Shown piece by piece: positions 1 to 64,000 of a stretch of 64,000 nucleotides of DNA. Made by a program: the position numbers and the translations under genes. Source of the DNA: Candidatus Thorarchaeota archaeon. GTDB taxonomy: Archaea; Asgardarchaeota; Thorarchaeia; Thorarchaeales; Thorarchaeaceae. The stretch lies in assembly GCA_048884965.1 (NCBI GenBank), contig JBHLQH010000003.1, forward strand, positions 99,304-163,303, written 5' to 3'. The notes beneath the pieces were generated by a model. It did no database searches, was not told the DNA's origin, and was given only the letters and a program-made list of their open reading frames with translations. The stretch's first letter is position 1. Each line of letters starts with the position of its first letter.

Positions 1-378
1 AAGAATGCAGATGACCTTCTGACCTTCGAGGTTCACCTTTCCTCAGACAACGGCGCAAGCTTTCAGCTTCTGGGCTCTGACATCTCAAAAACATGGATTT
101 CATGGGACTTTTCTGAATTCCAAAACCTCTCTTCCTATGTGATTGAGATTCAGGCTTCTGATGGCATCTACCAATCTCTGGATAAATCTGATCATAACTT
201 CACAGCTGGAACCGTGAATCCTACCTCCACGATCACCTCGCCTACTACAACTACATCTGATACTATTCCACCTCCAGTATCCGAAGCAACCCAGACAGCA
301 CTGTTCATAGCTGCAGCTATCATCATGAGTGCTTTCCTGTCAGTCATTGTATACTATCAGGCGAAGAAACTGTCCTAG
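1..378 (+). CDS. 3' end of a cell-surface protein (Ig/FN3-like domain, Ser/Thr/Pro linker, C-terminal TM anchor); starts before the window
   Basis: Frame open from base 1 (KNADDLLTFEVHLSSDNGASFQLL...IQASDG), then TSTITSPTTTTS linker, hydrophobic helix and basic tail. Confidence 0.8.
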   Translation, partial: KNADDLLTFEVHLSSDNGASFQLLGSDISKTWISWDFSEFQNLSSYVIEIQASDGIYQSLDKSDHNFTAGTVNPTSTITSPTTTTSDTIPPPVSEATQTALFIAAAIIMSAFLSVIVYYQAKKLS

Positions 379-1268
379 AGAATCTTGTCCAAAATAGGCT
401 GAGTAGAAACAACGTGTTTACTAAGACCTAGATCATCTGGATCAAGACCCAGTGCAAGACCGATCAGTTGAGTGATGTAGATTACTGGGATATGGTACTT
501 GATTTCGCCAAGTTCCTTGTTCAACTGGGTCTGTGAAACTTCGAATTGCAAGTGACAGAATGAGCAAGCATCGAGGATACAATCAGCCTCGGCATCTTGT
601 ACATTATCGAACTTCTCTTTCGCAATATCGACTGACACGGTCGTGTTACTCGCTCGAACTCCTCCACCTGCACCACAACATGTGTATTTGTCCTTGTACT
701 TGACACTCTCTGCACCAGTTGCTTCAACTATCTCATCAAGGAAGGTGTGTTTCTGTTTTTGTTGCCAAGGTCTCAGTTTACTTGGTTTCAGAAGATGACA
801 TCCGTAATGTACTGCAACCCTGAGTCCCTTGAGTGGACGTTTTACTAGCTTCTTGATCTTTTCTGGCCCGATTTCATAGATGAGCTCAACGATATGCTTC
901 GCATCAACAGTTGCTTGATATTTGTATCCAACGTCCTTCAAGATCTTTTGGACGCCTTCAAGTTTCTCAGGATTCTGATGAACGATATGAAGAGCTTCTT
1001 TGAATGTTCCATAGCAACCATTGCACCCTGTCAATATGTCATTGCCTGCCTTCTCCGCAAGTGCAAGATTCCTACTTGCAAGGGCTAGCCAAGTTGGTTC
1101 ATCGAAGGAGCGAACAACTCCTGGTGCTGGACAACAACTAGCTCCTTCAAGCTCCTCAAGATTGATGCCAAGTTCTGGTAAAACAGTCCTAATGCTCTTC
1201 TCGATGTTTGGGAATCGATTTGGCATCACACAACCCAAAAAGAATGAATATGTCTGTGCTTCCGTCAT
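375..1268 (-). CDS. hdrB: Heterodisulfide reductase subunit B (CCG family), copy 1
   Basis: FLGC, SCCPAPG, GCNGC, HYGCH, CCGAGGG, CSFC motifs; downstream of hdrC. Confidence 0.95.
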   Translation of the reverse strand: MTEAQTYSFFLGCVMPNRFPNIEKSIRTVLPELGINLEELEGASCCPAPGVVRSFDEPTWLALASRNLALAEKAGNDILTGCNGCYGTFKEALHIVHQNPEKLEGVQKILKDVGYKYQATVDAKHIVELIYEIGPEKIKKLVKRPLKGLRVAVHYGCHLLKPSKLRPWQQKQKHTFLDEIVEATGAESVKYKDKYTCCGAGGGVRASNTTVSVDIAKEKFDNVQDAEADCILDACSFCHLQFEVSQTQLNKELGEIKYHIPVIYITQLIGLALGLDPDDLGLSKHVVSTQPILDKIL

Positions 1269-1273
1269 GGGTT

Positions 1274-1822
1274 TTAGCTCTCCACTTCTTCTTCTCCTTC
1301 AATGAGTTTCTTGAAACCCGTCTTCTTCATGATTTTCTGCACCTCTTTGAGGGCATCATCGTGAGAGTGGACCGTTGGAGGCACTTCATCAATCTCAAGA
1401 TCCTTTCGCATCTCTCTGTTGGCTTCATCTAGCGCAACAGCATGACCAGTTTCAAGTAGTATCTTTGCAGTCTTCTTATGCTGGGGAAGCATGTAGCCCT
1501 CCTCGACTGCCATATTCCTCATGATTATGATTGCGTCAGTGGTCTTAATTTGTCGAGGGCAACGCTCAAGACATGTTAGACAGGTCGCACACAGCCAAAG
1601 GTCTGGGCTTGACAGCACTTCATCCTTTAGTCCTAGGACCGCCTTCCTCATCAACTCTCTTGTTCGAAAGGCTGTACGTCGTCCACTGGGACAAACACTT
1701 GAACATGTTCCACATTGGATACAAGTTCGGATTCTATCAGCACCAGCTTCGACGAGTCTATCAACGAATTCTGGGTCGATTTTGTCAGTGTCAATATTAT
1801 CGCTTTTCATGCTGTCGTTCAT
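1274..1822 (-). CDS. hdrC: Heterodisulfide reductase subunit C, copy 1
   Basis: CIQCGTCSSVCP and LWLCATCLTCLERCP 2x[4Fe-4S] motifs; TGHAV motif. Confidence 0.95.
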   Translation of the reverse strand: MNDSMKSDNIDTDKIDPEFVDRLVEAGADRIRTCIQCGTCSSVCPSGRRTAFRTRELMRKAVLGLKDEVLSSPDLWLCATCLTCLERCPRQIKTTDAIIIMRNMAVEEGYMLPQHKKTAKILLETGHAVALDEANREMRKDLEIDEVPPTVHSHDDALKEVQKIMKKTGFKKLIEGEEEVES

Positions 1823-1925
1823 CTTTGAAGCCCCTGGCAGACATCTCTTGCACTCGTCGGCGAATTAACCCATGATATAAGAGTGGCGCTTTCGACAAAC
1901 AATGTGTAAAGTAAAGAGGTTTGTG

Positions 1926-2567
1926 TTAGTTCACTATCTGGGTCAAGGTTACATTGAATGCATAGTCCACTCCATGACTTCGGTAGTAGCTTATTCTCGT
2001 TGGAACTCCCTCTTCGAATGATATATCGCTCCTTAGACGTGTTGTGAGGTCGATATCCAGACTATCATATCCCAAATGAAACGATGTATCAGACGACGTT
2101 GTGTAGGTTGGTGGATAGGGGAACGATGTTGCAGTGTCTGGATAGAACCAATCAATGAGGTACCAGCCTCCGATTGGCAAGAAGCAATTTGAGATTATAC
2201 GTTCTGTGATGTCAGAAAGCTCTGTAGGTGTGTCTGTCCCGTTTTCAAAAACCACCTGCACCTTTTGATGAGTAATGACTTGCTTGAAATCGTTTCCGCT
2301 AAGATAAAGTCCTAGAACAGGTAGGTCAACTACTTCAGCGATTATACTCAATCCATCATATCTCATGAGATGTGAGGGGATTTGTTGGTGATATGATCCG
2401 GTATAATTGAGATCCCAACCATCCACCGCAATATGATACGAGAAAGAATCTCCGACATCTACACCCCACTCAAGATATGATGATGCAGCTATTGGGAATA
2501 GAACCAGTGCTGCTGAAACCACTATGATGCAAACAAACAGAATTCCTAGCACACTTTTCCTCTTCAA
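1926..2567 (-). CDS. Secreted/surface protein, WGVxxGD family (copy 1)
   Basis: N-terminal signal/TM; EWGVDVGD, VVDLP, NGT, PIGGW motifs shared with 9633 and 16847. Confidence 0.7.
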   Translation of the reverse strand: MKRKSVLGILFVCIIVVSAALVLFPIAASSYLEWGVDVGDSFSYHIAVDGWDLNYTGSYHQQIPSHLMRYDGLSIIAEVVDLPVLGLYLSGNDFKQVITHQKVQVVFENGTDTPTELSDITERIISNCFLPIGGWYLIDWFYPDTATSFPYPPTYTTSSDTSFHLGYDSLDIDLTTRLRSDISFEEGVPTRISYYRSHGVDYAFNVTLTQIVN

Positions 2568-2621
2568 GGAAACTCACCCAACTGGAATACCGCAAAGATG
2601 GATATGATTCTATTTCTTTAA

Positions 2622-3701
2622 TCATTCGTAGTTGTAGTCTTCCCTTGTGAGTAGTCCCTGATTACCGATTCTAACATTTTCCAACCCACAAGCTTTTGCT
2701 AGATGAAGAGCGGCATGCGCATGGTTCATACTTGTTCTAGGAAGATCTCTCATGTAATGTTTCGGAGCAAACCCGAGGAGGGCAGTCGGTATTGATGGGT
2801 CACACTCAGCTATGAATTCGCACAGGCGCTCGATCTCTTCAAGGTTAACATATTCTGGAATCAAGAGAATACTGGCAATAAGCAGCTCTTCCTCTCTCTG
2901 CTCTCCAATCTCTGCAAGTGTTCTGAAGTTGTCAATGACTATTGCGTTCTCTGTACCAGTCAACGCTCTATATAGCTTGGGAGTGATAGCCTTCAGATCG
3001 AACTTGATAGTACCTCTACTTCTCTTTACAGTATCAACAATATCTGGCAACCATTTAGATGATATTCTTCCATTTGTTTCATAACAGATAGGCATACTGT
3101 ATCCGTTGAGAAGAATCCTTGACACTTCAATGGAATGTTGTGGGTTACATGCCGGATCTCCTCCAAAATAGCACACACATGCAGTTGCATCGTCGACGAC
3201 TCTTGCGAGATCCTCTGGAGTCATCAATGGGGCTCCTGTTCGCATCATCTCTTGATAGCTTGCATTCTGACAAAAAAGACAATTCGAATTACACGAACCG
3301 TAGAATACGGCCAAGTTCTTGAAGCGCTTTCTCTCATTTCTCAATTCCTTCATCTTACTAATCGGACAGACCCAGTCTGCGACACAATTTGTTGGCAGTG
3401 GGTCATAGTACCAAGAGACAGGCGCTGCTTCTCTATACCTGTTCCCAATCACACTACTTGTAGCGACTCTGTTGTGACAGAAACCGATCTCTCCAACCTG
3501 TAATTTGCAATGGTTACCGCAATCTGGACATACTATCATACCTTCTGTAGGAATCCTAGGAACCAATCCTGCTTTCTTTCGAATACTAGCATGGGTATCA
3601 TCTATTTTGCCAGATATCTTGGAATCACCTACTATGCACACACTACAGACCTGCAAGATGTCAGATGCAACTCTATGTTCATGATTTGGACATTTCATCA
3701 T
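2622..3701 (-). CDS. Radical SAM protein (PflX/AmmeMemoRadiSam-like, PFL-activating-enzyme family)
   Basis: CNSNCLFCQN CxxxCxxC, FGGDP, YETNG, KFDLKA; extra N-terminal Cys cluster CPDCGNHC...GFC. Confidence 0.85.
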   Translation of the reverse strand: MMKCPNHEHRVASDILQVCSVCIVGDSKISGKIDDTHASIRKKAGLVPRIPTEGMIVCPDCGNHCKLQVGEIGFCHNRVATSSVIGNRYREAAPVSWYYDPLPTNCVADWVCPISKMKELRNERKRFKNLAVFYGSCNSNCLFCQNASYQEMMRTGAPLMTPEDLARVVDDATACVCYFGGDPACNPQHSIEVSRILLNGYSMPICYETNGRISSKWLPDIVDTVKRSRGTIKFDLKAITPKLYRALTGTENAIVIDNFRTLAEIGEQREEELLIASILLIPEYVNLEEIERLCEFIAECDPSIPTALLGFAPKHYMRDLPRTSMNHAHAALHLAKACGLENVRIGNQGLLTREDYNYE

Positions 3702-3816
3702 ACATGGTTATGATTCTCCAGTGATGAAGATTTTCCCACACTTAACGGAGTTAATTCTAGACGCTACCATGTGGTAATGGATTTAAGGCCGAAAACCTAG
3801 CGAGAGACACCAGTCG

Positions 3817-4380
3817 GTGGCTAAATTGACCAGTGCTGAAGAGAGAGTACCAATCGATATTGACGAGGTTGATAAGGACTTCGTAGCTATGATAAAGAAG
3901 ACCGGAGGTCCCAATATCCAAAGCTGCTATCAATGTGGGACCTGCAGTGGAAGTTGTCCTGCTGGCGCCCGTACGAACTACCTAGTTAGAGGCATTATCC
4001 GAAAGGCGCTTCTTGGTCTAAAGGAGCAGTGTATTTCCTCTCCAGAGCTCTGGTTCTGTACTACTTGCTACACCTGTACTGATCGCTGTCCTCAGGATGT
4101 CAGTCCGACTGAGGTCATAAAGGCAATTCGAAATATAGCTGTACAATCTGGGTATATGCTTGAACCACACCAGAAGGTGGCATTGAATGTACTGAAGACT
4201 GGTCACGCCGTACCTCTGGCTGGTGAAGCATGGGAGAAATTACGACAAAAAGTGGGCCTCGAACCCAAACCTCCGAATGCAAGCAGCCACCCAGATGCAA
4301 TCGAGGAGATAGTGAAGATTGCCAAGGCAAGTGGCTTTGATAAGCTAGTCGAGGAGAAAGAATCGGAGAAGAAGGAGTGA
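3817..4380 (+). CDS. hdrC: Heterodisulfide reductase subunit C, copy 2
   Basis: CYQCGTCSGSCP, LWFCTTCYTCTDRCP, TGHAVP. Confidence 0.95.
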   Translation: MAKLTSAEERVPIDIDEVDKDFVAMIKKTGGPNIQSCYQCGTCSGSCPAGARTNYLVRGIIRKALLGLKEQCISSPELWFCTTCYTCTDRCPQDVSPTEVIKAIRNIAVQSGYMLEPHQKVALNVLKTGHAVPLAGEAWEKLRQKVGLEPKPPNASSHPDAIEEIVKIAKASGFDKLVEEKESEKKE

Positions 4381-4385
4381 TTATC

Positions 4386-5327
4386 ATGGCAAAGGACAAG
4401 TTCATGCATTTCTTAGGGTGTATTATTCCCCATCGATACCCTAGCGTTGAGAAGGCCGCCAAACTGGTCTTCGCGGACTTGGGAATGGAGCTCCTTGATA
4501 TGGAGAAAGCTACTTGTTGTCCCGCACCAGGAGTGTTCGGCTCATTTGATCGAGTCACTTGGGCAACAATCTCTGCCAGAAATCTGACCATTGCTGAAGA
4601 GGCAGGACACAACATCACTACAGGATGCAACGGCTGTTTCGCAAGTCTTTGGGATGCTAATCATGAACTCAAGCACGATGATGAGCTCCGTGCTGCAGTC
4701 AATGAGAATCTAGCAGTCATTGATCGCGAGTTTAAAGGTACTATTGAAGTCACTCACTATGTTGATGCGCTATATTCCTATGCAGGCCTTGAGAAGATAC
4801 GCAAAATGGTCACAAGACCATTTGAGGGAGTAAGGATGGCACTACACCCTGGCTGTCACTGGATGCGTCCAAAGAACATCAAGAAGAAGGACGACTCGGA
4901 GCACCCTCATATCTTCAGGGAGCTCTGTGAAACATCAGGTGCCACCTACGTGCCTTACAAGGATGAGCTGATCTGCTGTGGTGCTGGTGGTGCAGTCAGG
5001 ACTGCTGATGTGAAGACCGCGCTTGATTTCACCAAGCAGAAGTTCGACAGTCTCTTGGAGGCTGGCGGAGCCGATATTATCGTTACACCTTGTCCATTCT
5101 GTGAGCTGCAGCTGGACTTGGGACAGGTTGAAATCCAGAAATTCTTTGAGGCAGAATATCGCTTCGATGTGATGCATGTAGTTGAACTTCTGGCTCTAGC
5201 CTTTGGCCACGACCCTGATGAGTTTGGACTGGCGACCCATCTGCAATATCAACAAAGAAAGAGCCAGCCAAATTGGGAAGTTCTTGGATTCAAAAACGAG
5301 GCTGAAGACATCGTTACTACAAAATGA
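4386..5327 (+). CDS. hdrB: Heterodisulfide reductase subunit B, copy 2
   Basis: FLGC, TCCPAPG, GCNGC, HPGCH, CCGAGG, CPFC; ATG at 4386 after ggagtga. Confidence 0.95.
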   Translation: MAKDKFMHFLGCIIPHRYPSVEKAAKLVFADLGMELLDMEKATCCPAPGVFGSFDRVTWATISARNLTIAEEAGHNITTGCNGCFASLWDANHELKHDDELRAAVNENLAVIDREFKGTIEVTHYVDALYSYAGLEKIRKMVTRPFEGVRMALHPGCHWMRPKNIKKKDDSEHPHIFRELCETSGATYVPYKDELICCGAGGAVRTADVKTALDFTKQKFDSLLEAGGADIIVTPCPFCELQLDLGQVEIQKFFEAEYRFDVMHVVELLALAFGHDPDEFGLATHLQYQQRKSQPNWEVLGFKNEAEDIVTTK

Positions 5328-5478
5328 AATAAACGGTGGGGTTGCTCTGGTGGTTGGAGAGAATCCCACTTCTTTAGCTGATATAATATAATAACCCTTA
5401 ATAGGAATGAGTCCTAGCTTGTCATTGTATCGCATGCCTTGCCATAGGGAGCTAGACATACCTCATGGAGGGCGACGA

Positions 5479-5757
5479 ATGCCACTACCTGATACCAGAT
5501 CATTGGATGACAGAACCAAATTGAAGTCCCGTGGAACGACCATCAAGACCTACAACTACACTCTGAAGGTCTATAACACATTGCTCGAAGAGCTTCGGTC
5601 ACAGCGCGGAGAGATCAATCTGAAACGTGAGCGAGGAGAGGTCTCGTTCAGGGAGTATTGGGATCTGCGAATGAGCATTGAGCACAAGATACAGGATGCC
5701 TTAGAGATGCGGGATGCTATCATGAAGGACATGATAGCTGGGCTGTCTGGAAGATAG
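5479..5757 (+). CDS. Small coiled-coil protein with a SHOCT-like helical hairpin
   Basis: ATG after ggaggg; helical pattern LKRERGEVSFREYWDLR. Confidence 0.6.
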   Translation: MPLPDTRSLDDRTKLKSRGTTIKTYNYTLKVYNTLLEELRSQRGEINLKRERGEVSFREYWDLRMSIEHKIQDALEMRDAIMKDMIAGLSGR

Positions 5758-5896
5758 GGAATCCCTATATTCCAGATGATCGGTCCCAACACATATGCTC
5801 TAGTAAGTCATAAATGAGTATGCTGCACTATCGTACTCCCCGAATACCTGATTGGCTTGCTTTGACAGAAGAGAATCACGCTGGAGCAGAGCGACC

Positions 5897-6952
5897 ATGC
5901 AACACACCCCACACAAATCCCTATCAGACACTCCCATAAAGGAACGTTCCTCGTGGTGCAGACAGGCACTGGACCTTCTCAGTGACCCCCTGCATGTGGT
6001 TGATAAAGACCTGAGGATCCTTGCCATGAACCAGACTTGCCATGAGTGGCTTGAAACGTTCGGTCTTGAAGACTCATTGATAGGACGAAGCATTCCGGAG
6101 GTCTTCCCGTTCCTTCCTGCGAAGGTCTGCGATGAATACCAGTACGTGTTCGAAACCGGTGAGATACTCGTCACCTCGGAACGGACTCTCATTGAGCCCA
6201 GAGAGGTCTATACTGAGACGAGGAAGCTACCCGTCGTACAGGATGGCGAGGTGATCAGAGTCGTCACGATTATCCACGACATCACTGACCAACGGCTGTT
6301 CCAGAGCATCCTAGAAGACTACGGTGAGCAGTTCTACCAGTATCGGGTGGACACAGACCAGCGGTTCCGTGCCATCTTCGACGCGTCCCCGGTGAGTATC
6401 TGTATCATCGACAGCGAGGGAACCCTTACTGATGCGAATCCTGCCTGTGCGAGGTTGTTCGGAATCAGGAACACCAACACGCTCATCGGTTTTGATATCT
6501 TCGAAGCTCCTTATGTGTCCGACTGGGTAAAGGAGAAGGTGCGGACCGGTGAGCAGGTGGACTTCGAGTGGGTGCTTGACATGGACCAGTTCAATGCGAG
6601 TGTGAAGTGTGGGTCATCCCGAACAGGGAATCTGCATATCGGAGTGATCGTGTCCCCCCTGCTTGATAACAAGTCCGTGAAGGGGTGGATCGTGCAGATG
6701 CAGGATATCACGCGCTGGCGATATGCCCAGATGGAGCTGCAGCAGGCGCAGGAGGTAGCGATGGGCTACATGGACATGATGACCCACGGTATCGCGAACC
6801 ACCTGCAATCGATGCTGCTGTGCACAGGCCTCCTTGCAGAGGTCGCACGTAAGGAGGGAAAGGGGAATATCTTGAACATCCTTGACTCGTCCATCGCAGA
6901 GTGCATCGACATCATCATGCAGGTTCGAAAGCTTTCAGAGGATGGAGAGTAG
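5897..6952 (+). CDS. PAS-PAS sensor ending in a HisKA-like helix pair, no HATPase domain
   Basis: Two PAS/PAC repeats (HVVDKDLRILAMN...DITD; IIDSEG..TDAN...QDIT); H-box-like MTHGIANHLQ; stops about 50 aa later. Confidence 0.8.
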   Translation: MQHTPHKSLSDTPIKERSSWCRQALDLLSDPLHVVDKDLRILAMNQTCHEWLETFGLEDSLIGRSIPEVFPFLPAKVCDEYQYVFETGEILVTSERTLIEPREVYTETRKLPVVQDGEVIRVVTIIHDITDQRLFQSILEDYGEQFYQYRVDTDQRFRAIFDASPVSICIIDSEGTLTDANPACARLFGIRNTNTLIGFDIFEAPYVSDWVKEKVRTGEQVDFEWVLDMDQFNASVKCGSSRTGNLHIGVIVSPLLDNKSVKGWIVQMQDITRWRYAQMELQQAQEVAMGYMDMMTHGIANHLQSMLLCTGLLAEVARKEGKGNILNILDSSIAECIDIIMQVRKLSEDGE

Positions 6953-7016
6953 GTCTCTTACGTTCAAGGATTCTTCGCATTGGTGACGCAAAACCCCAGC
7001 TCTCAAAAATAAGATA

Positions 7017-7036
7017 GCTGGGCTTGAACGCCCAGC
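7017..7036 (-). terminator. Hairpin plus T-rich tract downstream of the 7051 gene
   Basis: gctgggc-ttgaac-gcccagc; minus strand continues tatcttattttt. Confidence 0.5.
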
Positions 7037-7050
7037 GCAGTTGAGGTATC

Positions 7051-7458
7051 TTAGTAGATTATTATGGTGTTCGACAGCGTTCCGTAGACACCGCTTGTCG
7101 ATTCGTCAATGAACTTATCTCCTGACTGGAATGCGATTCCAGGATACGATATGACATGCGAAGCCCATGAACCCGTATTGCTCCAAAGTTCCGTTGTTCC
7201 ACGCAGGATGAACATATTCACGACTCCATTGCATGAGAGCCACCATTGTCCATCGTTCGGCTTCATCTGCATCGTGTGTTCCAGCTTGTACCAAGTGGTA
7301 CTGATCAGCCTGATCCTTCCATAGTTATCCTCTCGATACTTGTATCTGATCGTTGCTACTGAGTGCAGCCAGTAAGTGTAGCCATCAGGGTCCGTCTCAA
7401 CGTAGTAATCGTCTGCGGAATATGAATGGTACTCGTACCACTCATAGTAGGCAGTCAT
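7051..7458 (-). CDS. Hypothetical aromatic-rich all-beta protein
   Basis: 135-aa ORF, gagtga before ATG, last of three co-oriented genes; no signal peptide. Confidence 0.6.
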   Translation of the reverse strand: MTAYYEWYEYHSYSADDYYVETDPDGYTYWLHSVATIRYKYREDNYGRIRLISTTWYKLEHTMQMKPNDGQWWLSCNGVVNMFILRGTTELWSNTGSWASHVISYPGIAFQSGDKFIDESTSGVYGTLSNTIIIY

Positions 7459-7482
7459 ATTTCACTCTTGTTCGTTCCTTCT

Positions 7483-7872
7483 CTAGAGTCTTCTCAGTGC
7501 GATGCTCTCTGGAGTTATCTCGATGACACATTCTATCCTCCAGTGAGGCATACCTCTCACACCGACCCATGCATGCAGGTTGACGCCATACTTCTGAATA
7601 CCTACCTTTTCGAGGGTATCCTTGATGCCATCGAGGGTGGGTCGTATTGGAGCCATGATGAGTGGTTCCCACGCGAACTTCCGTGCATCAGGAAAGAGGG
7701 ACTCGGTCTCTAAAGTGGTATACTGTAGCACATCGATACCCGCATCATGAACGGCTCGTGCAAAGATGTCGCTATCGATTACCTCTAATCCTCCACGCAC
7801 GAAACCTTTCATATCCGAGGGGGGAACGAAGATGAGCCTGTCATTCTCAGACTCATCATTACTGGTGTTCAA
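7483..7872 (-). CDS. Hypothetical protein
   Basis: 129-aa ORF whose TTG start overlaps the upstream stop. Confidence 0.55.
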   Translation of the reverse strand: MNTSNDESENDRLIFVPPSDMKGFVRGGLEVIDSDIFARAVHDAGIDVLQYTTLETESLFPDARKFAWEPLIMAPIRPTLDGIKDTLEKVGIQKYGVNLHAWVGVRGMPHWRIECVIEITPESIALRRL

Positions 7873-8090
7873 GCCAATTCTCCTTCAGCCCAGAACTCAG
7901 CCTTGATCCCGAGGGACAGAAGTCCAGCGTTCAAGATCAGCTCTCCTGATACCTTGAAGCCCCACTTCTTCACTCCTGTGATGTCAAAGGCTTGTTTCAT
8001 GGCCCTGAGAAGCACATCGAGTGTGACATCCTTTGCCTTATCGTCCTTGGTGCCTAGTCGAAAATCTGATGGTTTGATATCCGTTGACAA
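7869..8090 (-). CDS. Small hypothetical protein with amphipathic beta-hairpin C-terminus
   Basis: ggagg RBS before TTG; 73 aa. Confidence 0.6.
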   Translation of the reverse strand: MSTDIKPSDFRLGTKDDKAKDVTLDVLLRAMKQAFDITGVKKWGFKVSGELILNAGLLSLGIKAEFWAEGELA

Positions 8091-8763
8091 TTATTCTTCC
8101 TCCTCGCCTAGAATCCCACAAAGAGGGGTGTATCTCTCTTTCACATAAATTGATTGGTCATACGTAGAGATACTTGTGAAATACCAAATAGAGGTCTATC
8201 CTAGTCGTTTTCGCTTTATGCGCATCTATTATTCATCTGATTCCCATCTAGTAGAATATACATGGATTTCTCCTTCTCCCGAAACTAACTTGCATACTCA
8301 CCCCATCCACTTCCTTGCTCTTGCGAGACTGTGGTCCTATGTGGGGATGATGCACAGACTGCACATGAGAAAGTGTAGAAAAGCTGCAAAATAGGTTTCA
8401 CTTCTCACCTGAAGAAACTGAAGGCTTAAATCAAGAAGAAGCTGGATGAGTACCAACAGGTCTTGCGGGGCGGTCATGCCATATGAGCGACAAGGGAGAA
8501 GAGACCTGTACAGAAGTTCTCGTTGATGCTGGACTTGATGATTTAGATGCAATCAGAGAAGAGATTGCTATCAGGATCTTCTTTCTCACTTACTTTCTGC
8601 GGGTGATCGCCTGATGTCATCGGGTCCAGTGAGGTCAGGGGCCATACCACGGCGGTCCCTCCTCGCTGAGCTCACCTGTATTCTATGCAATGAGGTGTCA
8701 TTCTTGTTGTTTTGGGAATCTGAAAAGACTATCTTCATAAACTATCTGACCCTAGTTGCATCA

Positions 8764-9246
8764 ATGAGAATCAAGAGAAATACACTGCTGAAAAAGATGA
8801 AACACTTACGGAAGCGGTGGGATTCAACGATTGGATCCATTATTGAAAAAGGCCTAGAATCTGAACCCATTTCACAAAAATGGTATCTGAAAGATGTAAT
8901 CGCGCACATAACCTGGTATGATAGAGAATTGCTCAATGCTTTGGAAGCGAAATCTATCGTTGATAGCAGTTTCTGGAACATGGATGTCGAAGCACGCAAT
9001 GAAATGATTTTCAAGAACACTCAAGATCGGACGATTGAGGAACTTCTTCAGGAATCTAAGGAAATCTTCGAAGGTTTATTAAAAGCAATCGAATTGATCG
9101 GTGAAGATGATCTAAATTCAGAGGTTTATATCAAGAGGAAGGAAGGAACAAGAGTTACACATGATTTCATCGGTGGCATTACTTTCTGGCATTATGAAGA
9201 ACATGAAGATATTCTTGTTGACCTTTTTGACTTGGATTACATGTGA
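8764..9246 (+). CDS. DinB/ClbS-DfsB-like four-helix bundle protein
   Basis: WYLKDVIAHITWY and HYEEH motifs; ATG at 8764. Confidence 0.8.
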   Translation: MRIKRNTLLKKMKHLRKRWDSTIGSIIEKGLESEPISQKWYLKDVIAHITWYDRELLNALEAKSIVDSSFWNMDVEARNEMIFKNTQDRTIEELLQESKEIFEGLLKAIELIGEDDLNSEVYIKRKEGTRVTHDFIGGITFWHYEEHEDILVDLFDLDYM

Positions 9247-9457
9247 TGAAAAAAGAATCAATATCAAATCAAAACACAAGAAACTAGACGGATTCTCTAT
9301 CATTTGACTTCTTTCGACTCATCATTGAAGTACGAGAACGGAAGAGTATACCCAGGTCGTGGTCTATCGTATACCAACCTATGCGTGAACTATCTTCTGC
9401 ATACGGAAGATAGCCGCCTACGCACCTGCTCATGGAAAAGCATACCTTTTCCTTCAC

Positions 9458-9535
9458 CAAAGAAAGAGTAAACCCGCTTGGGAAGTTCTTGGTATTGAAA
9501 GGACGAAAACGGAAGATGTAGCAGCACCAGAATGA
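9458..9535 (+). pseudogene. hdrB: Orphan 3'-terminal fragment of an hdrB allele
   Basis: Translates QRKSKPAWEVLGIERTKTEDVAAPE*, versus hdrB copy 2 end QRKSQPNWEVLGFKNEAEDIVTTK*; in-frame TGA at 9386 upstream and no start codon. Confidence 0.8.
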
Positions 9536-9632
9536 TGTTTTCACCTCCAAACTTGGTCATAAAATAGCCGTATCATCTCAGATGATGCACTTTATTTGAC
9601 CAAAGTCATATAGAAGCATAGTGTGGTAGGAT

Positions 9633-10358
9633 ATGAATCATAAGAATAGTAGTGCAATTTTCATATCTGTTATTCTTTTTCTAGGTCCTGTTTTTGTTTC
9701 AGCACAGAGTACGTATGGGTTTAGCTGGGGCGTATCAATTGGTGATCAGATTCACTATAGCATTCTTATAGTTCTTGAAGGATCAGATAGTCCCACTCGA
9801 ACATTTTCTGAAGATGTAGTCCTGACTATTGAGGATCTTGCGGATCTTACAGAGTACTCAAGCTATGCAGGCTTTCCCCCACCGGCTCAAGCAAACACTA
9901 CTTATGTAAATGGAACTCAAATTGGACTGGACGATCCCATCTTTCAATATTCGTTCACTATAATCGTCTTTCCCATAGGAAATTGGACACATTATCGCTA
10001 TCTAACTGAAGGCATGGATATATCGGATGATGATTCAATGGTCTATGAATTCTCTGAAGACCTATCAAGCTGGTCCCTAGACTTTGACATATCCTATTCG
10101 AATGATTATCGAAACACGACCTATCAGTTCTCGAAAACGGATGGTGCTCTTTTATCTTTGTTATCTTACTATTACCATGAAATTGCTATCGAAAATGAAA
10201 CTCTATTTACACAAACTGATACCGTCGAGATAACACGAACCAATTTTGGAGTTCTTGGACCTATCTCTACTCTGTCAGCTATTGCCATCATAGTAGAGAT
10301 CATCATCGTTGTAGAGCTATTCCGTAGATATAAAGGACGAAATGCATTGAAAGGGTAA
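9633..10358 (+). CDS. Surface protein, WGVxxGD family (copy 2), C-terminal TM anchor
   Basis: Signal peptide, SWGVSIGD, NGT, PIGNW, SKTDGAL, TM plus basic tail. Confidence 0.75.
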   Translation: MNHKNSSAIFISVILFLGPVFVSAQSTYGFSWGVSIGDQIHYSILIVLEGSDSPTRTFSEDVVLTIEDLADLTEYSSYAGFPPPAQANTTYVNGTQIGLDDPIFQYSFTIIVFPIGNWTHYRYLTEGMDISDDDSMVYEFSEDLSSWSLDFDISYSNDYRNTTYQFSKTDGALLSLLSYYYHEIAIENETLFTQTDTVEITRTNFGVLGPISTLSAIAIIVEIIIVVELFRRYKGRNALKG

Positions 10359-10392
10359 CTCCCCCCTCCTCCCTTTCTTATTGCGCGAGTAT

Positions 10393-10677
10393 CTAATCCG
10401 TCCCATACGCACTATGACGACGTCTTTGCTTCAAACCTTGGCAGCCGTATAGGATCTGTACCTTTTGGTCATCAGGTCGTTCCATTGATCTATGAAGCAA
10501 CTCGTCAGGGTCTATTTCCTCAGAGCGACCTTCAGATGCTAGTATTTGCTTCTCGAACGCATCTACATAGACGCTATATCCCTTGGAATACGCATCAAGC
10601 GCACCTGTTCCGTAGGCAAGAACTAGAAATAGAAACATCACAGCACTGAAGAGAACAATAGTGAACGCATCGCTCAT
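10393..10677 (-). CDS. Small single-pass membrane protein
   Basis: ATG at 10677 after gaggtga; N-terminal hydrophobic helix. Confidence 0.55.
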   Translation of the reverse strand: MSDAFTIVLFSAVMFLFLVLAYGTGALDAYSKGYSVYVDAFEKQILASEGRSEEIDPDELLHRSMERPDDQKVQILYGCQGLKQRRRHSAYGTD

Positions 10678-10778
10678 TTTTCTTTTCACCTCATCTTTTG
10701 ACCTTCTCTGAGGACATATTCGTTTCAATGCATATAGGTCATTGTCATATGCTTCATATGCTACGGAATGAAACCTCA

Positions 10779-11357
10779 CTAGAACGAGCGAGTGACCTTA
10801 AGCAATTTGGCAGACATCGGATTCAGCCTTAGGAGCTCATCAGCATACTCCTTGCTACGAATCTCAAGTACCATCATACCGAATCCTTCAGTGCTATCTA
10901 GAACCTTAACAGATTTCTCCAGTCCTGTTGGACCGCTCCCAATCCATGTAATCACAAGCCCGATGACTGAAAGACCGAAAAGAACTAGAATCATAAGATC
11001 TGGACCTCCGACCAACATAGAGCCCAGTATCGACACGCTCAGGAATATTGTCAGGATGATTAGAAGTCCATTACAGACACCACAAGGAGCTCTCAATCTT
11101 GCTGTTTCTTCAAACGATATCGCATGCCTCTCGCACGCCGGAATGGTGAATCGATTGACTGCGCCAAGTCGTGCCCTCACTTGTGAGGAGCCAAAATAGC
11201 CACTCCTTCCCCTAGACATGAAGTGACCACTACCCGCGAATGAAGAGTGACGTGTGGCTTCTTGAGATATTCCTCTATCCATTGCAGACATAGCTGGAAC
11301 AGTGCCCTCATCTGTTGCTGGATCCCCACACACAGGGCATCTCATCGGTAGACTCAC
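10779..11357 (-). CDS. Two-TM membrane protein with N-terminal Cys motifs (putative Zn finger)
   Basis: CPVC, CERH, CGVC; two hydrophobic helices. Confidence 0.65.
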   Translation of the reverse strand: MSLPMRCPVCGDPATDEGTVPAMSAMDRGISQEATRHSSFAGSGHFMSRGRSGYFGSSQVRARLGAVNRFTIPACERHAISFEETARLRAPCGVCNGLLIILTIFLSVSILGSMLVGGPDLMILVLFGLSVIGLVITWIGSGPTGLEKSVKVLDSTEGFGMMVLEIRSKEYADELLRLNPMSAKLLKVTRSF

Positions 11358-11491
11358 CTTGTTGCTAGTGATTTGAATTACATACTCCTCGTTCAGCTTA
11401 ATCCATCTCCATAATCCTACGATTTCACGTAATCATACTGCTTCTTGATTTGAAAGGTTTTACTCTTTTCCTTGATTATTCACACTGCTAT

Positions 11492-12766
11492 CTATAGAAA
11501 GAAGAGGCTGAGTAGTGCGCAGTAGACTGTTGATATGATAAGATGGACTATCCCCAATGGGATGACTGCGCGATTGAACTCGGACCAGCTGAGTGGCTTC
11601 AAGTGTTTCTCTGCTGTTCGTACGACCACTACATTTGGGGCATCTCCAAAAGGAACCACATATCCACCTGCATTGGTGCCTATTGTTAGAGATAAGGGGA
11701 TTATTGGGTTTGTGGAATCCAGATTTCCTGCTATGGGTGCGAGGAGAACACCAACAGCTTTCGCGTCGACAGGTGCCATGAGAGCACCCGGTATCCAAAG
11801 CATTAGGATTATTGCAACGATTGTATTATCTCCAATCAACCATTGAAAGCCTAAAGTCAGGTCATCTATGACTCCCGCTAGAACCATTGCTTGAACGACT
11901 CCTATCAATCCCAAAAGGAAGAAGACTGTGTCCCATGATAGGTGTTGTAGCAATTTCTTTGCCTGTTCCCCTGAGAGGATAAGTAACATAGTTGCTATAA
12001 CCAAAGCAATAATCGCTCCTTGGTCCGGAAGGAGAACAAGACCTATCACAAGCGCTCCCAATGAGATAATTGAAACAAAGAAGTCCCTATGCGATTTCAT
12101 CATCGTTCGCGGATCTATTGAGAATAGATCTGTAAGCTCACGTTCCTCCGATCCTTGAAGTTCATTCTTATAGTACCTGAGCATGTACCAGATAGTTATA
12201 CCGAATAAAATGACTGTCAGAGGCATCAGACCGAGAATCATCAGTCCACTGTTGATGTCTGCGATATAGACAATTACGAGGTTAGTCACTGAGCCAATTG
12301 GCGAGGGGAAGGATGCGACATTAGCAACAACTACTTCTGATACCAAAAACGGTCTGAAGTCCGCGTCAATCGCATTACAGACCTCTACTGTTACGGGACT
12401 AACGATCAGCATGGTTGGTAATGGGTCGAAGAAGAGTGAGAGTACAAACACTACTATCAAGAGATAGAGATAGGTTTGGCGTAGTTGTCCGCCAGTTCTA
12501 TGAGCAAGAACCACCGCCGTATACTGGAACAGACCTGAAGCACCGACAACTGAAACGATGATCATCATTGCTGCAATGAACAGGATGATGTCCCATCCCA
12601 TCGTGGATAGGAGGCTGCTAAAAGAAATTCCATTAGATGTAAAGAGTATGAAGGCAGATATCGCTAATGCAAGTAGGGCTGTTGCCGTGTCGTTGACACG
12701 CTCACTCATTATTGCTAAGAGAGCGGCAATGAAGATGACCAGTATCAAGATTCCAGCTGCATCCAT
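11492..12766 (-). CDS. ArsB/NhaD/SLC13 (ion transporter superfamily) permease
   Basis: Multiple TMs; SPIGSVTN and PFGDAPNVV hairpin motifs. Confidence 0.85.
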   Translation of the reverse strand: MDAAGILILVIFIAALLAIMSERVNDTATALLALAISAFILFTSNGISFSSLLSTMGWDIILFIAAMMIIVSVVGASGLFQYTAVVLAHRTGGQLRQTYLYLLIVVFVLSLFFDPLPTMLIVSPVTVEVCNAIDADFRPFLVSEVVVANVASFPSPIGSVTNLVIVYIADINSGLMILGLMPLTVILFGITIWYMLRYYKNELQGSEERELTDLFSIDPRTMMKSHRDFFVSIISLGALVIGLVLLPDQGAIIALVIATMLLILSGEQAKKLLQHLSWDTVFFLLGLIGVVQAMVLAGVIDDLTLGFQWLIGDNTIVAIILMLWIPGALMAPVDAKAVGVLLAPIAGNLDSTNPIIPLSLTIGTNAGGYVVPFGDAPNVVVVRTAEKHLKPLSWSEFNRAVIPLGIVHLIISTVYCALLSLFFL

Positions 12767-12836
12767 ATGAGTCGAGGATTATTGTGACAACACTTGCTCA
12801 TAAGCTACATCATCGATTCAAATTCCTTGAATCCCA

Positions 12837-14162
12837 TCAGCGCCTTCTATAATAGATGAGAGCTAGAATCACGAATAGAACTCCTGTTCCTCCTCCTACG
12901 ACCAGCAATTCAATGGAGGCGTTTGAGATTGTAGGAGCTGTACCACTCCCATTGGTTGTTGATGTTGATGATTCAGCAGTTGTCATTTCCGTACTATCTG
13001 GTTCAATTACCATCTCGTCGACCGGAGCCCTTTGATCGGGATTATTCCTAGAAGTTACAGGATACTGATCTCTATTCTGAGCATTACCACCTATCTCAAA
13101 TGCTGAATCAAACACGCCATCATGATTTTCATCAATTGCCAAGAACCCGTCCCAATAGTTCATTTCGAAGACATTAAGCAGTCCATGGTCAACAGCATAT
13201 GGCTTCTCTGACTCTCCGAGGAAGTCATTGTATCGGACTATACACTTTGCTGATTGCATGATGAAAATCGATTCAAGTGTACAGTTTATCATCGAGTTAT
13301 GAAGCACTGTTGTTCTATTAGCTGCAGGTGCAAGATAGATGCCTCTGTACTCTGGCTCAACAATGATATTGTCCGATATGAGGTTGTCAGCCTCAAAGAC
13401 TCGAATGCCATCTCCAGAGGTCTTGTATATGAGATTCTGCCGCACTTCATTCTCAGTTGTTTCTAGGTCCACACCAGAAATTCTGGTTCGTTCAATCGTA
13501 TTATTGATGACATAGTTCCTGTTGGAACCAGAGCGGAAAGCGACTCCCCAATCGCTATCAATAATCAGGTTATTCGATACAACATTCTGAGTGGATCCTG
13601 TCCATCCCATCACTCCAGTTTCTTTGTTGTCATAGCAGTAATTATCAGTGATGATATTGCCTGTGCTTCCGCTATCCATGAAGACAGCATCAAAACCAGA
13701 ATCGTAGATAGTATTCCTTGTAACCAAGGAATCGTTAGCCGCGAGAAGATGCACTCCAATTGCACCTCCGAAGATAGTGTTATTGCAAATTATCACATTC
13801 TTGGTGAGTGATATCACTAAGGCGCACCATGTATGATGCATTCCTTCAACCCAGTTATTGGTGAAATTCACGTAGAGGTCGGTGTGACTTATGGTGAACA
13901 TGTGCATATCACTATGGAATCGATATCCTTGGATGACTATTGGATCCTCTTTCGTTCCCGTTCCAGGCCAATCATTCTCAGCAGCTTTCTGCAATAATTC
14001 ATCATTACCAGAGATATGCATTGGTGGCTCGATATCTTCTTGATTTAGTTCTACAGACACCTCTTTGACAGGCTCTGCTTCAACTGATATTGAAAACCCT
14101 GTGACTAACAGGAGCATGAAACTAAGAACGGCATAGGACTTCATTGTAAATTGCAAACCCAA
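12837..14162 (-). CDS. NosD/CASH right-handed beta-helix surface protein with C-terminal anchor
   Basis: Signal peptide, WPGTGTKEDPIVI, Asn-ladder repeats, NYW, Ser/Thr linker, TM, RRR. Confidence 0.85.
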   Translation of the reverse strand: MGLQFTMKSYAVLSFMLLLVTGFSISVEAEPVKEVSVELNQEDIEPPMHISGNDELLQKAAENDWPGTGTKEDPIVIQGYRFHSDMHMFTISHTDLYVNFTNNWVEGMHHTWCALVISLTKNVIICNNTIFGGAIGVHLLAANDSLVTRNTIYDSGFDAVFMDSGSTGNIITDNYCYDNKETGVMGWTGSTQNVVSNNLIIDSDWGVAFRSGSNRNYVINNTIERTRISGVDLETTENEVRQNLIYKTSGDGIRVFEADNLISDNIIVEPEYRGIYLAPAANRTTVLHNSMINCTLESIFIMQSAKCIVRYNDFLGESEKPYAVDHGLLNVFEMNYWDGFLAIDENHDGVFDSAFEIGGNAQNRDQYPVTSRNNPDQRAPVDEMVIEPDSTEMTTAESSTSTTNGSGTAPTISNASIELLVVGGGTGVLFVILALIYYRRR

Positions 14163-14248
14163 TCCACCGAAATATCGTAGCTCCTCACCCTATATTAGGA
14201 AAGCAATCTCAGCAAAGGCATCATATGATTCATGTAATTCACGAGGTC

Positions 14249-15259
14249 CTATTCCTCCACTAGATGAACAACGTTTTCTCTCCCTTCTCTGAACCTTTTG
14301 ATCATACCTCGTTGTTCAAGTCCTGTGAGAATCATGCTTGCTAGGGACTGTGACATGTCAAGTTCTCGGTAGATGTCCCTCTGGAGGCTCGAACCCCCTT
14401 TCTTACTGAGAAATCTCAGGATCTCATTCTCATGATCCGTCACTCCCGTTTCTGCAATAATCCTTGGAGCTCTAAGTGCCTTTATCACATTCGGAGCACG
14501 TTCGATGACAATTACCGCGAATGCACCTCCTAGAACAGCTACAAGCATCAGAAGGATGTCGGTCATTTCTGTATCGATGGCAGCAAGAGATGTCATTGGT
14601 ATCCCATACTTTACGATGTATACTCGTTCTTGGCCTGGTAAGATTTGCTCAGCTTCCCAGACGAATACCAGACTCAGACCATCCGTGTGATTACTTGTAG
14701 GAATAGGATACAAAGGAGGGCTTTCCGTATCTAAGACTGCATGCTGCGGCAAAGTCGCGGTGAATCTGAAATTCTGAAACTCATTGAATGGCCTTACATA
14801 GTATATCATGTTCTCCAAGCAAAGGCCTCTTTCCTCACAAAGCCCCACCTGTTCCTGTAGGGACTCACTCACTATTATCATCGATATGTGAACTGAGGAT
14901 GCTACTTCGATCTGTGTAGAAGGCGCGATTACTACTCGGGTGTATCTATCTTCCTCGACGCTTTCTACAGAAGTGTCCATTCCATCAACAAGCGCTTCGA
15001 CTATGACTATACTTCGTAACTCAATACGTACGTTAAGGCTTGATACTCCTGTAGACCCTCTATTGGTCACTTTCGCAGAGAATTGAACATAACTAGTTCC
15101 ATTGCTATGTAGCTTTACGTCTATTTCGACATCACTCATCAAGATGTCACTTACTTGGGCTTCAACTGGGTTGGGTGATAGTAGCAACATCCCTGACATC
15201 AGCAGCAACATAAGCAGGCGTGTCTTTCTAGTCCCAGTTGAGAACATGGTGGTCAACAT
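14249..15259 (-). CDS. Membrane-spanning regulator: signal peptide, extracellular beta domain, TM, cytoplasmic wHTH (COG2512-like)
   Basis: C-terminal QRDIYRELDMSQSLASMILTGLEQRGMIKRFREGREN wHTH after a TM helix. Confidence 0.8.
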   Translation of the reverse strand: MLTTMFSTGTRKTRLLMLLLMSGMLLLSPNPVEAQVSDILMSDVEIDVKLHSNGTSYVQFSAKVTNRGSTGVSSLNVRIELRSIVIVEALVDGMDTSVESVEEDRYTRVVIAPSTQIEVASSVHISMIIVSESLQEQVGLCEERGLCLENMIYYVRPFNEFQNFRFTATLPQHAVLDTESPPLYPIPTSNHTDGLSLVFVWEAEQILPGQERVYIVKYGIPMTSLAAIDTEMTDILLMLVAVLGGAFAVIVIERAPNVIKALRAPRIIAETGVTDHENEILRFLSKKGGSSLQRDIYRELDMSQSLASMILTGLEQRGMIKRFREGRENVVHLVEE

Positions 15260-15293
15260 CCTATGTCTTTTCTAATATACTCTTCACAATAGC

Positions 15294-15318
15294 CCAAGAG
15301 ATGCTAACATCTCTTTGG
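15294..15318 (-). terminator. Hairpin immediately after the 15323 gene
   Basis: ccaagagatg-ctaa-catctctttgg. Confidence 0.45.
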
Positions 15319-15322
15319 CATC

Positions 15323-16621
15323 TCATCTCTTTTTGATGGCGATGCCAATAAGGGCTATTGCAAAGATGCCTATGATTACACTCATAGTGATTTCTATGGG
15401 GACCTCAAGGCTGCCAGGTAGGATTGGTACTGGTGAAGAAGTTTCGATAAGCTTCAATGAGGGATCATGAAGAACGCTTCCCCCATCGAAATTCGGGTAC
15501 GCAAAGAACAGCAGAAGTGCTGAGCCATCCGCCCAATAGGAGGCCTCGACATCTACTGCCTCGGAAGTTCCATTGGGTAGGGTTTGTACTGCTTTATCTA
15601 ACCACCGATAGAACCCACGGGTGGTGTTTGTAGATGCCTCGAGTAAGGATAGACCTTGCACATCATTTTCATTTCCATCATCATTATCATCGATATCATT
15701 GAATTTCTCTCCGAGATCATCATTAATTTCCCATTCATCCTCTGATTCTATCTCATGGTCTTGGTCATCTTCGTTGAGTTCAAAGATGTGATTCTTACCC
15801 TCAGAAGCTAGGTCTTCCTGAAGGTAGTTCAAGACTGCTACCTTTGATGTGTCCGAGAGATATGGAAAATTACCAATCTCGATATCGATCTTAAGTTCAA
15901 CTCCCGCCGCGACAGTGTATTCAGCTTTTACACCTTCATCATCATTCACAGTTCCATTGTAATCATCCATATAGATATGGGCATAGAACTGCATGGTCAT
16001 GGATTCGAACTGCTCGAGATTGAGGGTTTCATAGTCGTCCTCTTCATCCTCTGTGCTGTTGTCGTCATCATCTGCTAGGTTAAGCGTATCCTCGCCATCT
16101 TCTCCGCTATATCCTGGCATCCAATTTTCGAACCAGTCATCGTTCCAATCCTCTCCTGTCAATCCGCCCTTGACATAGGATGCATAGACCTCTGAGTTGT
16201 GACCTGCTGTATCAATTACTGAACCAGTAATCAGGTTCCAATCAAACGCCTCAAGAGGAGCGAATTGTAATGTTTCATTGATTTGATAAACACCATCGCC
16301 ATTATAGTCCTCGAATTCGATAACCATTGGATAGCTCACACTGAACCTTGCTAGACTCCCGTTCTCATCAGGTGTATACCAGTATTGATATGCAGGTATC
16401 TTGGGATCCAACATTACAGTCATTATCTCAGTTTGAATCCATACAGTGCCGTCATCATCCCGTTCATATTCTGGCTCATCCTCTTCATCATGATCATCAT
16501 CTGTGATTTGCTCATCCTCGTTATCATCATCTGTTGTTTGTGCATTCACAGGGAAAGATGTCGATATCACTAGAAAGAGCATCAATACAAGTAGTGCCTT
16601 ACTTATCAGTGCGTGCTTCAT
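15323..16621 (-). CDS. Highly acidic type I membrane surface protein with a beta-sandwich core
   Basis: Signal peptide from ATG 16621, Asp/Glu-rich loops, EDYNGDG, LKIDIEIGNFPY, YPNF...HDPSL, C-terminal TM and KKR. Confidence 0.8.
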   Translation of the reverse strand: MKHALISKALLVLMLFLVISTSFPVNAQTTDDDNEDEQITDDDHDEEDEPEYERDDDGTVWIQTEIMTVMLDPKIPAYQYWYTPDENGSLARFSVSYPMVIEFEDYNGDGVYQINETLQFAPLEAFDWNLITGSVIDTAGHNSEVYASYVKGGLTGEDWNDDWFENWMPGYSGEDGEDTLNLADDDDNSTEDEEDDYETLNLEQFESMTMQFYAHIYMDDYNGTVNDDEGVKAEYTVAAGVELKIDIEIGNFPYLSDTSKVAVLNYLQEDLASEGKNHIFELNEDDQDHEIESEDEWEINDDLGEKFNDIDDNDDGNENDVQGLSLLEASTNTTRGFYRWLDKAVQTLPNGTSEAVDVEASYWADGSALLLFFAYPNFDGGSVLHDPSLKLIETSSPVPILPGSLEVPIEITMSVIIGIFAIALIGIAIKKR

Positions 16622-16846
16622 TATTGGTTCACACCCACACGTTTCTTTCAATATATATAACGAACGTTAAGCAGAATCAAAAATGCACTGAAATCAGAGG
16701 TTCCATATTGTCGCTATTATTGCTATCTCGACTATGAAAATTCAAAATCCTTCAAAAAGAGCTATGCAATACTATTGCGTTACAGTGATGGGATACATTA
16801 TATTCCTTCAGTCATCCAGAATCCTTGAGTTTTCGGTGGTAATTCG

Positions 16847-17506
16847 ATGAGGCGTAGTATTGCTTACTTGGTCGTGATTACTTTCTTCCTACTTTCACCT
16901 TTGGTGCAAGCCCAAGATACATACAATCTCTCTTGGGGTGTGGAAGAAGGCGATGTTTTCATTTACAATCTCACCCATAGATTGACCTATATGGGAGAGT
17001 TGAGGATCGATGAATTTGAGGTACAGGTCACCGTTGTAGACTTGCCAACTATACCCAATCCTGTGCAGAATCTCTCCGTCGTACCATCAGTGGATCTCTC
17101 AATTACTTTCACGAACGGGTCATCGATAGGTGCAGCGAGTGCATATACAGGTTTCATCGAAATTGTCCCGCTTGGCACCTGTGAGATAATGCGACCTGAT
17201 GAGGAGATTTCAGTCGAAGGCAACTCTATTGCCTATTGGGTTGAAGATAGCCAATCCTTCGGCTTCGAATCAGGTTGGTCGAATATCATTGCAATCATGA
17301 ACACAACATTCTCATACTCAAAAATAGATGGTACTCTCCTCTTGCTAACCTCATCTTGGATTGACATTGCATCTGGATTAGAAATGGAATACTTGCGAAT
17401 CACACGTGCTGGGGACCCCCTTCCTCTTGTGATAGCAGGTGGATCGATTTGTATGATTGTCGTGGTAATTATCTTCTTTGAGAGAAGGAAACGGTCGAGA
17501 ATCTAG
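16847..17506 (+). CDS. Surface protein, WGVxxGD family (copy 3), C-terminal TM anchor
   Basis: Signal peptide, SWGVEEGD, VVDLP, NGS, SKIDGTL, TM plus basic tail. Confidence 0.75.
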   Translation: MRRSIAYLVVITFFLLSPLVQAQDTYNLSWGVEEGDVFIYNLTHRLTYMGELRIDEFEVQVTVVDLPTIPNPVQNLSVVPSVDLSITFTNGSSIGAASAYTGFIEIVPLGTCEIMRPDEEISVEGNSIAYWVEDSQSFGFESGWSNIIAIMNTTFSYSKIDGTLLLLTSSWIDIASGLEMEYLRITRAGDPLPLVIAGGSICMIVVVIIFFERRKRSRI

Positions 17507-17563
17507 TGTGTATAAGACGATGCGGCGTGCAGCGGCCATGTGTGACAGGGACTAATACATCGA

Positions 17564-17692
17564 GAGGGCTATTTAGCGTGAGCTCGGGGTTTAATCTGAA
17601 TCTCGATTTGACTGAGATCATCAAATCGCGTGCCCTCCTCCCTTGACCTGATGCGTGTCAGGTAAGCACGCGTGTAGAGCCTAGCAGCCTTC
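17564..17692 (+). ncRNA. Candidate structured ncRNA (multibranch, three hairpins)
   Basis: Closing stem 17564-70/17686-92; hairpins 17585-605, 17604-628, 17627-672; G-U pairs work on the + strand. Confidence 0.4.
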
Positions 17693-17694
17693 AT
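17569..17694 (-). CDS. Possible 41-aa basic peptide MKAARLYTRAYLTRIRSREEGTRFDDLSQIEIQIKPRAHAK
   Basis: ATG preceded by aggt; minus-strand TATA-like ttatatat about 25 nt upstream; below the ORF-track cutoff. Confidence 0.35.
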   Translation of the reverse strand: MKAARLYTRAYLTRIRSREEGTRFDDLSQIEIQIKPRAHAK

Positions 17695-17989
17695 AATACC
17701 TATGTGTTATGCCCGTAATATATAACTTCCACAGTTTTTCTTCATAGAATAGCTGAACTTCGATGATTTTTGGCGCCATACCTACCTACAGACTTGACGA
17801 AAAAACGACGCTGTTTTGAACGGTCTGGAATATGATAGCAGCCTTCCTTGAAGCAGAGGGTGTGAAGCTTTATATGAATTCGAATCTCAGGCTGGCTGTG
17901 GAACCTTTGTTTTACGTATACTATGATATCATGTGTGGACGAGGCTAGGTCCGCGCCCTTCGGGGCACGTGGCCAGGTATGTAAAAATA

Positions 17990-18166
17990 TTGCCACACAA
18001 GAAATCGGGACATTCCCGAAATCCGGGTAAGCAGAGGCACTCTCATTCTTGGAAGAGGTGCACTCTCAACATTGCACCCAACTGCAAGGGCTGGGTTAAT
18101 GCTAACACCATGCCTTTGCCTGATGTCTGCAAGCGCTGCTGGCAGGCACTCAACTCTCAAGAGTAA
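17990..18166 (+). CDS. 58-aa basic Cys4 microprotein (putative Zn finger)
   Basis: TTG start giving MPHKKSGHSRNPGKQRH...C-x7-C...CKRC; followed directly by hairpin and T7. Confidence 0.6.
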   Translation: MPHKKSGHSRNPGKQRHSHSWKRCTLNIAPNCKGWVNANTMPLPDVCKRCWQALNSQE

Positions 18167-18197
18167 GGGGATTATTCCCCTTCTCATTGTTTTTTTG
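18161..18197 (+). terminator. Hairpin plus oligo-T terminator
   Basis: aagggga-ttat-tcccctt then ttttttt. Confidence 0.65.
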
Positions 18198-18272
18198 ATT
18201 TGATGCATAGCTTCTCACAGAAAGATGGCGTGAATCACATGTCCTTTATAGCGACCGAAATTGGAGGTTTCT

Positions 18273-18878
18273 ATGACATCCGAGAAAATCACTTCGATAT
18301 GGTTCGTCTTTGTTGGTATTTCCATTACGTCTCTTTGGATTATCCTATTCCTAACTAGCTCAGTGAATGAATCTCACATTAGTTTCATACTACATCTCTC
18401 CGCAGAGGGAATCACTGCTTTCTTTGGATTGTATGTTGGACTAACTCATCTACTTGGAGGGAAGGTTATACGACCGACCATGTTCTTCACTTTGGGACTG
18501 ATCTTAGCTTCGTCCGCTGGCGCTGGAGGTTACTATCTTGCAGAAATGGGCGACATAGGATTCTTCCTGCTTCTCGAAACCATTGCTCTAATCACTATGA
18601 CATTGTTCATCATTCTCTACAAGAATGAGTCTATACAGCTCGCTGTAATCTCGATTGGTAGCACACAGATGGACTCGCGACTCTCCAAATTGATCAACTT
18701 CAGTATTGGCTTAGCCGTGTATGTTTCTCTGAACAGTGCCACTTACTTCGGTGAGAGTGGAAATTGGTTCATGGTTCTTGTCCATATTGTAACTACACTA
18801 TCACTTCTTTACATTCATCTCGTGTCTATACGAGGGAAGAATATTTTATCAACTCAGGACTCTATTCAGAAGTTATAG
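18273..18878 (+). CDS. Hypothetical multi-pass membrane protein
   Basis: About 6 hydrophobic helices; ggaggt RBS. Confidence 0.7.
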   Translation: MTSEKITSIWFVFVGISITSLWIILFLTSSVNESHISFILHLSAEGITAFFGLYVGLTHLLGGKVIRPTMFFTLGLILASSAGAGGYYLAEMGDIGFFLLLETIALITMTLFIILYKNESIQLAVISIGSTQMDSRLSKLINFSIGLAVYVSLNSATYFGESGNWFMVLVHIVTTLSLLYIHLVSIRGKNILSTQDSIQKL

Positions 18879-18899
18879 TCCTGAACTGGAGAGATATCA

Positions 18900-19433
18900 T
18901 TGCTTGTTGGTGAAAAAGTCCGGCTTGTGCCATTAGAAGAAGAGAAGCATCTGGATCATATTATGGAACACTTCAACAATCCAGAACTGAGAGTGTTTCT
19001 TGGCGGTTATATGCCATTTACGCGCAATATCGAAAGAGAATGGATTCTGTCTGCAGAGGAAGACCAAAAGAAGCGGAAATCTTTCCACTTTGCCATTGAA
19101 ACTCACCCTGAAGGATATATGATTGGCACCCTTGGGCTACATGATATTGACTGGCTATCCAGATCCTGCACCCTTGGAATTGCGATATACGAATCCAAGT
19201 ACTGGGGGAAAGGACTTGGCACTGAGGCAATGCGGCTGTTGATTGATTTCGGTTGGACTCACCTGAATCTTAGACGTATTGAGCTAAGCGTTCATGCTTT
19301 CAATGAACGAGCGATCAAGGCATACCAGAAACTCGGGTTTGAGAGATATGGGACCGCGCATCAAAAGTACTACATGGGTGGAAGTTATGTAGATACACAT
19401 TATATGGAGCTCTTCCGAAAAATGGAAGAATAG
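18900..19433 (+). CDS. RimJ/RimL-family GNAT N-acetyltransferase
   Basis: YWGKGLGTEAM, LNLRRIELSV..FNERAIKAYQKLGF. Confidence 0.9.
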   Translation: MLVGEKVRLVPLEEEKHLDHIMEHFNNPELRVFLGGYMPFTRNIEREWILSAEEDQKKRKSFHFAIETHPEGYMIGTLGLHDIDWLSRSCTLGIAIYESKYWGKGLGTEAMRLLIDFGWTHLNLRRIELSVHAFNERAIKAYQKLGFERYGTAHQKYYMGGSYVDTHYMELFRKMEE

Positions 19434-19556
19434 GATAGGGGTCTGCTTAGGTTAACAATGTTAGGACTCCTATCGCCTGTTTCGCTGTCGCAGGGCAAAC
19501 ATTAAATCACGGGCTTTTCAACTGCCGCAGGTATCACCCGCGGAGTGAACTCAGTA

Positions 19557-22500
19557 ATGGCAGAGTCAATCAAGCCGGTTGTAGTCATTGGCGCAGGAAT
19601 TGCAGGAATGCGTGCAGCCCTGGATCTTGCTGGCATGGGCGCTAAGGTGTACATGATCGAGAGGCTACCCTCAATCGGAGGTCATATGAGCCAACTGGAT
19701 AAGACATTTCCAACGCTCGATTGTAGCATGTGTATTCAGGGACCTTGGATGGTCGATTGCTCACGTCACCCCAACATTGAGATACTTGCATATTCGAACG
19801 TCCAAGAGGTTACAGGAGCGCAGGGCGATTTCAGAGTGAAGGTCCTGAAACGTACTCGAAGAGTGAATGCTGAGAAATGTACAGGCTGCGGCGACTGTCA
19901 ACGGGTGTGCCCAATTGAAGTACCAAATGAATATGACATGGGTCTCAAGATGCGAAAGGCGTCCTATATCCCATTTCCGCAGGCAGTGCCCAATATTGCC
20001 ACAGTTGACATCGAGAATTGCATTCAATGTATGATGTGCAAGAACACCTGCAAAGCAGAGGCAATAGACTTCGATATCAAGGATGAAATCATCGAGATCA
20101 ATGCTGGCTCGATCATCGTTGCGACTGGCTATGAGTTGCTAGATCCCTCAACAGTACCTGAGTATGGATACGGTCGCTTCCCTAATGTTGTAAGTGCGCT
20201 TGAGTACGAACGGATGGTTTCAGCAAGTGGACCTACTGGAGGCGTCGTCATGCGCCCCTCTGATGGTCGCGAGCCTCACAAGATCGCATTCGTACAGTGC
20301 GTTGGTTCCAGAGATGTTAATCACTGCTCATACTGCTCTAAGATTTGCTGTACATACGCGACCAAGGAGGCCATTATCACAAAGGAGCACACTCCCGAGG
20401 TTCACATTGATATTCTTTACAACGACATGCGTGCGTTTGGCAAGGGATTCGAGGAATTCCTCGTTCGTGGCGAGAATGATTATGCAATCAACTATGTTAA
20501 GGGCCTCCCGAGTGAGATAATGGAAGACCCCTCCACTAGGGGCCTGCTGGTCCGTCATAGCAATTCAAAGGGTCATGAGGTTCTCCTTGACCACTACGAC
20601 CTAGTCGTTCTGTGCCCTGCAATGATTCCATCATCTGATACTGATGTCTTTGAGAAACTTGGCATTCAGGCTGATGACTATGGATTCCTTCATGCTGCAG
20701 GAACATTCCAGAAGACTGTTGGTACAACAGTCCCTGGCATCCACATGTGTGGAGCATGTGATGAGCCCAAGGACATACCTGACTCTGTAGCACAAGGAAG
20801 TGCTGCAGCAGCTTTAGCCGCATTAGATATCACGATTCCAAAGCCCGAGGAGGGTGAATTACTTACTGAAGCCGATCTTGAGTTGATGGCAGCAGAACCA
20901 AGGATCGGAGTAATAGTCTGTTCCTGTGGAATCAACATTGCTGGAACCGTAGACGTAGCAGAGGTCACGGAATATGCTAAGTCATTACCAAATGTCGTTT
21001 ACGCAGAGAATTTGCTCTATTCCTGTTCATCAGACTCTCAAGAAGTGATCAAGGATGCCATCAAGGAACACAAGCTCAATCGCGTTGTTGTTGCATCATG
21101 CACCCCTCGAACTCACGAGCCTCTGTTCCGAGCCACGATTGAAGAAGCAGGACTGAACAAGTACCTCTTCGACCTTGCAAATATCCGAGAACATTGTTCA
21201 TGGGTCCACCAAGCTGACAAGGATGAGGCAACCTCGAAGGCAATGGACCTTCTTAGGATGTCCGTATCCCGAGCGAAGCTTCTTGAAGCACAAGATGAGG
21301 CTGTGACCCAGATAGAACCTGTAGCCCTTGTGATAGGTGCAGGTGTGTCTGGCATCTCTGCAGCCGATGTTATCGCCAAGAAAGGATTCAAGGTATACCT
21401 CGTTGAGAGGGATGAGAAGATAGGTGGATTCCTTAACGAGCTAAGCACAGTGAATTTCAGCCATCAGCCAACATCTGAAATCATAGTTGACTTTGAGAAG
21501 AAGATCAAAAGCAACTCGAACATCGAGCTACTTCTCAATACAGAAGTAGCAGAGGCAAAGGGCTCAATTGGCGACTTCGATATCGTGCTCAAGACTGGTC
21601 GGGAGAAGAAGGAGATCAAAGTTGGAGTTGTCATCGTCGCAACTGGAGCAACTGCTTTGGAAGAGAAGGGTCTCTACGGTTTCCACAAGCTCCCTGAGGT
21701 CATGACTGAGGGTGAATTCAATAATCGTCTGGTCGCAGGTGAGGGATTCAAGGATGGCGAGACCTTTGCAGTCATCCATTGCGCAGGTTCTCGTGAAGAG
21801 GAGTCCCTTGAGGGTTCAAGGACTTGGTGCTCCGGTATCTGCTGTACCATTGCCCTTGAGCATTCGTTAGAATTACTTGAGAAATATCCAAACTCCAGAG
21901 TATTCCATCTCTACAGAGACCTTCGCGTCTTCTACAAGGTAGAGGACAAGTATAGAGAAGCACGAAAGAAAGGTGTCGTATTCCTCAGATTCGATAAAGA
22001 CGCTCCACCTGAGGTCACGAAAGGGAAGAGTAAAGAATTGCGAGTCGAGGTCATGGACCAAGTATTCGGTGCAGAGATTGGACTGGATGTTGACCATGTG
22101 GTCTTGGCCACTGCAATGGTTCCTAGGGAAAACAAGCATATCTCAGAGCTGTTCAAGGTGCCATTGAACATGTCAGGATTCTTCATGGAAGCCCATCCCA
22201 AGCTCCGACCTGTCGACTTCCAGACTGACGGTGTATTCGTATCAGGCACTGCTACAGCACCGAAGAGTATTGCAGAGTCTATCTCACAAGGACAGGCTGC
22301 TGGCTCAAGAGCTCTGATCCCTCTCATTAGAGGTATCCGAAAGGCAGAGGCCATCGTTTCAGTGGTCGATCCAGAGGTCTGTGTGGGATGTGGCACGTGT
22401 GAGATCAATTGTGCTTACAATGCAATAGAGGTCGTGCCTGGAGATGGTGGACATGACTATGCTGTGAGCAACCCGGTTCTGTGTCAGGGCTGTGGCAAAT

Positions 22501-23009
22501 GTGCTGCAGGGTGTCCTTCAGGTGCTATCACCATGAAGCACTTCACTGACGATCAGATTCTCTCACAGGTCCGTTCTGCCTTGGAGAACCTATCTCCCAC
22601 ATCACCTACCATTGTGACTATCATGTGTAACTGGTGTACCTATGCAGGAGCTGATTCTGCTGGAGTCGCCAGACTGCAGCAACCGACCAACGTCCGTGAT
22701 ATTCGTGTGATGTGTACAGGGCGTGTCAGCGTGACGCACATCCTTGAGGCGTTCCGAATGGGCGCTGATATGGTCTGGATTTCAGGGTGTCACTTTGGTG
22801 ATTGCCATTATGTAGATGGAAATGTTTCGTTCGAACGGCGTTTTGCCATCGCAAAGAAGATCATTGAGAAGGCAGGGCTTGAGACTGAGCGACTGCAATT
22901 CACGCAGATCAGTGCAAGTGAAGGGCCTATCTGGGCTGAGACTGTCAAGAAGTTCTCAGCACTTGCAGAGAAGCTGGGACCAAGTCCTTTGAGACCAAGG
23001 GGGCGATAA
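19557..23009 (+). CDS. hdrA: Tandem HdrA-HdrA-MvhD fusion flavoprotein
   Basis: GAGIAG, KTFPTLDCSMC, inserted 2x[4Fe-4S], CVGSRD...CSKICC; second module RIGVIVCSCG, GAGVSG, CAGSR...CSGICC, EAHPKLRP; C-terminal ferredoxin; MvhD motifs CNWCTYAGAD, MCTGRV, GCHFGDCHY. Confidence 0.93.
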   Translation: MAESIKPVVVIGAGIAGMRAALDLAGMGAKVYMIERLPSIGGHMSQLDKTFPTLDCSMCIQGPWMVDCSRHPNIEILAYSNVQEVTGAQGDFRVKVLKRTRRVNAEKCTGCGDCQRVCPIEVPNEYDMGLKMRKASYIPFPQAVPNIATVDIENCIQCMMCKNTCKAEAIDFDIKDEIIEINAGSIIVATGYELLDPSTVPEYGYGRFPNVVSALEYERMVSASGPTGGVVMRPSDGREPHKIAFVQCVGSRDVNHCSYCSKICCTYATKEAIITKEHTPEVHIDILYNDMRAFGKGFEEFLVRGENDYAINYVKGLPSEIMEDPSTRGLLVRHSNSKGHEVLLDHYDLVVLCPAMIPSSDTDVFEKLGIQADDYGFLHAAGTFQKTVGTTVPGIHMCGACDEPKDIPDSVAQGSAAAALAALDITIPKPEEGELLTEADLELMAAEPRIGVIVCSCGINIAGTVDVAEVTEYAKSLPNVVYAENLLYSCSSDSQEVIKDAIKEHKLNRVVVASCTPRTHEPLFRATIEEAGLNKYLFDLANIREHCSWVHQADKDEATSKAMDLLRMSVSRAKLLEAQDEAVTQIEPVALVIGAGVSGISAADVIAKKGFKVYLVERDEKIGGFLNELSTVNFSHQPTSEIIVDFEKKIKSNSNIELLLNTEVAEAKGSIGDFDIVLKTGREKKEIKVGVVIVATGATALEEKGLYGFHKLPEVMTEGEFNNRLVAGEGFKDGETFAVIHCAGSREEESLEGSRTWCSGICCTIALEHSLELLEKYPNSRVFHLYRDLRVFYKVEDKYREARKKGVVFLRFDKDAPPEVTKGKSKELRVEVMDQVFGAEIGLDVDHVVLATAMVPRENKHISELFKVPLNMSGFFMEAHPKLRPVDFQTDGVFVSGTATAPKSIAESISQGQAAGSRALIPLIRGIRKAEAIVSVVDPEVCVGCGTCEINCAYNAIEVVPGDGGHDYAVSNPVLCQGCGKCAAGCPSGAITMKHFTDDQILSQVRSALENLSPTSPTIVTIMCNWCTYAGADSAGVARLQQPTNVRDIRVMCTGRVSVTHILEAFRMGADMVWISGCHFGDCHYVDGNVSFERRFAIAKKIIEKAGLETERLQFTQISASEGPIWAETVKKFSALAEKLGPSPLRPRGR

Positions 23010-23013
23010 GAAG

Positions 23014-23532
23014 ATGTCAGAGAGTTGGGGTCAGTTCAAATCCTTTGAAGGAAAGAAATTCGAAGCATTGGACAAGAAGTTCACAGAAGAGGCTTCCAAA
23101 TTGATTGGCGGACAGGACCTTTCCGCTTGCTTCCAGTGTGCGAAATGTTCTGCCGGCTGTCCAGTTAGTGATAAGGTGAATATCCAGATCCATGAGGTCA
23201 TGCGAATGCTCCTCTTTGGGCTCAAAGAGGTCTTGGACACTGACATGGTCTGGCTATGCACGACTTGCTATACATGCCAAGAGCGTTGTCCACAGGGCAT
23301 TGACATCACTGATATCCTATTTGGGCTCAAGAATATGGCATTCAAAGTCGGTAAGTCACCTCCTGGCTACGTTTCGGCTAGACAAGGCTTGTATGATACA
23401 GGTAGACTGTATCCGCCAACGGACTGGGAGCGTGAGGACCTAGAGCTTGATGAGGTTCCAGAGTTGAACATCGAAGATACCAAGAAGGTACTAGACAAGA
23501 TGGGTTTGATGAAGCTTAGGGAGGACGATTAA
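23014..23532 (+). CDS. hdrC: Heterodisulfide reductase subunit C, copy 3
   Basis: CFQCAKCSAGCP, WLCTTCYTCQERCP. Confidence 0.93.
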   Translation: MSESWGQFKSFEGKKFEALDKKFTEEASKLIGGQDLSACFQCAKCSAGCPVSDKVNIQIHEVMRMLLFGLKEVLDTDMVWLCTTCYTCQERCPQGIDITDILFGLKNMAFKVGKSPPGYVSARQGLYDTGRLYPPTDWEREDLELDEVPELNIEDTKKVLDKMGLMKLREDD

Positions 23533-24408
23533 ATGACTCAATCATACGAAGTATTCCTTGGATGCGCTATTCCAAATCGATTCAATAACTACGAATCCTC
23601 CATGCGACTTGTCGCAAAAGAGCTGGGTATCGAGCTCATTGACTTTGAGGGAGCCTCCTGTTGTGGTACTGTTGTCCTCAAGTCAATCGATGAGGAGAAT
23701 TGGCTTGCTCTCTCAGGTAGAAACATTGCTCTCGCAGAGAGCCGAGGTCATGATATCGTCACTCCATGTAACGGGTGTTTCGGCTCTCTAAAGGACACCA
23801 ACCATGTTCTACATGACAGTGAAGAGCATCGAGCAAAGATAAACAAGGCATTGAAAGAAGTTGGCCTAGAATTCACGGGTAAAGCAAAGGTACGTCACTT
23901 CGTAGAGGTTCTCTACGATATGAAGGAAGAGATCAAGGAGAAGATCGTCAATCCCCTTGATGGTCTACGCATCGCATTCCATCCCGGATGTCACCTCCTA
24001 CGGCCCTCCAAAGTTGCGGGTTTTGATGATCCAGAGCTGCCCAGAAAGGTAGACGAGCTTTTGGAGCTGACTGGCGCAAAGAGCGTTCCATGGAACCTAA
24101 AACTACGCTGTTGCGGCTCCCCACTTCTCATCGCCAGTGAGAATGTCGCAACACAGATCATCATGGAGAAGAACTCCTCAGCAATCGAGGCTGGTGCCAA
24201 TTGCGTTGTCACCAACTGCCCTGCATGCCATACCCAGTTCGATGTTCAAGCTCTTGGTCTTAAGGATGAGAAAGACCAGTCCTTGGAACTCCCCGCGCTA
24301 TTCGTCACTCAGGTGCTTGGTGCAGCTATGAATCTAGATCGTGAGAAGCTTGGATTCGAATTGAATAGGGTCTCGCTCGCACCGATTGAGGATATCTTGG
24401 GATTGTAG
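23533..24408 (+). CDS. hdrB: Heterodisulfide reductase subunit B, copy 3
   Basis: FLGC, SCCG, PCNGC, HPGCH, CCGS, CPAC. Confidence 0.93.
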   Translation: MTQSYEVFLGCAIPNRFNNYESSMRLVAKELGIELIDFEGASCCGTVVLKSIDEENWLALSGRNIALAESRGHDIVTPCNGCFGSLKDTNHVLHDSEEHRAKINKALKEVGLEFTGKAKVRHFVEVLYDMKEEIKEKIVNPLDGLRIAFHPGCHLLRPSKVAGFDDPELPRKVDELLELTGAKSVPWNLKLRCCGSPLLIASENVATQIIMEKNSSAIEAGANCVVTNCPACHTQFDVQALGLKDEKDQSLELPALFVTQVLGAAMNLDREKLGFELNRVSLAPIEDILGL

Positions 24409-24467
24409 GCATCCTCGTGCTAAATGCTTCCTGTGAATGGAGTGACAATCTCTCCTCCCACATCCTC

Positions 24468-24818
24468 TCAAATATGTGTAGAACGCGTGGGTACGAGCGA
24501 GTTCTTTTGCATGAGAGTATAGTTAGGATGATAGACGTCCTTTACATCAACTTCCCAAGCGCCACCTAAGGTGCCAGATATCTCGATGGCCGCAAAGCCA
24601 TCCCTATTTGTCAGAGTACTAAGAGAAACACTCTCTCCATCTGGGTCTTGGATTCGTATTCTGACTCGGGCGTGTTCTATTGGTGTTGAGCATCTATCCA
24701 CTATCCTGACAAGGGTTTGGAGATAGTGCTCTGCCTTGCTGTATGATTTGAGAAAATCGATTGATTCGACCTTCATCTCAGTACATCTAGGTTTTCCCAT
24801 TCGCCCCATATGCGACAC
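24468..24818 (-). CDS. Small Ig-like/carboxypeptidase-regulatory-like beta-sandwich protein
   Basis: VRIVD...PIEHARV.I....PDG......TNRDGFA pattern. Confidence 0.6.
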   Translation of the reverse strand: MSHMGRMGKPRCTEMKVESIDFLKSYSKAEHYLQTLVRIVDRCSTPIEHARVRIRIQDPDGESVSLSTLTNRDGFAAIEISGTLGGAWEVDVKDVYHPNYTLMQKNSLVPTRSTHI

Positions 24819-24940
24819 TCTTCGGTATAATAGTAAATAGATGGGGTATATATATTTACTTTTCTACCACCAATAGTCGCGGCCTCAAGAGAGATACCGC
24901 ACGATAGAAAGACAAATGGATCATGCGAGACTGAGAATTC

Positions 24941-25522
24941 CTAGTTTTCTGGCTTTATCTTGCTCTTCCCGTAGAAAAGCTCGCCAAGCCGTTTCATGGC
25001 ATCCCTGACGCAATCTTTGTTGCCGCTCACCTGTAGATGCCTATCTCCATCTAATTGAATCAGTACCCCACAATCCTCTGCAATCTCACCAACGGTTTCT
25101 ACTGGTATATCTTCGGGTAGCTTGATTCTGAAGAATCCAATATCTTTCTCTCTTGGTAACTCAGAGATGTGCACAGGTGTGTCTTCAATCGTAGGTACTA
25201 TACGCCCGTCAAGTGAGTCCTGAAATCTCTGCTCCCATTCCTTTCTGATGTCGACTCCATTCTTCTCTTCCATCCATACCATCATGGTCTCTCTGAGTCG
25301 AAGGATTCTGAGTTCAAGCTCCTCTCGAAGCTGTTGGTCTGCCTGGGAATGCGCAATATCCTCTTGAAACGATCTCAGGTATTCTATTGACATCTTCGAG
25401 TTTCTAAGGTCGGCAAAGGTCAGGTCTGGGATGAACACTCCTGAGGATTGTAGCTCTCCGAGGAGGTCATTCAGGACCATCCACGCAGCATAGAGTCCAT
25501 CCAGAGATACCATCCAGATCAC
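24941..25522 (-). CDS. DUF2096-like archaeal protein, translationally coupled to hdrA
   Basis: WMVLNDLLGEL...G..IP...L pattern and C-terminal alpha/beta domain; start overlaps the hdrA stop. Confidence 0.7.
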   Translation of the reverse strand: MIWMVSLDGLYAAWMVLNDLLGELQSSGVFIPDLTFADLRNSKMSIEYLRSFQEDIAHSQADQQLREELELRILRLRETMMVWMEEKNGVDIRKEWEQRFQDSLDGRIVPTIEDTPVHISELPREKDIGFFRIKLPEDIPVETVGEIAEDCGVLIQLDGDRHLQVSGNKDCVRDAMKRLGELFYGKSKIKPEN

Positions 25523-28500
25523 TCCTTGAGCATCTCTTCGACCTCATCAAGGAAGCTCCTCTCACGCCACCATCGAAGGTCTCGCGCGCCTGTTGGGCAG
25601 ATGGCAGTACATGCTCCGCACCCCTCGCACTTCATCTCATCAGTCACGCTCTTCTTGACTCCGGGAGTACGTTCGATCATCGATACTGCATCATAGGGGC
25701 AGATCTCTGAGTAGTGACACAGGTCGCAACCAACACAGAGGTCCTCATCCACTTCTGCAGTCAGAAGCTCAATTGCTACTGTGCCAAGGTTCAATGGGAT
25801 GGTTGCAGCGCTTGCTGCTCCTCGTGCTTGATTGACTGAATCCTGAACGTTCTTTGCGTAGGTGACTCCTAGGAATACTCCAGGCACCGTCGTTTCGACT
25901 GGGCGATACTTCATGTGCATCTCTGCAAGGAAACCGTCTTGTCCCCTATTGATGCCTATCGCCTTTGAAAGCCCATCCACGTCGTGTGGGGCTTCAAGCC
26001 CTAGTGCAAGAACTACCATGTTAGAGCGAATCTTGAAGGTTTCTTGTGACAATGTGTCATAAATCGTAACAATGGCCTCATCTGAGTCAGGAGCCTTCTC
26101 CACAGTTATAGGCTTCTCGCGTATCCATCGGAGATAGGAAACGCCATGCCGTCTGTTCTCACGCCACATCTCCTCCATTCCATTCGCATAGGGCCTGATG
26201 TGCTCCTTATACGCTGAGAATATCTTGATGTCCGGGAACAACTCCCTGAGCTCATTCTGCATGGATATGACTGCAGAACAACAGACTCTCGAGCAATACC
26301 TATTGCCTTCTCCGGGTGATTGACGAGAACCAACACAATGGATGAATATTGGGTTCTTTGGCGGCTTCTTCAACTCCCCGGCTTTCAGCATCTTCTCAAG
26401 CTGCAGGGTCGAGATGACAGCTGGGACTTGATTCCACCCGTACTCTTCTTCCTTAGGCTCATAGACATCCGTACCTATTGTAATCACAATTGTTCCAACA
26501 CGATAGACTGACTCTTCCTCTGTTTCGACATTCATAACGGTGATATCGTAGTTACCATAGGAGCCATCACGTTTCATTGGTATCGTGTTGAATAGGACCT
26601 TGATTCTCTTCTCTTTCTCAACTCTACTTTTCAGGTCATCAACGATATCTTGTGAGCTCTCCATCTTTGGGAATAGGCGATAGAGCTCATTGAGTCGTCC
26701 ACCTAGTTTGTCCTGTTTCTCTACAAGGATGACCTCAAAGCCTTTCCTTGCAATATCAAGTGCTGCAGTCATTCCAGACACGCCCCCACCCACTACCATT
26801 GTAGCTCGTGTTACTTCTACTTCCTTCAGGGGGATGTCCTCGTTGTTGATGGCCTTAGCAACAGCACTACGAATCATGTCCTGAGCTTTTTCCTGTCGCT
26901 CCTCTCGCGGTGCCTTTGTGTGTACAAGTGCAAGATGCTCTCTAAGACCGACAGGTCCTACGAGATAATATGGTGACAATCCTGCTGCCTCTAGGGCACG
27001 TCTAAACGTCGCCTCATGTTGTAGGGGTGAGCAAGATCCCACTACAACTCGATTGAGTTTGTGCTCTTTGATTGCCTGAGTCACTAGTTCCTGTCCCGGA
27101 TCGCTGCACATGAAGATGTAGTCAGTGCTGTATGCAACGTTCGGAAGGTCCTTTGCCCAATCTGCCAGCCCTGGGGAGCTGATCTCATTTCCAATGATAC
27201 CACCACAATGGCATATGAACACACCAACTCTCGGCTCCTCGGTGATTTCAGCTGGCTCTATCACTTCCTTCTCAGGGGGCACGGGAATTGGCAGGATGGA
27301 ATGAGCTACCATTGCTGCTCCCTTTCCCTCATTCACAGTATCAGTACCATCCCTGGGACCATGGGCGCAACCGGCAACATAGACCCCCGCTCGACTGGTT
27401 TCCAGACCATGAGCGTTGGAATGCTTCTCCTTGATCCAGCCGTTCTCATCAAGCTCGATATTGAGGATTCTCGCAAGATCTTCGTTCTCTGGGTGCGGTC
27501 TGAAGCTAGAGTTCAGGACCACCATGGAAATGTTGTCTATCTCAATGATCTTGCCATTGTCCGTATCTTCCATCTTCACGAATAAGTCATGGGTATCTGG
27601 GTCCTCGCTGATCTCCGCGACACGACCCCTGATGAAATCGATTCCCTGATTGTGTTGACTGTCCCACAGGAACTCCTCAAGCGCCTTTCCAGCAGTCCTC
27701 ATATCCATGTAGGTATAGATGATCTCACAATGGTCCTCAGGATAGTGCATTCTGGTGACTTGTGCTAGCTTTGCGCCGAATGAACAACAGACCTTGTTAC
27801 AATGATGAGCATAACCAGAAATATTCTCACGAACATCCCTACTTCCAACGCAGTTCACAAAGAGGATCTTCTCAGGTTCCTTTCCATCCGATGGCCTGAC
27901 CATGTGTGAGTCGGTCGGTCCAGTTGGGTGCGACTGCCTGTCATATTCTAAGGAGGTGACGACGTTGGGGTAGATCCCATAGCCATACTCACCATAGTCA
28001 TTCGGTTTGTACTCCTTGAATCCTGTCGCAACGATGATTGAACCAACATCTAGGTCATAGACCTTGTCCTCATCATCATACATGATGCAATCCTGTGGAC
28101 AGACCCCTGCGCAAGTACCACATCCAATGCATGCTTCCCTGTCAATGGTCGCGATGAGAGGGACCTGCTGGGGGAAGTTCATGTAGATTGCTTTTCGCAA
28201 TGAGAGACCTTCGTCATAGTCATTTGGTACTTCGACTGGACATGAGCGGATGCACAGCTGACATCCGGTGCATTTGTCCGCGTTCACATACCGCGCTCTC
28301 TTTCGGACCGTGACAGTAAAGTCACCTGCACGACCTGAAACCTTCTCCACCTGGGAGAGAGGATGAACTGTGATGTTTGGATGCTTTCCGACATAGGATG
28401 TGAGGGGAGTCATGACGCAGGCTGAACACTCTAAAGCAGGGAATATCTTGTAAACAGCAACGTAATTGCCACCGATATTCACAGACTTCTCTATGATATG

Positions 28501-28623
28501 TGCACGATGGCCTCCTTCCGCAAGGGCGATTGCCGCGTTGATTCCAGCCATTCCGCCACCGATGACGAGTACATCAGTAGGCTTTGAAGGAACATCCGAC
28601 TTTGGTGCTGATTCGCTGACCAT
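25519..28623 (-). CDS. hdrA: Tandem HdrA-HdrA flavoprotein (no MvhD)
   Basis: GGGMAG, KIFPALECSAC, 2x[4Fe-4S] insert, CVGSRD...CNKVCC; RVGVFICHCG, GGGVSG, CVGSR...CSRVCC, EMHMKYRP; C-terminal ferredoxin. Confidence 0.93.
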   Translation of the reverse strand: MVSESAPKSDVPSKPTDVLVIGGGMAGINAAIALAEGGHRAHIIEKSVNIGGNYVAVYKIFPALECSACVMTPLTSYVGKHPNITVHPLSQVEKVSGRAGDFTVTVRKRARYVNADKCTGCQLCIRSCPVEVPNDYDEGLSLRKAIYMNFPQQVPLIATIDREACIGCGTCAGVCPQDCIMYDDEDKVYDLDVGSIIVATGFKEYKPNDYGEYGYGIYPNVVTSLEYDRQSHPTGPTDSHMVRPSDGKEPEKILFVNCVGSRDVRENISGYAHHCNKVCCSFGAKLAQVTRMHYPEDHCEIIYTYMDMRTAGKALEEFLWDSQHNQGIDFIRGRVAEISEDPDTHDLFVKMEDTDNGKIIEIDNISMVVLNSSFRPHPENEDLARILNIELDENGWIKEKHSNAHGLETSRAGVYVAGCAHGPRDGTDTVNEGKGAAMVAHSILPIPVPPEKEVIEPAEITEEPRVGVFICHCGGIIGNEISSPGLADWAKDLPNVAYSTDYIFMCSDPGQELVTQAIKEHKLNRVVVGSCSPLQHEATFRRALEAAGLSPYYLVGPVGLREHLALVHTKAPREERQEKAQDMIRSAVAKAINNEDIPLKEVEVTRATMVVGGGVSGMTAALDIARKGFEVILVEKQDKLGGRLNELYRLFPKMESSQDIVDDLKSRVEKEKRIKVLFNTIPMKRDGSYGNYDITVMNVETEEESVYRVGTIVITIGTDVYEPKEEEYGWNQVPAVISTLQLEKMLKAGELKKPPKNPIFIHCVGSRQSPGEGNRYCSRVCCSAVISMQNELRELFPDIKIFSAYKEHIRPYANGMEEMWRENRRHGVSYLRWIREKPITVEKAPDSDEAIVTIYDTLSQETFKIRSNMVVLALGLEAPHDVDGLSKAIGINRGQDGFLAEMHMKYRPVETTVPGVFLGVTYAKNVQDSVNQARGAASAATIPLNLGTVAIELLTAEVDEDLCVGCDLCHYSEICPYDAVSMIERTPGVKKSVTDEMKCEGCGACTAICPTGARDLRWWRERSFLDEVEEMLKE

Positions 28624-28785
28624 GAAACAAGTCTCCAGCAGGGATTACAACGAAGGCGTGGTCGATTTGAACGATATAATCTTTCTGTCTTGACATCATT
28701 CGGCCTTTACGTTGTTAAGATTGAACTCCATGCCTTCTTCTCTCTAGAAAGTGGAAATCAGGGCCAAGAGCATTGCGTCAACAGA

Positions 28786-29202
28786 TTATCTACAATCTTT
28801 GCATGTAGTATAGAGATCCAAACGTTGTCCTACAGCTGTTGTACCAACTAATTCAACAATCTCGTTCCATTTGATTTCTATATCTTTAGACTCATAGTCC
28901 CAAATTCTGCCGCATTGCTGACATATCACATTTACGTGGACTGAGGTATTTGGATCATACCTTGATGAGTTCTCATAACGTAATTCCTGTACCAGATTCA
29001 ATTCAATCAACATATCCATTGTAAGATAGATCGTATTCATGCTAATGGTTGGATGCGTTTTCGAGATTTCAGTACGAATCTCTTCTACAGTAGGATGTTT
29101 GTCACTGGCTAAAACATACAAACAGATTGCAAGCCGCTGAGGTGTAACTTTATACCCTTTGTCACGTAGTAGCGTGATTAGTTGGTCTTTGGTTACTTTC
29201 AT
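28786..29202 (-). CDS. perR: Fur-family regulator, PerR-like
   Basis: VTPQRLAI, HPT, TIY, RYD, HVNVICQQCG..D, CKDC; divergent from catalase. Confidence 0.85.
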   Translation of the reverse strand: MKVTKDQLITLLRDKGYKVTPQRLAICLYVLASDKHPTVEEIRTEISKTHPTISMNTIYLTMDMLIELNLVQELRYENSSRYDPNTSVHVNVICQQCGRIWDYESKDIEIKWNEIVELVGTTAVGQRLDLYTTCKDCR

Positions 29203-29277
29203 AGTCTTGCATCCATTTGGTCTAATTATACCGTCTTTTTAATCCTTTATCACCTGAACAAAAGCATTAAATGAAAC

Positions 29278-29303
29278 AATTACTAATTAGTAATTATTCC
29301 TAT
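29278..29303. promoter_or_regulatory. Putative PerR operator overlapping the catalase promoter
   Basis: Perfect 18-bp palindrome aattactaattagtaatt (29278-29295) with an overlapping imperfect one (attagtaat-t-attcctatt), just after TATA-like attaaat. Confidence 0.65.
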
Positions 29304-29331
29304 TAAGCGATTTGCTTATGGGACTAGAGGG

Positions 29332-30786
29332 ATGTGTAAACCTATGCCAAAGGAAAAGAAAATGACGACTGCATCAGGCATTCCTGTTGCAGACAATCAA
29401 AACTCACTAACCGCAGGAGAGAGAGGTCCAGTGCTTTTGCAGGATTTTCATCTCCTGGAGAAACTTGCTCATTTCAATAGAGAACGAATTCCTGAAAGAG
29501 TAGTTCATGCCAAGGGTGCAGGAGCTTTCGGGACTCTTACAGTAACGCATGATATAACGAAATACACCAAAGCCAAGTTGTTCTCGAAGGTTGGAAAACA
29601 GACGGATCTCCTCCTTCGTTTCTCAACCGTAGCAGGAGAAAAAGGTTCAGCAGACACCGTAAGAGACGTACGGGGCTTTGCCATCAAGTTCTATACCGAG
29701 GAAGGTAATTGGGACTTGGTCGGCAACAATACTCCAGTCTTCTTCCTTCGTGATCCCCTTAAGTTTCCTGACTTCATCCACACGCAGAAACGCGTTCCAC
29801 AGACCAATCTGAAATCTGATGAGATACAGTGGGATTTCTGGTCTCTGGTGCCTGAGTCCCTACATCAAGTCACGATCTTGTTCTCCGACCGAGGAACTCC
29901 GAAAGGATACGCCCACATCAACGGATATGGAAGTCATACATACAGTTTCATCAATGCTAAGGATGAACGATTCTGGGTGAAATTTCATTTTAAAACGGCT
30001 CAAGGTATTGAGAACTTCGCCGCAGAGGAAGCGGCTAAACTGACATCTGAGGACCCCGATTGGGCTACCAGAGATCTATTCGAACGTATCAAAAGAGGTG
30101 ATTTTCCCAAATGGAATTTCAAGGTCCAAATCATGCCTGAAGATGAAGCTGCTAGCTATAGATGGAATCCATTCGACCTTACCAAGGTATGGCCACATGC
30201 AGACTATCCCCTAATCGATGTAGGTGTCTTGGAACTTAACCACAATCCGATGAACTATTTCGCTGATATCGAACAGGCGGCTTTTGCTCCATCTAATATA
30301 GTACCTGGAATCTCATTCTCACCTGATAAGATGCTGCAAGCTCGCATCTTTTCATATGCCGATGCTCATAGATATCGACTCGGTGTCAATCACCAATTGC
30401 TCCCAGTGAACAGAGCGAAGCATGCTGAAGTCCACAGCAATCAACGAGATGGATTCATGAGGCTTGATGACAACGGAGGAGCTACATTCAACTACGAGCC
30501 AGATAGTTTTGGAGGTCCCAAGGCGGACTCGGCGTATCGAGAGCCTCCGCTGAGGATTTCAGGTGATGCTGATAGGTATGATCAACCCAGAGGTGTGGAT
30601 GATGACTACATCCAACCCGGCAATCTATTCCGACTGATGACCCCAGCTGAGCAGGCAAGGCTAATGGATAATATTGTTGGATCCCTGAGAAAGACGTCTA
30701 AGGAGATTCAAGAGAGAATGGTTAAACATTTCACCAAGGCTGACCCTGCATATGGTAAGGGCATCAAAGATCGGCTTGGTCATTAG
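29332..30786 (+). CDS. katA: Monofunctional small-subunit heme catalase
   Basis: [39 protein letters not shown]. Confidence 0.97.
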
Positions 30787-30933
30787 GAAACTAATAGGAT
30801 ACAGAGGCGGTATGAATGCCGCCATCTCTATTACTTTCAAACTTGCTGTGTACAACAGCATTAAGTATCTAATCAGAAGGAACTTGTCATTCAGTTATCT
30901 TGCCTTCATATAGCTGATTGAGGGTACTCAGAG

Positions 30934-32307
30934 ATGGAATTGGAACAAACAGCATCCGTTAGTAGGTTCTATTCGTGGCTTGGTGTAGATTCCCTTAGTG
31001 GTGAGCTTAGAAAGGCCATTCGAGCTCGGATGATGGTCAACTTCCCTCGGATATTCGCGGGGAATTTTCTGATCATCACCTTGACCCTTTTCTATCTCGA
31101 TACCCTCAATCCCTTAGAGATTGGTGCTGTCTGGAGTGTCTATTTTACCACCCTTGCGCTTCTCGACTACGTTTCAGGAACCATCGGTGATCAGATTGGG
31201 TACAAACGGGTTCTTCTTGGTGCATATATCTCTAAACTAATCGCTATTCCTTTCCTGTTATTTGGAACCACGTTCGCTTGGTATGCACTGTTCATGGTTC
31301 TGCTCGCAATAGGAGATTCACAGGAGAGCGGAGCACTTGAGGCGTGGTTCGATAACTACTATCGTCCTCGAGCAGAGATAGAGGATCCAGAGCGCAAGAT
31401 ATACACTCAGTTCATAGCTCGAGCCACTCCGTTCTACAATCTTATGACCATCTCTGGATTCGTTGTTGGAGGATTCATTGCCACTGAGATATCCCGCCAG
31501 ACTGTCTTCGCTGTATTTGCGTTCCTCTTGGTCTTCGAACTTGTGTTGATTCAAAAGGTGATTTGGGAAGATGTGAACAGGACTTCAGAGCAACAGTCAA
31601 CTGGTTACCTAGGAAGGATACGTGAGAGCCTTTCCATCTTCGTGAACTCGCGTACCATCTTCTTCTATTTCCTTGGTATCGCAGCAATATGGGCTGCGAA
31701 CGAATCGGTCTGGCATACCTTCATCTCTATCAAGATATACCTCGAATATACCGGCTCTGATGCAGGCGCGGGTGTGCTTCGCTCAGCAGTCTTCGCAAGT
31801 GCACTTCTCTGGCAATTACTGGTCATCAAGTTCATTGACCGATTCAAGAGACCTCACCTCTATGTCTTCCTTTCGACAGTGGTCAGCAATGCGATGTTCT
31901 TTGCAATGATTCTCACTTACTACCAAGCAGTTCCACCAAATAGTGTTGATATCCTACCAGCTGTTGGTATCTTGCTACTATATCAGATTCCTGCAGCATG
32001 GGAGAGCCTGCAAGGAACATTACAACAGCGTATCAACCTAGACCTGATCCCTGATGAGCACAGGAACTCTCTCTATTCACTCCTGCCTACTTTGGCTCGC
32101 ATCTTCGGAATTCCATTCGTGATAATCACAGGGTACGTTACTGATGTTGGTGGATTCATTGGAAGCTTCTATTGGCTCATCGCTGTTAGCTTCATCGGAT
32201 CCATCCTCTTAGGTATAGGCCTTCTCTTGGGAGCTGACTCAAAGCAACAACAGACGACTGTAGTCAATCTTTCTGGGGATGACGTGACAGAGGTCACTGA
32301 TTCGTAG
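30934..32307 (+). CDS. MFS transporter
   Basis: About 12 TMs; motif-A-like GTIGDQIGYKRVL; SGALEAWF. Confidence 0.85.
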   Translation: MELEQTASVSRFYSWLGVDSLSGELRKAIRARMMVNFPRIFAGNFLIITLTLFYLDTLNPLEIGAVWSVYFTTLALLDYVSGTIGDQIGYKRVLLGAYISKLIAIPFLLFGTTFAWYALFMVLLAIGDSQESGALEAWFDNYYRPRAEIEDPERKIYTQFIARATPFYNLMTISGFVVGGFIATEISRQTVFAVFAFLLVFELVLIQKVIWEDVNRTSEQQSTGYLGRIRESLSIFVNSRTIFFYFLGIAAIWAANESVWHTFISIKIYLEYTGSDAGAGVLRSAVFASALLWQLLVIKFIDRFKRPHLYVFLSTVVSNAMFFAMILTYYQAVPPNSVDILPAVGILLLYQIPAAWESLQGTLQQRINLDLIPDEHRNSLYSLLPTLARIFGIPFVIITGYVTDVGGFIGSFYWLIAVSFIGSILLGIGLLLGADSKQQQTTVVNLSGDDVTEVTDS

Positions 32308-33430
32308 GTTCACTTGCAGTACTCTCAGCAGATGAAATCTGATTCATGGCGTCCGCAAGTTCTTTCGCTTGTGTCAGTGCTAGGATTGCAGGAACTAATG
32401 CCATAGCTGCAAGGCTAATTGGAATGATGGGATTCCAATCACTACTGGTTTCATAGAAACCTAATGTCACTGTGAATGCGATTGATTCTTGTGACTCCTC
32501 CAAATATATCTCAAGGATATGTGCTGTTTCATTCCCAAAGCTCATCTCTATCCCGAAATTCTGCGAGGGATGAACTGTCAGGATATTCAGGAGCGTCATT
32601 GATTCTGTGAATATTCGGAAATGTGCTACTCCTTCAAAACAGAAATTTCCAAAGGTGATTTGCAAGTATAATCGATTTCGAGGGGCGATATCAAAGATGT
32701 CTATTATGACTCCAAGAGATTCCGATGAGATATCATACTCATAGTCTTGTGTTTCAAGCTGCAATCGGGAAACTGGCTGGATATGACGATGGGTATAACC
32801 ATAGATCAATGGAGCTGTTAGTACCAATGCAAGAATTACCAATAGTGTGATATGGCTTGCTTTCCGCTTTCCCAGAATGTGACGTCGATCACGAGGAGTA
32901 TGTCGATGACAGGTATTTTCTGTTCTCATCAAGTAATATGTAGATAGAAAGAATAGAGCAGCTCCATATACAAACCAAGGTGTCACTGCTATCATGGCGA
33001 TTTCAGGAATCGGAGGCGGGAACCAAAAGACTATCTCAAAGGTAATCTCCACGTCTTGGTCCTGTCTGGAGATTGTGAGATTCCAGTACTCGTATTGGTC
33101 TTCAAAAGCGAGTCCGTCACTTCCAATCACCCGTATATCAGTAAAATTAGCAAAAACTCCTCTTGAATTCGAAACTGCATAAATCGTAACTGATGAACCA
33201 TTAGTCGAAAGCTGTCTTAGGATGACTCTGGAGGTATCGATATTGCTGATGACGATACGTGATGATTCGTTGGATAGGACCTCCTCATATCGGTGAGGGC
33301 TTGAAGGATAGGGAATTCCACTTCCACCGTAGAAATAATAGTAGGGAGGACCTTGAACCATTACTAGTCCCCCAAGTAACATCATTACAACAGCCAGAAT
33401 CACACTCTTGCCGTCGCAATCAATCATCAC
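32294..33430 (-). CDS. Hypothetical membrane protein with two extracytoplasmic beta domains (start approximate)
   Basis: Four hydrophobic segments separated by beta-rich regions. Confidence 0.6.
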   Translation of the reverse strand: MMIDCDGKSVILAVVMMLLGGLVMVQGPPYYYFYGGSGIPYPSSPHRYEEVLSNESSRIVISNIDTSRVILRQLSTNGSSVTIYAVSNSRGVFANFTDIRVIGSDGLAFEDQYEYWNLTISRQDQDVEITFEIVFWFPPPIPEIAMIAVTPWFVYGAALFFLSTYYLMRTENTCHRHTPRDRRHILGKRKASHITLLVILALVLTAPLIYGYTHRHIQPVSRLQLETQDYEYDISSESLGVIIDIFDIAPRNRLYLQITFGNFCFEGVAHFRIFTESMTLLNILTVHPSQNFGIEMSFGNETAHILEIYLEESQESIAFTVTLGFYETSSDWNPIIPISLAAMALVPAILALTQAKELADAMNQISSAESTASEPTNQ

Positions 33431-33631
33431 ACTGAAACACCCAATGGACACATTCGAAGAAGATGGATAAGGCCTTTTCTGACCAAGTAGCAAATTCTCA
33501 ACTCTTATGCTGCAACTTTGTCTGCTGCGTTTCTGATTGTAGGAAATGATTAATACCCCTCCCGCTGAGTGAAACATAAGAGATGTTATTCTGAGGGCAT
33601 CTAAGAAAAAGGGTATTCGGGAAAGATATCA

Positions 33632-36406
33632 ATGTGGCATTTTCCAGATGAGGTAAAGTTTCGATTCAGTTGGAGACCCTATCAGGCAAGGGTGCTTTCT
33701 GAACTTGAGGGGCATATGGGTGACAAGAGATTACATGTTGTTGCAGCTCCCGCATCAGGAAAGACCGTGCTTGGTCTTGAGGTTGTTCGGCGTCTTGATG
33801 GACCCACGCTAGTGCTGGCACCAACACTTGCAATTCGTGATCAATGGGTGCAGCGTCTAGAGGAGCTCTTCCTTCCCTCAGGTAGTAAGACCCCAGATTG
33901 GGTTTCGTTCGACCTCGCTCGACCTGGTTTCTTTACTGTGAGTACCTATCAGATGCTTCATGCGGCGATGAAACGCGAAGAGTATGTTGCAGAACCTGAG
34001 GAAGATGAGGGACTCGAGGATGAAGATGACTTCATTCCTGATCAGTCTACGGATATCGATATTGAAGAGGAAGAAGAGCAGGCTCTCGATATTGAGGAGA
34101 AGGAAGAGCGTGAGGCATATAATTGGCTCAATCAGAAGAGGACTGACTATCGGAACGCACCAATGCCCGAGCTGGCACCTCTTCTCGATCAAATAGGCGT
34201 CAAGACCGTTGTGCTTGATGAAGCTCACCATCTGAGGTCAAGCTGGTGGAAAAGCCTGACGACACTTATCAAGGATCTTGGATCTATTCGCTTACTTGCT
34301 CTTACTGCAACACCTCCTTATGATGTTCCGCCTGCAGAATGGGACCGATACATAGAACTCTGTGGTCCTGTAGATGCTGAGATCTCAGTTCCGGAGCTTG
34401 TCAAGGTCAAGAATCTATGTCCTCATCAGGATCTTGTAGCTTTTTCAAGTCCTTCATTCTCCGAAGGTGCCGAGATTGCCAAGTACAGAGAGGATGTGAT
34501 TCAGTTCGTTTCGGACTTACAAATGAATGATACCTTCATCGAATTAATTATGTCGCATGAGTGGCTAAGGCAACCAGAATCAAATCTCGAAGATATACTG
34601 AATGAGCCGGACTTGTTTACCAGTATGTTGGTATTCCTGAATCAAGTAGGAAAAATTCTTCCTCTCCCTGCATTGAGCCTAGTTACCGATAGCATCGCTG
34701 AACTCCCTCAGTTTTCTTTTGAATGGCTGGAAGTACTACTCACCGGTCTCTTCTATCCTCGAAGTGGAAAACGACCCAAGTTTGAGCCAGAAGTCGAAGA
34801 AGTCAGGACTAAATTACGACAGATTGGGGCAATAGAACGCCGAAAAGTCTTCCTCAGGAATCCAACCTTTATCGAGAAGATTCTCAAGCGAAGTGTTTCA
34901 AAGATGGATAGTATCGTGGATATCGCCAATGTGGAATTTGGGGCATACGGTGATAGGCTACGGATGGTGATTCTTGCAGATTATATTAGAAAACGGTATC
35001 TTCCTTCTGAAAAGAATCCAGAGCCAGAACTTGACAACACTGGGGTAGTTCCGATATTCGAGAGGCTAAGAAGAACCAATACTGCCAGTGTCAAAATCGG
35101 GGTTCTAACTGGCTCTCTTATCATCATTCCTACAGAATCTGAAACACTGTTCAGGGATCTTGCTTTTGAATCTGGAATATCAGGGAACGATATCGATCTG
35201 AGCCTATTACAGCATGATGAAGATTATATGATGGTCAAGGTCCTCTCCTCAGATAAGCACAAGATGGTTCGAGTAGTCACTGATTTCTTCTCCGCTGGAG
35301 GATTGAACATCCTTATTGGGACGAAATCATTGCTTGGTGAAGGGTGGGATGCCCCCTCTATTAACTCGCTTGTGATTTCGAGCGTTGTAGGGTCTTTCAT
35401 GCTTTCGAACCAAATGAGGGGAAGAGCTATCAGAATCCAGCCCGGTAATCCGGGAAAGACTGCAAATATATGGCATCTAGTGTGTGTGGAAGCCAATAGC
35501 TCGACACCTGGCGAAGATTACAATACTTTGGTTCGTCGATTCAGGGCATTTGTAGGAGTATCACAAGCTGAGCCCCTTATTGAGAATGGTCTGTCCCGAT
35601 TATTAGTTGGCTCAGCGCCTTACTCAGCTGAAGAGATTTGGGAGATTAATGAGCGCATGTTTGATCGTTCCATGCAGCGCGATAAGATGAAGGAGTCATG
35701 GGAAATCGCACTTGGTCAAGACCAAGAGATTCGACTTACAGAGGATGTGCAATTCTCAGAATCTCAGATTCCGACATTTCTCTCATCCTACGAATTTCCA
35801 TTCTGGTTTCCTGGCTGTTTTGGTTTTTCCGGTCTATTTCTGATTGGATTCATGTTGGCTCCTATATCCCTATATTCCCTCCTTTTTCCTCTCATTCCCT
35901 TACTCTTTCTTATACCCTCCCTAGCCAGGCACTATCGACAAAGTCCCCTAAAACGTGCCCTAGGATATGTCGCATATGGTTTAGTAGCATCTCTCATCAT
36001 GTGTAGATATATTCGAACGCCATCTCGTGATTTACAAATCAATATCGATGAGGGACTTGATGCGAAAATCTACTGCCATCTAAAAGGTGCTAACAGAAGA
36101 GAGCAATCAATATTCCTACAGGCACTTCAAGAGATTTTCAATCCAATTGACGATCCAAGATACTTGGTCTGTAACACTCGTCCAAACCCCAAACTGATAG
36201 CAGATTACTATCCGGTTCCGAAAATTCTAGGAACCAAGAAAGAGCATGCTACGGAATTTACCTCTTTTTGGAAGCGAAGCAATTTCACTCCGAATCTTAT
36301 CTTTACACGAAATAGTAAGGGCCGTCTTCAGCTGCTTAAGGCACGAACCAAGTCTAGAGCGCGACTAAGAGGCATGAAATCAGAACGGGTTACAAGATGG
36401 AAGTAG
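33632..36406 (+). CDS. SF2 DEAH-box helicase (ResIII-like N-terminus) with C-terminal TM hairpin
   Basis: WRPYQ, APASGKT, LAPT, DEAHH, TATPP, LGEGWD, QMRGRAIR; hydrophobic stretch FPFWFPG...LFLIP. Confidence 0.9.
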   Translation: MWHFPDEVKFRFSWRPYQARVLSELEGHMGDKRLHVVAAPASGKTVLGLEVVRRLDGPTLVLAPTLAIRDQWVQRLEELFLPSGSKTPDWVSFDLARPGFFTVSTYQMLHAAMKREEYVAEPEEDEGLEDEDDFIPDQSTDIDIEEEEEQALDIEEKEEREAYNWLNQKRTDYRNAPMPELAPLLDQIGVKTVVLDEAHHLRSSWWKSLTTLIKDLGSIRLLALTATPPYDVPPAEWDRYIELCGPVDAEISVPELVKVKNLCPHQDLVAFSSPSFSEGAEIAKYREDVIQFVSDLQMNDTFIELIMSHEWLRQPESNLEDILNEPDLFTSMLVFLNQVGKILPLPALSLVTDSIAELPQFSFEWLEVLLTGLFYPRSGKRPKFEPEVEEVRTKLRQIGAIERRKVFLRNPTFIEKILKRSVSKMDSIVDIANVEFGAYGDRLRMVILADYIRKRYLPSEKNPEPELDNTGVVPIFERLRRTNTASVKIGVLTGSLIIIPTESETLFRDLAFESGISGNDIDLSLLQHDEDYMMVKVLSSDKHKMVRVVTDFFSAGGLNILIGTKSLLGEGWDAPSINSLVISSVVGSFMLSNQMRGRAIRIQPGNPGKTANIWHLVCVEANSSTPGEDYNTLVRRFRAFVGVSQAEPLIENGLSRLLVGSAPYSAEEIWEINERMFDRSMQRDKMKESWEIALGQDQEIRLTEDVQFSESQIPTFLSSYEFPFWFPGCFGFSGLFLIGFMLAPISLYSLLFPLIPLLFLIPSLARHYRQSPLKRALGYVAYGLVASLIMCRYIRTPSRDLQINIDEGLDAKIYCHLKGANRREQSIFLQALQEIFNPIDDPRYLVCNTRPNPKLIADYYPVPKILGTKKEHATEFTSFWKRSNFTPNLIFTRNSKGRLQLLKARTKSRARLRGMKSERVTRWK

Positions 36407-36514
36407 CGTTAGTAGGATTTGTCATGTAACATCTGCATGAATGTTCATACTGAACACATTACTCTATAAGACATTGAGAGTCCTGCAAGGACTACATGAG
36501 GTTGATTAAGATAT

Positions 36515-37762
36515 ATGGCTATCACATCGCTAATTCCTATTGTTGCCCTAGGAATAACCTTCATTCTCATTATTGTCAGGAAAGTTGGAGGATATAATAT
36601 CAAGATATGGCAGGCTATGCTCCTTGGTGCGATACTTGTCCTGGTCACTGGACAAATCTTCATCGTAGATGCAATTCTTTCAATAAACCTCGATGTCATG
36701 CTCTTTCTCTTTGGGATGTTCGTTATCGGAAGTGCAATGGAAAAGAGTGGCTATCTATCAAGAATATCCGCGTTCTTCTTTGGTCGTGCAAGGAATGTAG
36801 ATCAGCTCATCCTCATGTTGCTTTTTGTAATGGGTATGCTCTCCGCGCTTCTCATGAATGACACGCTTGCCATTATAGGCACCCCTATCGTACTCGGATT
36901 TGCCAAGCGCTATCGCATCTCTACAAAGCTGCTGCTCCTTACACTTGCATTCGCTGTCACCACAGGAAGTGTTCTTAGCCCTATTGGAAACCCGCAAAAC
37001 CTGCTAGTAGCAACCCAGGGAGGATTTGAGAATCCATTCATCACCTTCATGCAATACCTCTTCCTTCCTACCATGATATGCATCTTGATTGCATACACAT
37101 TTCTTAGGGTGTTCTATCGCAAGGAATTCAAAACTTTGGAGATAGTAGATGATTCCAGTACCACTCACGATAATGGACTAACCAGACTCTCCAAGATCTC
37201 ATTCGTACTGGTCTTCATTCTAATCATAGCGAAGATTGCGCTCATCTTCATCCTACCTGATTTTGACTTCAGACTGACCTATATTGCTCTTATCGCATGT
37301 CTTCCAGTTCTGATTGGTAGTAGTCGACGGGTTGAGATTGTACATGACATTGATTGGGAAACCCTTGTTTTCTTCGCGTCTATGTTCATACTCATGACCA
37401 GTGTATGGAATTCAGGTGTGATTCAGTTCCTGCTTGAGGATTATACCTCATTGATCTCCTCGGTCCCAGTAATTCTGTTCTTGAGTGTGACCTTGAGCCA
37501 AGTACTCTCCAATGTTCCTCTTGTGGCACTATACCTCCCCCTATTAACGGAGGCCTCGGCAAGTATTGCCTCCTATGTTGCACTTGCAGCAGGCAGCACA
37601 ATTGCAGGAAACATGTTCATCCTCGGAGCCGCAAGCAATGTCATCATCATTCAGAATGCAGAGAGAAATGGAGAAACCATATCTTTCTGGGAATTCGCTA
37701 GAATTGGGGTCCCTCTTACAATTGTGCAGCTTCTAATCTATGTCCTGTTTCTTGGGATATAG
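36515..37762 (+). CDS. ArsB/SLC13-family anion permease
   Basis: LMND, SPIGNPQN, SNVP, GAASNVI motifs. Confidence 0.9.
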   Translation: MAITSLIPIVALGITFILIIVRKVGGYNIKIWQAMLLGAILVLVTGQIFIVDAILSINLDVMLFLFGMFVIGSAMEKSGYLSRISAFFFGRARNVDQLILMLLFVMGMLSALLMNDTLAIIGTPIVLGFAKRYRISTKLLLLTLAFAVTTGSVLSPIGNPQNLLVATQGGFENPFITFMQYLFLPTMICILIAYTFLRVFYRKEFKTLEIVDDSSTTHDNGLTRLSKISFVLVFILIIAKIALIFILPDFDFRLTYIALIACLPVLIGSSRRVEIVHDIDWETLVFFASMFILMTSVWNSGVIQFLLEDYTSLISSVPVILFLSVTLSQVLSNVPLVALYLPLLTEASASIASYVALAAGSTIAGNMFILGAASNVIIIQNAERNGETISFWEFARIGVPLTIVQLLIYVLFLGI

Positions 37763-37878
37763 CTCAGAATAATCATAAGGCGTTCATGTGCAATGGCGGT
37801 CATATCCTGCATTTTATTAATGACCCGTCCTGCAAACTATCTCGTTCACTGGGAACTATACATTGAGGTGCCAGATAA

Positions 37879-38907
37879 TTGAGGTATGTTAAAATCTCGA
37901 AAGAGAACACCTACGAGTTCCTTGAACGCCTTAGGGCAAAGGGGACACTCTATGCGCCGCAGAAGATATCAGAGAAGTTCTTTGATTTTCGTGAGGTCTC
38001 TGATGTGAAGGACGTAGAGTTCAACTATGAGCGAACGATTCGCCCACCAAGACGATTCTTCCATCTTCCAGAAGAGAAGATGTTCTCCTTTGATATGCCA
38101 AAACAGGAGCTTTATCCTGTCAGCGTTAAAGCAGAGAATATTATCCTCTTTGGAGTGCATTCTTGCGATATTGTTGCTCTTCGTATTATGGATGCAGAGT
38201 TCCTAGATGAACAAAAGGATCCATACTACGAAGCTCGCAGGAAAAAAGGAATAATCATCGGTCTATCTTGTTTGCCTGATGAGTATTGTTTCTGCAATGT
38301 ACGGAGAATCGAATTTGTTGATGCTGGATTTGACCTGTTCTTTCACGAGTTACCCGATGGCTATTTGGTCCGGGTAGGAACAGTCACAGGTCACAAGTTA
38401 GTTGATCCCTATCCTGAGCTGTTTGAGGAAGTCACTACAATTGATACCGATAACATGGAAGCATTTGAGGAGAAGAAAGCATCCATGTATGCAATTCGCG
38501 GCAATTGGGATAATCTAAGGTATTTCCTTGAATTCAGGATGAACCACCAAATGTATGACCGAGAGAGTGATACGTGCCTGGGTTGTGGGAACTGCACCCT
38601 TACCTGCCCTACATGTCGTTGCTATGATGTGAAGGATCTCCCAAACATTGACCAAGTCACGGGTGACCGTGTCCGTTTCTGGGATTCGTGTCAGTTCCGA
38701 ACACATGGGTTGGTAGCAGGCAATCACAACTTCCGTGCAACAAAGAAGGATCGCTTCTTCAATAGGTATCAGTGCAAGAATGCGTATTGTCCAGAAACAA
38801 CGACCTCATACTGTGTAGGATGTGGGAGATGTACCTACTTCTGCCCAGCTGAGATAAATTTCAAGCGCAATCTGATGGAGATAGGCGGGTATAAGGGGGT
38901 TTCCTAG
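37879..38907 (+). CDS. hydB: Group 3b (sulfhydrogenase) hydrogenase beta subunit
   Basis: [42 protein letters not shown]. Confidence 0.92.
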
Positions 38908-38909
38908 AG

Positions 38910-39767
38910 ATGCAGGATGTCAAGAGGAATCTATACGACACTCACAAGTGTCGACTATTACGGAAATATGAGCTTACAGATTTTGAGAGTCTATTCCTCT
39001 TTAGATTCGAGGATCCAGATGTAGCACTAGATTGGAGATACTTGCCCGGTCAGTTTGTTGAGCTCTCGTTACCTGGATATGGGGAAGTGCCAATATCCAT
39101 CTGTTCTTCCGCACGGAGGATGGGCTTCTTTGAGCTCTGTATTCGAAATGCTGGCCGCGTTACAAGTAGAATTCACAAACTACGTCCCGGTGAATTAGTT
39201 GGCATTCGTGGTCCTTATGGAAATGGCTTCCCTGTTGAGCAGTTTCATGGAAGAGATCTCCTATGTGTTGCTGCCGGTCTTGGAATGGCACCACTCCGTT
39301 CTGTCTTCCTTTATGCCATCGATAACAGGTGGCAATTTGGGAATATCACGATAATCAATACTGCCAAGTTCGGCAAAGAGCTTCTCTTCCAGAAAGAGCT
39401 CGAAGCGATGAAAGACATTGCAACAGCTGAGAACATCGCTATCGTTCAGAGCGCTACTAGGGATCCCGAATGGGATGGCTTGCATGGACGCGCTACCGAG
39501 CATATGGACAAGGCAAATGTTGACCCGAAGAACTGCGCTGTTGCCATGTGTGGTCCTCCAGCGATGTATCGAGGCATGTTTGACTACCTTGTTGAAGCTG
39601 GTTATGATCCACGTTATATCTTTGTGACTCTTGAACGTAGAATGAAATGTGGTGTCGGTAAGTGCGGTCATTGCAACATCGGAACAGCGACCTCATGGAA
39701 ATACACCTGTAAGGACGGGCCTGTATTCGACTACTATGCTATAACCAGCATTCCGGGGTTGATCTAG
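38910..39767 (+). CDS. hydG: Group 3b hydrogenase gamma subunit (FAD/NAD(P), 2Fe-2S)
   Basis: PGQF, GEVPISI, RGPYGNGF, GLGMAPL, CGPP, ERRMKCGVGKCGHC, CKDGPVF. Confidence 0.93.
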   Translation: MQDVKRNLYDTHKCRLLRKYELTDFESLFLFRFEDPDVALDWRYLPGQFVELSLPGYGEVPISICSSARRMGFFELCIRNAGRVTSRIHKLRPGELVGIRGPYGNGFPVEQFHGRDLLCVAAGLGMAPLRSVFLYAIDNRWQFGNITIINTAKFGKELLFQKELEAMKDIATAENIAIVQSATRDPEWDGLHGRATEHMDKANVDPKNCAVAMCGPPAMYRGMFDYLVEAGYDPRYIFVTLERRMKCGVGKCGHCNIGTATSWKYTCKDGPVFDYYAITSIPGLI

Positions 39768-40586
39768 ATGGCCGTTATTGAAGAGTGTACTGACGATTGC
39801 AGACCAAGAGTCGGAGTATATGCCCTGACATCTTGCTATGGTTGTCAGCTAAAGTTAGCTACGGTTCAGAAGATTGTCGAGATTGCAAACACCGTCAACT
39901 TCGAGAGCTTCTACATGTTATCTAGCGCAAGTAAGATGCCCGCAGATGTCGATGTAGCATTCGTGGAAGGGTCCGTTTCGACAGAGAAGGACCTTGAGGA
40001 GCTATTGGAGATTCGGAAGCATTCTAGGATTGTCGTAGCTCTTGGTGCATGTTCCGTGAATGGTGGCGTTCAGAGCTGGACTGAAGGCGACATGAGTTAT
40101 GATGCTATGTACAACATCGTCTATGGCGACGATAAGATCAATATGCATGGACTCCAAGCCACACCAATCTCGAAGCATATCGATGTAGATTATTTCCTGC
40201 CAGGGTGCCCACCAGAAGAAGATGAGATCATGTATTTCATCTCCGCCTTTCTCATTGGGACATTCCCTGAGCCTAAGGACTATCCCGTTTGCTCGGAGTG
40301 CCGCCTTGCAGGAAATCCTTGTATCCTAATTGAACGGAATGCACCTTGCCTTGGTCCTATTACCGTAGCTGGTTGTAAGGCTAGATGCATTGGTTACAAT
40401 GTTCCATGTATTGGTTGTAGAGGTCCGGTCCCTCATGAAACGGCTTGGTTTGATTCTCTAGCTATGACATTCAAGAACAAGGGTTTCACTGAGAAGCAGG
40501 TGCGCGAGCGCATGAAGATCTTCGGTGCGCATGATGTGAATCTTGAGCGGATGTTGACTCGAATCTTCGGAGGTGCCAAGAAATGA
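39768..40586 (+). CDS. hydD: Group 3b hydrogenase delta (small) subunit
   Basis: TSCYGCQ, VEGSV, LGACS, PGCPP, CLGPIT.AGC.ARC, CIGCRG. Confidence 0.93.
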   Translation: MAVIEECTDDCRPRVGVYALTSCYGCQLKLATVQKIVEIANTVNFESFYMLSSASKMPADVDVAFVEGSVSTEKDLEELLEIRKHSRIVVALGACSVNGGVQSWTEGDMSYDAMYNIVYGDDKINMHGLQATPISKHIDVDYFLPGCPPEEDEIMYFISAFLIGTFPEPKDYPVCSECRLAGNPCILIERNAPCLGPITVAGCKARCIGYNVPCIGCRGPVPHETAWFDSLAMTFKNKGFTEKQVRERMKIFGAHDVNLERMLTRIFGGAKK

Positions 40587-41896
40587 CCAAGAAGCGAATA
40601 TCTCGACCGATAAATATCGACCATGTCGCTCGTATTGAAGGCAAAGCCGGAATAGATGTTACAATCGATAAAGGTGAGGTCACTGTTGCAGAGATGAACA
40701 TCTTTGAAGGTCCCAGATACTTCGAGGCCATAACCCGTGGAAAATCAGTTGAAGAAGCTACTGCAGTCTTTCCAAGAGTGTGCTCTTTCTGTGCTGCAGC
40801 ACACAAGATAACAGCGGTCCAAGCTGCTGAGAGCGCAATTGGTCTTGAGGTAACTGAGCAAACCAGAAAGCTTAGAGAGCTTCTGTATATTGGCGACTAC
40901 ATAGAGAGTCATGCATTGCATCTCTTCCTTCTAGCACTACCTGATTTCATGCACCATCCGGATGCATTTGCCATGAGTGAGGAGCATCCTAAAGTGCTTC
41001 AGGCTGGTATGAGATTGAAGGACATCGGTGCTGACATCCAGACCGTGATAGGTTCTCGGTATATCCATCAAGAAAATGTGCTAATGGGCGGCTTCGGTAA
41101 GCTTCCATCAAAGAAGGATTTGGCATCGCTCTCACGCAGATTGAAGTATCTACGTAACGATGCTGAAGAAGCTCTTGAAGCCTTTGTCAGCTATCGACCT
41201 TGGCCTGAATCAGAGATGCCGCGAATTCATCTGGCCCTAGAGCCATATGACGGAACCTATACAATAATGGGTGATACCGTACATGCAACTGATGGTACGC
41301 AATTCAATGCAGCAGCCTACAGAATGAGAATAGACGAAACCGTTGTTCCTCATTCCTTTGCGAAGCACTGTCATTATAACGAACAGCCCTTCATGACTGG
41401 AGCCATCTCAAGGTACACACTCTTTAGTGGAGGTATGACTGGGCGTGCGAAGGAGCTAGCTGGACTGTATGACGAGTATCTGGATCCATCAAATCCCCTA
41501 GCCAATAACTTCGCGCAAGCAATCGAGCTCGTGTACTTCGTACACAAGGCATTGGATATCTCAACTGACTTATCGGCCGGTCTTAAGGAGACCGAGCGAA
41601 GGATTCAACCCGAATTCGGGAGTTCTGGTGCGGGAGTATCCATGACTGAAGCACCACGTGGTATGCTCGCATATACCATTGCCGTGGACAAGGCTGGTTT
41701 GGTCAAGAACGTCGATATCATCACTCCTACGGCGATGTTTCTGCCTTTGATGGAGGCTGATCTCAAGAGGACAACTGAAGGACTTCTAGAGCATGGAATC
41801 ACCGATGAAAAGGAGATTGCGCATCGCTTGGAAACAATCGTTCGTTCCTACGATCCATGTGTTTCCTGTAGCGTTCACGTCGCAAAAGTAGAGTGA
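40583..41896 (+). CDS. hydA: Group 3b [NiFe]-hydrogenase alpha (large) subunit
   Basis: RIEG, L1 RVCSFCAAAH, EAPRG, L2 DPCVSCSVH plus a 5-aa tail. Confidence 0.95.
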   Translation: MTKKRISRPINIDHVARIEGKAGIDVTIDKGEVTVAEMNIFEGPRYFEAITRGKSVEEATAVFPRVCSFCAAAHKITAVQAAESAIGLEVTEQTRKLRELLYIGDYIESHALHLFLLALPDFMHHPDAFAMSEEHPKVLQAGMRLKDIGADIQTVIGSRYIHQENVLMGGFGKLPSKKDLASLSRRLKYLRNDAEEALEAFVSYRPWPESEMPRIHLALEPYDGTYTIMGDTVHATDGTQFNAAAYRMRIDETVVPHSFAKHCHYNEQPFMTGAISRYTLFSGGMTGRAKELAGLYDEYLDPSNPLANNFAQAIELVYFVHKALDISTDLSAGLKETERRIQPEFGSSGAGVSMTEAPRGMLAYTIAVDKAGLVKNVDIITPTAMFLPLMEADLKRTTEGLLEHGITDEKEIAHRLETIVRSYDPCVSCSVHVAKVE

Positions 41897-41908
41897 GAGA
41901 AAGAGAGC

Positions 41909-41929
41909 GGCTGGGGGTGCTCCCCCGCC
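41909..41929. terminator. GC-rich hairpin after hydA
   Basis: ggc-t-ggggg-tgct-ccccc-gcc between convergent genes. Confidence 0.45.
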
Positions 41930-41953
41930 ATCTCAGTTTATCCATACTAATTG

Positions 41954-42214
41954 TTAGCGTCTGTCATGTTGCCTGAAGGTCTTAGTTTGGACTCTCTGAA
42001 CCCGCTGACCAACAGGGAACGGCATGGTTGAATCTCGAATCACTGGTGCATATGAGTAGTCATATCCACGAGTTCCACCAAACCCGTCGACTGAGCGAGA
42101 TGACGGTCTCGTCACCCTAACTCGTGCGGATTGTGGTCCTCTGCCAAAGGTAATGCCCGCAAGAATGAATATCAATATCCCAAAGATACAAACCAACGCG
42201 AGATCAAACAGCAC
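41954..42214 (-). CDS. Small single-pass membrane protein
   Basis: N-terminal hydrophobic helix, 86 aa. Confidence 0.55.
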   Translation of the reverse strand: MLFDLALVCIFGILIFILAGITFGRGPQSARVRVTRPSSRSVDGFGGTRGYDYSYAPVIRDSTMPFPVGQRVQRVQTKTFRQHDRR

Positions 42215-42341
42215 AATAGTTCTATATTTCTCCTACTCTACACCCGGATGAATCAGGTATAGTCTGTATGATGGTTCATTTGAAAGAATATATACCTTCG
42301 GAGTTTTTCAGGAGAAAAACGATTTTCCACGTAGAGAAAAG

Positions 42342-42371
42342 GGAGGGAGGGCCTACTAGAATCCTCCCTCC
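42342..42371 (-). terminator. Hairpin plus T tract after the 42378 gene
   Basis: ggagggagg...cctccctcc; minus strand then tttt. Confidence 0.5.
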
Positions 42372-42377
42372 TGTATC

Positions 42378-43451
42378 CTACTGATCAGTGACAACGACTT
42401 CTTTCTTCTTTCTACCAAATGCCAAGTATGCTACTAGAGCAAAGACTGCCGCCAAAGCATAGAGCACTAATGGAATCCAGAGGAACTCAATCATCATAAG
42501 TCGTGACAGATCCCTTCCGTATCCACCGAACTCACTTGGTAGATACAACCACACGAGGAATGCAATGTATACCAATGTCACAATCCATCTGTATTGCTTC
42601 TTCATGTCCAGTGCATACATGTAGGTGAATACGAACATGAAGGCGAATCCAGAGAAGAACATAGGCCACATATCGGTGCTGCCAATGTCTGGAAATGCGG
42701 TATTGAAGTATGCCACGAAGACCGCGTGAATGGCAACCCAGCTTTCAAGAGTAATGATCCAGCGCTTGTCGATGTGGACTGGTGTGTATGCTAGGGCTAT
42801 CTGAGTGAACAAGAGGAACATGTAGAAGAACCCTGAAAGCAGCTGTGGGTCATTGACAGCAGGATGGAACCAGAAAGTATAGACCAGAGCCCATGCGATG
42901 ATGTACTGGTGATTTCTCCTGAAGAACCCAGATACCTGAGCTGTGAATGGCTTGCCAGCTTTCTTCCCTAGAAATAGTCCTCGGCGTGGATGCTCGATGA
43001 TCAAGACCAGTACGAGCATGATGATGACCGAGCCCTGACTCGTCCAGATCGGGACATCTTGAGCAAGACCATCGAATAGGAAGATGGTCTTCAGGAGGTG
43101 GATGGCCATGAACGCTATGGTGACCAATATGACGAAGTAATTAAATTTGGTCAAACTTTGACTGGGAGTCGTCTTGAACTCGGTCAGATTCTTTGATGCC
43201 CAGTAAATTGCTCCCCAAATCAGGAACTGATGGGAAAGATACAATGCCCAAACGATGAGCATACCGACATCATTGCGTGTTGGCAACTTCCAGTAGTACC
43301 ATTCCGCTCCTTGGTCTGGAATTAGCTGGTCATACCACGGCTGTATCAGTGGACCAGCTAGCCAAATCAGGAATGTAAAGACCATTGCGACTACGAACAG
43401 AAGTCCCAATGTATTGTATGGAGTTAGCTTCTCTTTCAAGCCCATTATCAT
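42378..43451 (-). CDS. Conserved-type multi-pass membrane protein (Trp/His-rich)
   Basis: About 10 TMs; WYYWKLP, DGLAQDVP, YTFWFHP. Confidence 0.75.
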   Translation of the reverse strand: MIMGLKEKLTPYNTLGLLFVVAMVFTFLIWLAGPLIQPWYDQLIPDQGAEWYYWKLPTRNDVGMLIVWALYLSHQFLIWGAIYWASKNLTEFKTTPSQSLTKFNYFVILVTIAFMAIHLLKTIFLFDGLAQDVPIWTSQGSVIIMLVLVLIIEHPRRGLFLGKKAGKPFTAQVSGFFRRNHQYIIAWALVYTFWFHPAVNDPQLLSGFFYMFLLFTQIALAYTPVHIDKRWIITLESWVAIHAVFVAYFNTAFPDIGSTDMWPMFFSGFAFMFVFTYMYALDMKKQYRWIVTLVYIAFLVWLYLPSEFGGYGRDLSRLMMIEFLWIPLVLYALAAVFALVAYLAFGRKKKEVVVTDQ

Positions 43452-43544
43452 AGCCTCAGGAGCAACCTAATGAAACTGCTTCTCTATATAGATGATGGTT
43501 TAAGGATTAATTAACTAAAACTGAAATATGAGCACCTACTCCTA

Positions 43545-43895
43545 TCACTCTTTTGGTTTTTGAAGAATAGCTGCTGCTACCAGCTCTCGCATCCTTACTA
43601 GTTGACTTCTCACCTTTTCGATGCCCTCGGGTGTAGATTGGATGATTGTTGTTGGCTTCAACTCTACGAATTGTTTGGTAATCTTCACATACCCCATTTC
43701 CTGAAGCTTCCTCAAGTGGCTTGAAAGGTTCCCAGAAGTAAGATTTAGCTTATTCTGAAGCAGAGTGAATTGGACGCTGTTAGTGAAATACAGATAAACA
43801 AGGATAGATAGTCTTGCGGGGACGAAGGTCTCACGGTCTTCTTCCATGAAACCTACCAGTGCATTAAGCACGTCCCCGTCAAGAGACAAGATCAA
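43545..43895 (-). CDS. Winged-helix transcription regulator (ArsR/MarR-like)
   Basis: RLSIL...FTLLQNKLNLTSGNLSSHLRKLQEMGYV...T..G. Confidence 0.88.
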   Translation of the reverse strand: MILSLDGDVLNALVGFMEEDRETFVPARLSILVYLYFTNSVQFTLLQNKLNLTSGNLSSHLRKLQEMGYVKITKQFVELKPTTIIQSTPEGIEKVRSQLVRMRELVAAAILQKPKE

Positions 43896-44590
43896 CCACT
43901 TCCCACGGTATGGACAAGCAATCTTTCAGCGGTTATCAGGATATAGATACCAAGCGCGTAGAGTCCTCCTATATCAATTAGAATCATCATTGAAAATGCC
44001 AATGGAGGGACTAGAACGATAGGGATCAAGCTCACGAAAACGAGTATCACGAGCACTAGATGTGAGCGCGAGTAATCAGCGGTCTTCGGGTCCTTTCTCA
44101 TTCCATCATAGATGACTAGGTTTCCTATTCCTAGGAGGAGTTGTACAACGATTGGAAAGATGAACACTTGTCCTGTCCCAAAGGAGTAAATCGAAACAAC
44201 GACCATGACGATGGCGAATATTCCCCACATTATCTTCATCAAAGTCATACCTTCTTGTTCTGAAGGACTGGTGGTCGCATATGATTGCGTCAGCGGAACA
44301 ACCAATCTGAATGCGATGATGAAGGAAACTGAAAGACTCAGAACAACGAAGATAACGACCCCGAGTAGCATAAATCCCAAGGCTTCGATGGCCTCGAATA
44401 ACGACATGAAGATGAGTGTTGCAAGTGAAACCCCTCCACCGATTAGAACAAAAACCAGACCTGTGACACGGCGCTCCACTACCGCAGGATATCTATCTAC
44501 TAAATCTGTTAACATGAGCAGTTTCTTCGCTCGTTCCAGCATCTCTTCTTGGCTTATATCATTGTCATCAGAGTATGAGTCATCATTCAT
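43892..44590 (-). CDS. Six-TM membrane protein coupled to the wHTH gene
   Basis: Hydrophobic helices; overlapping stop/start. Confidence 0.7.
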   Translation of the reverse strand: MNDDSYSDDNDISQEEMLERAKKLLMLTDLVDRYPAVVERRVTGLVFVLIGGGVSLATLIFMSLFEAIEALGFMLLGVVIFVVLSLSVSFIIAFRLVVPLTQSYATTSPSEQEGMTLMKIMWGIFAIVMVVVSIYSFGTGQVFIFPIVVQLLLGIGNLVIYDGMRKDPKTADYSRSHLVLVILVFVSLIPIVLVPPLAFSMMILIDIGGLYALGIYILITAERLLVHTVGSG

Positions 44591-44653
44591 ATTATCACCA
44601 ATCTTTTCCCTGACAGCCTGACTATTGAGAATGAATCTTCAAAGTAATAAGTT

Positions 44654-44676
44654 GCGCGGGTATGATGTACCCGCGC
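44654..44676. terminator. GC hairpin downstream of the ABC permease
   Basis: gcgcgggta-tgatg-tacccgcgc. Confidence 0.5.
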
Positions 44677-44707
44677 GTTTCAAAATAGTCGAGGAGATAG
44701 AGGGATA

Positions 44708-45871
44708 TTAACGCTTCGAGATTTTCCTCCCGAACAAGAGTGTGCCTAGTAGCATCATTGCCACTCCAACCACAGCAACAACCGCTAGATCCAACCAGAT
44801 GGAAGGAGTTCCAATTGGTGCACCTCTGAGGAAGAGGGTAGTTAGTGCATGTGTCACGAAATTACTTGGCATGAACGCTCCAATGGTTTGTGAAAGGCCT
44901 CCAAGTGGCATAAAGGTTCCAAAGAACATCTGTGGCATGATGAAGATAAAGGAGATTCCTGTTGCCACATCTGCTGATTTGGAAATCACTGCTGTAATCA
45001 GTCCCATACCGACTGATGTCATGGTAAAGACAAGCACAATCAGGAATGCGAAGGCCAGTCCAGCTACATCTGTGTTTGGTCGATATCCGATGGCGAATGC
45101 GCCTGCAAATATGATGGACACTTGTGCAAGTCCCACAATCATGTATGCAAGGGCTTTCGCAGCAATGAACTCGGACGCCTTGACAGGTGTCGTTGCCATT
45201 CTGTTCAGGATACCACTATCACGGTCCACTGTAAGCGACTGCGCGACAATCATGATCATGAAGATCGCAGCGAACGCGAAAATGCCAGGTGCCATGAAGT
45301 CCCACTGAGTCAGTTCGCTTACATAGACCATCGAAGGGCTTCCAATGGTGATAGGCAAATCCAAGGACCCTGCTTGCGCACCGTATATTGTCGTGAACAG
45401 CACTTGTCGGGTGATTGGAGGGATTGCACTGCTAGCAATCATTGAGCCGCTATCCAGAAACAGTCCAATTGTCGCGTTCTCCCAATTGCTTCCATTCAGA
45501 GGAGAGTTCCAGTATGTTTCAATACTATCCCCAAAGCCTTCTGGAATGATGATCAGTGCATGCAAGCCTCCGTTGATGAGGTCTGACTGACCTGTTTCAT
45601 TCGATGTGTACGAACTGACCACGGTACCGTTGAACTGTGTCAGGTTACCAATGAACCAGTCTGACCATTCGGAATTGGTTGCGTTTGCATCCATGTTAAC
45701 GACGCCGATTCTGAACTCAACATCGCCGCCTGAGTTCATGCCTCCGAAAGCTATTCCAAATGTCATGGTGATGACCAATGGGAATAGAAGAAGAAGGAAA
45801 AGGACCGCTGGCTCTCGCACGAAAGTCTTCAGGTCTTTCTTGAGTAGCACATTGATTCTTCTGAAGTTCAT
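44708..45871 (-). CDS. ABC-2 type exporter permease
   Basis: 1+5 TM layout; DRDSGILNRMATTP. Confidence 0.9.
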   Translation of the reverse strand: MNFRRINVLLKKDLKTFVREPAVLFLLLLFPLVITMTFGIAFGGMNSGGDVEFRIGVVNMDANATNSEWSDWFIGNLTQFNGTVVSSYTSNETGQSDLINGGLHALIIIPEGFGDSIETYWNSPLNGSNWENATIGLFLDSGSMIASSAIPPITRQVLFTTIYGAQAGSLDLPITIGSPSMVYVSELTQWDFMAPGIFAFAAIFMIMIVAQSLTVDRDSGILNRMATTPVKASEFIAAKALAYMIVGLAQVSIIFAGAFAIGYRPNTDVAGLAFAFLIVLVFTMTSVGMGLITAVISKSADVATGISFIFIMPQMFFGTFMPLGGLSQTIGAFMPSNFVTHALTTLFLRGAPIGTPSIWLDLAVVAVVGVAMMLLGTLLFGRKISKR

Positions 45872-46618
45872 CTAGACTCCCTCCCTGAGCTTCTTCCCAG
45901 TCAGTTTGATGAATACCTCTTCGAGGTCCTTTGCATTATGTTTCTCCATCAGCTCCTGGGGTGAACCCAGAGCGACTAGGCGACCTTCATCGATGATTCC
46001 CACTCGATCACATAGGTACTCAGCTTCTTCCATGTAGTGGGTTGTCAACACGATTGCCATGCCATTCTGCTTGAGTTCCTTGATGAAGTCCCAGACTGCG
46101 CGCCTCGATACTGGATCCATTGCAACAGTCGGTTCGTCCAAGAGTGCTACTTTAGGTTCGTGCACTAGTGCCATTACTGTGCTGACGCGTCTAACCATGC
46201 CACCACTATATTCCTTAGCTCTCCTGTCCGCATGATCCTCCATTCCTATCTTCTTGATGAGTTCGTCAATCCTTTCATTTAGGGTGCTCTTTGGAACATC
46301 ATGGAAGATTCCAAACAACTCAATGTTCTCACGACCTGTGAGATGTCCATAGAACGCTGGTTCTTGGGGACAGACGCCAATGATTTTCCTTACATTGGTT
46401 TCATCATATTCCACATCATAGCCGCCTACCTGAGCTCCACCTTCAGTCGGTCTCAGGAGTGTGGCTAATATATTCAATAGGGTTGTCTTGCCAGCTCCAT
46501 TTGGTCCAAGGAGCCCAAAGAGCTCGCCCCATTTAATCTCAAGACTCAAACCATCGAGTGCTGTGATAGTATCGAATCTCTTTGTAACATTATCAACAAT
46601 TATCGCAGATTCGGACAT
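45872..46618 (-). CDS. ABC exporter ATP-binding subunit (DrrA-like)
   Basis: GPNGAGKT, YSGGM, LLDEPT, TTHYMEEAE. Confidence 0.95.
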   Translation of the reverse strand: MSESAIIVDNVTKRFDTITALDGLSLEIKWGELFGLLGPNGAGKTTLLNILATLLRPTEGGAQVGGYDVEYDETNVRKIIGVCPQEPAFYGHLTGRENIELFGIFHDVPKSTLNERIDELIKKIGMEDHADRRAKEYSGGMVRRVSTVMALVHEPKVALLDEPTVAMDPVSRRAVWDFIKELKQNGMAIVLTTHYMEEAEYLCDRVGIIDEGRLVALGSPQELMEKHNAKDLEEVFIKLTGKKLREGV

Positions 46619-46746
46619 TGTAATTCACATCTATGAGAATACATAATTTGTATATAAGACGAGGACTCTGCTTGAACCACAGTCAAGTTTGCGGCGCAAG
46701 CAAGTATCACAAGACTGCTTGATATGAGCTTGGAGGTCTGGTTGGG

Positions 46747-48492
46747 TTGTATGGTTACAATGGCAAGATAATAAGTGTCGACCTATCGACGCAAACGATT
46801 ACAACCATCTCTCTGAATGAAGATCATGCTCGGCACTTCATTGGAGGCAGTGGATATGCCTCTAGAATACTCTACGATCTGCTAGACTTCGACTCTGATC
46901 CTTTAGATCCAGACAATATCCTTCTTTTCATGACCGGACCATTGACTGGAACTCTTGCTCCTTGTACCGGACGCCATGTCGTATGTGCTCGCTCTCCTCT
47001 AACAGGTCTCTGGGGAGAATCCAACTCTGGTGGGTTCTTTGGTGCAGAGCTGAAGTTCGCAGGATACGATGGGATTCTCATCACAGGAAAATCCATCGGT
47101 CCAAGTATGTTGACCATTCACAACGATGAAGTATCTATCAGATCGGCGACTCATCTATGGGGGCTGGATACCAATGAAACACAATCTAGAATCCTTCAAG
47201 AGTGGCCTCTTGCAAGAATCGCATGCATTGGTCCTGCAGGAGAGAACCTAGTTCGCTTTTCAAGTGTCGTCAACGAAGAACGCGTGGCAGCCCGATGTGG
47301 TATGGGTGCGGTCATGGGCTCTAAGAACCTCAAGGCTGTTGTAGTAAAGGGGAGTACAAGGCCTTCTCTCTTCGCTCCTGATGACTTCAGAAACCTCGCT
47401 TTAGAACTATCCAAGAAACTTAGGGCAAAGCATAGGATTCTCGGATATGAAGGTACGGCGATGTATGTCAATCGTGGTATGAGTGCCAATGATATGCCCG
47501 TTAAGTACTTCCAAGAACCAGAGTTCGACGTTACAGGACTTGATGCAGATGCGATGAGCTCTATTCTTACTGGAAGAAAAGCTTGCTATGCATGCCCAAT
47601 CGGATGTGGTCGAGTTGTTTCTATTCCTGGGATTGATGTCAGCGAAATAGCAGGTCCAGAGTTTCAGACGATAGCAGCATTCGGCTCAAACATGCAAAAT
47701 CCCGAGATTAGACAGGTCGCTCACGCAAATTGGCTTTGTAATCTCTATGGTCTGGATACTATTAGTTGCGGCAGTACTATTGCTTTGGTGATGGATCTAT
47801 GCGAGAAGGGTCTTCTGGATTGGAATATTCGATGGGGCGATATGGAATCTGTCTTTCAGATGATACAAGACATTGCGCTGAGGACGAATCGAGGAGATGA
47901 ACTTGCAGAAGGGGCTCTCCGCTTTGCTAGGAAGTATGGATTGGAAGATCATGTTCTCCACGTAAAAGGTCTGGAAATCCCCAATCATGATCCTCGTGCA
48001 TATGCTGGATTGGCTGCGGTTTATGCAGTATCTGCTCGCGGTGCGAGCCATACCGAGTCTGATATGCACACTATCGATATTGGCATTGATGTGCCCTCCT
48101 TGGGTATCCATTCGTCCGATCGAGTTACAAGTGAAGGGAAGGGTAGAACTGCGGCGAAGAATCAGGATTTCCGAGCATTCCATGACTCGATGATTCTATG
48201 TCATTTTCCAGAGGTTTCCCCATCGGATATGGTCACTCTATTGAACCTTGCAACTGGCTCTCAATATGTAGAGAGGGATATCCTTGAATGTGGTTCAAGG
48301 ATTGTTGCTATGAAACGAAGGTTCAACCTGCGGTGCGGACTTACTCCGCAGGACGATGTTCTACCAACCCAGCTTCTGCAGCCATTGATTGGGAGCGTTA
48401 CTGAGGAATGGGTTCCTGATTTGCATGCTCAATTGGATGAATACTACTCGTACCGCAAGTGGGACCGAGAAACCGGTGAGCCATCCGTCTAG
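46747..48492 (+). CDS. aor: Aldehyde:ferredoxin oxidoreductase family (W/Mo-pterin)
   Basis: RSPLTG, ELKFAGYD, IGPAGEN, GMGAVMGSKNLKA, CYACPIGC, GPEF, HDPR, RGASH. Confidence 0.92.
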   Translation: MYGYNGKIISVDLSTQTITTISLNEDHARHFIGGSGYASRILYDLLDFDSDPLDPDNILLFMTGPLTGTLAPCTGRHVVCARSPLTGLWGESNSGGFFGAELKFAGYDGILITGKSIGPSMLTIHNDEVSIRSATHLWGLDTNETQSRILQEWPLARIACIGPAGENLVRFSSVVNEERVAARCGMGAVMGSKNLKAVVVKGSTRPSLFAPDDFRNLALELSKKLRAKHRILGYEGTAMYVNRGMSANDMPVKYFQEPEFDVTGLDADAMSSILTGRKACYACPIGCGRVVSIPGIDVSEIAGPEFQTIAAFGSNMQNPEIRQVAHANWLCNLYGLDTISCGSTIALVMDLCEKGLLDWNIRWGDMESVFQMIQDIALRTNRGDELAEGALRFARKYGLEDHVLHVKGLEIPNHDPRAYAGLAAVYAVSARGASHTESDMHTIDIGIDVPSLGIHSSDRVTSEGKGRTAAKNQDFRAFHDSMILCHFPEVSPSDMVTLLNLATGSQYVERDILECGSRIVAMKRRFNLRCGLTPQDDVLPTQLLQPLIGSVTEEWVPDLHAQLDEYYSYRKWDRETGEPSV

Positions 48493-48562
48493 CCCATCGA
48501 ATCGGGTTTGGAAAAAATGGCATTAAGCGGTAACTTCTTTCGTGGTTTATCTTCGGCTTGAG

Positions 48563-49501
48563 ATGGTGGTTATACTGCAAATACTGGGTGACCTAGTTAT
48601 ACGATTGGGATTTTTCTATGCTTTCATTGCTCTTGGTTTTCTTGTCACACGAATTGGTTCTATCAAAGCGAAGCTCAATAAAGTGGTCACATTTGCTCTC
48701 ATCAACTTCATGATGCCTTTGCTGATCATCGACACCTTGCTCACAGCAAATCCAACCTCAATCCTCGAAGTGCTAGGGATTCTTCTCTTCACCGTATTTA
48801 TCCATCTGTTTGGATTCACATTGATGTATATTCGACTCCGGAAAACAGACATTCAAAAGAAGGAGAAAGGCGCCTATCTTCTAACTGTCACCTTCAACAA
48901 TGGGATATTCCTTCCTCTCCCAATCGCTCTGATGTTCATTGGTGAAATCGCTGTACCTGTCATTGCTATCTATTCAATCTCCCAAATGATCATGCTTGCA
49001 ACCCTAGGCACCTTCATGGGTTCAGCATATAGCGAGAATCAGGATGATAGAAAGGCGATGTTGAAAAAAGCGCTCACCTTTCCCCCGCTCATCGCAGTTG
49101 TCATTGCATTGATCCTACTTCTATCAGGAGTAGCAATTCCTTCCTTCATCGAACCGATTCTGGATGGCAACTCCTTTGTAACCACCTATCTTGCTCTCTT
49201 CGCGGTAGGGCTGAGTCTTGGAGCTCAAGATATCATCAAGAAAAGCAGGTATGTCTATGAAACCATAGCTATTCGTCAATTTGTCGTCCCCATTACAGTA
49301 GGGCTACTTCTAATCTTTGCAGGATTGACCCAGCTGGTTAGCAGTGTCATTCTGCTACAAGCAATGATGCCCGCTGCTGTCTTCACAGTGATATATTCTT
49401 CAGCGCTTGAACTCGACTCAGAGAGTGCAGCAACAATAGTTACTCTAGGAACCTTGGTCCTCTTGCCAATCGTCCCATTCATGCCGCTGTTATTCGGATG
49501 A
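48563..49501 (+). CDS. AEC (auxin efflux carrier)-family transporter
   Basis: FNNGIFLPLP, FPPLIA, AMMPAA; about 10 TMs. Confidence 0.85.
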   Translation: MVVILQILGDLVIRLGFFYAFIALGFLVTRIGSIKAKLNKVVTFALINFMMPLLIIDTLLTANPTSILEVLGILLFTVFIHLFGFTLMYIRLRKTDIQKKEKGAYLLTVTFNNGIFLPLPIALMFIGEIAVPVIAIYSISQMIMLATLGTFMGSAYSENQDDRKAMLKKALTFPPLIAVVIALILLLSGVAIPSFIEPILDGNSFVTTYLALFAVGLSLGAQDIIKKSRYVYETIAIRQFVVPITVGLLLIFAGLTQLVSSVILLQAMMPAAVFTVIYSSALELDSESAATIVTLGTLVLLPIVPFMPLLFG

Positions 49502-49546
49502 GAGGCCCAATGTCAAACCATATATCTCAAAGCGATTTCACTGAAA

Positions 49547-49873
49547 ATGGGTATTAGATTGACAGACGAAAGCAAGGCAGACCCAAAAGAGATCAAGAAG
49601 TCCCTTGATGATGCTGTAAAGAAACTCGATCAAGACAAGTCCGTCAGTGAGAGATGGGGTTCCACAACTTCTGGGAATAAAGAGAGATGGGAAGCTCTCA
49701 AAGTAGCAATCAAAGAGCGTCAGCACGCATTGAAAGAGTTGGTTCGTGAGAAGAAATCTGGTACCATTGGGCAAGACGAATTTGATAGGAAATTCCGTGT
49801 ACTCCAAGACGAGCTCACGGAGCTAGAGTTCCAAGTCTACAACCTGCGGCTTGGTACCGATATCAAGATGTAG
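49547..49873 (+). CDS. Small coiled-coil protein with a helical-hairpin motif
   Basis: LKELVREKKSGTIGQDEFDRKFRVLQDEL. Confidence 0.7.
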   Translation: MGIRLTDESKADPKEIKKSLDDAVKKLDQDKSVSERWGSTTSGNKERWEALKVAIKERQHALKELVREKKSGTIGQDEFDRKFRVLQDELTELEFQVYNLRLGTDIKM

Positions 49874-49884
49874 AGTTGAATCTA

Positions 49885-50946
49885 TCATTCTTCCTTCTTT
49901 GCATGTTGGAATAGCAGAGCTGTTTCAACCATCACTACAATGGCAAGGAACCCGGCGATACCAATTGCAAGAAAGTTAATGGAAAGGTTAGAGGCGCTAG
50001 GGCCACTATCTTCCATAGATGAGGTAAGAATTCCCAAATTATATGTCATAATTGAAAGATAGTCTGACAATCCCGAGAAGAAGATTACTCTCCACCAAAT
50101 AATTTCCGAAGCAGTATCCTCCGCCAATTGAACAGCGAATTCACCACTTGGTTGAAGCCTCGCGATATCCGAGCCAAGAATGATATCAAGGCTCCCATTT
50201 GCGAGACCTGTTTGTACTACAAGAAGATCGGCTCCTGATATGAAGACATTCTCTCCCTGAGATAGGGAGGTGACTACTTCAATGCCAAATGTTTCAGCAA
50301 CGTAGGCTTCTGCAGGAAAGACCACAACCGCTCTCAAATTGGAGAACCCATATTCCTGATTCAATTCACCTACAAGGTTCTGAAATTCCTCTACATTCTC
50401 AATAAAGGTAAGAAATGCAGAGTTCCAGTAGTCGCTTCTTGATGGCGCTAGGCTCTTCAATCTGTCAAGGGTTGCATTTGCGATAGCAATCGCATTCTTA
50501 GGTAACAACCAATATGAATGGATATTCTCATCACCGTGATTATGATCTTGGGATAATAGTGCTCCATCATCATGGACTCCTGGCATGAGAAGCAATTCCG
50601 CTCCAAACGCCTCAAAATCTTCAAGGCTGATGTAGGGAGTATCGACTTGTTCAGCTAGTGACTCCTCCCACGGATAGTGTCCAGTAAGTACAAGTAGATC
50701 CGCAGAAGATGCTGCATCGACGGATGACTGTGGTAGCTGTGCAGCATGAGGTTCTACACCTTCAGGAAGCAATATTGATACATCGACAAACTCCCTTCCT
50801 ATCACATCTACTATGCCTCCCAGCGGTGCAACTGAAACTGCTACAGAAACCTCTGGTTCTATCTGAGCCTCTGCAAATGGTATGAATCCTATTAGAGAGG
50901 TTATACACAAAAGGATTCCAAGTACTAGGGAGCTGCCATTTCGCAT
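49885..50946 (-). CDS. znuA: Zn/Mn ABC transporter substrate-binding protein with C-terminal TM anchor
   Basis: LPEGVEPH, His-rich HNHGDENIH.YW, signal peptide; divergent from the ATPase and permease. Confidence 0.85.
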   Translation of the reverse strand: MRNGSSLVLGILLCITSLIGFIPFAEAQIEPEVSVAVSVAPLGGIVDVIGREFVDVSILLPEGVEPHAAQLPQSSVDAASSADLLVLTGHYPWEESLAEQVDTPYISLEDFEAFGAELLLMPGVHDDGALLSQDHNHGDENIHSYWLLPKNAIAIANATLDRLKSLAPSRSDYWNSAFLTFIENVEEFQNLVGELNQEYGFSNLRAVVVFPAEAYVAETFGIEVVTSLSQGENVFISGADLLVVQTGLANGSLDIILGSDIARLQPSGEFAVQLAEDTASEIIWWRVIFFSGLSDYLSIMTYNLGILTSSMEDSGPSASNLSINFLAIGIAGFLAIVVMVETALLFQHAKKEE

Positions 50947-51041
50947 AATGTCACTTCCGACGTATAATTAAGCATGAATCCCCTGCTAATAATAACGACG
51001 CTAAGGGAACCATGTTGAGTTCAAAGAGGAGGTCCTATTCC

Positions 51042-51842
51042 ATGAGCGAAACCATGTTAATCGAAACGAACGACCTTGCTGTTCGATATCCCAATGGCGA
51101 ACTCGCATTACACAACATCACTTTTAGTGTTCCTAGTCCAACATTCATGGCTATTATTGGTCCAAATGGATCCGGAAAGAGCACTTTCTTGAAGACTGCC
51201 TTAGGTATGCTCAAACCAGTACGTGGAAGTATGCGTGTGCTAGGATATGATACGGTTTCTGAGAGCAAACACATTCGAAAGCAAGTACGATATGTTCCTC
51301 AGCGAGATCGAATTCAGCTATCAGTACCGATGAAGGTAAAGGATATCGCATTAATGGGCCGCCTTCTCAAAAAGCCTCCACCAAGATATGCGACATCGAA
51401 AGACAAAGAAATGGCACTTGAAGCTCTAAGGAAAGTCAATATGGACTCACTCTGGAATAGGCCCTTTACAGAGCTTTCTGGTGGTCAAAGACAGAGAGTA
51501 CTTGTTGCTAGGGCGCTTGCAAGCGAAGGATCCCTCCTCATGCTTGATGAGCCCCTTGCTGGAACAGACGCAGAGAGCCAGTCGTTGATAGTGGACGCGC
51601 TTGCAGAGTATCATCGGGATAATGAGATCAATATCATCATGGTCACGCATGACCTCAATCCAATTCACACGATGGTCAAGGATGTCCTCCTTCTCAAGAA
51701 TACCTTGGTTGGAGTTGGTTCGCCATGTGATATGATGGACCTTGAACTGCTAGTCAGAGTCTATGGCCCTTCTGCAAAGGTAGTAGAGTACGCGGGTCAC
51801 AGATACTGTGTTACTCATGATACTGGAGTTGACCGTCATTGA
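51042..51842 (+). CDS. znuC: Zn/Mn ABC transporter ATPase
   Basis: GPNGSGKS, YVPQ, LSGGQRQR, LDEP, VTHDL. Confidence 0.9.
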   Translation: MSETMLIETNDLAVRYPNGELALHNITFSVPSPTFMAIIGPNGSGKSTFLKTALGMLKPVRGSMRVLGYDTVSESKHIRKQVRYVPQRDRIQLSVPMKVKDIALMGRLLKKPPPRYATSKDKEMALEALRKVNMDSLWNRPFTELSGGQRQRVLVARALASEGSLLMLDEPLAGTDAESQSLIVDALAEYHRDNEINIIMVTHDLNPIHTMVKDVLLLKNTLVGVGSPCDMMDLELLVRVYGPSAKVVEYAGHRYCVTHDTGVDRH

Positions 51843-52774
51843 TTGACTTAATCATCGCGATTCTTTCAGCACCTTTTGTCCAACGTGCAATTCTCGGAGC
51901 GGTACTGATAGCAATCGTTGCAGCTACGAGCGGCACCTTTCTTGTTTTTCGTGGTCTATCCTTCATGACCTCTGGCGTAGCACATGCTGCATTAGGTGGT
52001 GCAGCTCTCGGTCTGTTCCTACAATATACTGAGATTGCGCCTTGGTTCGATCCAATCCTAGGAGCATTGCTTTTCAGTATCTTTGTCGCGTTGATCACTG
52101 GCTATGCAGGCGAACGCGGAATTGCAGAGAAAATGGAGGTTGCAGTTGGTGTATCCTTCGCGCTCTCTATGAGTATCGCCGTGCTGCTAATGTACTATAT
52201 ACCACCTACCCAGGTACCTCAGATTTGGGGATATCTCATAGGGGATATTCTTCTCCTCAATAATCTAGATTTGCTTCTACTTGCTGAAACGGCCGCTTCA
52301 TTACTTTTCCTTACATTGCTTTTCAACAAGGAATTCGTGTATGTTAGCATTGATATGGATGGGGCCACTGCACATGGCTTGAATTCTCGGGCATATCATT
52401 ACTTGATGCTCATAACTTCTGCTTTGGCGATCGCGTTTGCAACGAAGGCTGTTGGCGCAATTCTTGTCTATGCCATAATGGTGGCTCCAGCTGCAGCTTC
52501 CAATGAGATAATCAAATCAGTTAGAGGCGTCATCATCTCAGTATTCTTCATTGCCCTCGTTTCAGAGATGATTGGCCTTCTCGCTTCATTCACGATCCAG
52601 GCCTCTCCAAGTGCAATCGCGGGAATTCTTGCAGCTCTCTCGTATGTTCTTGCATTGCAGATAAAGCGCTTCAAAGAACGCAATGTCGATGATGAAATCC
52701 CAGAGATTGAGAAAATAACTGAGGCACAAAAAAACTTCATTGAAAGTGGCGACACGGAACATCACCAACACTAG
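51839..52774 (+). CDS. znuB: Zn/Mn ABC transporter permease
   Basis: GVAHAALGG, YLIGDIL, VGAILV...P; His-rich tail. Confidence 0.9.
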   Translation: MIDLIIAILSAPFVQRAILGAVLIAIVAATSGTFLVFRGLSFMTSGVAHAALGGAALGLFLQYTEIAPWFDPILGALLFSIFVALITGYAGERGIAEKMEVAVGVSFALSMSIAVLLMYYIPPTQVPQIWGYLIGDILLLNNLDLLLLAETAASLLFLTLLFNKEFVYVSIDMDGATAHGLNSRAYHYLMLITSALAIAFATKAVGAILVYAIMVAPAAASNEIIKSVRGVIISVFFIALVSEMIGLLASFTIQASPSAIAGILAALSYVLALQIKRFKERNVDDEIPEIEKITEAQKNFIESGDTEHHQH

Positions 52775-52848
52775 GTACGAGTTTCAAATGGTCGGTATCT
52801 TTAAGTGTAAAACACTAGCATCGAGCAAGTCAAGGTCGGTGAACGACA

Positions 52849-53244
52849 GTGAGTGATGAAGTTCCAGAAAGAGAAGAAATTATTCGATCAACACTGATAA
52901 CTGCCATATTGACCAGCATATTCCTGATACTTGGTCTATTATTCTGGGTATGGTCAAATTCACCCGATGTGGAATCTCCGCTAACTGCGATTAACGATGT
53001 CAATGCATTCATAGTGCCCCTATTGGAAATCCTGTTCATGGGTGGAATGTACTTCTTCATGACCGTTACAGTTGTTAATCTTCGCCTATATCTAACAGGA
53101 ATCCGAGCAGGATGGCTTGACATTATCTTGCTTCTTATAGTTCAAGTTGTAATTTCCTATTTGATGTTTGGACTTGAGGTGACTGGAGCAAGCTTTGTGG
53201 TCTGTCTTGCATTTATCGCATACCTTTACCTACTCCAAGAGTAA
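52849..53244 (+). CDS. Hypothetical four-TM membrane protein
   Basis: Hydrophobic helices; ggtga RBS. Confidence 0.7.
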   Translation: MSDEVPEREEIIRSTLITAILTSIFLILGLLFWVWSNSPDVESPLTAINDVNAFIVPLLEILFMGGMYFFMTVTVVNLRLYLTGIRAGWLDIILLLIVQVVISYLMFGLEVTGASFVVCLAFIAYLYLLQE

Positions 53245-53448
53245 ATCACTAGAATCTTCTAGAACTTCATCGTACCAGAAGCTTTATGTGTTTAGGCCAA
53301 GCTTTCTCGATTAACCTACAAGGCAGACTTGCCCGTGGTTATCAAGATCAGCAATTGATTGGTCTGGCTAAAGGAATTGTCAGTTATTCCTGAAACCTTA
53401 AGTTCTGACTTCCTTCTAGTCGCACGGACATTGCTGGAGGATATTACT

Positions 53449-54189
53449 ATGTTCGGTATTTCAGGTGCAGGGTACGATACAAGCACCGGTATATTTAGTC
53501 CTGAAGGACGAATATTCGCTGCTGAATACGCAAAGAAAGCAGTAGAACAAGGTGCGACTTCCATTGGCGTTCTTGCAAAGGATGGAGTTATCCTGCTTGC
53601 AGAGAAGAGAGTTTTACCACTTCAAGAACCTGATAGCGTAGAGAAGATCTCGAAGGTGGATGACCATATCGGGGTTGCTACCTCAGGATTCATGGCTGAT
53701 GCGCGACAGCTGATTCAAGAAGCTCGTGTTAAAGCACAATCCTTCTGGCTTACCTTTGAAGAACCAATCTCAGGAGAAGCTCTTGCAGAACATATCTGCA
53801 ATGAAAAAGTGACTAGGTTGTCACTTGATATGCGCCAAGGAGGCCGTCCATATGGTGTCGCGTTGCTAATTGGTTCTGTTGATCTTGATGGAAAGCCAAG
53901 ACTATTCATGACTGATCCTGTTGGATATCATTGGGGCTATCTTGCTGGTGTTATCGGACGGGGAAGTACTCAAGCTGGTGAATACCTGGAGAAGCATTAC
54001 AAGCGCACACTCAAGATGCCAGAAGCCATTCGGCTTGCTCTTGGAGCGCTTCGGCAAGTCACTGACTCGGAACTCGATAAGGAAAATGTCGAGATTGCCC
54101 AAATACCTGTGAAGACAGGCAAATTCTATCGTCTATCCTATGCTGAGATCGAATCTTATCTCACCAGTGAAGAAACAACCAAGGAGTGA
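53449..54189 (+). CDS. psmA: Proteasome alpha subunit
   Basis: GYD....FSPEGR...EYA, DDHIG...SG..ADAR, RPYGV, TDP.G; ATG 53449 after ggagg. Confidence 0.93.
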   Translation: MFGISGAGYDTSTGIFSPEGRIFAAEYAKKAVEQGATSIGVLAKDGVILLAEKRVLPLQEPDSVEKISKVDDHIGVATSGFMADARQLIQEARVKAQSFWLTFEEPISGEALAEHICNEKVTRLSLDMRQGGRPYGVALLIGSVDLDGKPRLFMTDPVGYHWGYLAGVIGRGSTQAGEYLEKHYKRTLKMPEAIRLALGALRQVTDSELDKENVEIAQIPVKTGKFYRLSYAEIESYLTSEETTKE

Positions 54190-54196
54190 AACAGAA

Positions 54197-54931
54197 ATGA
54201 GTGGCGGCGGTGGCTCGGGACAGAAAAGTGGCGACAAGTGGTTGGATTTAGATGCAGTAGTTGTAGGAATTAGAAAAGGACACCTACGCTTTGAGATTTT
54301 TGTTGATCCAGATCTAGCCTTCAAATATCGACGAGGAGAGGAGGTTCCTCTTCAGGACATTCTGAAAAGCTACCAAATCTATGAAGATGCACGAAGAGGT
54401 GAACATGCCACTGAAATGCTGGTTCAGGATGCCTTTGGATCTTCTGATATTTTTGATATCGCTCCAGAAATCATCAAGCACGGAGAATTCCGGCTAACTC
54501 ATGAACAACGAATACAGATGACTGAGGAGAAGACAGAAGCTATCATCCATGACATCTCAAAAAGAGCTATGAATCCACAGACTGGGCATCCTCATCCTCC
54601 TGACCGCGTGCGTCAGGCAATGGAAGAAGCAAAAGTCAAAGTTGATCCGTTCATTACCATAGAGGAACAAGTGCCAAAGATTGTCAAGGCTCTTAGAGTC
54701 GTAATTCCCATTTCCTTTGAGAGTGTCAAAATCAAGGTCACTATCCCCGCATCATTCGCTGGGAAAGGATACAATATGGTTGCCATGGCTGGCGTCATTA
54801 AGACTGACACTTGGGAGCAGGATGGCTCATGGACCGGTCTTGTAGAAATACCCGCCTCAAAGAGGCAAGAGCTCTATGATGAGCTCAACAAGCTGACTAA
54901 GGGACAGATACGTTTGGACCTCCAACGATAG
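54197..54931 (+). CDS. sdo1: Ribosome maturation factor SBDS/Sdo1
   Basis: FEIFVDPD, NPQTGHPHPP.R...AMEEA, IPISFE; canonical position. Confidence 0.93.
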   Translation: MSGGGGSGQKSGDKWLDLDAVVVGIRKGHLRFEIFVDPDLAFKYRRGEEVPLQDILKSYQIYEDARRGEHATEMLVQDAFGSSDIFDIAPEIIKHGEFRLTHEQRIQMTEEKTEAIIHDISKRAMNPQTGHPHPPDRVRQAMEEAKVKVDPFITIEEQVPKIVKALRVVIPISFESVKIKVTIPASFAGKGYNMVAMAGVIKTDTWEQDGSWTGLVEIPASKRQELYDELNKLTKGQIRLDLQR

Positions 54932-55000
54932 TATTCACGTTATGTCAGCAATTTACGATCGCATATGTAATTAAGAAAATAAACTGAGGGAAAAGAGAAA

Positions 55001-55963
55001 TTGGCTGTATTCTTTTCGAAAAGAGAAATCGTTATTCCCGGTCAGGTACTGGCTGATGGCAGATATAGGTCCTCTATGGGCACCTATGAGAAAGAGGGCA
55101 AAGTCTTCTCTGCCGTAGTCGGCTTGGCTGAATTAAGAGGGAATACCGTAAAAGTAGTCCCCCTCCAAGGAGTGTATATACCACGTGAAGGGGATTTTGT
55201 AATTGGAACAATAACGATAGTAGCAGGAAACAATTGGAAAGTTGAGATTGGTGGACCCTACCTAGCCTCTCTACATGCAAATAATGCCCTGAGACGCCCC
55301 TATGATGATGATATCTCTCGTTACATGGATATTGGTGATGTCGTGGCGGCTGAGGTCACTGCCTTTGACCGAAATACTGGTCCGTTCCTTTCTATGAAAG
55401 GTCGAGGCCTAAGAAAGTTGGAGGGTGGAATGCTTGTAAAGGTCAGTCCCGCTAAGATTCCGAGGGTCATCGGAAGAAGGGGCTCGATGATCAATATGAT
55501 CAAGGATTTGCTGCGAATACAAACTTTCGTTGGACAGAATGGCGTTATCTGGATACGCGCTCGAGATATCGAGCTACAGAGACTTGCTGTAAAGGCCTTC
55601 AAGATGATAGAAGCTGAGGCTCATACCTCAAAACTCACTGACCGAGTCAATGATATGTTGAAGAAAGAGCTAGCAGGGTTGAAGGGCACTTCTGTCAGCG
55701 ATGAACCATCAGATGACACTGTAGATGAAGATGATTATGACGACTTTGCCGAAGATGATTATGACGATTCTACAGACTACGAATCTGAACCGACACCTGA
55801 GGCAGAGGATGAAATAGACCTAGATGCTGAGGTCGAGGAAACTGATGATACAACAGAATCTGGTGAACCTAAACCGGAAGCAGTGAAAGCTGAGAAGGAA
55901 GAAGCAGAGCCAGCTATGAACGATGAACTTGAGAAAGAATCTAAGGAAGTGAATGAAGAATGA
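55001..55963 (+). CDS. rrp4: Exosome cap protein Rrp4 with long acidic C-terminal tail
   Basis: VIPG, YIPREGD.VIG (S1), KIPRVIGRRGSM (KH), GQNG.IW. Confidence 0.95.
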   Translation: MAVFFSKREIVIPGQVLADGRYRSSMGTYEKEGKVFSAVVGLAELRGNTVKVVPLQGVYIPREGDFVIGTITIVAGNNWKVEIGGPYLASLHANNALRRPYDDDISRYMDIGDVVAAEVTAFDRNTGPFLSMKGRGLRKLEGGMLVKVSPAKIPRVIGRRGSMINMIKDLLRIQTFVGQNGVIWIRARDIELQRLAVKAFKMIEAEAHTSKLTDRVNDMLKKELAGLKGTSVSDEPSDDTVDEDDYDDFAEDDYDDSTDYESEPTPEAEDEIDLDAEVEETDDTTESGEPKPEAVKAEKEEAEPAMNDELEKESKEVNEE

Positions 55964-56793
55964 GTCCGGAGAAAAAACCAGACAATCTCATTAATGCTGA
56001 AGGTCTAAGAGTTGATGGAAGAAGAATTGATGAGCTTAGACCTGTAGAAATGAAGGTGGGAGTCCTTAAACAAGCTGATGGGTCTGCTTCAATCAGACAA
56101 GGCAAGACCTACATAATAGCTGCCGTATATGGACCCCGTGAGCTACATCCTCGTCATTTGACACTTAATGACAGAGCGTACTTAAGAGTTGTATATCGAA
56201 TGACAACCTTCTCAGTACCAGATCGAAAGAGACCAGCTCCCTCTCGTCGAGAAAAGGAAATCTCAATGGTCATTGCAAATGCACTTAGTCCGGTAATCTT
56301 CTTGGAAGAATTTCCAAAGGCTGTGATTGATGTATTTGTGACGGTCATTCAGGCAGATGGAGGCACTCGCTGTGCTGCTATTAATGCGGCATCACTAGCA
56401 TTAGCTGATGCAGGAATCCCAATGAGGAGTCTTGTACCCGCAGTTGCAGTTGGCAAGGCTGACGGACAGCTTGTTGTCGACCTAGGTGATGAAGAGGACA
56501 AATACGGACAGGGTGACATTCCTATGGCAATTATCCCCCCGACGGAGGAGATTGTGCTTCTCCAGCAAGATGGTTCCTTTACTCGTGAAGAGATAATGGA
56601 AGCCCTGCAAATGGGAATAAACTCCTGCAAGTATCTGCATGAGGTACAAAAAGATGCACTGAAGGCAGCCTATGTTGGAAGTGGATCTGAAGAAGATGAT
56701 GATGACGACGAGGACGATATTGATGACGATGAAGACTATGATGACGACCTCGAGCATGACCTCGGTGAAGCCGAGATTCCAGGAGATGATTAA
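55960..56793 (+). CDS. rrp41: Exosome catalytic subunit Rrp41 with acidic tail
   Basis: RVDGR...ELRP, ADGSA, YGPRE, QADGGTR, LADAGIPM. Confidence 0.96.
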   Translation: MSPEKKPDNLINAEGLRVDGRRIDELRPVEMKVGVLKQADGSASIRQGKTYIIAAVYGPRELHPRHLTLNDRAYLRVVYRMTTFSVPDRKRPAPSRREKEISMVIANALSPVIFLEEFPKAVIDVFVTVIQADGGTRCAAINAASLALADAGIPMRSLVPAVAVGKADGQLVVDLGDEEDKYGQGDIPMAIIPPTEEIVLLQQDGSFTREEIMEALQMGINSCKYLHEVQKDALKAAYVGSGSEEDDDDDEDDIDDDEDYDDDLEHDLGEAEIPGDD

Positions 56794-56795
56794 GA

Positions 56796-57623
56796 ATGGG
56801 TGATTGGAGTTCAGAAGTAATCAGTCACATCGATCGTGAATTCATTCGCGACATGCTCAGCAAAGGTGAGCGAGTTGATGGCCGAGCTCTTGAGGAGTTT
56901 CGCCCAATAGAGATTGATGTAGATGTAGTACCAGCTAAAGCAGAAGGATCTGCGCTCGTTAAACTGGGTGATACTAGTGTCGTAGCAGGCGTAAAGGTAC
57001 TTCCAGGTGAGCCATTCCCTGACTCTCCAGACGAGGGATTTGTGATGGTCACTGCAGAGATGTCCCCCATGGCATCCCCCTTGTTTGACCTTGGTCCTCC
57101 ACGAGAGGATGCAATAGAGCTAGCCAGAGTTGTTGACAGAGGTGTGAGAGAGTCTGAAACTGTTGATACAAAGAAGCTATGTATCGAACCAGGTAAGCAA
57201 GTATACACGGTTTTTGCTGATGTCTATCCTCTAGAATATGACGGGAACTTGATTGATGCATCATCAATCGCGGTCAATGCTGCATTGGCAACGACAAGAT
57301 TCCCTGAGCTAAAGTACGAAAACAAAGCACTTGTGGAAACTGGAAACATGCTATCTGTACCCCTAATGAATATGGCAGTAGAGGTCACAATAGCAAAGAT
57401 TGGCAAGTATTTGGTTGTTGATCCGATACTCAAGGAAGAGATGGTTCAAGACACTCGACTCACAATTGCAGTAGACGAGAATGAGAACATGACCGCTATG
57501 CAGAAGGGTGGTGGTGTTGGACCCATCAGTTTGGAAGAGATCGATCGGTCAATGGAACTTGCGGTTGAGAAGTCTCATGACATTATCTCCGCAATCAAGG
57601 AAGCAATCAAATCTGTCAAGTAA
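56796..57623 (+). CDS. rrp42: Exosome subunit Rrp42
   Basis: RVDGR, AEGSA.V.LG.T, ELARVVDRG.RE, DGNL.DA, MQKG. Confidence 0.96.
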   Translation: MGDWSSEVISHIDREFIRDMLSKGERVDGRALEEFRPIEIDVDVVPAKAEGSALVKLGDTSVVAGVKVLPGEPFPDSPDEGFVMVTAEMSPMASPLFDLGPPREDAIELARVVDRGVRESETVDTKKLCIEPGKQVYTVFADVYPLEYDGNLIDASSIAVNAALATTRFPELKYENKALVETGNMLSVPLMNMAVEVTIAKIGKYLVVDPILKEEMVQDTRLTIAVDENENMTAMQKGGGVGPISLEEIDRSMELAVEKSHDIISAIKEAIKSVK

Positions 57624-57634
57624 CAGAACTGTGT

Positions 57635-57659
57635 GAGCGGGACCTTCCCGCTCCCTTTT
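57635..57659 (+). terminator. Hairpin plus T tract after rrp42
   Basis: gagcggga-cct-tcccgctc-cctttt. Confidence 0.55.
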
Positions 57660-57779
57660 CCTGAAACGAACCGAGCATAAGCCTAATAAGCGGAATCGAA
57701 GGGCGACTGATAGATTCCAGCAGTGCCCTTGAATCATATTGCACTGGAATCATAGTATATTCATTAGGAGACCAGTAAC

Positions 57780-58190
57780 ATGGCAAGAACCAAGAAAGTT
57801 GGAAGCACAGGTCGCTTCGCAGCAAGATATGGTGCGAAGTTACGAAGAAGGGTATTGGATATTGAGAAGAAGAGAAATGAGCCACATCGATGTCCTGCTT
57901 GTGCTACAAGGGCGCTGAAGAGGAAAGCTGCTGGTCTGTGGAAGTGTACCAAGTGCGAACTTCTTTTTGCAGGAGGCGCCTATGTGCCTTACACTGATGC
58001 TGGAAAGGCTGCAAAGAGAGCGATTGCACAACGTGTTGCCGGCGACTTCTTGGCTTTGACAGATCAAGAGGATCTCGAAGAACTTGAGTTCCTACCAAAT
58101 ATCGAGCCAGAAATAGAAGCTGAGGACTATGAAGAGAGTAGCGAAGACCTCATCTTACCAGATGATGAGGAAGAGTTTGGCGACGAATAG
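57780..58190 (+). CDS. rpl37ae: Ribosomal protein eL43 (L37Ae) with acidic C-terminal extension
   Basis: TKKVG.TGRF.ARYG..LR, CPAC, W.CTKC, AGGAY. Confidence 0.95.
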   Translation: MARTKKVGSTGRFAARYGAKLRRRVLDIEKKRNEPHRCPACATRALKRKAAGLWKCTKCELLFAGGAYVPYTDAGKAAKRAIAQRVAGDFLALTDQEDLEELEFLPNIEPEIEAEDYEESSEDLILPDDEEEFGDE

Positions 58191-58756
58191 TGTCTTCCAT
58201 TCTGATAACTACCTCCCGTAGACCCTCTAATCGTGTTCGGACCTTCGTCCGAGATATACAGTCTATCATTCCAGATAGTCTAAGATTCAATCGTGGTGGC
58301 ATGAGTCTGCCTGAGATTGTGTCCAGAATTCAACAATCAAATACCCGTGCAGCATTTATCATATCTAGCTATAAAGGGAATCCTGGGAATCTGCAGGTCA
58401 TTGAGAGTAACGGCGTGATCGTCTACGAACTAGTCCTAGAAAGTGCATTATTGCGGAGAGAAACAAGAAAAGAAGATCGTACTAGGATCAGTTACCTGAG
58501 CACAGTTTCTGTTCATCAAGATTCAAGTACCAATACTAAGGAATTTGGCTCCTACTTGGCAGCACTACTTGATGTAGACTTTAGTGAAATCAAGGAGATT
58601 TCTGATATGCAATCTGATTTGGCAGGACGGACTTCGATATTCTTGCAGGACTATGATAGCAAAGTGCTTTGGACAGTATATCACACACTCGATCTAAGTG
58701 AGATAGGTCCCAGGATACGAATCTCACATATCAGGAGGTTTCCAAATGAACAATGA
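58190..58756 (+). CDS. Brix/Imp4-domain ribosome biogenesis protein
   Basis: ILITTSRRPSNRVR, NRG, KGNPG, IGPRI. Confidence 0.88.
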   Translation: MSSILITTSRRPSNRVRTFVRDIQSIIPDSLRFNRGGMSLPEIVSRIQQSNTRAAFIISSYKGNPGNLQVIESNGVIVYELVLESALLRRETRKEDRTRISYLSTVSVHQDSSTNTKEFGSYLAALLDVDFSEIKEISDMQSDLAGRTSIFLQDYDSKVLWTVYHTLDLSEIGPRIRISHIRRFPNEQ

Positions 58757-59021
58757 GAGCAATCAATCTGGAACAGCAACGCTAGAGATAGATATCGGAG
58801 ACCCTGAGCTTGTAGACATACTTTATAGGGCTCTAGGACCCGAAACCCTCTCTGTACCTTCTGACAGAGCCCGAGTAACCCTTACCAAGCTCGATGGGGC
58901 TCTTACCATCATGATACAGGCTGACGACCTCACAGCTCTACGAGCCGCAATGAACTCATACCTTGCTTGGATATCAGGAAGTTTAGGTGCAGTCGAGTCT
59001 GTCACAAGCCAAAACCCTTAA
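58746..59021 (+). CDS. pcc1: KEOPS complex subunit Pcc1
   Basis: I.ADDLTALRAAMNSYL.W; canonical position. Confidence 0.9.
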   Translation: MNNESNQSGTATLEIDIGDPELVDILYRALGPETLSVPSDRARVTLTKLDGALTIMIQADDLTALRAAMNSYLAWISGSLGAVESVTSQNP

Positions 59022-59078
59022 GTCAAAACTATCTGGCGCGTAGTGAAAGCACACCAATCATAAACGGTGGTTATATCC

Positions 59079-59441
59079 ATGGCTCAACAAATTACTCCAG
59101 AGTTGGAAAACAAGATCCGAGAATGGCAAAACATCAGACAGCAAGTAGAAGCATTCAGGAATCAGATTGCCGTAAGGCAACAGGAACTAAATGAGATTCA
59201 ATTGACCTTGGAGGAGCTGAAGAAGCATCCTGACGACGTTACGACCTACAAAGCTGTTGGTAGTGTCATGTTCCAAGTCAACAAAACCAAAATCACCTCA
59301 GATCTTGAAGATAGAAAGGGCGATCTAGAAACCCTGATCAAATCTGTTAAGACCAAGCTGGAGAAAATTGAAGCAAAGGATAAGGAACTAGAAAACCAGA
59401 TACAAATCGAACTGTCCCAGCGAAATCTTACTCTACAGTGA
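59079..59441 (+). CDS. pfdB: Prefoldin beta subunit
   Basis: Coiled coil around YKAVGSVMF; canonical position. Confidence 0.92.
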   Translation: MAQQITPELENKIREWQNIRQQVEAFRNQIAVRQQELNEIQLTLEELKKHPDDVTTYKAVGSVMFQVNKTKITSDLEDRKGDLETLIKSVKTKLEKIEAKDKELENQIQIELSQRNLTLQ

Positions 59442-59740
59442 GAGAGATGAAACCCGTAGTCGACATTGGCCTCCCCGATTTGGATGAGGAGCAGATAGAT
59501 GCCTTAGCGGAAGCATGCGAGAAGCAAATCACTTCCTTCATTTTGAATGAGATTCCAAGTAAAAGCATAGACGAGCTATCCATCAGTTGTACCCTAGATC
59601 TTGATGATGAGCTGCATTTGGCAATAGACATCGATATCATTCAGAAGTATTCAACTGGTCAAAATCTTGAAGAGATTACAAATCGTGCCTCAGAGTATGC
59701 TTCTGATTGGCTGGAGCGACAACTGAAGGAGATGAAGTGA
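59438..59740 (+). CDS. DUF3194-like protein
   Basis: IGLPDL.EEQI..LAE motif; typical neighbour of pfdB. Confidence 0.75.
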   Translation: MREMKPVVDIGLPDLDEEQIDALAEACEKQITSFILNEIPSKSIDELSISCTLDLDDELHLAIDIDIIQKYSTGQNLEEITNRASEYASDWLERQLKEMK

Positions 59741-60747
59741 GGGTGGATATTAGGGCATTATTGTCATCAGCCAAGAATATCATAATTCTTGGTCATCATA
59801 ATGCCGACCCAGATGCTGTCTGCTCGATGATTGCTTTTCAGCATCTTGTTGTGTCTATTAATCCAGGAGTAACAACGACTCTCGCCTGTGATGATGTCAG
59901 CAGACTATCTAAACAGGTGTTGGATACTTTCGCGCCTGCCTCACAGATTTTAGAGAATGCTGATGGAGAATTCGATCTTGTCATTGTTCTTGATACAAAC
60001 AGCTCTCTTCAGCTGGGAAATGGTTTCGGAAAATTCGTTTCTAATCCCTCTGTTGTTTTAGTGGTTGATCATCATGAATTCAATCCTGAAGTCCACCAAA
60101 TTGCAGAACATACCGTAATAGAGACTCAAGCATCCTCAACATGTGAGGTTCTAGTCAAACTCTATAGAGAGATGGAAACACGTATTGACCCTAAAATTGC
60201 GAATCTACTCCTAACAGGAATGCTATTTGACACACGAAGATTCTTCTATGTCGGTCCAGCTACCCTTGAGTCTGCGCTAGCGTTGGTTAAGGACGGAGCT
60301 GACTATGATGCTTGTATTCGGTCATTGACGATAAAACCCGATCGTTCAGAGAGAATAGCACGTCTGAAAGCAGCTTCTCGTCTTCTCGTTCATACAATCG
60401 GGGATTGGGTCATTGTCACTGCAAAGATAGGCGCATATGAAGCCAGCGCCTGTCGAGGTCTGATCGATTTGGGTGCAGATGTTGCAATTGTTGGAGGAAA
60501 GCCAGCAAAGGATGTTGTTAGGATAAGTGCGCGGAGTACAAATGAGTTCTATCAGGAAACTGGAATAAACCTCGGCACAGATATCATGGAACCCTTAGGA
60601 GAACTGATTGATGGGAAGGGCGGAGGTCACCCAAATGCTGCAGGGGCAAATGGAACCCGGAATCGAAAGAAGGCATTGCTCCAGTCAGTCGAACTCATAA
60701 GAAAGATACTGGAACAGAATTCATCTACTCAGACACAAGGAGGTTGA
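59737..60747 (+). CDS. DHH/DHHA1 phosphoesterase (NrnA-like)
   Basis: HHNADPDA, VLDT, VDHH, SSTCE, FDT, GGGHPNAAG. Confidence 0.92.
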   Translation: MRVDIRALLSSAKNIIILGHHNADPDAVCSMIAFQHLVVSINPGVTTTLACDDVSRLSKQVLDTFAPASQILENADGEFDLVIVLDTNSSLQLGNGFGKFVSNPSVVLVVDHHEFNPEVHQIAEHTVIETQASSTCEVLVKLYREMETRIDPKIANLLLTGMLFDTRRFFYVGPATLESALALVKDGADYDACIRSLTIKPDRSERIARLKAASRLLVHTIGDWVIVTAKIGAYEASACRGLIDLGADVAIVGGKPAKDVVRISARSTNEFYQETGINLGTDIMEPLGELIDGKGGGHPNAAGANGTRNRKKALLQSVELIRKILEQNSSTQTQGG

Positions 60748-60756
60748 TTTTCACTA

Positions 60757-61599
60757 ATGGTGCTGGTCGAATTCTCTGATTTCAGTTTCAAGTATCTGGG
60801 AGCTGAGTCACTAGCACTTAGAAAGATCAATCTGTCCATCGAATCCGGAGAATACATCGTTGTTACAGGTCCTTCCGGATGTGGGAAGACCACCTTATGT
60901 CGAGCGATTAATGGCTTAGTGCCTCAATTTCATCGAGGGTACATCGCAGGGCATGTCTATGTTCAGGGAAAAGATACACGTGATTGCAGAGTCGCTGACC
61001 TCGCACCTATTGCGGGACTCATGTTTCAGAATCCTGCGAATCAGCTTGTCACATTAAATGTCGCAAAGGAAATCGCATTTGGTCCAGAGAATCTTGGCGT
61101 TGAGCCATCAAAGATTCGTGAACGAGTTGAAGAGCTGATTGAAACCTTGAATCTTGGCCATCTGCGAGATAAACATCCCCATGAGATGTCAGGTGGACAA
61201 CAACAGATGGTCGCCATGGCTGCGACCCTAGCTCTTGAACCAAAGATTTTGGTTGCAGATGAGCCTACTTCCAATCTTGATCCGAAAAGCGCAGAGGTCT
61301 TGCTATCCATCCTGTCAGATTTGAATCAAAAAGGCATGACGATATTCCTAGTTGAGCATAGGCTAGACCTGGTATCCCGAGATGCATCTAGAATCATCCT
61401 CATGAACAATGGCAGCGTTGTCGCTGATGGGCTTCCTCGAGAAATCCTTTCGTCACCTCTATGTGAGGAAATTGGTATTGGAATTCCAAAAGCCACGGAA
61501 GTATACAAACGCTTGAGCAGGAAGGGTATTACTCTTGGTCAAGTGCCTCTTACTGGAGAGGAACTGGCACAACTAGTTGAGGAAGTGAAAGGCACATGA
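60757..61599 (+). CDS. ecfA1: ECF transporter ATPase A1
   Basis: GPSGCGKT, FQNP..Q, MSGGQQQ, DEPTSNLD. Confidence 0.9.
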   Translation: MVLVEFSDFSFKYLGAESLALRKINLSIESGEYIVVTGPSGCGKTTLCRAINGLVPQFHRGYIAGHVYVQGKDTRDCRVADLAPIAGLMFQNPANQLVTLNVAKEIAFGPENLGVEPSKIRERVEELIETLNLGHLRDKHPHEMSGGQQQMVAMAATLALEPKILVADEPTSNLDPKSAEVLLSILSDLNQKGMTIFLVEHRLDLVSRDASRIILMNNGSVVADGLPREILSSPLCEEIGIGIPKATEVYKRLSRKGITLGQVPLTGEELAQLVEEVKGT

Positions 61600-62420
61600 T
61601 TTTGATTGATGGCGTCCATTTCGCATATGATGGCATCTATACTGCCTTACAAGACGTGTCCCTGCAGATAGACTCTGGAGAACGTGTCGCCATTATGGGA
61701 GCTAATGGAGCTGGAAAGACCACTCTTGTGAAGCACATGAACGGTCTCCTTAGACCTCAAAAGGGAAATGTCTTCATCAATGGTCGTGATGCTAGCAAGA
61801 TGTCCGTAGCAGAGATTGCACGCATAGTTGGTCTCGTCTGGCAGAATCCCGATCATCAGCTTTTCCTCGATACAGTTGAGAAGGAAATCACATTTGGGCT
61901 CCGTAACATTGGATACAGTAATGAAGAGGCCATGGAACGTTGTTTGAGAACTCTTTCTGTTCTTGGGCTTGAGGAACTAGTTGAAAGATCACCTTTCTCC
62001 CTTTCAGGAGGTGAGAGGAAACGTGTTGCATTGGCATCTGTGCTTGCGATTGAGCCAAAGGTCTTGGCTTTAGATGAACCTACAATTGGTCAGGACGCTC
62101 GACAAAAGGAAAACTTGTCAACAATGCTCATGGATATGAATGCAAGTGGTTGTGTTGTAATCTGTGTCACTCACGATATCGAATTCGTGATAGAACACTT
62201 CCCACGTACTATCGCCATGGCGAATGGAGAAATCATAGCAGATGGACCAACTGAGTCAGTGCTTACAAATGATCAAGTAATCGAAACATGCTCACTGACT
62301 CCTCCCGAACTAACTCAAGCATCACGTGCATTGAATTCGCGATTCTCTACCATCTCACCGCGCCTCACACGTTTGCAAGAGCTTGAGGACGCAATAGCAT
62401 CTCTCATAGGAGGGAACTGA
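61596..62420 (+). CDS. ecfA2: ECF transporter ATPase A2
   Basis: GANGAGKT, QNPDHQLF, PFSLSGGERKR, DEPTIGQD. Confidence 0.9.
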   Translation: MILIDGVHFAYDGIYTALQDVSLQIDSGERVAIMGANGAGKTTLVKHMNGLLRPQKGNVFINGRDASKMSVAEIARIVGLVWQNPDHQLFLDTVEKEITFGLRNIGYSNEEAMERCLRTLSVLGLEELVERSPFSLSGGERKRVALASVLAIEPKVLALDEPTIGQDARQKENLSTMLMDMNASGCVVICVTHDIEFVIEHFPRTIAMANGEIIADGPTESVLTNDQVIETCSLTPPELTQASRALNSRFSTISPRLTRLQELEDAIASLIGGN

Positions 62421-63191
62421 ATGTCGTTCCTAGAAGTATTCCAGTATACTCGGCAGGAATCTATCATTCACAAACTGGACCCTCGCGCAAAGCTAGTTCT
62501 CTCGATTTGCCTAGCTGGCGTTTCACTTATGTTCAATGATATCATTCCCATGTTGCTTCTGATTTGCTTTCTAGTACCACTCATTGCCGCAGCAAAATCA
62601 TTGAAGAGATGGGCAAAGAGCATGAAGGGATTGCTTCCCCTCCTTTTGTTCATCATCATATTCAACACCCTACTTTCAACGGTTGAGCATCCGTTTTCAC
62701 ACTCATTAGGACTATCATTTCGTCTTGTTGCATTGATGAGTTCATTTTCGTTGTTCTTCCTAACAGTTCATCCAGATGAGCTATCCCAAGCATTGATTCA
62801 GATGCGAGTGAGATTCGAATTCGCCTTCGCGATGAGCATGGCCATGCGATACGTTCCAACCTTAGGTCAGGAAGCATATGCCATTATGGATGCACAACGA
62901 GCTAGAGGTGTGGAATTGGACAAGGGGAATATACTAACTAGAATACGCAATATTGTTCCAATAATCGTGCCTTTGATCATCGTTTCAATTCGACGTGCAC
63001 TTTCCATAGCCGAGAGCATGGAATCCCGAGGATTTGGAGCCTCAGAGAAACGTACCTACATGGATACCCTCACTTTCCGAAAACGGGATTGGGCAACGGT
63101 CTTCCTTTCACTCAGCGTACTGACACTCCTAATCTATTTCAGGTTCTTCCTCACCATTCCAGAGTGGCTGCTTTGGGGACTTCCTTTCTGA
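62421..63191 (+). CDS. ecfT: ECF transporter T component
   Basis: HKLDPRAKL, AQRARG, MESRGF. Confidence 0.92.
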   Translation: MSFLEVFQYTRQESIIHKLDPRAKLVLSICLAGVSLMFNDIIPMLLLICFLVPLIAAAKSLKRWAKSMKGLLPLLLFIIIFNTLLSTVEHPFSHSLGLSFRLVALMSSFSLFFLTVHPDELSQALIQMRVRFEFAFAMSMAMRYVPTLGQEAYAIMDAQRARGVELDKGNILTRIRNIVPIIVPLIIVSIRRALSIAESMESRGFGASEKRTYMDTLTFRKRDWATVFLSLSVLTLLIYFRFFLTIPEWLLWGLPF

Positions 63192-63323
63192 TTTAGCAAT
63201 TCTTCCTAGTGTTCCTTTATCTAATGATATCACTCAATCAACCGTCAAATCCCCTGAAGAGATAAGATGTGATCAGCATCTTAACTGGTGATTGGGGGTC
63301 TATCTTGATACAATTTATCTGCA

Positions 63324-63926
63324 ATGGTAGCAATAGAATACAGAGTGGGTGATGTTGAGGTGAGCTTCCAAAAGAGGAAGAAGTATACGGTTAAGGATGT
63401 AGTAAATGATCTCAAGAAAATGGATGCTACTCCAAGTATAGCCTATGATATTGGCAATCAGCTGGTATACTATCAGTGGACATGTTGCGGACAGACACTT
63501 GGGAATGATCATCCCATTACTGTTCACTTTAAGGAATTCCTTGATTTCCTCCAAGACGAATATGAGAAGATGTTGGTTAGAGGGGATTTCTGGCGAACGA
63601 ATGACACTCCAAATGCTGCATTCAACCAGTTTCTAAAGGAGAAACCTGAAGAGTTCCTCGATTTCGAATTTGAGAGGTCTCCTGAGTACATATACGATCT
63701 TTTAATTCGAGCATCAAAGGGAAAAGAATCTGAGATCAAGAAGTACAAGATTGTCAAGAAGAATGTCAAAAAGCTAATCAAAGACAATCCTGAGGATGCA
63801 GATCTATGGAATGAATTGCGCCTTGTTCACTGGATTCTTGGTGAGTATAAGGAGTCGAGTACTGCATTCAAGACCGCGAGGGACCACGGTTGGACCGGGG
63901 CCATCTCCAGTGTAGTAGGTTTGTAG
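63324..63926 (+). CDS. Hypothetical protein with C-terminal TPR-like repeat
   Basis: NPEDADLWNEL......LGEY.E...AF..A. Confidence 0.65.
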   Translation: MVAIEYRVGDVEVSFQKRKKYTVKDVVNDLKKMDATPSIAYDIGNQLVYYQWTCCGQTLGNDHPITVHFKEFLDFLQDEYEKMLVRGDFWRTNDTPNAAFNQFLKEKPEEFLDFEFERSPEYIYDLLIRASKGKESEIKKYKIVKKNVKKLIKDNPEDADLWNELRLVHWILGEYKESSTAFKTARDHGWTGAISSVVGL

Positions 63927-64000
63927 CAATTCAGCGTACTAGGATAACATATCCTACCATTTAGATTGGACTGGTAGTATACAGAAACACCTGAAACTCC

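Follow-up and report, generated by a model that had tools for sequence, protein, structure and literature searches.

In the 64-kb stretch of Thorarchaeota DNA analysed here (hereafter, the window), the 3′ end of hdrB2 is interrupted by an inserted segment of approximately 4.2 kb (5288–9477), whose insertion point lies about 40 nt ahead of the gene's original stop codon. Taken together, the insertion, the replacement of the tail and the polarity of the junctions are assigned a probability of roughly 0.9. With the incoming DNA came a second, diverged version of the last ~26 hdrB2 codons, so that HdrB2 has kept its full length and now has a foreign 12-residue tail, the original tail being stranded 4205 bp downstream. 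The hdrB2 island is a clear integration scar, and it is not unprecedented.

The hdrB2 gene, encoding a heterodisulfide reductase subunit B with a CCG domain (4377–5327, forward strand; Pfam CCG, E = 6.6e-35), is one of several hdrB copies within the window and likely starts with the ATG at 4386. Its upstream partner hdrC2 (3817–4380, forward strand; Pfam Fer4 families), which encodes a 4Fe-4S dicluster subunit, adjoins hdrB2 in 20 related loci. The initial annotation had noticed that the 3′ end of hdrB recurs 4205 bp downstream, and this was borne out by the repeat search, in which a 39-nt direct repeat between 5249–5287 and 9454–9492 (32/39 identical) was top-ranked in the first 14 kb of the window; the 29 of 35 identities reported for the first 35 nt were obtained again for 5253–5287 against 9458–9492. 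Within the repeat, a block of 11 nt (CAAAGAAAGAG) and a core of 15 nt (TTGGGAAGTTCTTGG) match perfectly; the copies are 18% diverged over the first 39 nt and ~48% beyond. Each copy reads in frame into a stop codon, a TGA at 5325–5327 for hdrB2 and a TGA at 9533–9535, one codon later, for the stranded fragment (9458–9535), which is indeed start-less, as had been described, and has stops upstream and a reading frame that is still uninterrupted. Chance does not account for the repeat: its combined pattern has just two occurrences in the 64-kb window and was not matched once in 100 shuffles. When the whole 4.09-Mb genome was searched in six frames, the sole other match of each tail with E < 0.05 was its partner tail (E = 0.005–0.008).

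Comparison with 109 orthologues and 20 related loci identified the fragment at 9458–9535 as the genus-typical hdrB2 tail. Orthologues of the same genus end in an AAPE-type tail, for example …LGIERPKPEDATASE and …LGIERPQPEDVAASE, and the nearest ones all end in …LGIER.K.ED..ASE, as does the stranded fragment. The tail now in use (…LGFKNEAEDIVTTK) matched none of the 109 orthologues. Identity between HdrB2 and its nearest orthologues was 83–100% in 30-aa windows up to residue 300 and 19–38% in the last 16 residues, and the same profile revealed no donor tract upstream of the core; judged from these sequences, the HdrB2 body is native and the last 12–13 codons are foreign. The new tail is nearly equal in length to that of the closest partial orthologue, …LGFERPKAEDASASE, with which it has F…AED in common, and it looks like a diverged hdrB2 tail more than like random read-through. 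The attL-like junction (5249–5327, forward strand) is composed of a native left block, the core (5273–5287), the imported tail FKNEAEDIVTTK and a stop, and the start-less attR-like junction (9454–9535, forward strand) of a foreign left block, the core (9478–9492), the displaced native tail IERTKTEDVAAPE and a stop. At attL, native sequence precedes the core and foreign sequence follows it; at attR the order is the opposite. To the right of the core, attR matched G006, the closest species representative, at 33 of 43 positions and G005 at 31 of 43; the corresponding values for attL were 17/40 and 20/40.

The insert is missing from the same site in the congeners G006, G004 and G005 (blastn and tblastn synteny), and in G006 the window positions 2601–5281 are joined directly to 9479–9549 as one continuous sequence (blastn). 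Since the hdrB2 body and the fragment are contiguous in G006 and the orthologues carry the AAPE-type tail, it is the stranded fragment that represents the original tail, and the insert brought the tail now in use. This supports the earlier interpretation that DNA had integrated in the hdrB 3′ end, supplied a new C-terminus and displaced the old one. The empty site had been expected to show an hdrB ending in the AAPE-type tail next to the gene at 9633; the tail is as expected, but the adjoining gene is that at 10393–10779, because 9550–10390 constitutes a second, separate indel. This indel (~0.84 kb, forward strand) is without a flanking repeat and holds o241 (9633–10358, forward strand; GC 38.6%, 2nd percentile), which encodes a surface protein with a signal peptide and a C-terminal TM segment. 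It is missing in G006 and G004, where hdrB2 abuts the homologue of o128 (10393–10779, reverse strand), a gene encoding a small membrane protein and the first one shared again with the empty-site genomes; tblastn placed o128 directly after hdrB2 with 58–61% aa in G006 and 35% aa in G004, and a CitMHS gene is situated there in G005. No displaced o128 tail was found at the o241 indel, which is independent of the 4.2-kb island.

The orthologue and empty-site comparisons also bear on an origin in situ, in which a tandem duplication of the tail, or a decayed third hdrB, was split by inserted genes and diverged in place. In its favour, the genome is rich in tandem paralogues (41 full-length-like tail matches), and several hdrB copies lie in the window. 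This explanation is nevertheless already contradicted, and we attach next to no credence to it: the non-coding copy is the orthologue-like, uninterrupted one and the expressed copy is deviant, no hdrB homology was found upstream of 9454, and the relatives show an empty site and not a third hdrB. A third, decaying hdrB, which the initial annotation had named as one of two observations that would speak against integration, was seen in none of the 20 related loci; a decayed hdrB paralogue was likewise rejected, as no further hdrB or second tail is located between hdrB2 and the next shared gene in the relatives. A transposon with target-site duplication was discarded on account of the divergence of the copies (18% and ~48%), the orthologue-like stranded copy, the lack of a transposase and the uniqueness of the ends in the genome. 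We also consider it very improbable that the arrangement arose through chimeric assembly of two strains or species of the metagenome bin, a reading for which the 7.2% estimated contamination of the MAG and the mixed composition of the island could be cited. The identical run common to both copies is just 15 nt, and the k-mer lengths usually employed by assemblers are longer than that. The sequence to the left of 9454 is not hdrB-like, therefore offering no strain-switch path at this position. Moreover, the identical HdrB2, new tail included, and the island's PAS protein were each recorded from two assemblies (NCBI and Logan), and analogous scars are present in other genomes of the genus.

The inserted DNA is present as a single copy in its own genome and is of mixed GC content. 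Its first gene, o116 (5407–5757, forward strand), encodes a small helical/coiled-coil protein with no family match and probably has its true start near 5479; a homologue in the congener G001 (contig G001:C209; 57% aa match) adjoins a PAS paralogue. The Atlas model of o116 is similar to helical hairpins of a generic kind, among them the coiled coil found in large serine recombinases, a predicted likeness that amounts to weak evidence. The gene for a PAS-PAS sensor protein follows (5852–6952, forward strand; Pfam PAS_4, PAS_8, PAS_9; database form of 351 aa starting at 5897). The nearest relative of this protein, at 79% identity, is recorded solely from Logan; beyond it, relatives were found only in this genus, at 43–55% identity. 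Three co-oriented small ORFs (135, 129 and 73 aa) form a three-gene operon on the reverse strand (7051–8090) with no significant family match and no assigned function, and a 61% aa homologue of the 135-aa ORF stands alone in G073. A DinB-superfamily protein (8614–9246, forward strand; Pfam DinB_2, E = 1.9e-6), likely metal-dependent with a thiol-transferase-like fold, is encoded by a gene whose true start is probably internal, and a 64% aa homologue is located elsewhere in G005. The non-coding right end of the insert (9247–9453) contains no ORF and has a hairpin with an 8-bp stem at ~9390–9413. The PAS gene was the strongest compositional outlier (GC 53.8%, 99.9th percentile of 1-kb windows; genome 44.1%), against 40.1% (7th percentile of 1-kb genome windows) for the DinB-like gene, and the earlier description of a compositionally mixed island thus holds in substance. 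The absence of an integrase was confirmed as well, with no integrase, transposase or phage family in any island ORF and no recombinase gene or remnant in the island (Pfam, NCBIfam, PHROGs). Homologues of the island genes are confined to this genus, and the enclosed genes are cargo typical of it, not mobility genes. Arm-type repeats common to both insert ends did not rise above chance, no ORF longer than 127 aa spans the reconstructed circular junction (attP), and neither a second copy nor a circular form of the island was found in its own genome or in a metagenome scan, which returned nothing close.

The polarity of the two junctions would be explained by a Campbell-type reciprocal exchange between the chromosome and a circular DNA bearing the 3′ end of a foreign hdrB2; the crossover would lie within the common 15-nt core. 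We favour, at about even odds, an exchange carried out by a site-specific recombinase of the tyrosine-integrase type, absent from the island, which would have acted in trans or been lost since. The island would accordingly be what decay has left of an integrative element, or else an att-flanked mini-element without an integrase of its own, mobilised in trans. We consider it an evenly balanced proposition that the island is, by analogy, to archaea what a CIME is to bacteria, with an insertion in the manner of e14 at icd. In E. coli, icd gains an extension from e14, with icdC left over as a fragment (PMC13626634). Like the island, e14 and phage 21 at icd use the 3′ end of a housekeeping protein gene as their site, supply an alternative C-terminal end and leave the start-less original 3′ end at the far side; the hdrB2 locus likewise presents an empty site in related genomes, direct repeats with an identical core, and a replacement 3′ end with a displaced native end. 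In contrast, e14 has its own integrase and is excised upon SOS induction, whereas the island comprises 4.2 kb of cargo with no integrase or recombinase gene within it, and its replacement tail is far more diverged from the original than that of e14. Among the archaeal thaumarchaeal integrated elements described in 2019, 14 of 68 lie in the 3′-distal parts of protein genes, conserved protein genes serve as targets, the empty site was checked in a related genome, and one element replaces the last nucleotides and the stop codon of its target (PMC6563490). Those elements were found via integrase or hallmark genes and have att sites of 8–26 bp (PMC6563490); the island differs in its similarity over ~80 nt, its 15-nt core and the lack of a hallmark gene. 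In streptococci, CIMEs at the 3′ ends of rpmG, rpsI, fda and rplL are reported to be very prevalent; they measure 1.2–13 kb, are flanked by att sites, contain cargo only, without any recombination genes, and often form arrays (PMC7563491), and the island similarly keeps both att sites without recombination or mobilisation genes. CIMEs, however, are defined by derivation from, or tandem arrangement with, ICEs or IMEs on the same att site, and no parent or integrase-bearing element was found at hdrB2 in the 20 related loci. In Asgard archaea, the integrase-less mini-element mini-Yucahu carries the att motif of its parent (PMC11529989), and in the tycheposon islands of Prochlorococcus, as here, cargo modules are split by partial target-gene copies and integrases are rare and transient (bioRxiv 10.1101/2020.12.28.424599). 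Tycheposons and mini-Yucahu target tRNA genes or an 11-bp AT-rich motif, in contrast to the protein-coding tails used here.

A genome-wide scan revealed nine displaced tail fragments at seven loci, hdrB2 included; six other conserved genes, including actin, thus carry a displaced 3′ tail beside cargo-only inserts. The target genes include those encoding HdrB, actin, a PorB-like protein, an AOR-like protein and an acyl-CoA dehydrogenase, the last with an array of three displaced fragments that resembles the CIME arrays. All nine fragments are 18–34 codons long, with repeats of 47–101 nt at 71–83% identity, and the three freshest repeats contain perfect blocks of 15 (hdrB2), 17 and 24 nt. Fragment matches numbered 10 downstream on the same strand and 2 upstream, with 1 and 2 on the opposite strand, and no fragment between 81 aa and three quarters of gene length was found. 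The narrow, short size range fits attachment sites, as random homologous fragments would give a broad range. Partial tRNA 3′ ends are a classical integrase scar, and on contig C9 of the same genome partial tRNA-Ala 3′ ends flank a cargo-only stretch of 5.1 kb. Tyrosine recombinases are encoded in 4 of 6 congeners; PF00589, PF16795 and PF00239 had no match anywhere in the MAG (95.7% complete). No recombinase match was obtained among the small inserts checked at four other loci or among the ten ORFs checked in a 30-kb eCIS insert. Several of the inserts are single genes of 0.8–2 kb, which counts against a recombinase by requiring repeated clean decay, and homologous exchange or gene conversion would likewise be compatible with the 82% identity over the left block and core.

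Host homologous recombination alone is the main rival to the site-specific recombinase, and we regard it as a possible, though less probable, route. A circle with a short foreign hdrB2 tail and cargo, for instance one released by another Thorarchaeote that has the same tail–cargo–tail layout, would have recombined with the resident tail, and conserved gene tails would then be portable homology arms for recombinase-less cassettes. Such a route is consistent with the lack of a recombinase in the island, the checked inserts and the MAG, with the use of seven different conserved genes as targets, and with a repeat-copy identity (71–83%) close to that of congeneric orthologues (71–80% for the flanking genes). 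The actin locus points the same way, the in-gene tail resembling the congener lineage G003 and the displaced copy carrying the 3′ hairpin of G005 and G006; cargo at this site differs between G000 and G003, and the site is empty in G004 and G005. So does the LVIVD gene inserted after the porB-like gene, which is also directly downstream in G003, where no displaced tail was found within the 1.5-kb flank examined. Host recombination, however, favours long homology, in contrast to the uniformly short fragments, and repeats with 17–29% divergence, in which no identical run at hdrB2 exceeds 15 nt, are a poor substrate for RadA-type exchange. It also leaves the first formation of the tail–cargo–tail unit unexplained, and integrases are suggested by the tRNA-fragment scars found in this genome.

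Homology-facilitated illegitimate recombination with linear DNA from a related donor appears unlikely. In this case, one crossover would lie inside hdrB2 and the other end would have been joined 82 nt before the recipient's stop, both tails thereby being present; the polarity would be explained without a circle or a recombinase, and the restriction of island-gene homologues to this genus would agree with such a donor. On the other hand, each of the seven loci would need its junction in the last 18–34 codons, fragments of intermediate length were not found, and HdrB2 contains no donor tract ahead of the core. If a donor were near enough for the crossover, one would also expect its tail to be of the genus-typical kind, unlike the new tail.

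Beyond the exchange at hdrB2 itself, we put forward as a doubtful, tentative proposal that Thorarchaeota, and perhaps Asgard archaea more widely, may gain accessory genes as recombinase-less cassettes bearing host-gene 3′ tails, the hdrB2 island being one of them. If this is true, such cassettes would pop out of and into orthologous tails across species by means of the host recombination machinery alone, and the displaced tails would be countable scars of recent gene flow.

The MAG under study (4.09 Mb in 99 contigs, with 95.7% completeness and 7.2% contamination), in which the window spans C3:99304–163303, was analyzed as a whole genome, and related genomes were compared at sampled loci. Its closest HdrB proteins bear public names that assign it to Candidatus Thorarchaeota. 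Two divergent hdrCB pairs occupy the left end of the window: hdrB1 (375–1268) and its partner hdrC1 (1274–1822) on the minus strand, and hdrC2 (3817–4380) and its partner hdrB2 (4377–5327) on the plus strand, with an unnamed gene of 213 aa (1926–2567) and a radical-SAM gene lying in this order between hdrC1 and hdrC2. This two-pair core was kept in 20 related loci of the family. The 213-aa gene is absent from congener G004 and several other relatives and, like the downstream ORF o241 (9633–10358), represents a low-GC variable gene. The distance from hdrB2 to the next hdrB copy (~23545–24360) is 19 kb here (window 5328–24360) versus 5–13 kb in 18 related genomes, which marks the whole region downstream of hdrB2 as a gene-content hot spot in the family.

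The 3′ end of hdrB2 belongs to a 39-nt direct repeat (32/39 identical; 5249–5287 and 9454–9492, spacing 4205 bp), which ranked best among the direct repeats of the first 14 kb. The repeat comprises perfect blocks of 11 and 15 nt, the latter (the core) at 5273–5287 and 9478–9492, and the 13-nt stretch between them holds six of the seven mismatches. Both copies run in frame to a stop codon, hdrB2 ending in …QRKSQPNWEVLGFKNEAEDIVTTK and the start-less fragment at 9458–9535 in …QRKSKPAWEVLGIERTKTEDVAAPE, one codon longer. Upstream of the fragment there are stops and no start codon, and no hdrB similarity was detected left of 9454. The repeat pattern occurred at exactly two places in the 64-kb window and in 0 of 100 shuffles; in the whole-genome search, the only match of each tail was its partner (E ~0.005–0.008).

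When compared by blastn to the closest species representative, G006, whose HdrB2 is 92% identical, window segments 2601–5281, 9479–9549, and 10391–10760 aligned in strict order, with a few bases of overlap between the first and second segments within the core. According to tblastn, a homologue of o128 (10393–10779) directly follows hdrB2 in G006 and G004, and a CitMHS transporter gene occupies this position in G005. Synteny in these three genomes therefore indicates two indels relative to the congeners: the repeat-flanked island at ~5288–9477 and a second indel at 9550–10390, which carries the surface-protein gene o241 and lacks a flanking repeat. No displaced o128 tail was found that could link the o241 indel to the mechanism behind the island. 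The initial annotation had foreseen an empty site with an AAPE-type hdrB tail directly upstream of the gene at 9633; the tail was as expected, and the neighbor turned out to be o128. The insertion is not datable, since the nearest species representative is only ~72% identical in DNA.

Both tails were compared to those of 20 syntenic orthologues, 109 database orthologues, and the members of the 90% cluster. The long-tailed orthologues with at least 85% identity to HdrB2 all end in …LGIE(R/I/A/V).K.(E/D)D…SE, for example LGIERPKPEDATASE in G006 and LGIERPQPEDVAASE in G002, and the fragment conforms to this consensus. None of the orthologues from these three sets has the current tail. Right of the core, the nucleotide identity of the fragment was 33/43 to G006 and 31/43 to G005, and that of the current tail 17/40 and 20/40, respectively. 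HdrB2 shares 83–100% identity per 30-residue window with its nearest relatives up to residue 300 and 19–38% thereafter. Taken with the tail comparisons, this drop at the core indicates that the native part of hdrB2 ends with the core and that the remainder is foreign. The new tail resembles a distant hdrB2 tail, being of nearly the same length and having F…AED in common with the closest partial orthologue, which suggests that the incoming DNA probably brought a genuine hdrB2 3′ end from another lineage. Sliding-window identity along hdrB2 and along the actin gene of the same genome gave no clear recombination tract beyond the last ~100 nt, and none of the 20 related loci contained a second hdrB2 tail fragment indicative of recurrent site use. 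The contig is unlikely to be an assembly chimera: an identical run of only 15 nt would not misdirect an assembler, the sequence to the left of the fragment does not resemble hdrB, and the PAS protein of the island and HdrB2 in its exact form, new tail included, are each on record from an NCBI and a Logan assembly.

The island encodes a helical protein, o116 (5407–5757), a PAS-PAS sensor (5852–6952; 53.8% GC, the 99.9th percentile of the genome), three small minus-strand ORFs without assigned function (7051–8090), and a DinB-superfamily protein (8614–9246; 40.1% GC), and closes with 207 non-coding nt (9247–9453). Searches of its ORFs against Pfam, NCBIfam, and PHROGs returned no integrase, transposase, replication, or virion family. 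The reconstructed circular junction (attP) restored no long ORF and no split gene as in SSV-type integrases, and arm-type binding-site repeats common to the island ends were not above chance. The Atlas model of o116 (5479–5754) aligned with the coiled-coil/zinc-ribbon region of large serine recombinases (TM 0.75–0.81 by query) and also with TPR proteins; no catalytic domain lies nearby, and the modeled fold is most likely a generic helical hairpin. The ORF o129 had no match in the Protein Atlas. The island is single-copy in its own genome, with unique ends and att regions. Among 86 family genomes, searched with the DNA and the PAS protein, scattered homologues of single island genes (43–64% aa identity) were found, never in the island gene order and never beside hdrB2, and no donor was identified; the o116 and PAS homologues are the only ones that ever adjoin in congeners. 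This scatter, together with the single copy, points to a mosaic of genus-typical accessory genes. A PAS relative with 79% identity is encoded on a Logan contig of 78.7 kb, and a JGI metagenome scan with the PAS protein gave a single, uninformative match at 40%.

Displaced tails were sought genome-wide by comparing the last 28 residues of 3451 ORFs to the whole genome and retaining nearby matches without upstream homology. This yielded 10 start-less fragments downstream on the same strand, and, in the comparison classes, two upstream and one plus two on the opposite strand. Once a tandem paralogue on contig C8 was removed, nine fragments remained. They are distributed over seven loci, three of them forming an array at an acyl-CoA dehydrogenase gene and the others lying singly at hdrB2, actin, a 526-aa gene, and genes of the porB-like, AOR-like, and aldolase-like types. 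The inserts carry 0.8–30 kb of cargo (LVIVD, LRR, TPR, HEAT, and an extracellular contractile injection system (eCIS) cluster), and their checked ORFs include no recombinase. Repeats at displaced-tail loci measure 47–101 nt at 71–83% identity and start 41–78 nt before the stop, with longest identical blocks of 15, 17, and 24 nt in the three freshest. The displaced pieces are all 18–34 codons long, and none falls between 81 aa and three quarters of the gene.

In the actin gene (C3:191042–193033, outside the window), the last ~17 codons and the 3′ hairpin recur 794 nt beyond an inserted gene for an LRR protein. The site has the same layout with different cargo in G003 (L073) and is empty in G004 and G005; in both occupied genomes, the 3′ hairpin of the displaced copy is of the kind that typifies G005 and G006. 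In the actin gene of G006 (L074), the last 21 codons are immediately preceded by an in-frame insert of 10 codons with a TGA. The AOR-like gene (C13:42795–46950) is followed by TPR-protein cargo and a fragment having SESPKDTL in common with the closest relative. On contig C83 (6.7 kb, whole contig; L056), the acyl-CoA dehydrogenase gene is followed by an array of three inserts, each closed by an almost identical copy of the last ~20 codons of the gene together with the same flank, an arrangement reminiscent of accretion at a single attachment site. The polarity is reversed at this locus, the in-gene tail being the orthologue-like one. At C12:8885–39012 (L060, L061), a 30-kb eCIS cluster (sheath, Pvc16_N, AAA ATPase, eCIS_core, and DUF6519 genes) separates the aldolase-like gene from a decayed copy of its tail. 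The porB-like gene (C2:102452–104896) has its displaced tail behind an LVIVD beta-propeller gene; in G003, too, the LVIVD gene comes after the porB-like gene, and the examined flank showed no displaced tail there. Two unassigned ORFs and then a displaced tail follow the 526-aa gene (C47:13576–17042). Additionally, copies of the 3′ 27–33 nt of tRNA-Ala (C9:1954–7087; C91:4910–4942) flank a 5.1-kb cargo stretch on C9 with PepSY, HTH, and nucleotidyltransferase genes and no integrase.

Three origins of the hdrB2 arrangement were rejected. A staggered-cut target duplication is at odds with copies that are strongly diverged, yet with a non-coding copy still orthologue-like; an in-situ duplication predicts the opposite polarity of decay; and a simple double-strand-break insertion is unable to leave both copies of the 39-nt segment. 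The remaining routes would be a reciprocal recombination of circular DNA with the chromosome, mediated by an integrase or by the host's own machinery, or a homologous event on one side only. The whole MAG (95.7% complete) gave no PF00589 or PF16795 (tyrosine) or PF00239 (serine) recombinase match, so that not even a Xer-type enzyme was detected. Together with the lack of a recombinase in the island and the checked inserts, the number of different target genes, the single-gene inserts, and a repeat divergence equal to that between species, this would suit a pop-in of circular DNA by host recombination. A site-specific route would in turn account for a duplicated segment of narrow, att-like size, for short perfect cores inside otherwise diverged repeats, and for the tRNA-type scars found elsewhere in this genome. 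The occurrence of tyrosine recombinases in the genus also speaks for it: one to three PF00589 genes each are present in four of six congeners, around which no att repeats were found at the blastn level. The literature also favors this route, as att-flanked cargo-only elements are common (PMC7563491), protein-gene 3′ ends are used by archaeal elements (PMC6563490), e14 in icd presents the same picture as the hdrB2 island (PMC13626634), and an integrase-less mini-element exists in Asgard archaea (PMC11529989). On balance, we favor, at a probability of about 0.5, an island of cis-mobilizable-element (CIME) type, flanked by att sites, whose recombinase acted in trans or has since disappeared; host recombination appears a distinctly weaker candidate, and homology-facilitated illegitimate recombination, the one-sided event, is improbable.

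The hdrB2 insertion is resolved at single-base level: there is an empty site, the crossover core is defined at 15 nt, and the polarity is clear. Through it, a subunit of a core redox enzyme received a different C-terminus. Elements that integrate at the 3′ end of a protein gene and replace its C-terminal codons are already known; the hdrB2 island adds a clean case from an Asgard archaeon and at a new target. Six more conserved genes of this genome bear the same scar, a short, diverged copy of the last 18–34 codons beyond a cargo-only insert, and so does the actin gene of a sister species. The repeated occurrence of displaced tails behind cargo-only inserts at several core genes, actin among them, may be new. 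Asgard archaea are the closest prokaryotic relatives of eukaryotes, and to our knowledge, little is known of the routes by which they gain genes. Displaced 3′ tails could mark recent gene gain in uncultured archaea by simple sequence search, and the recurring sites offer a starting point toward the recombinase, or toward showing that none is needed.
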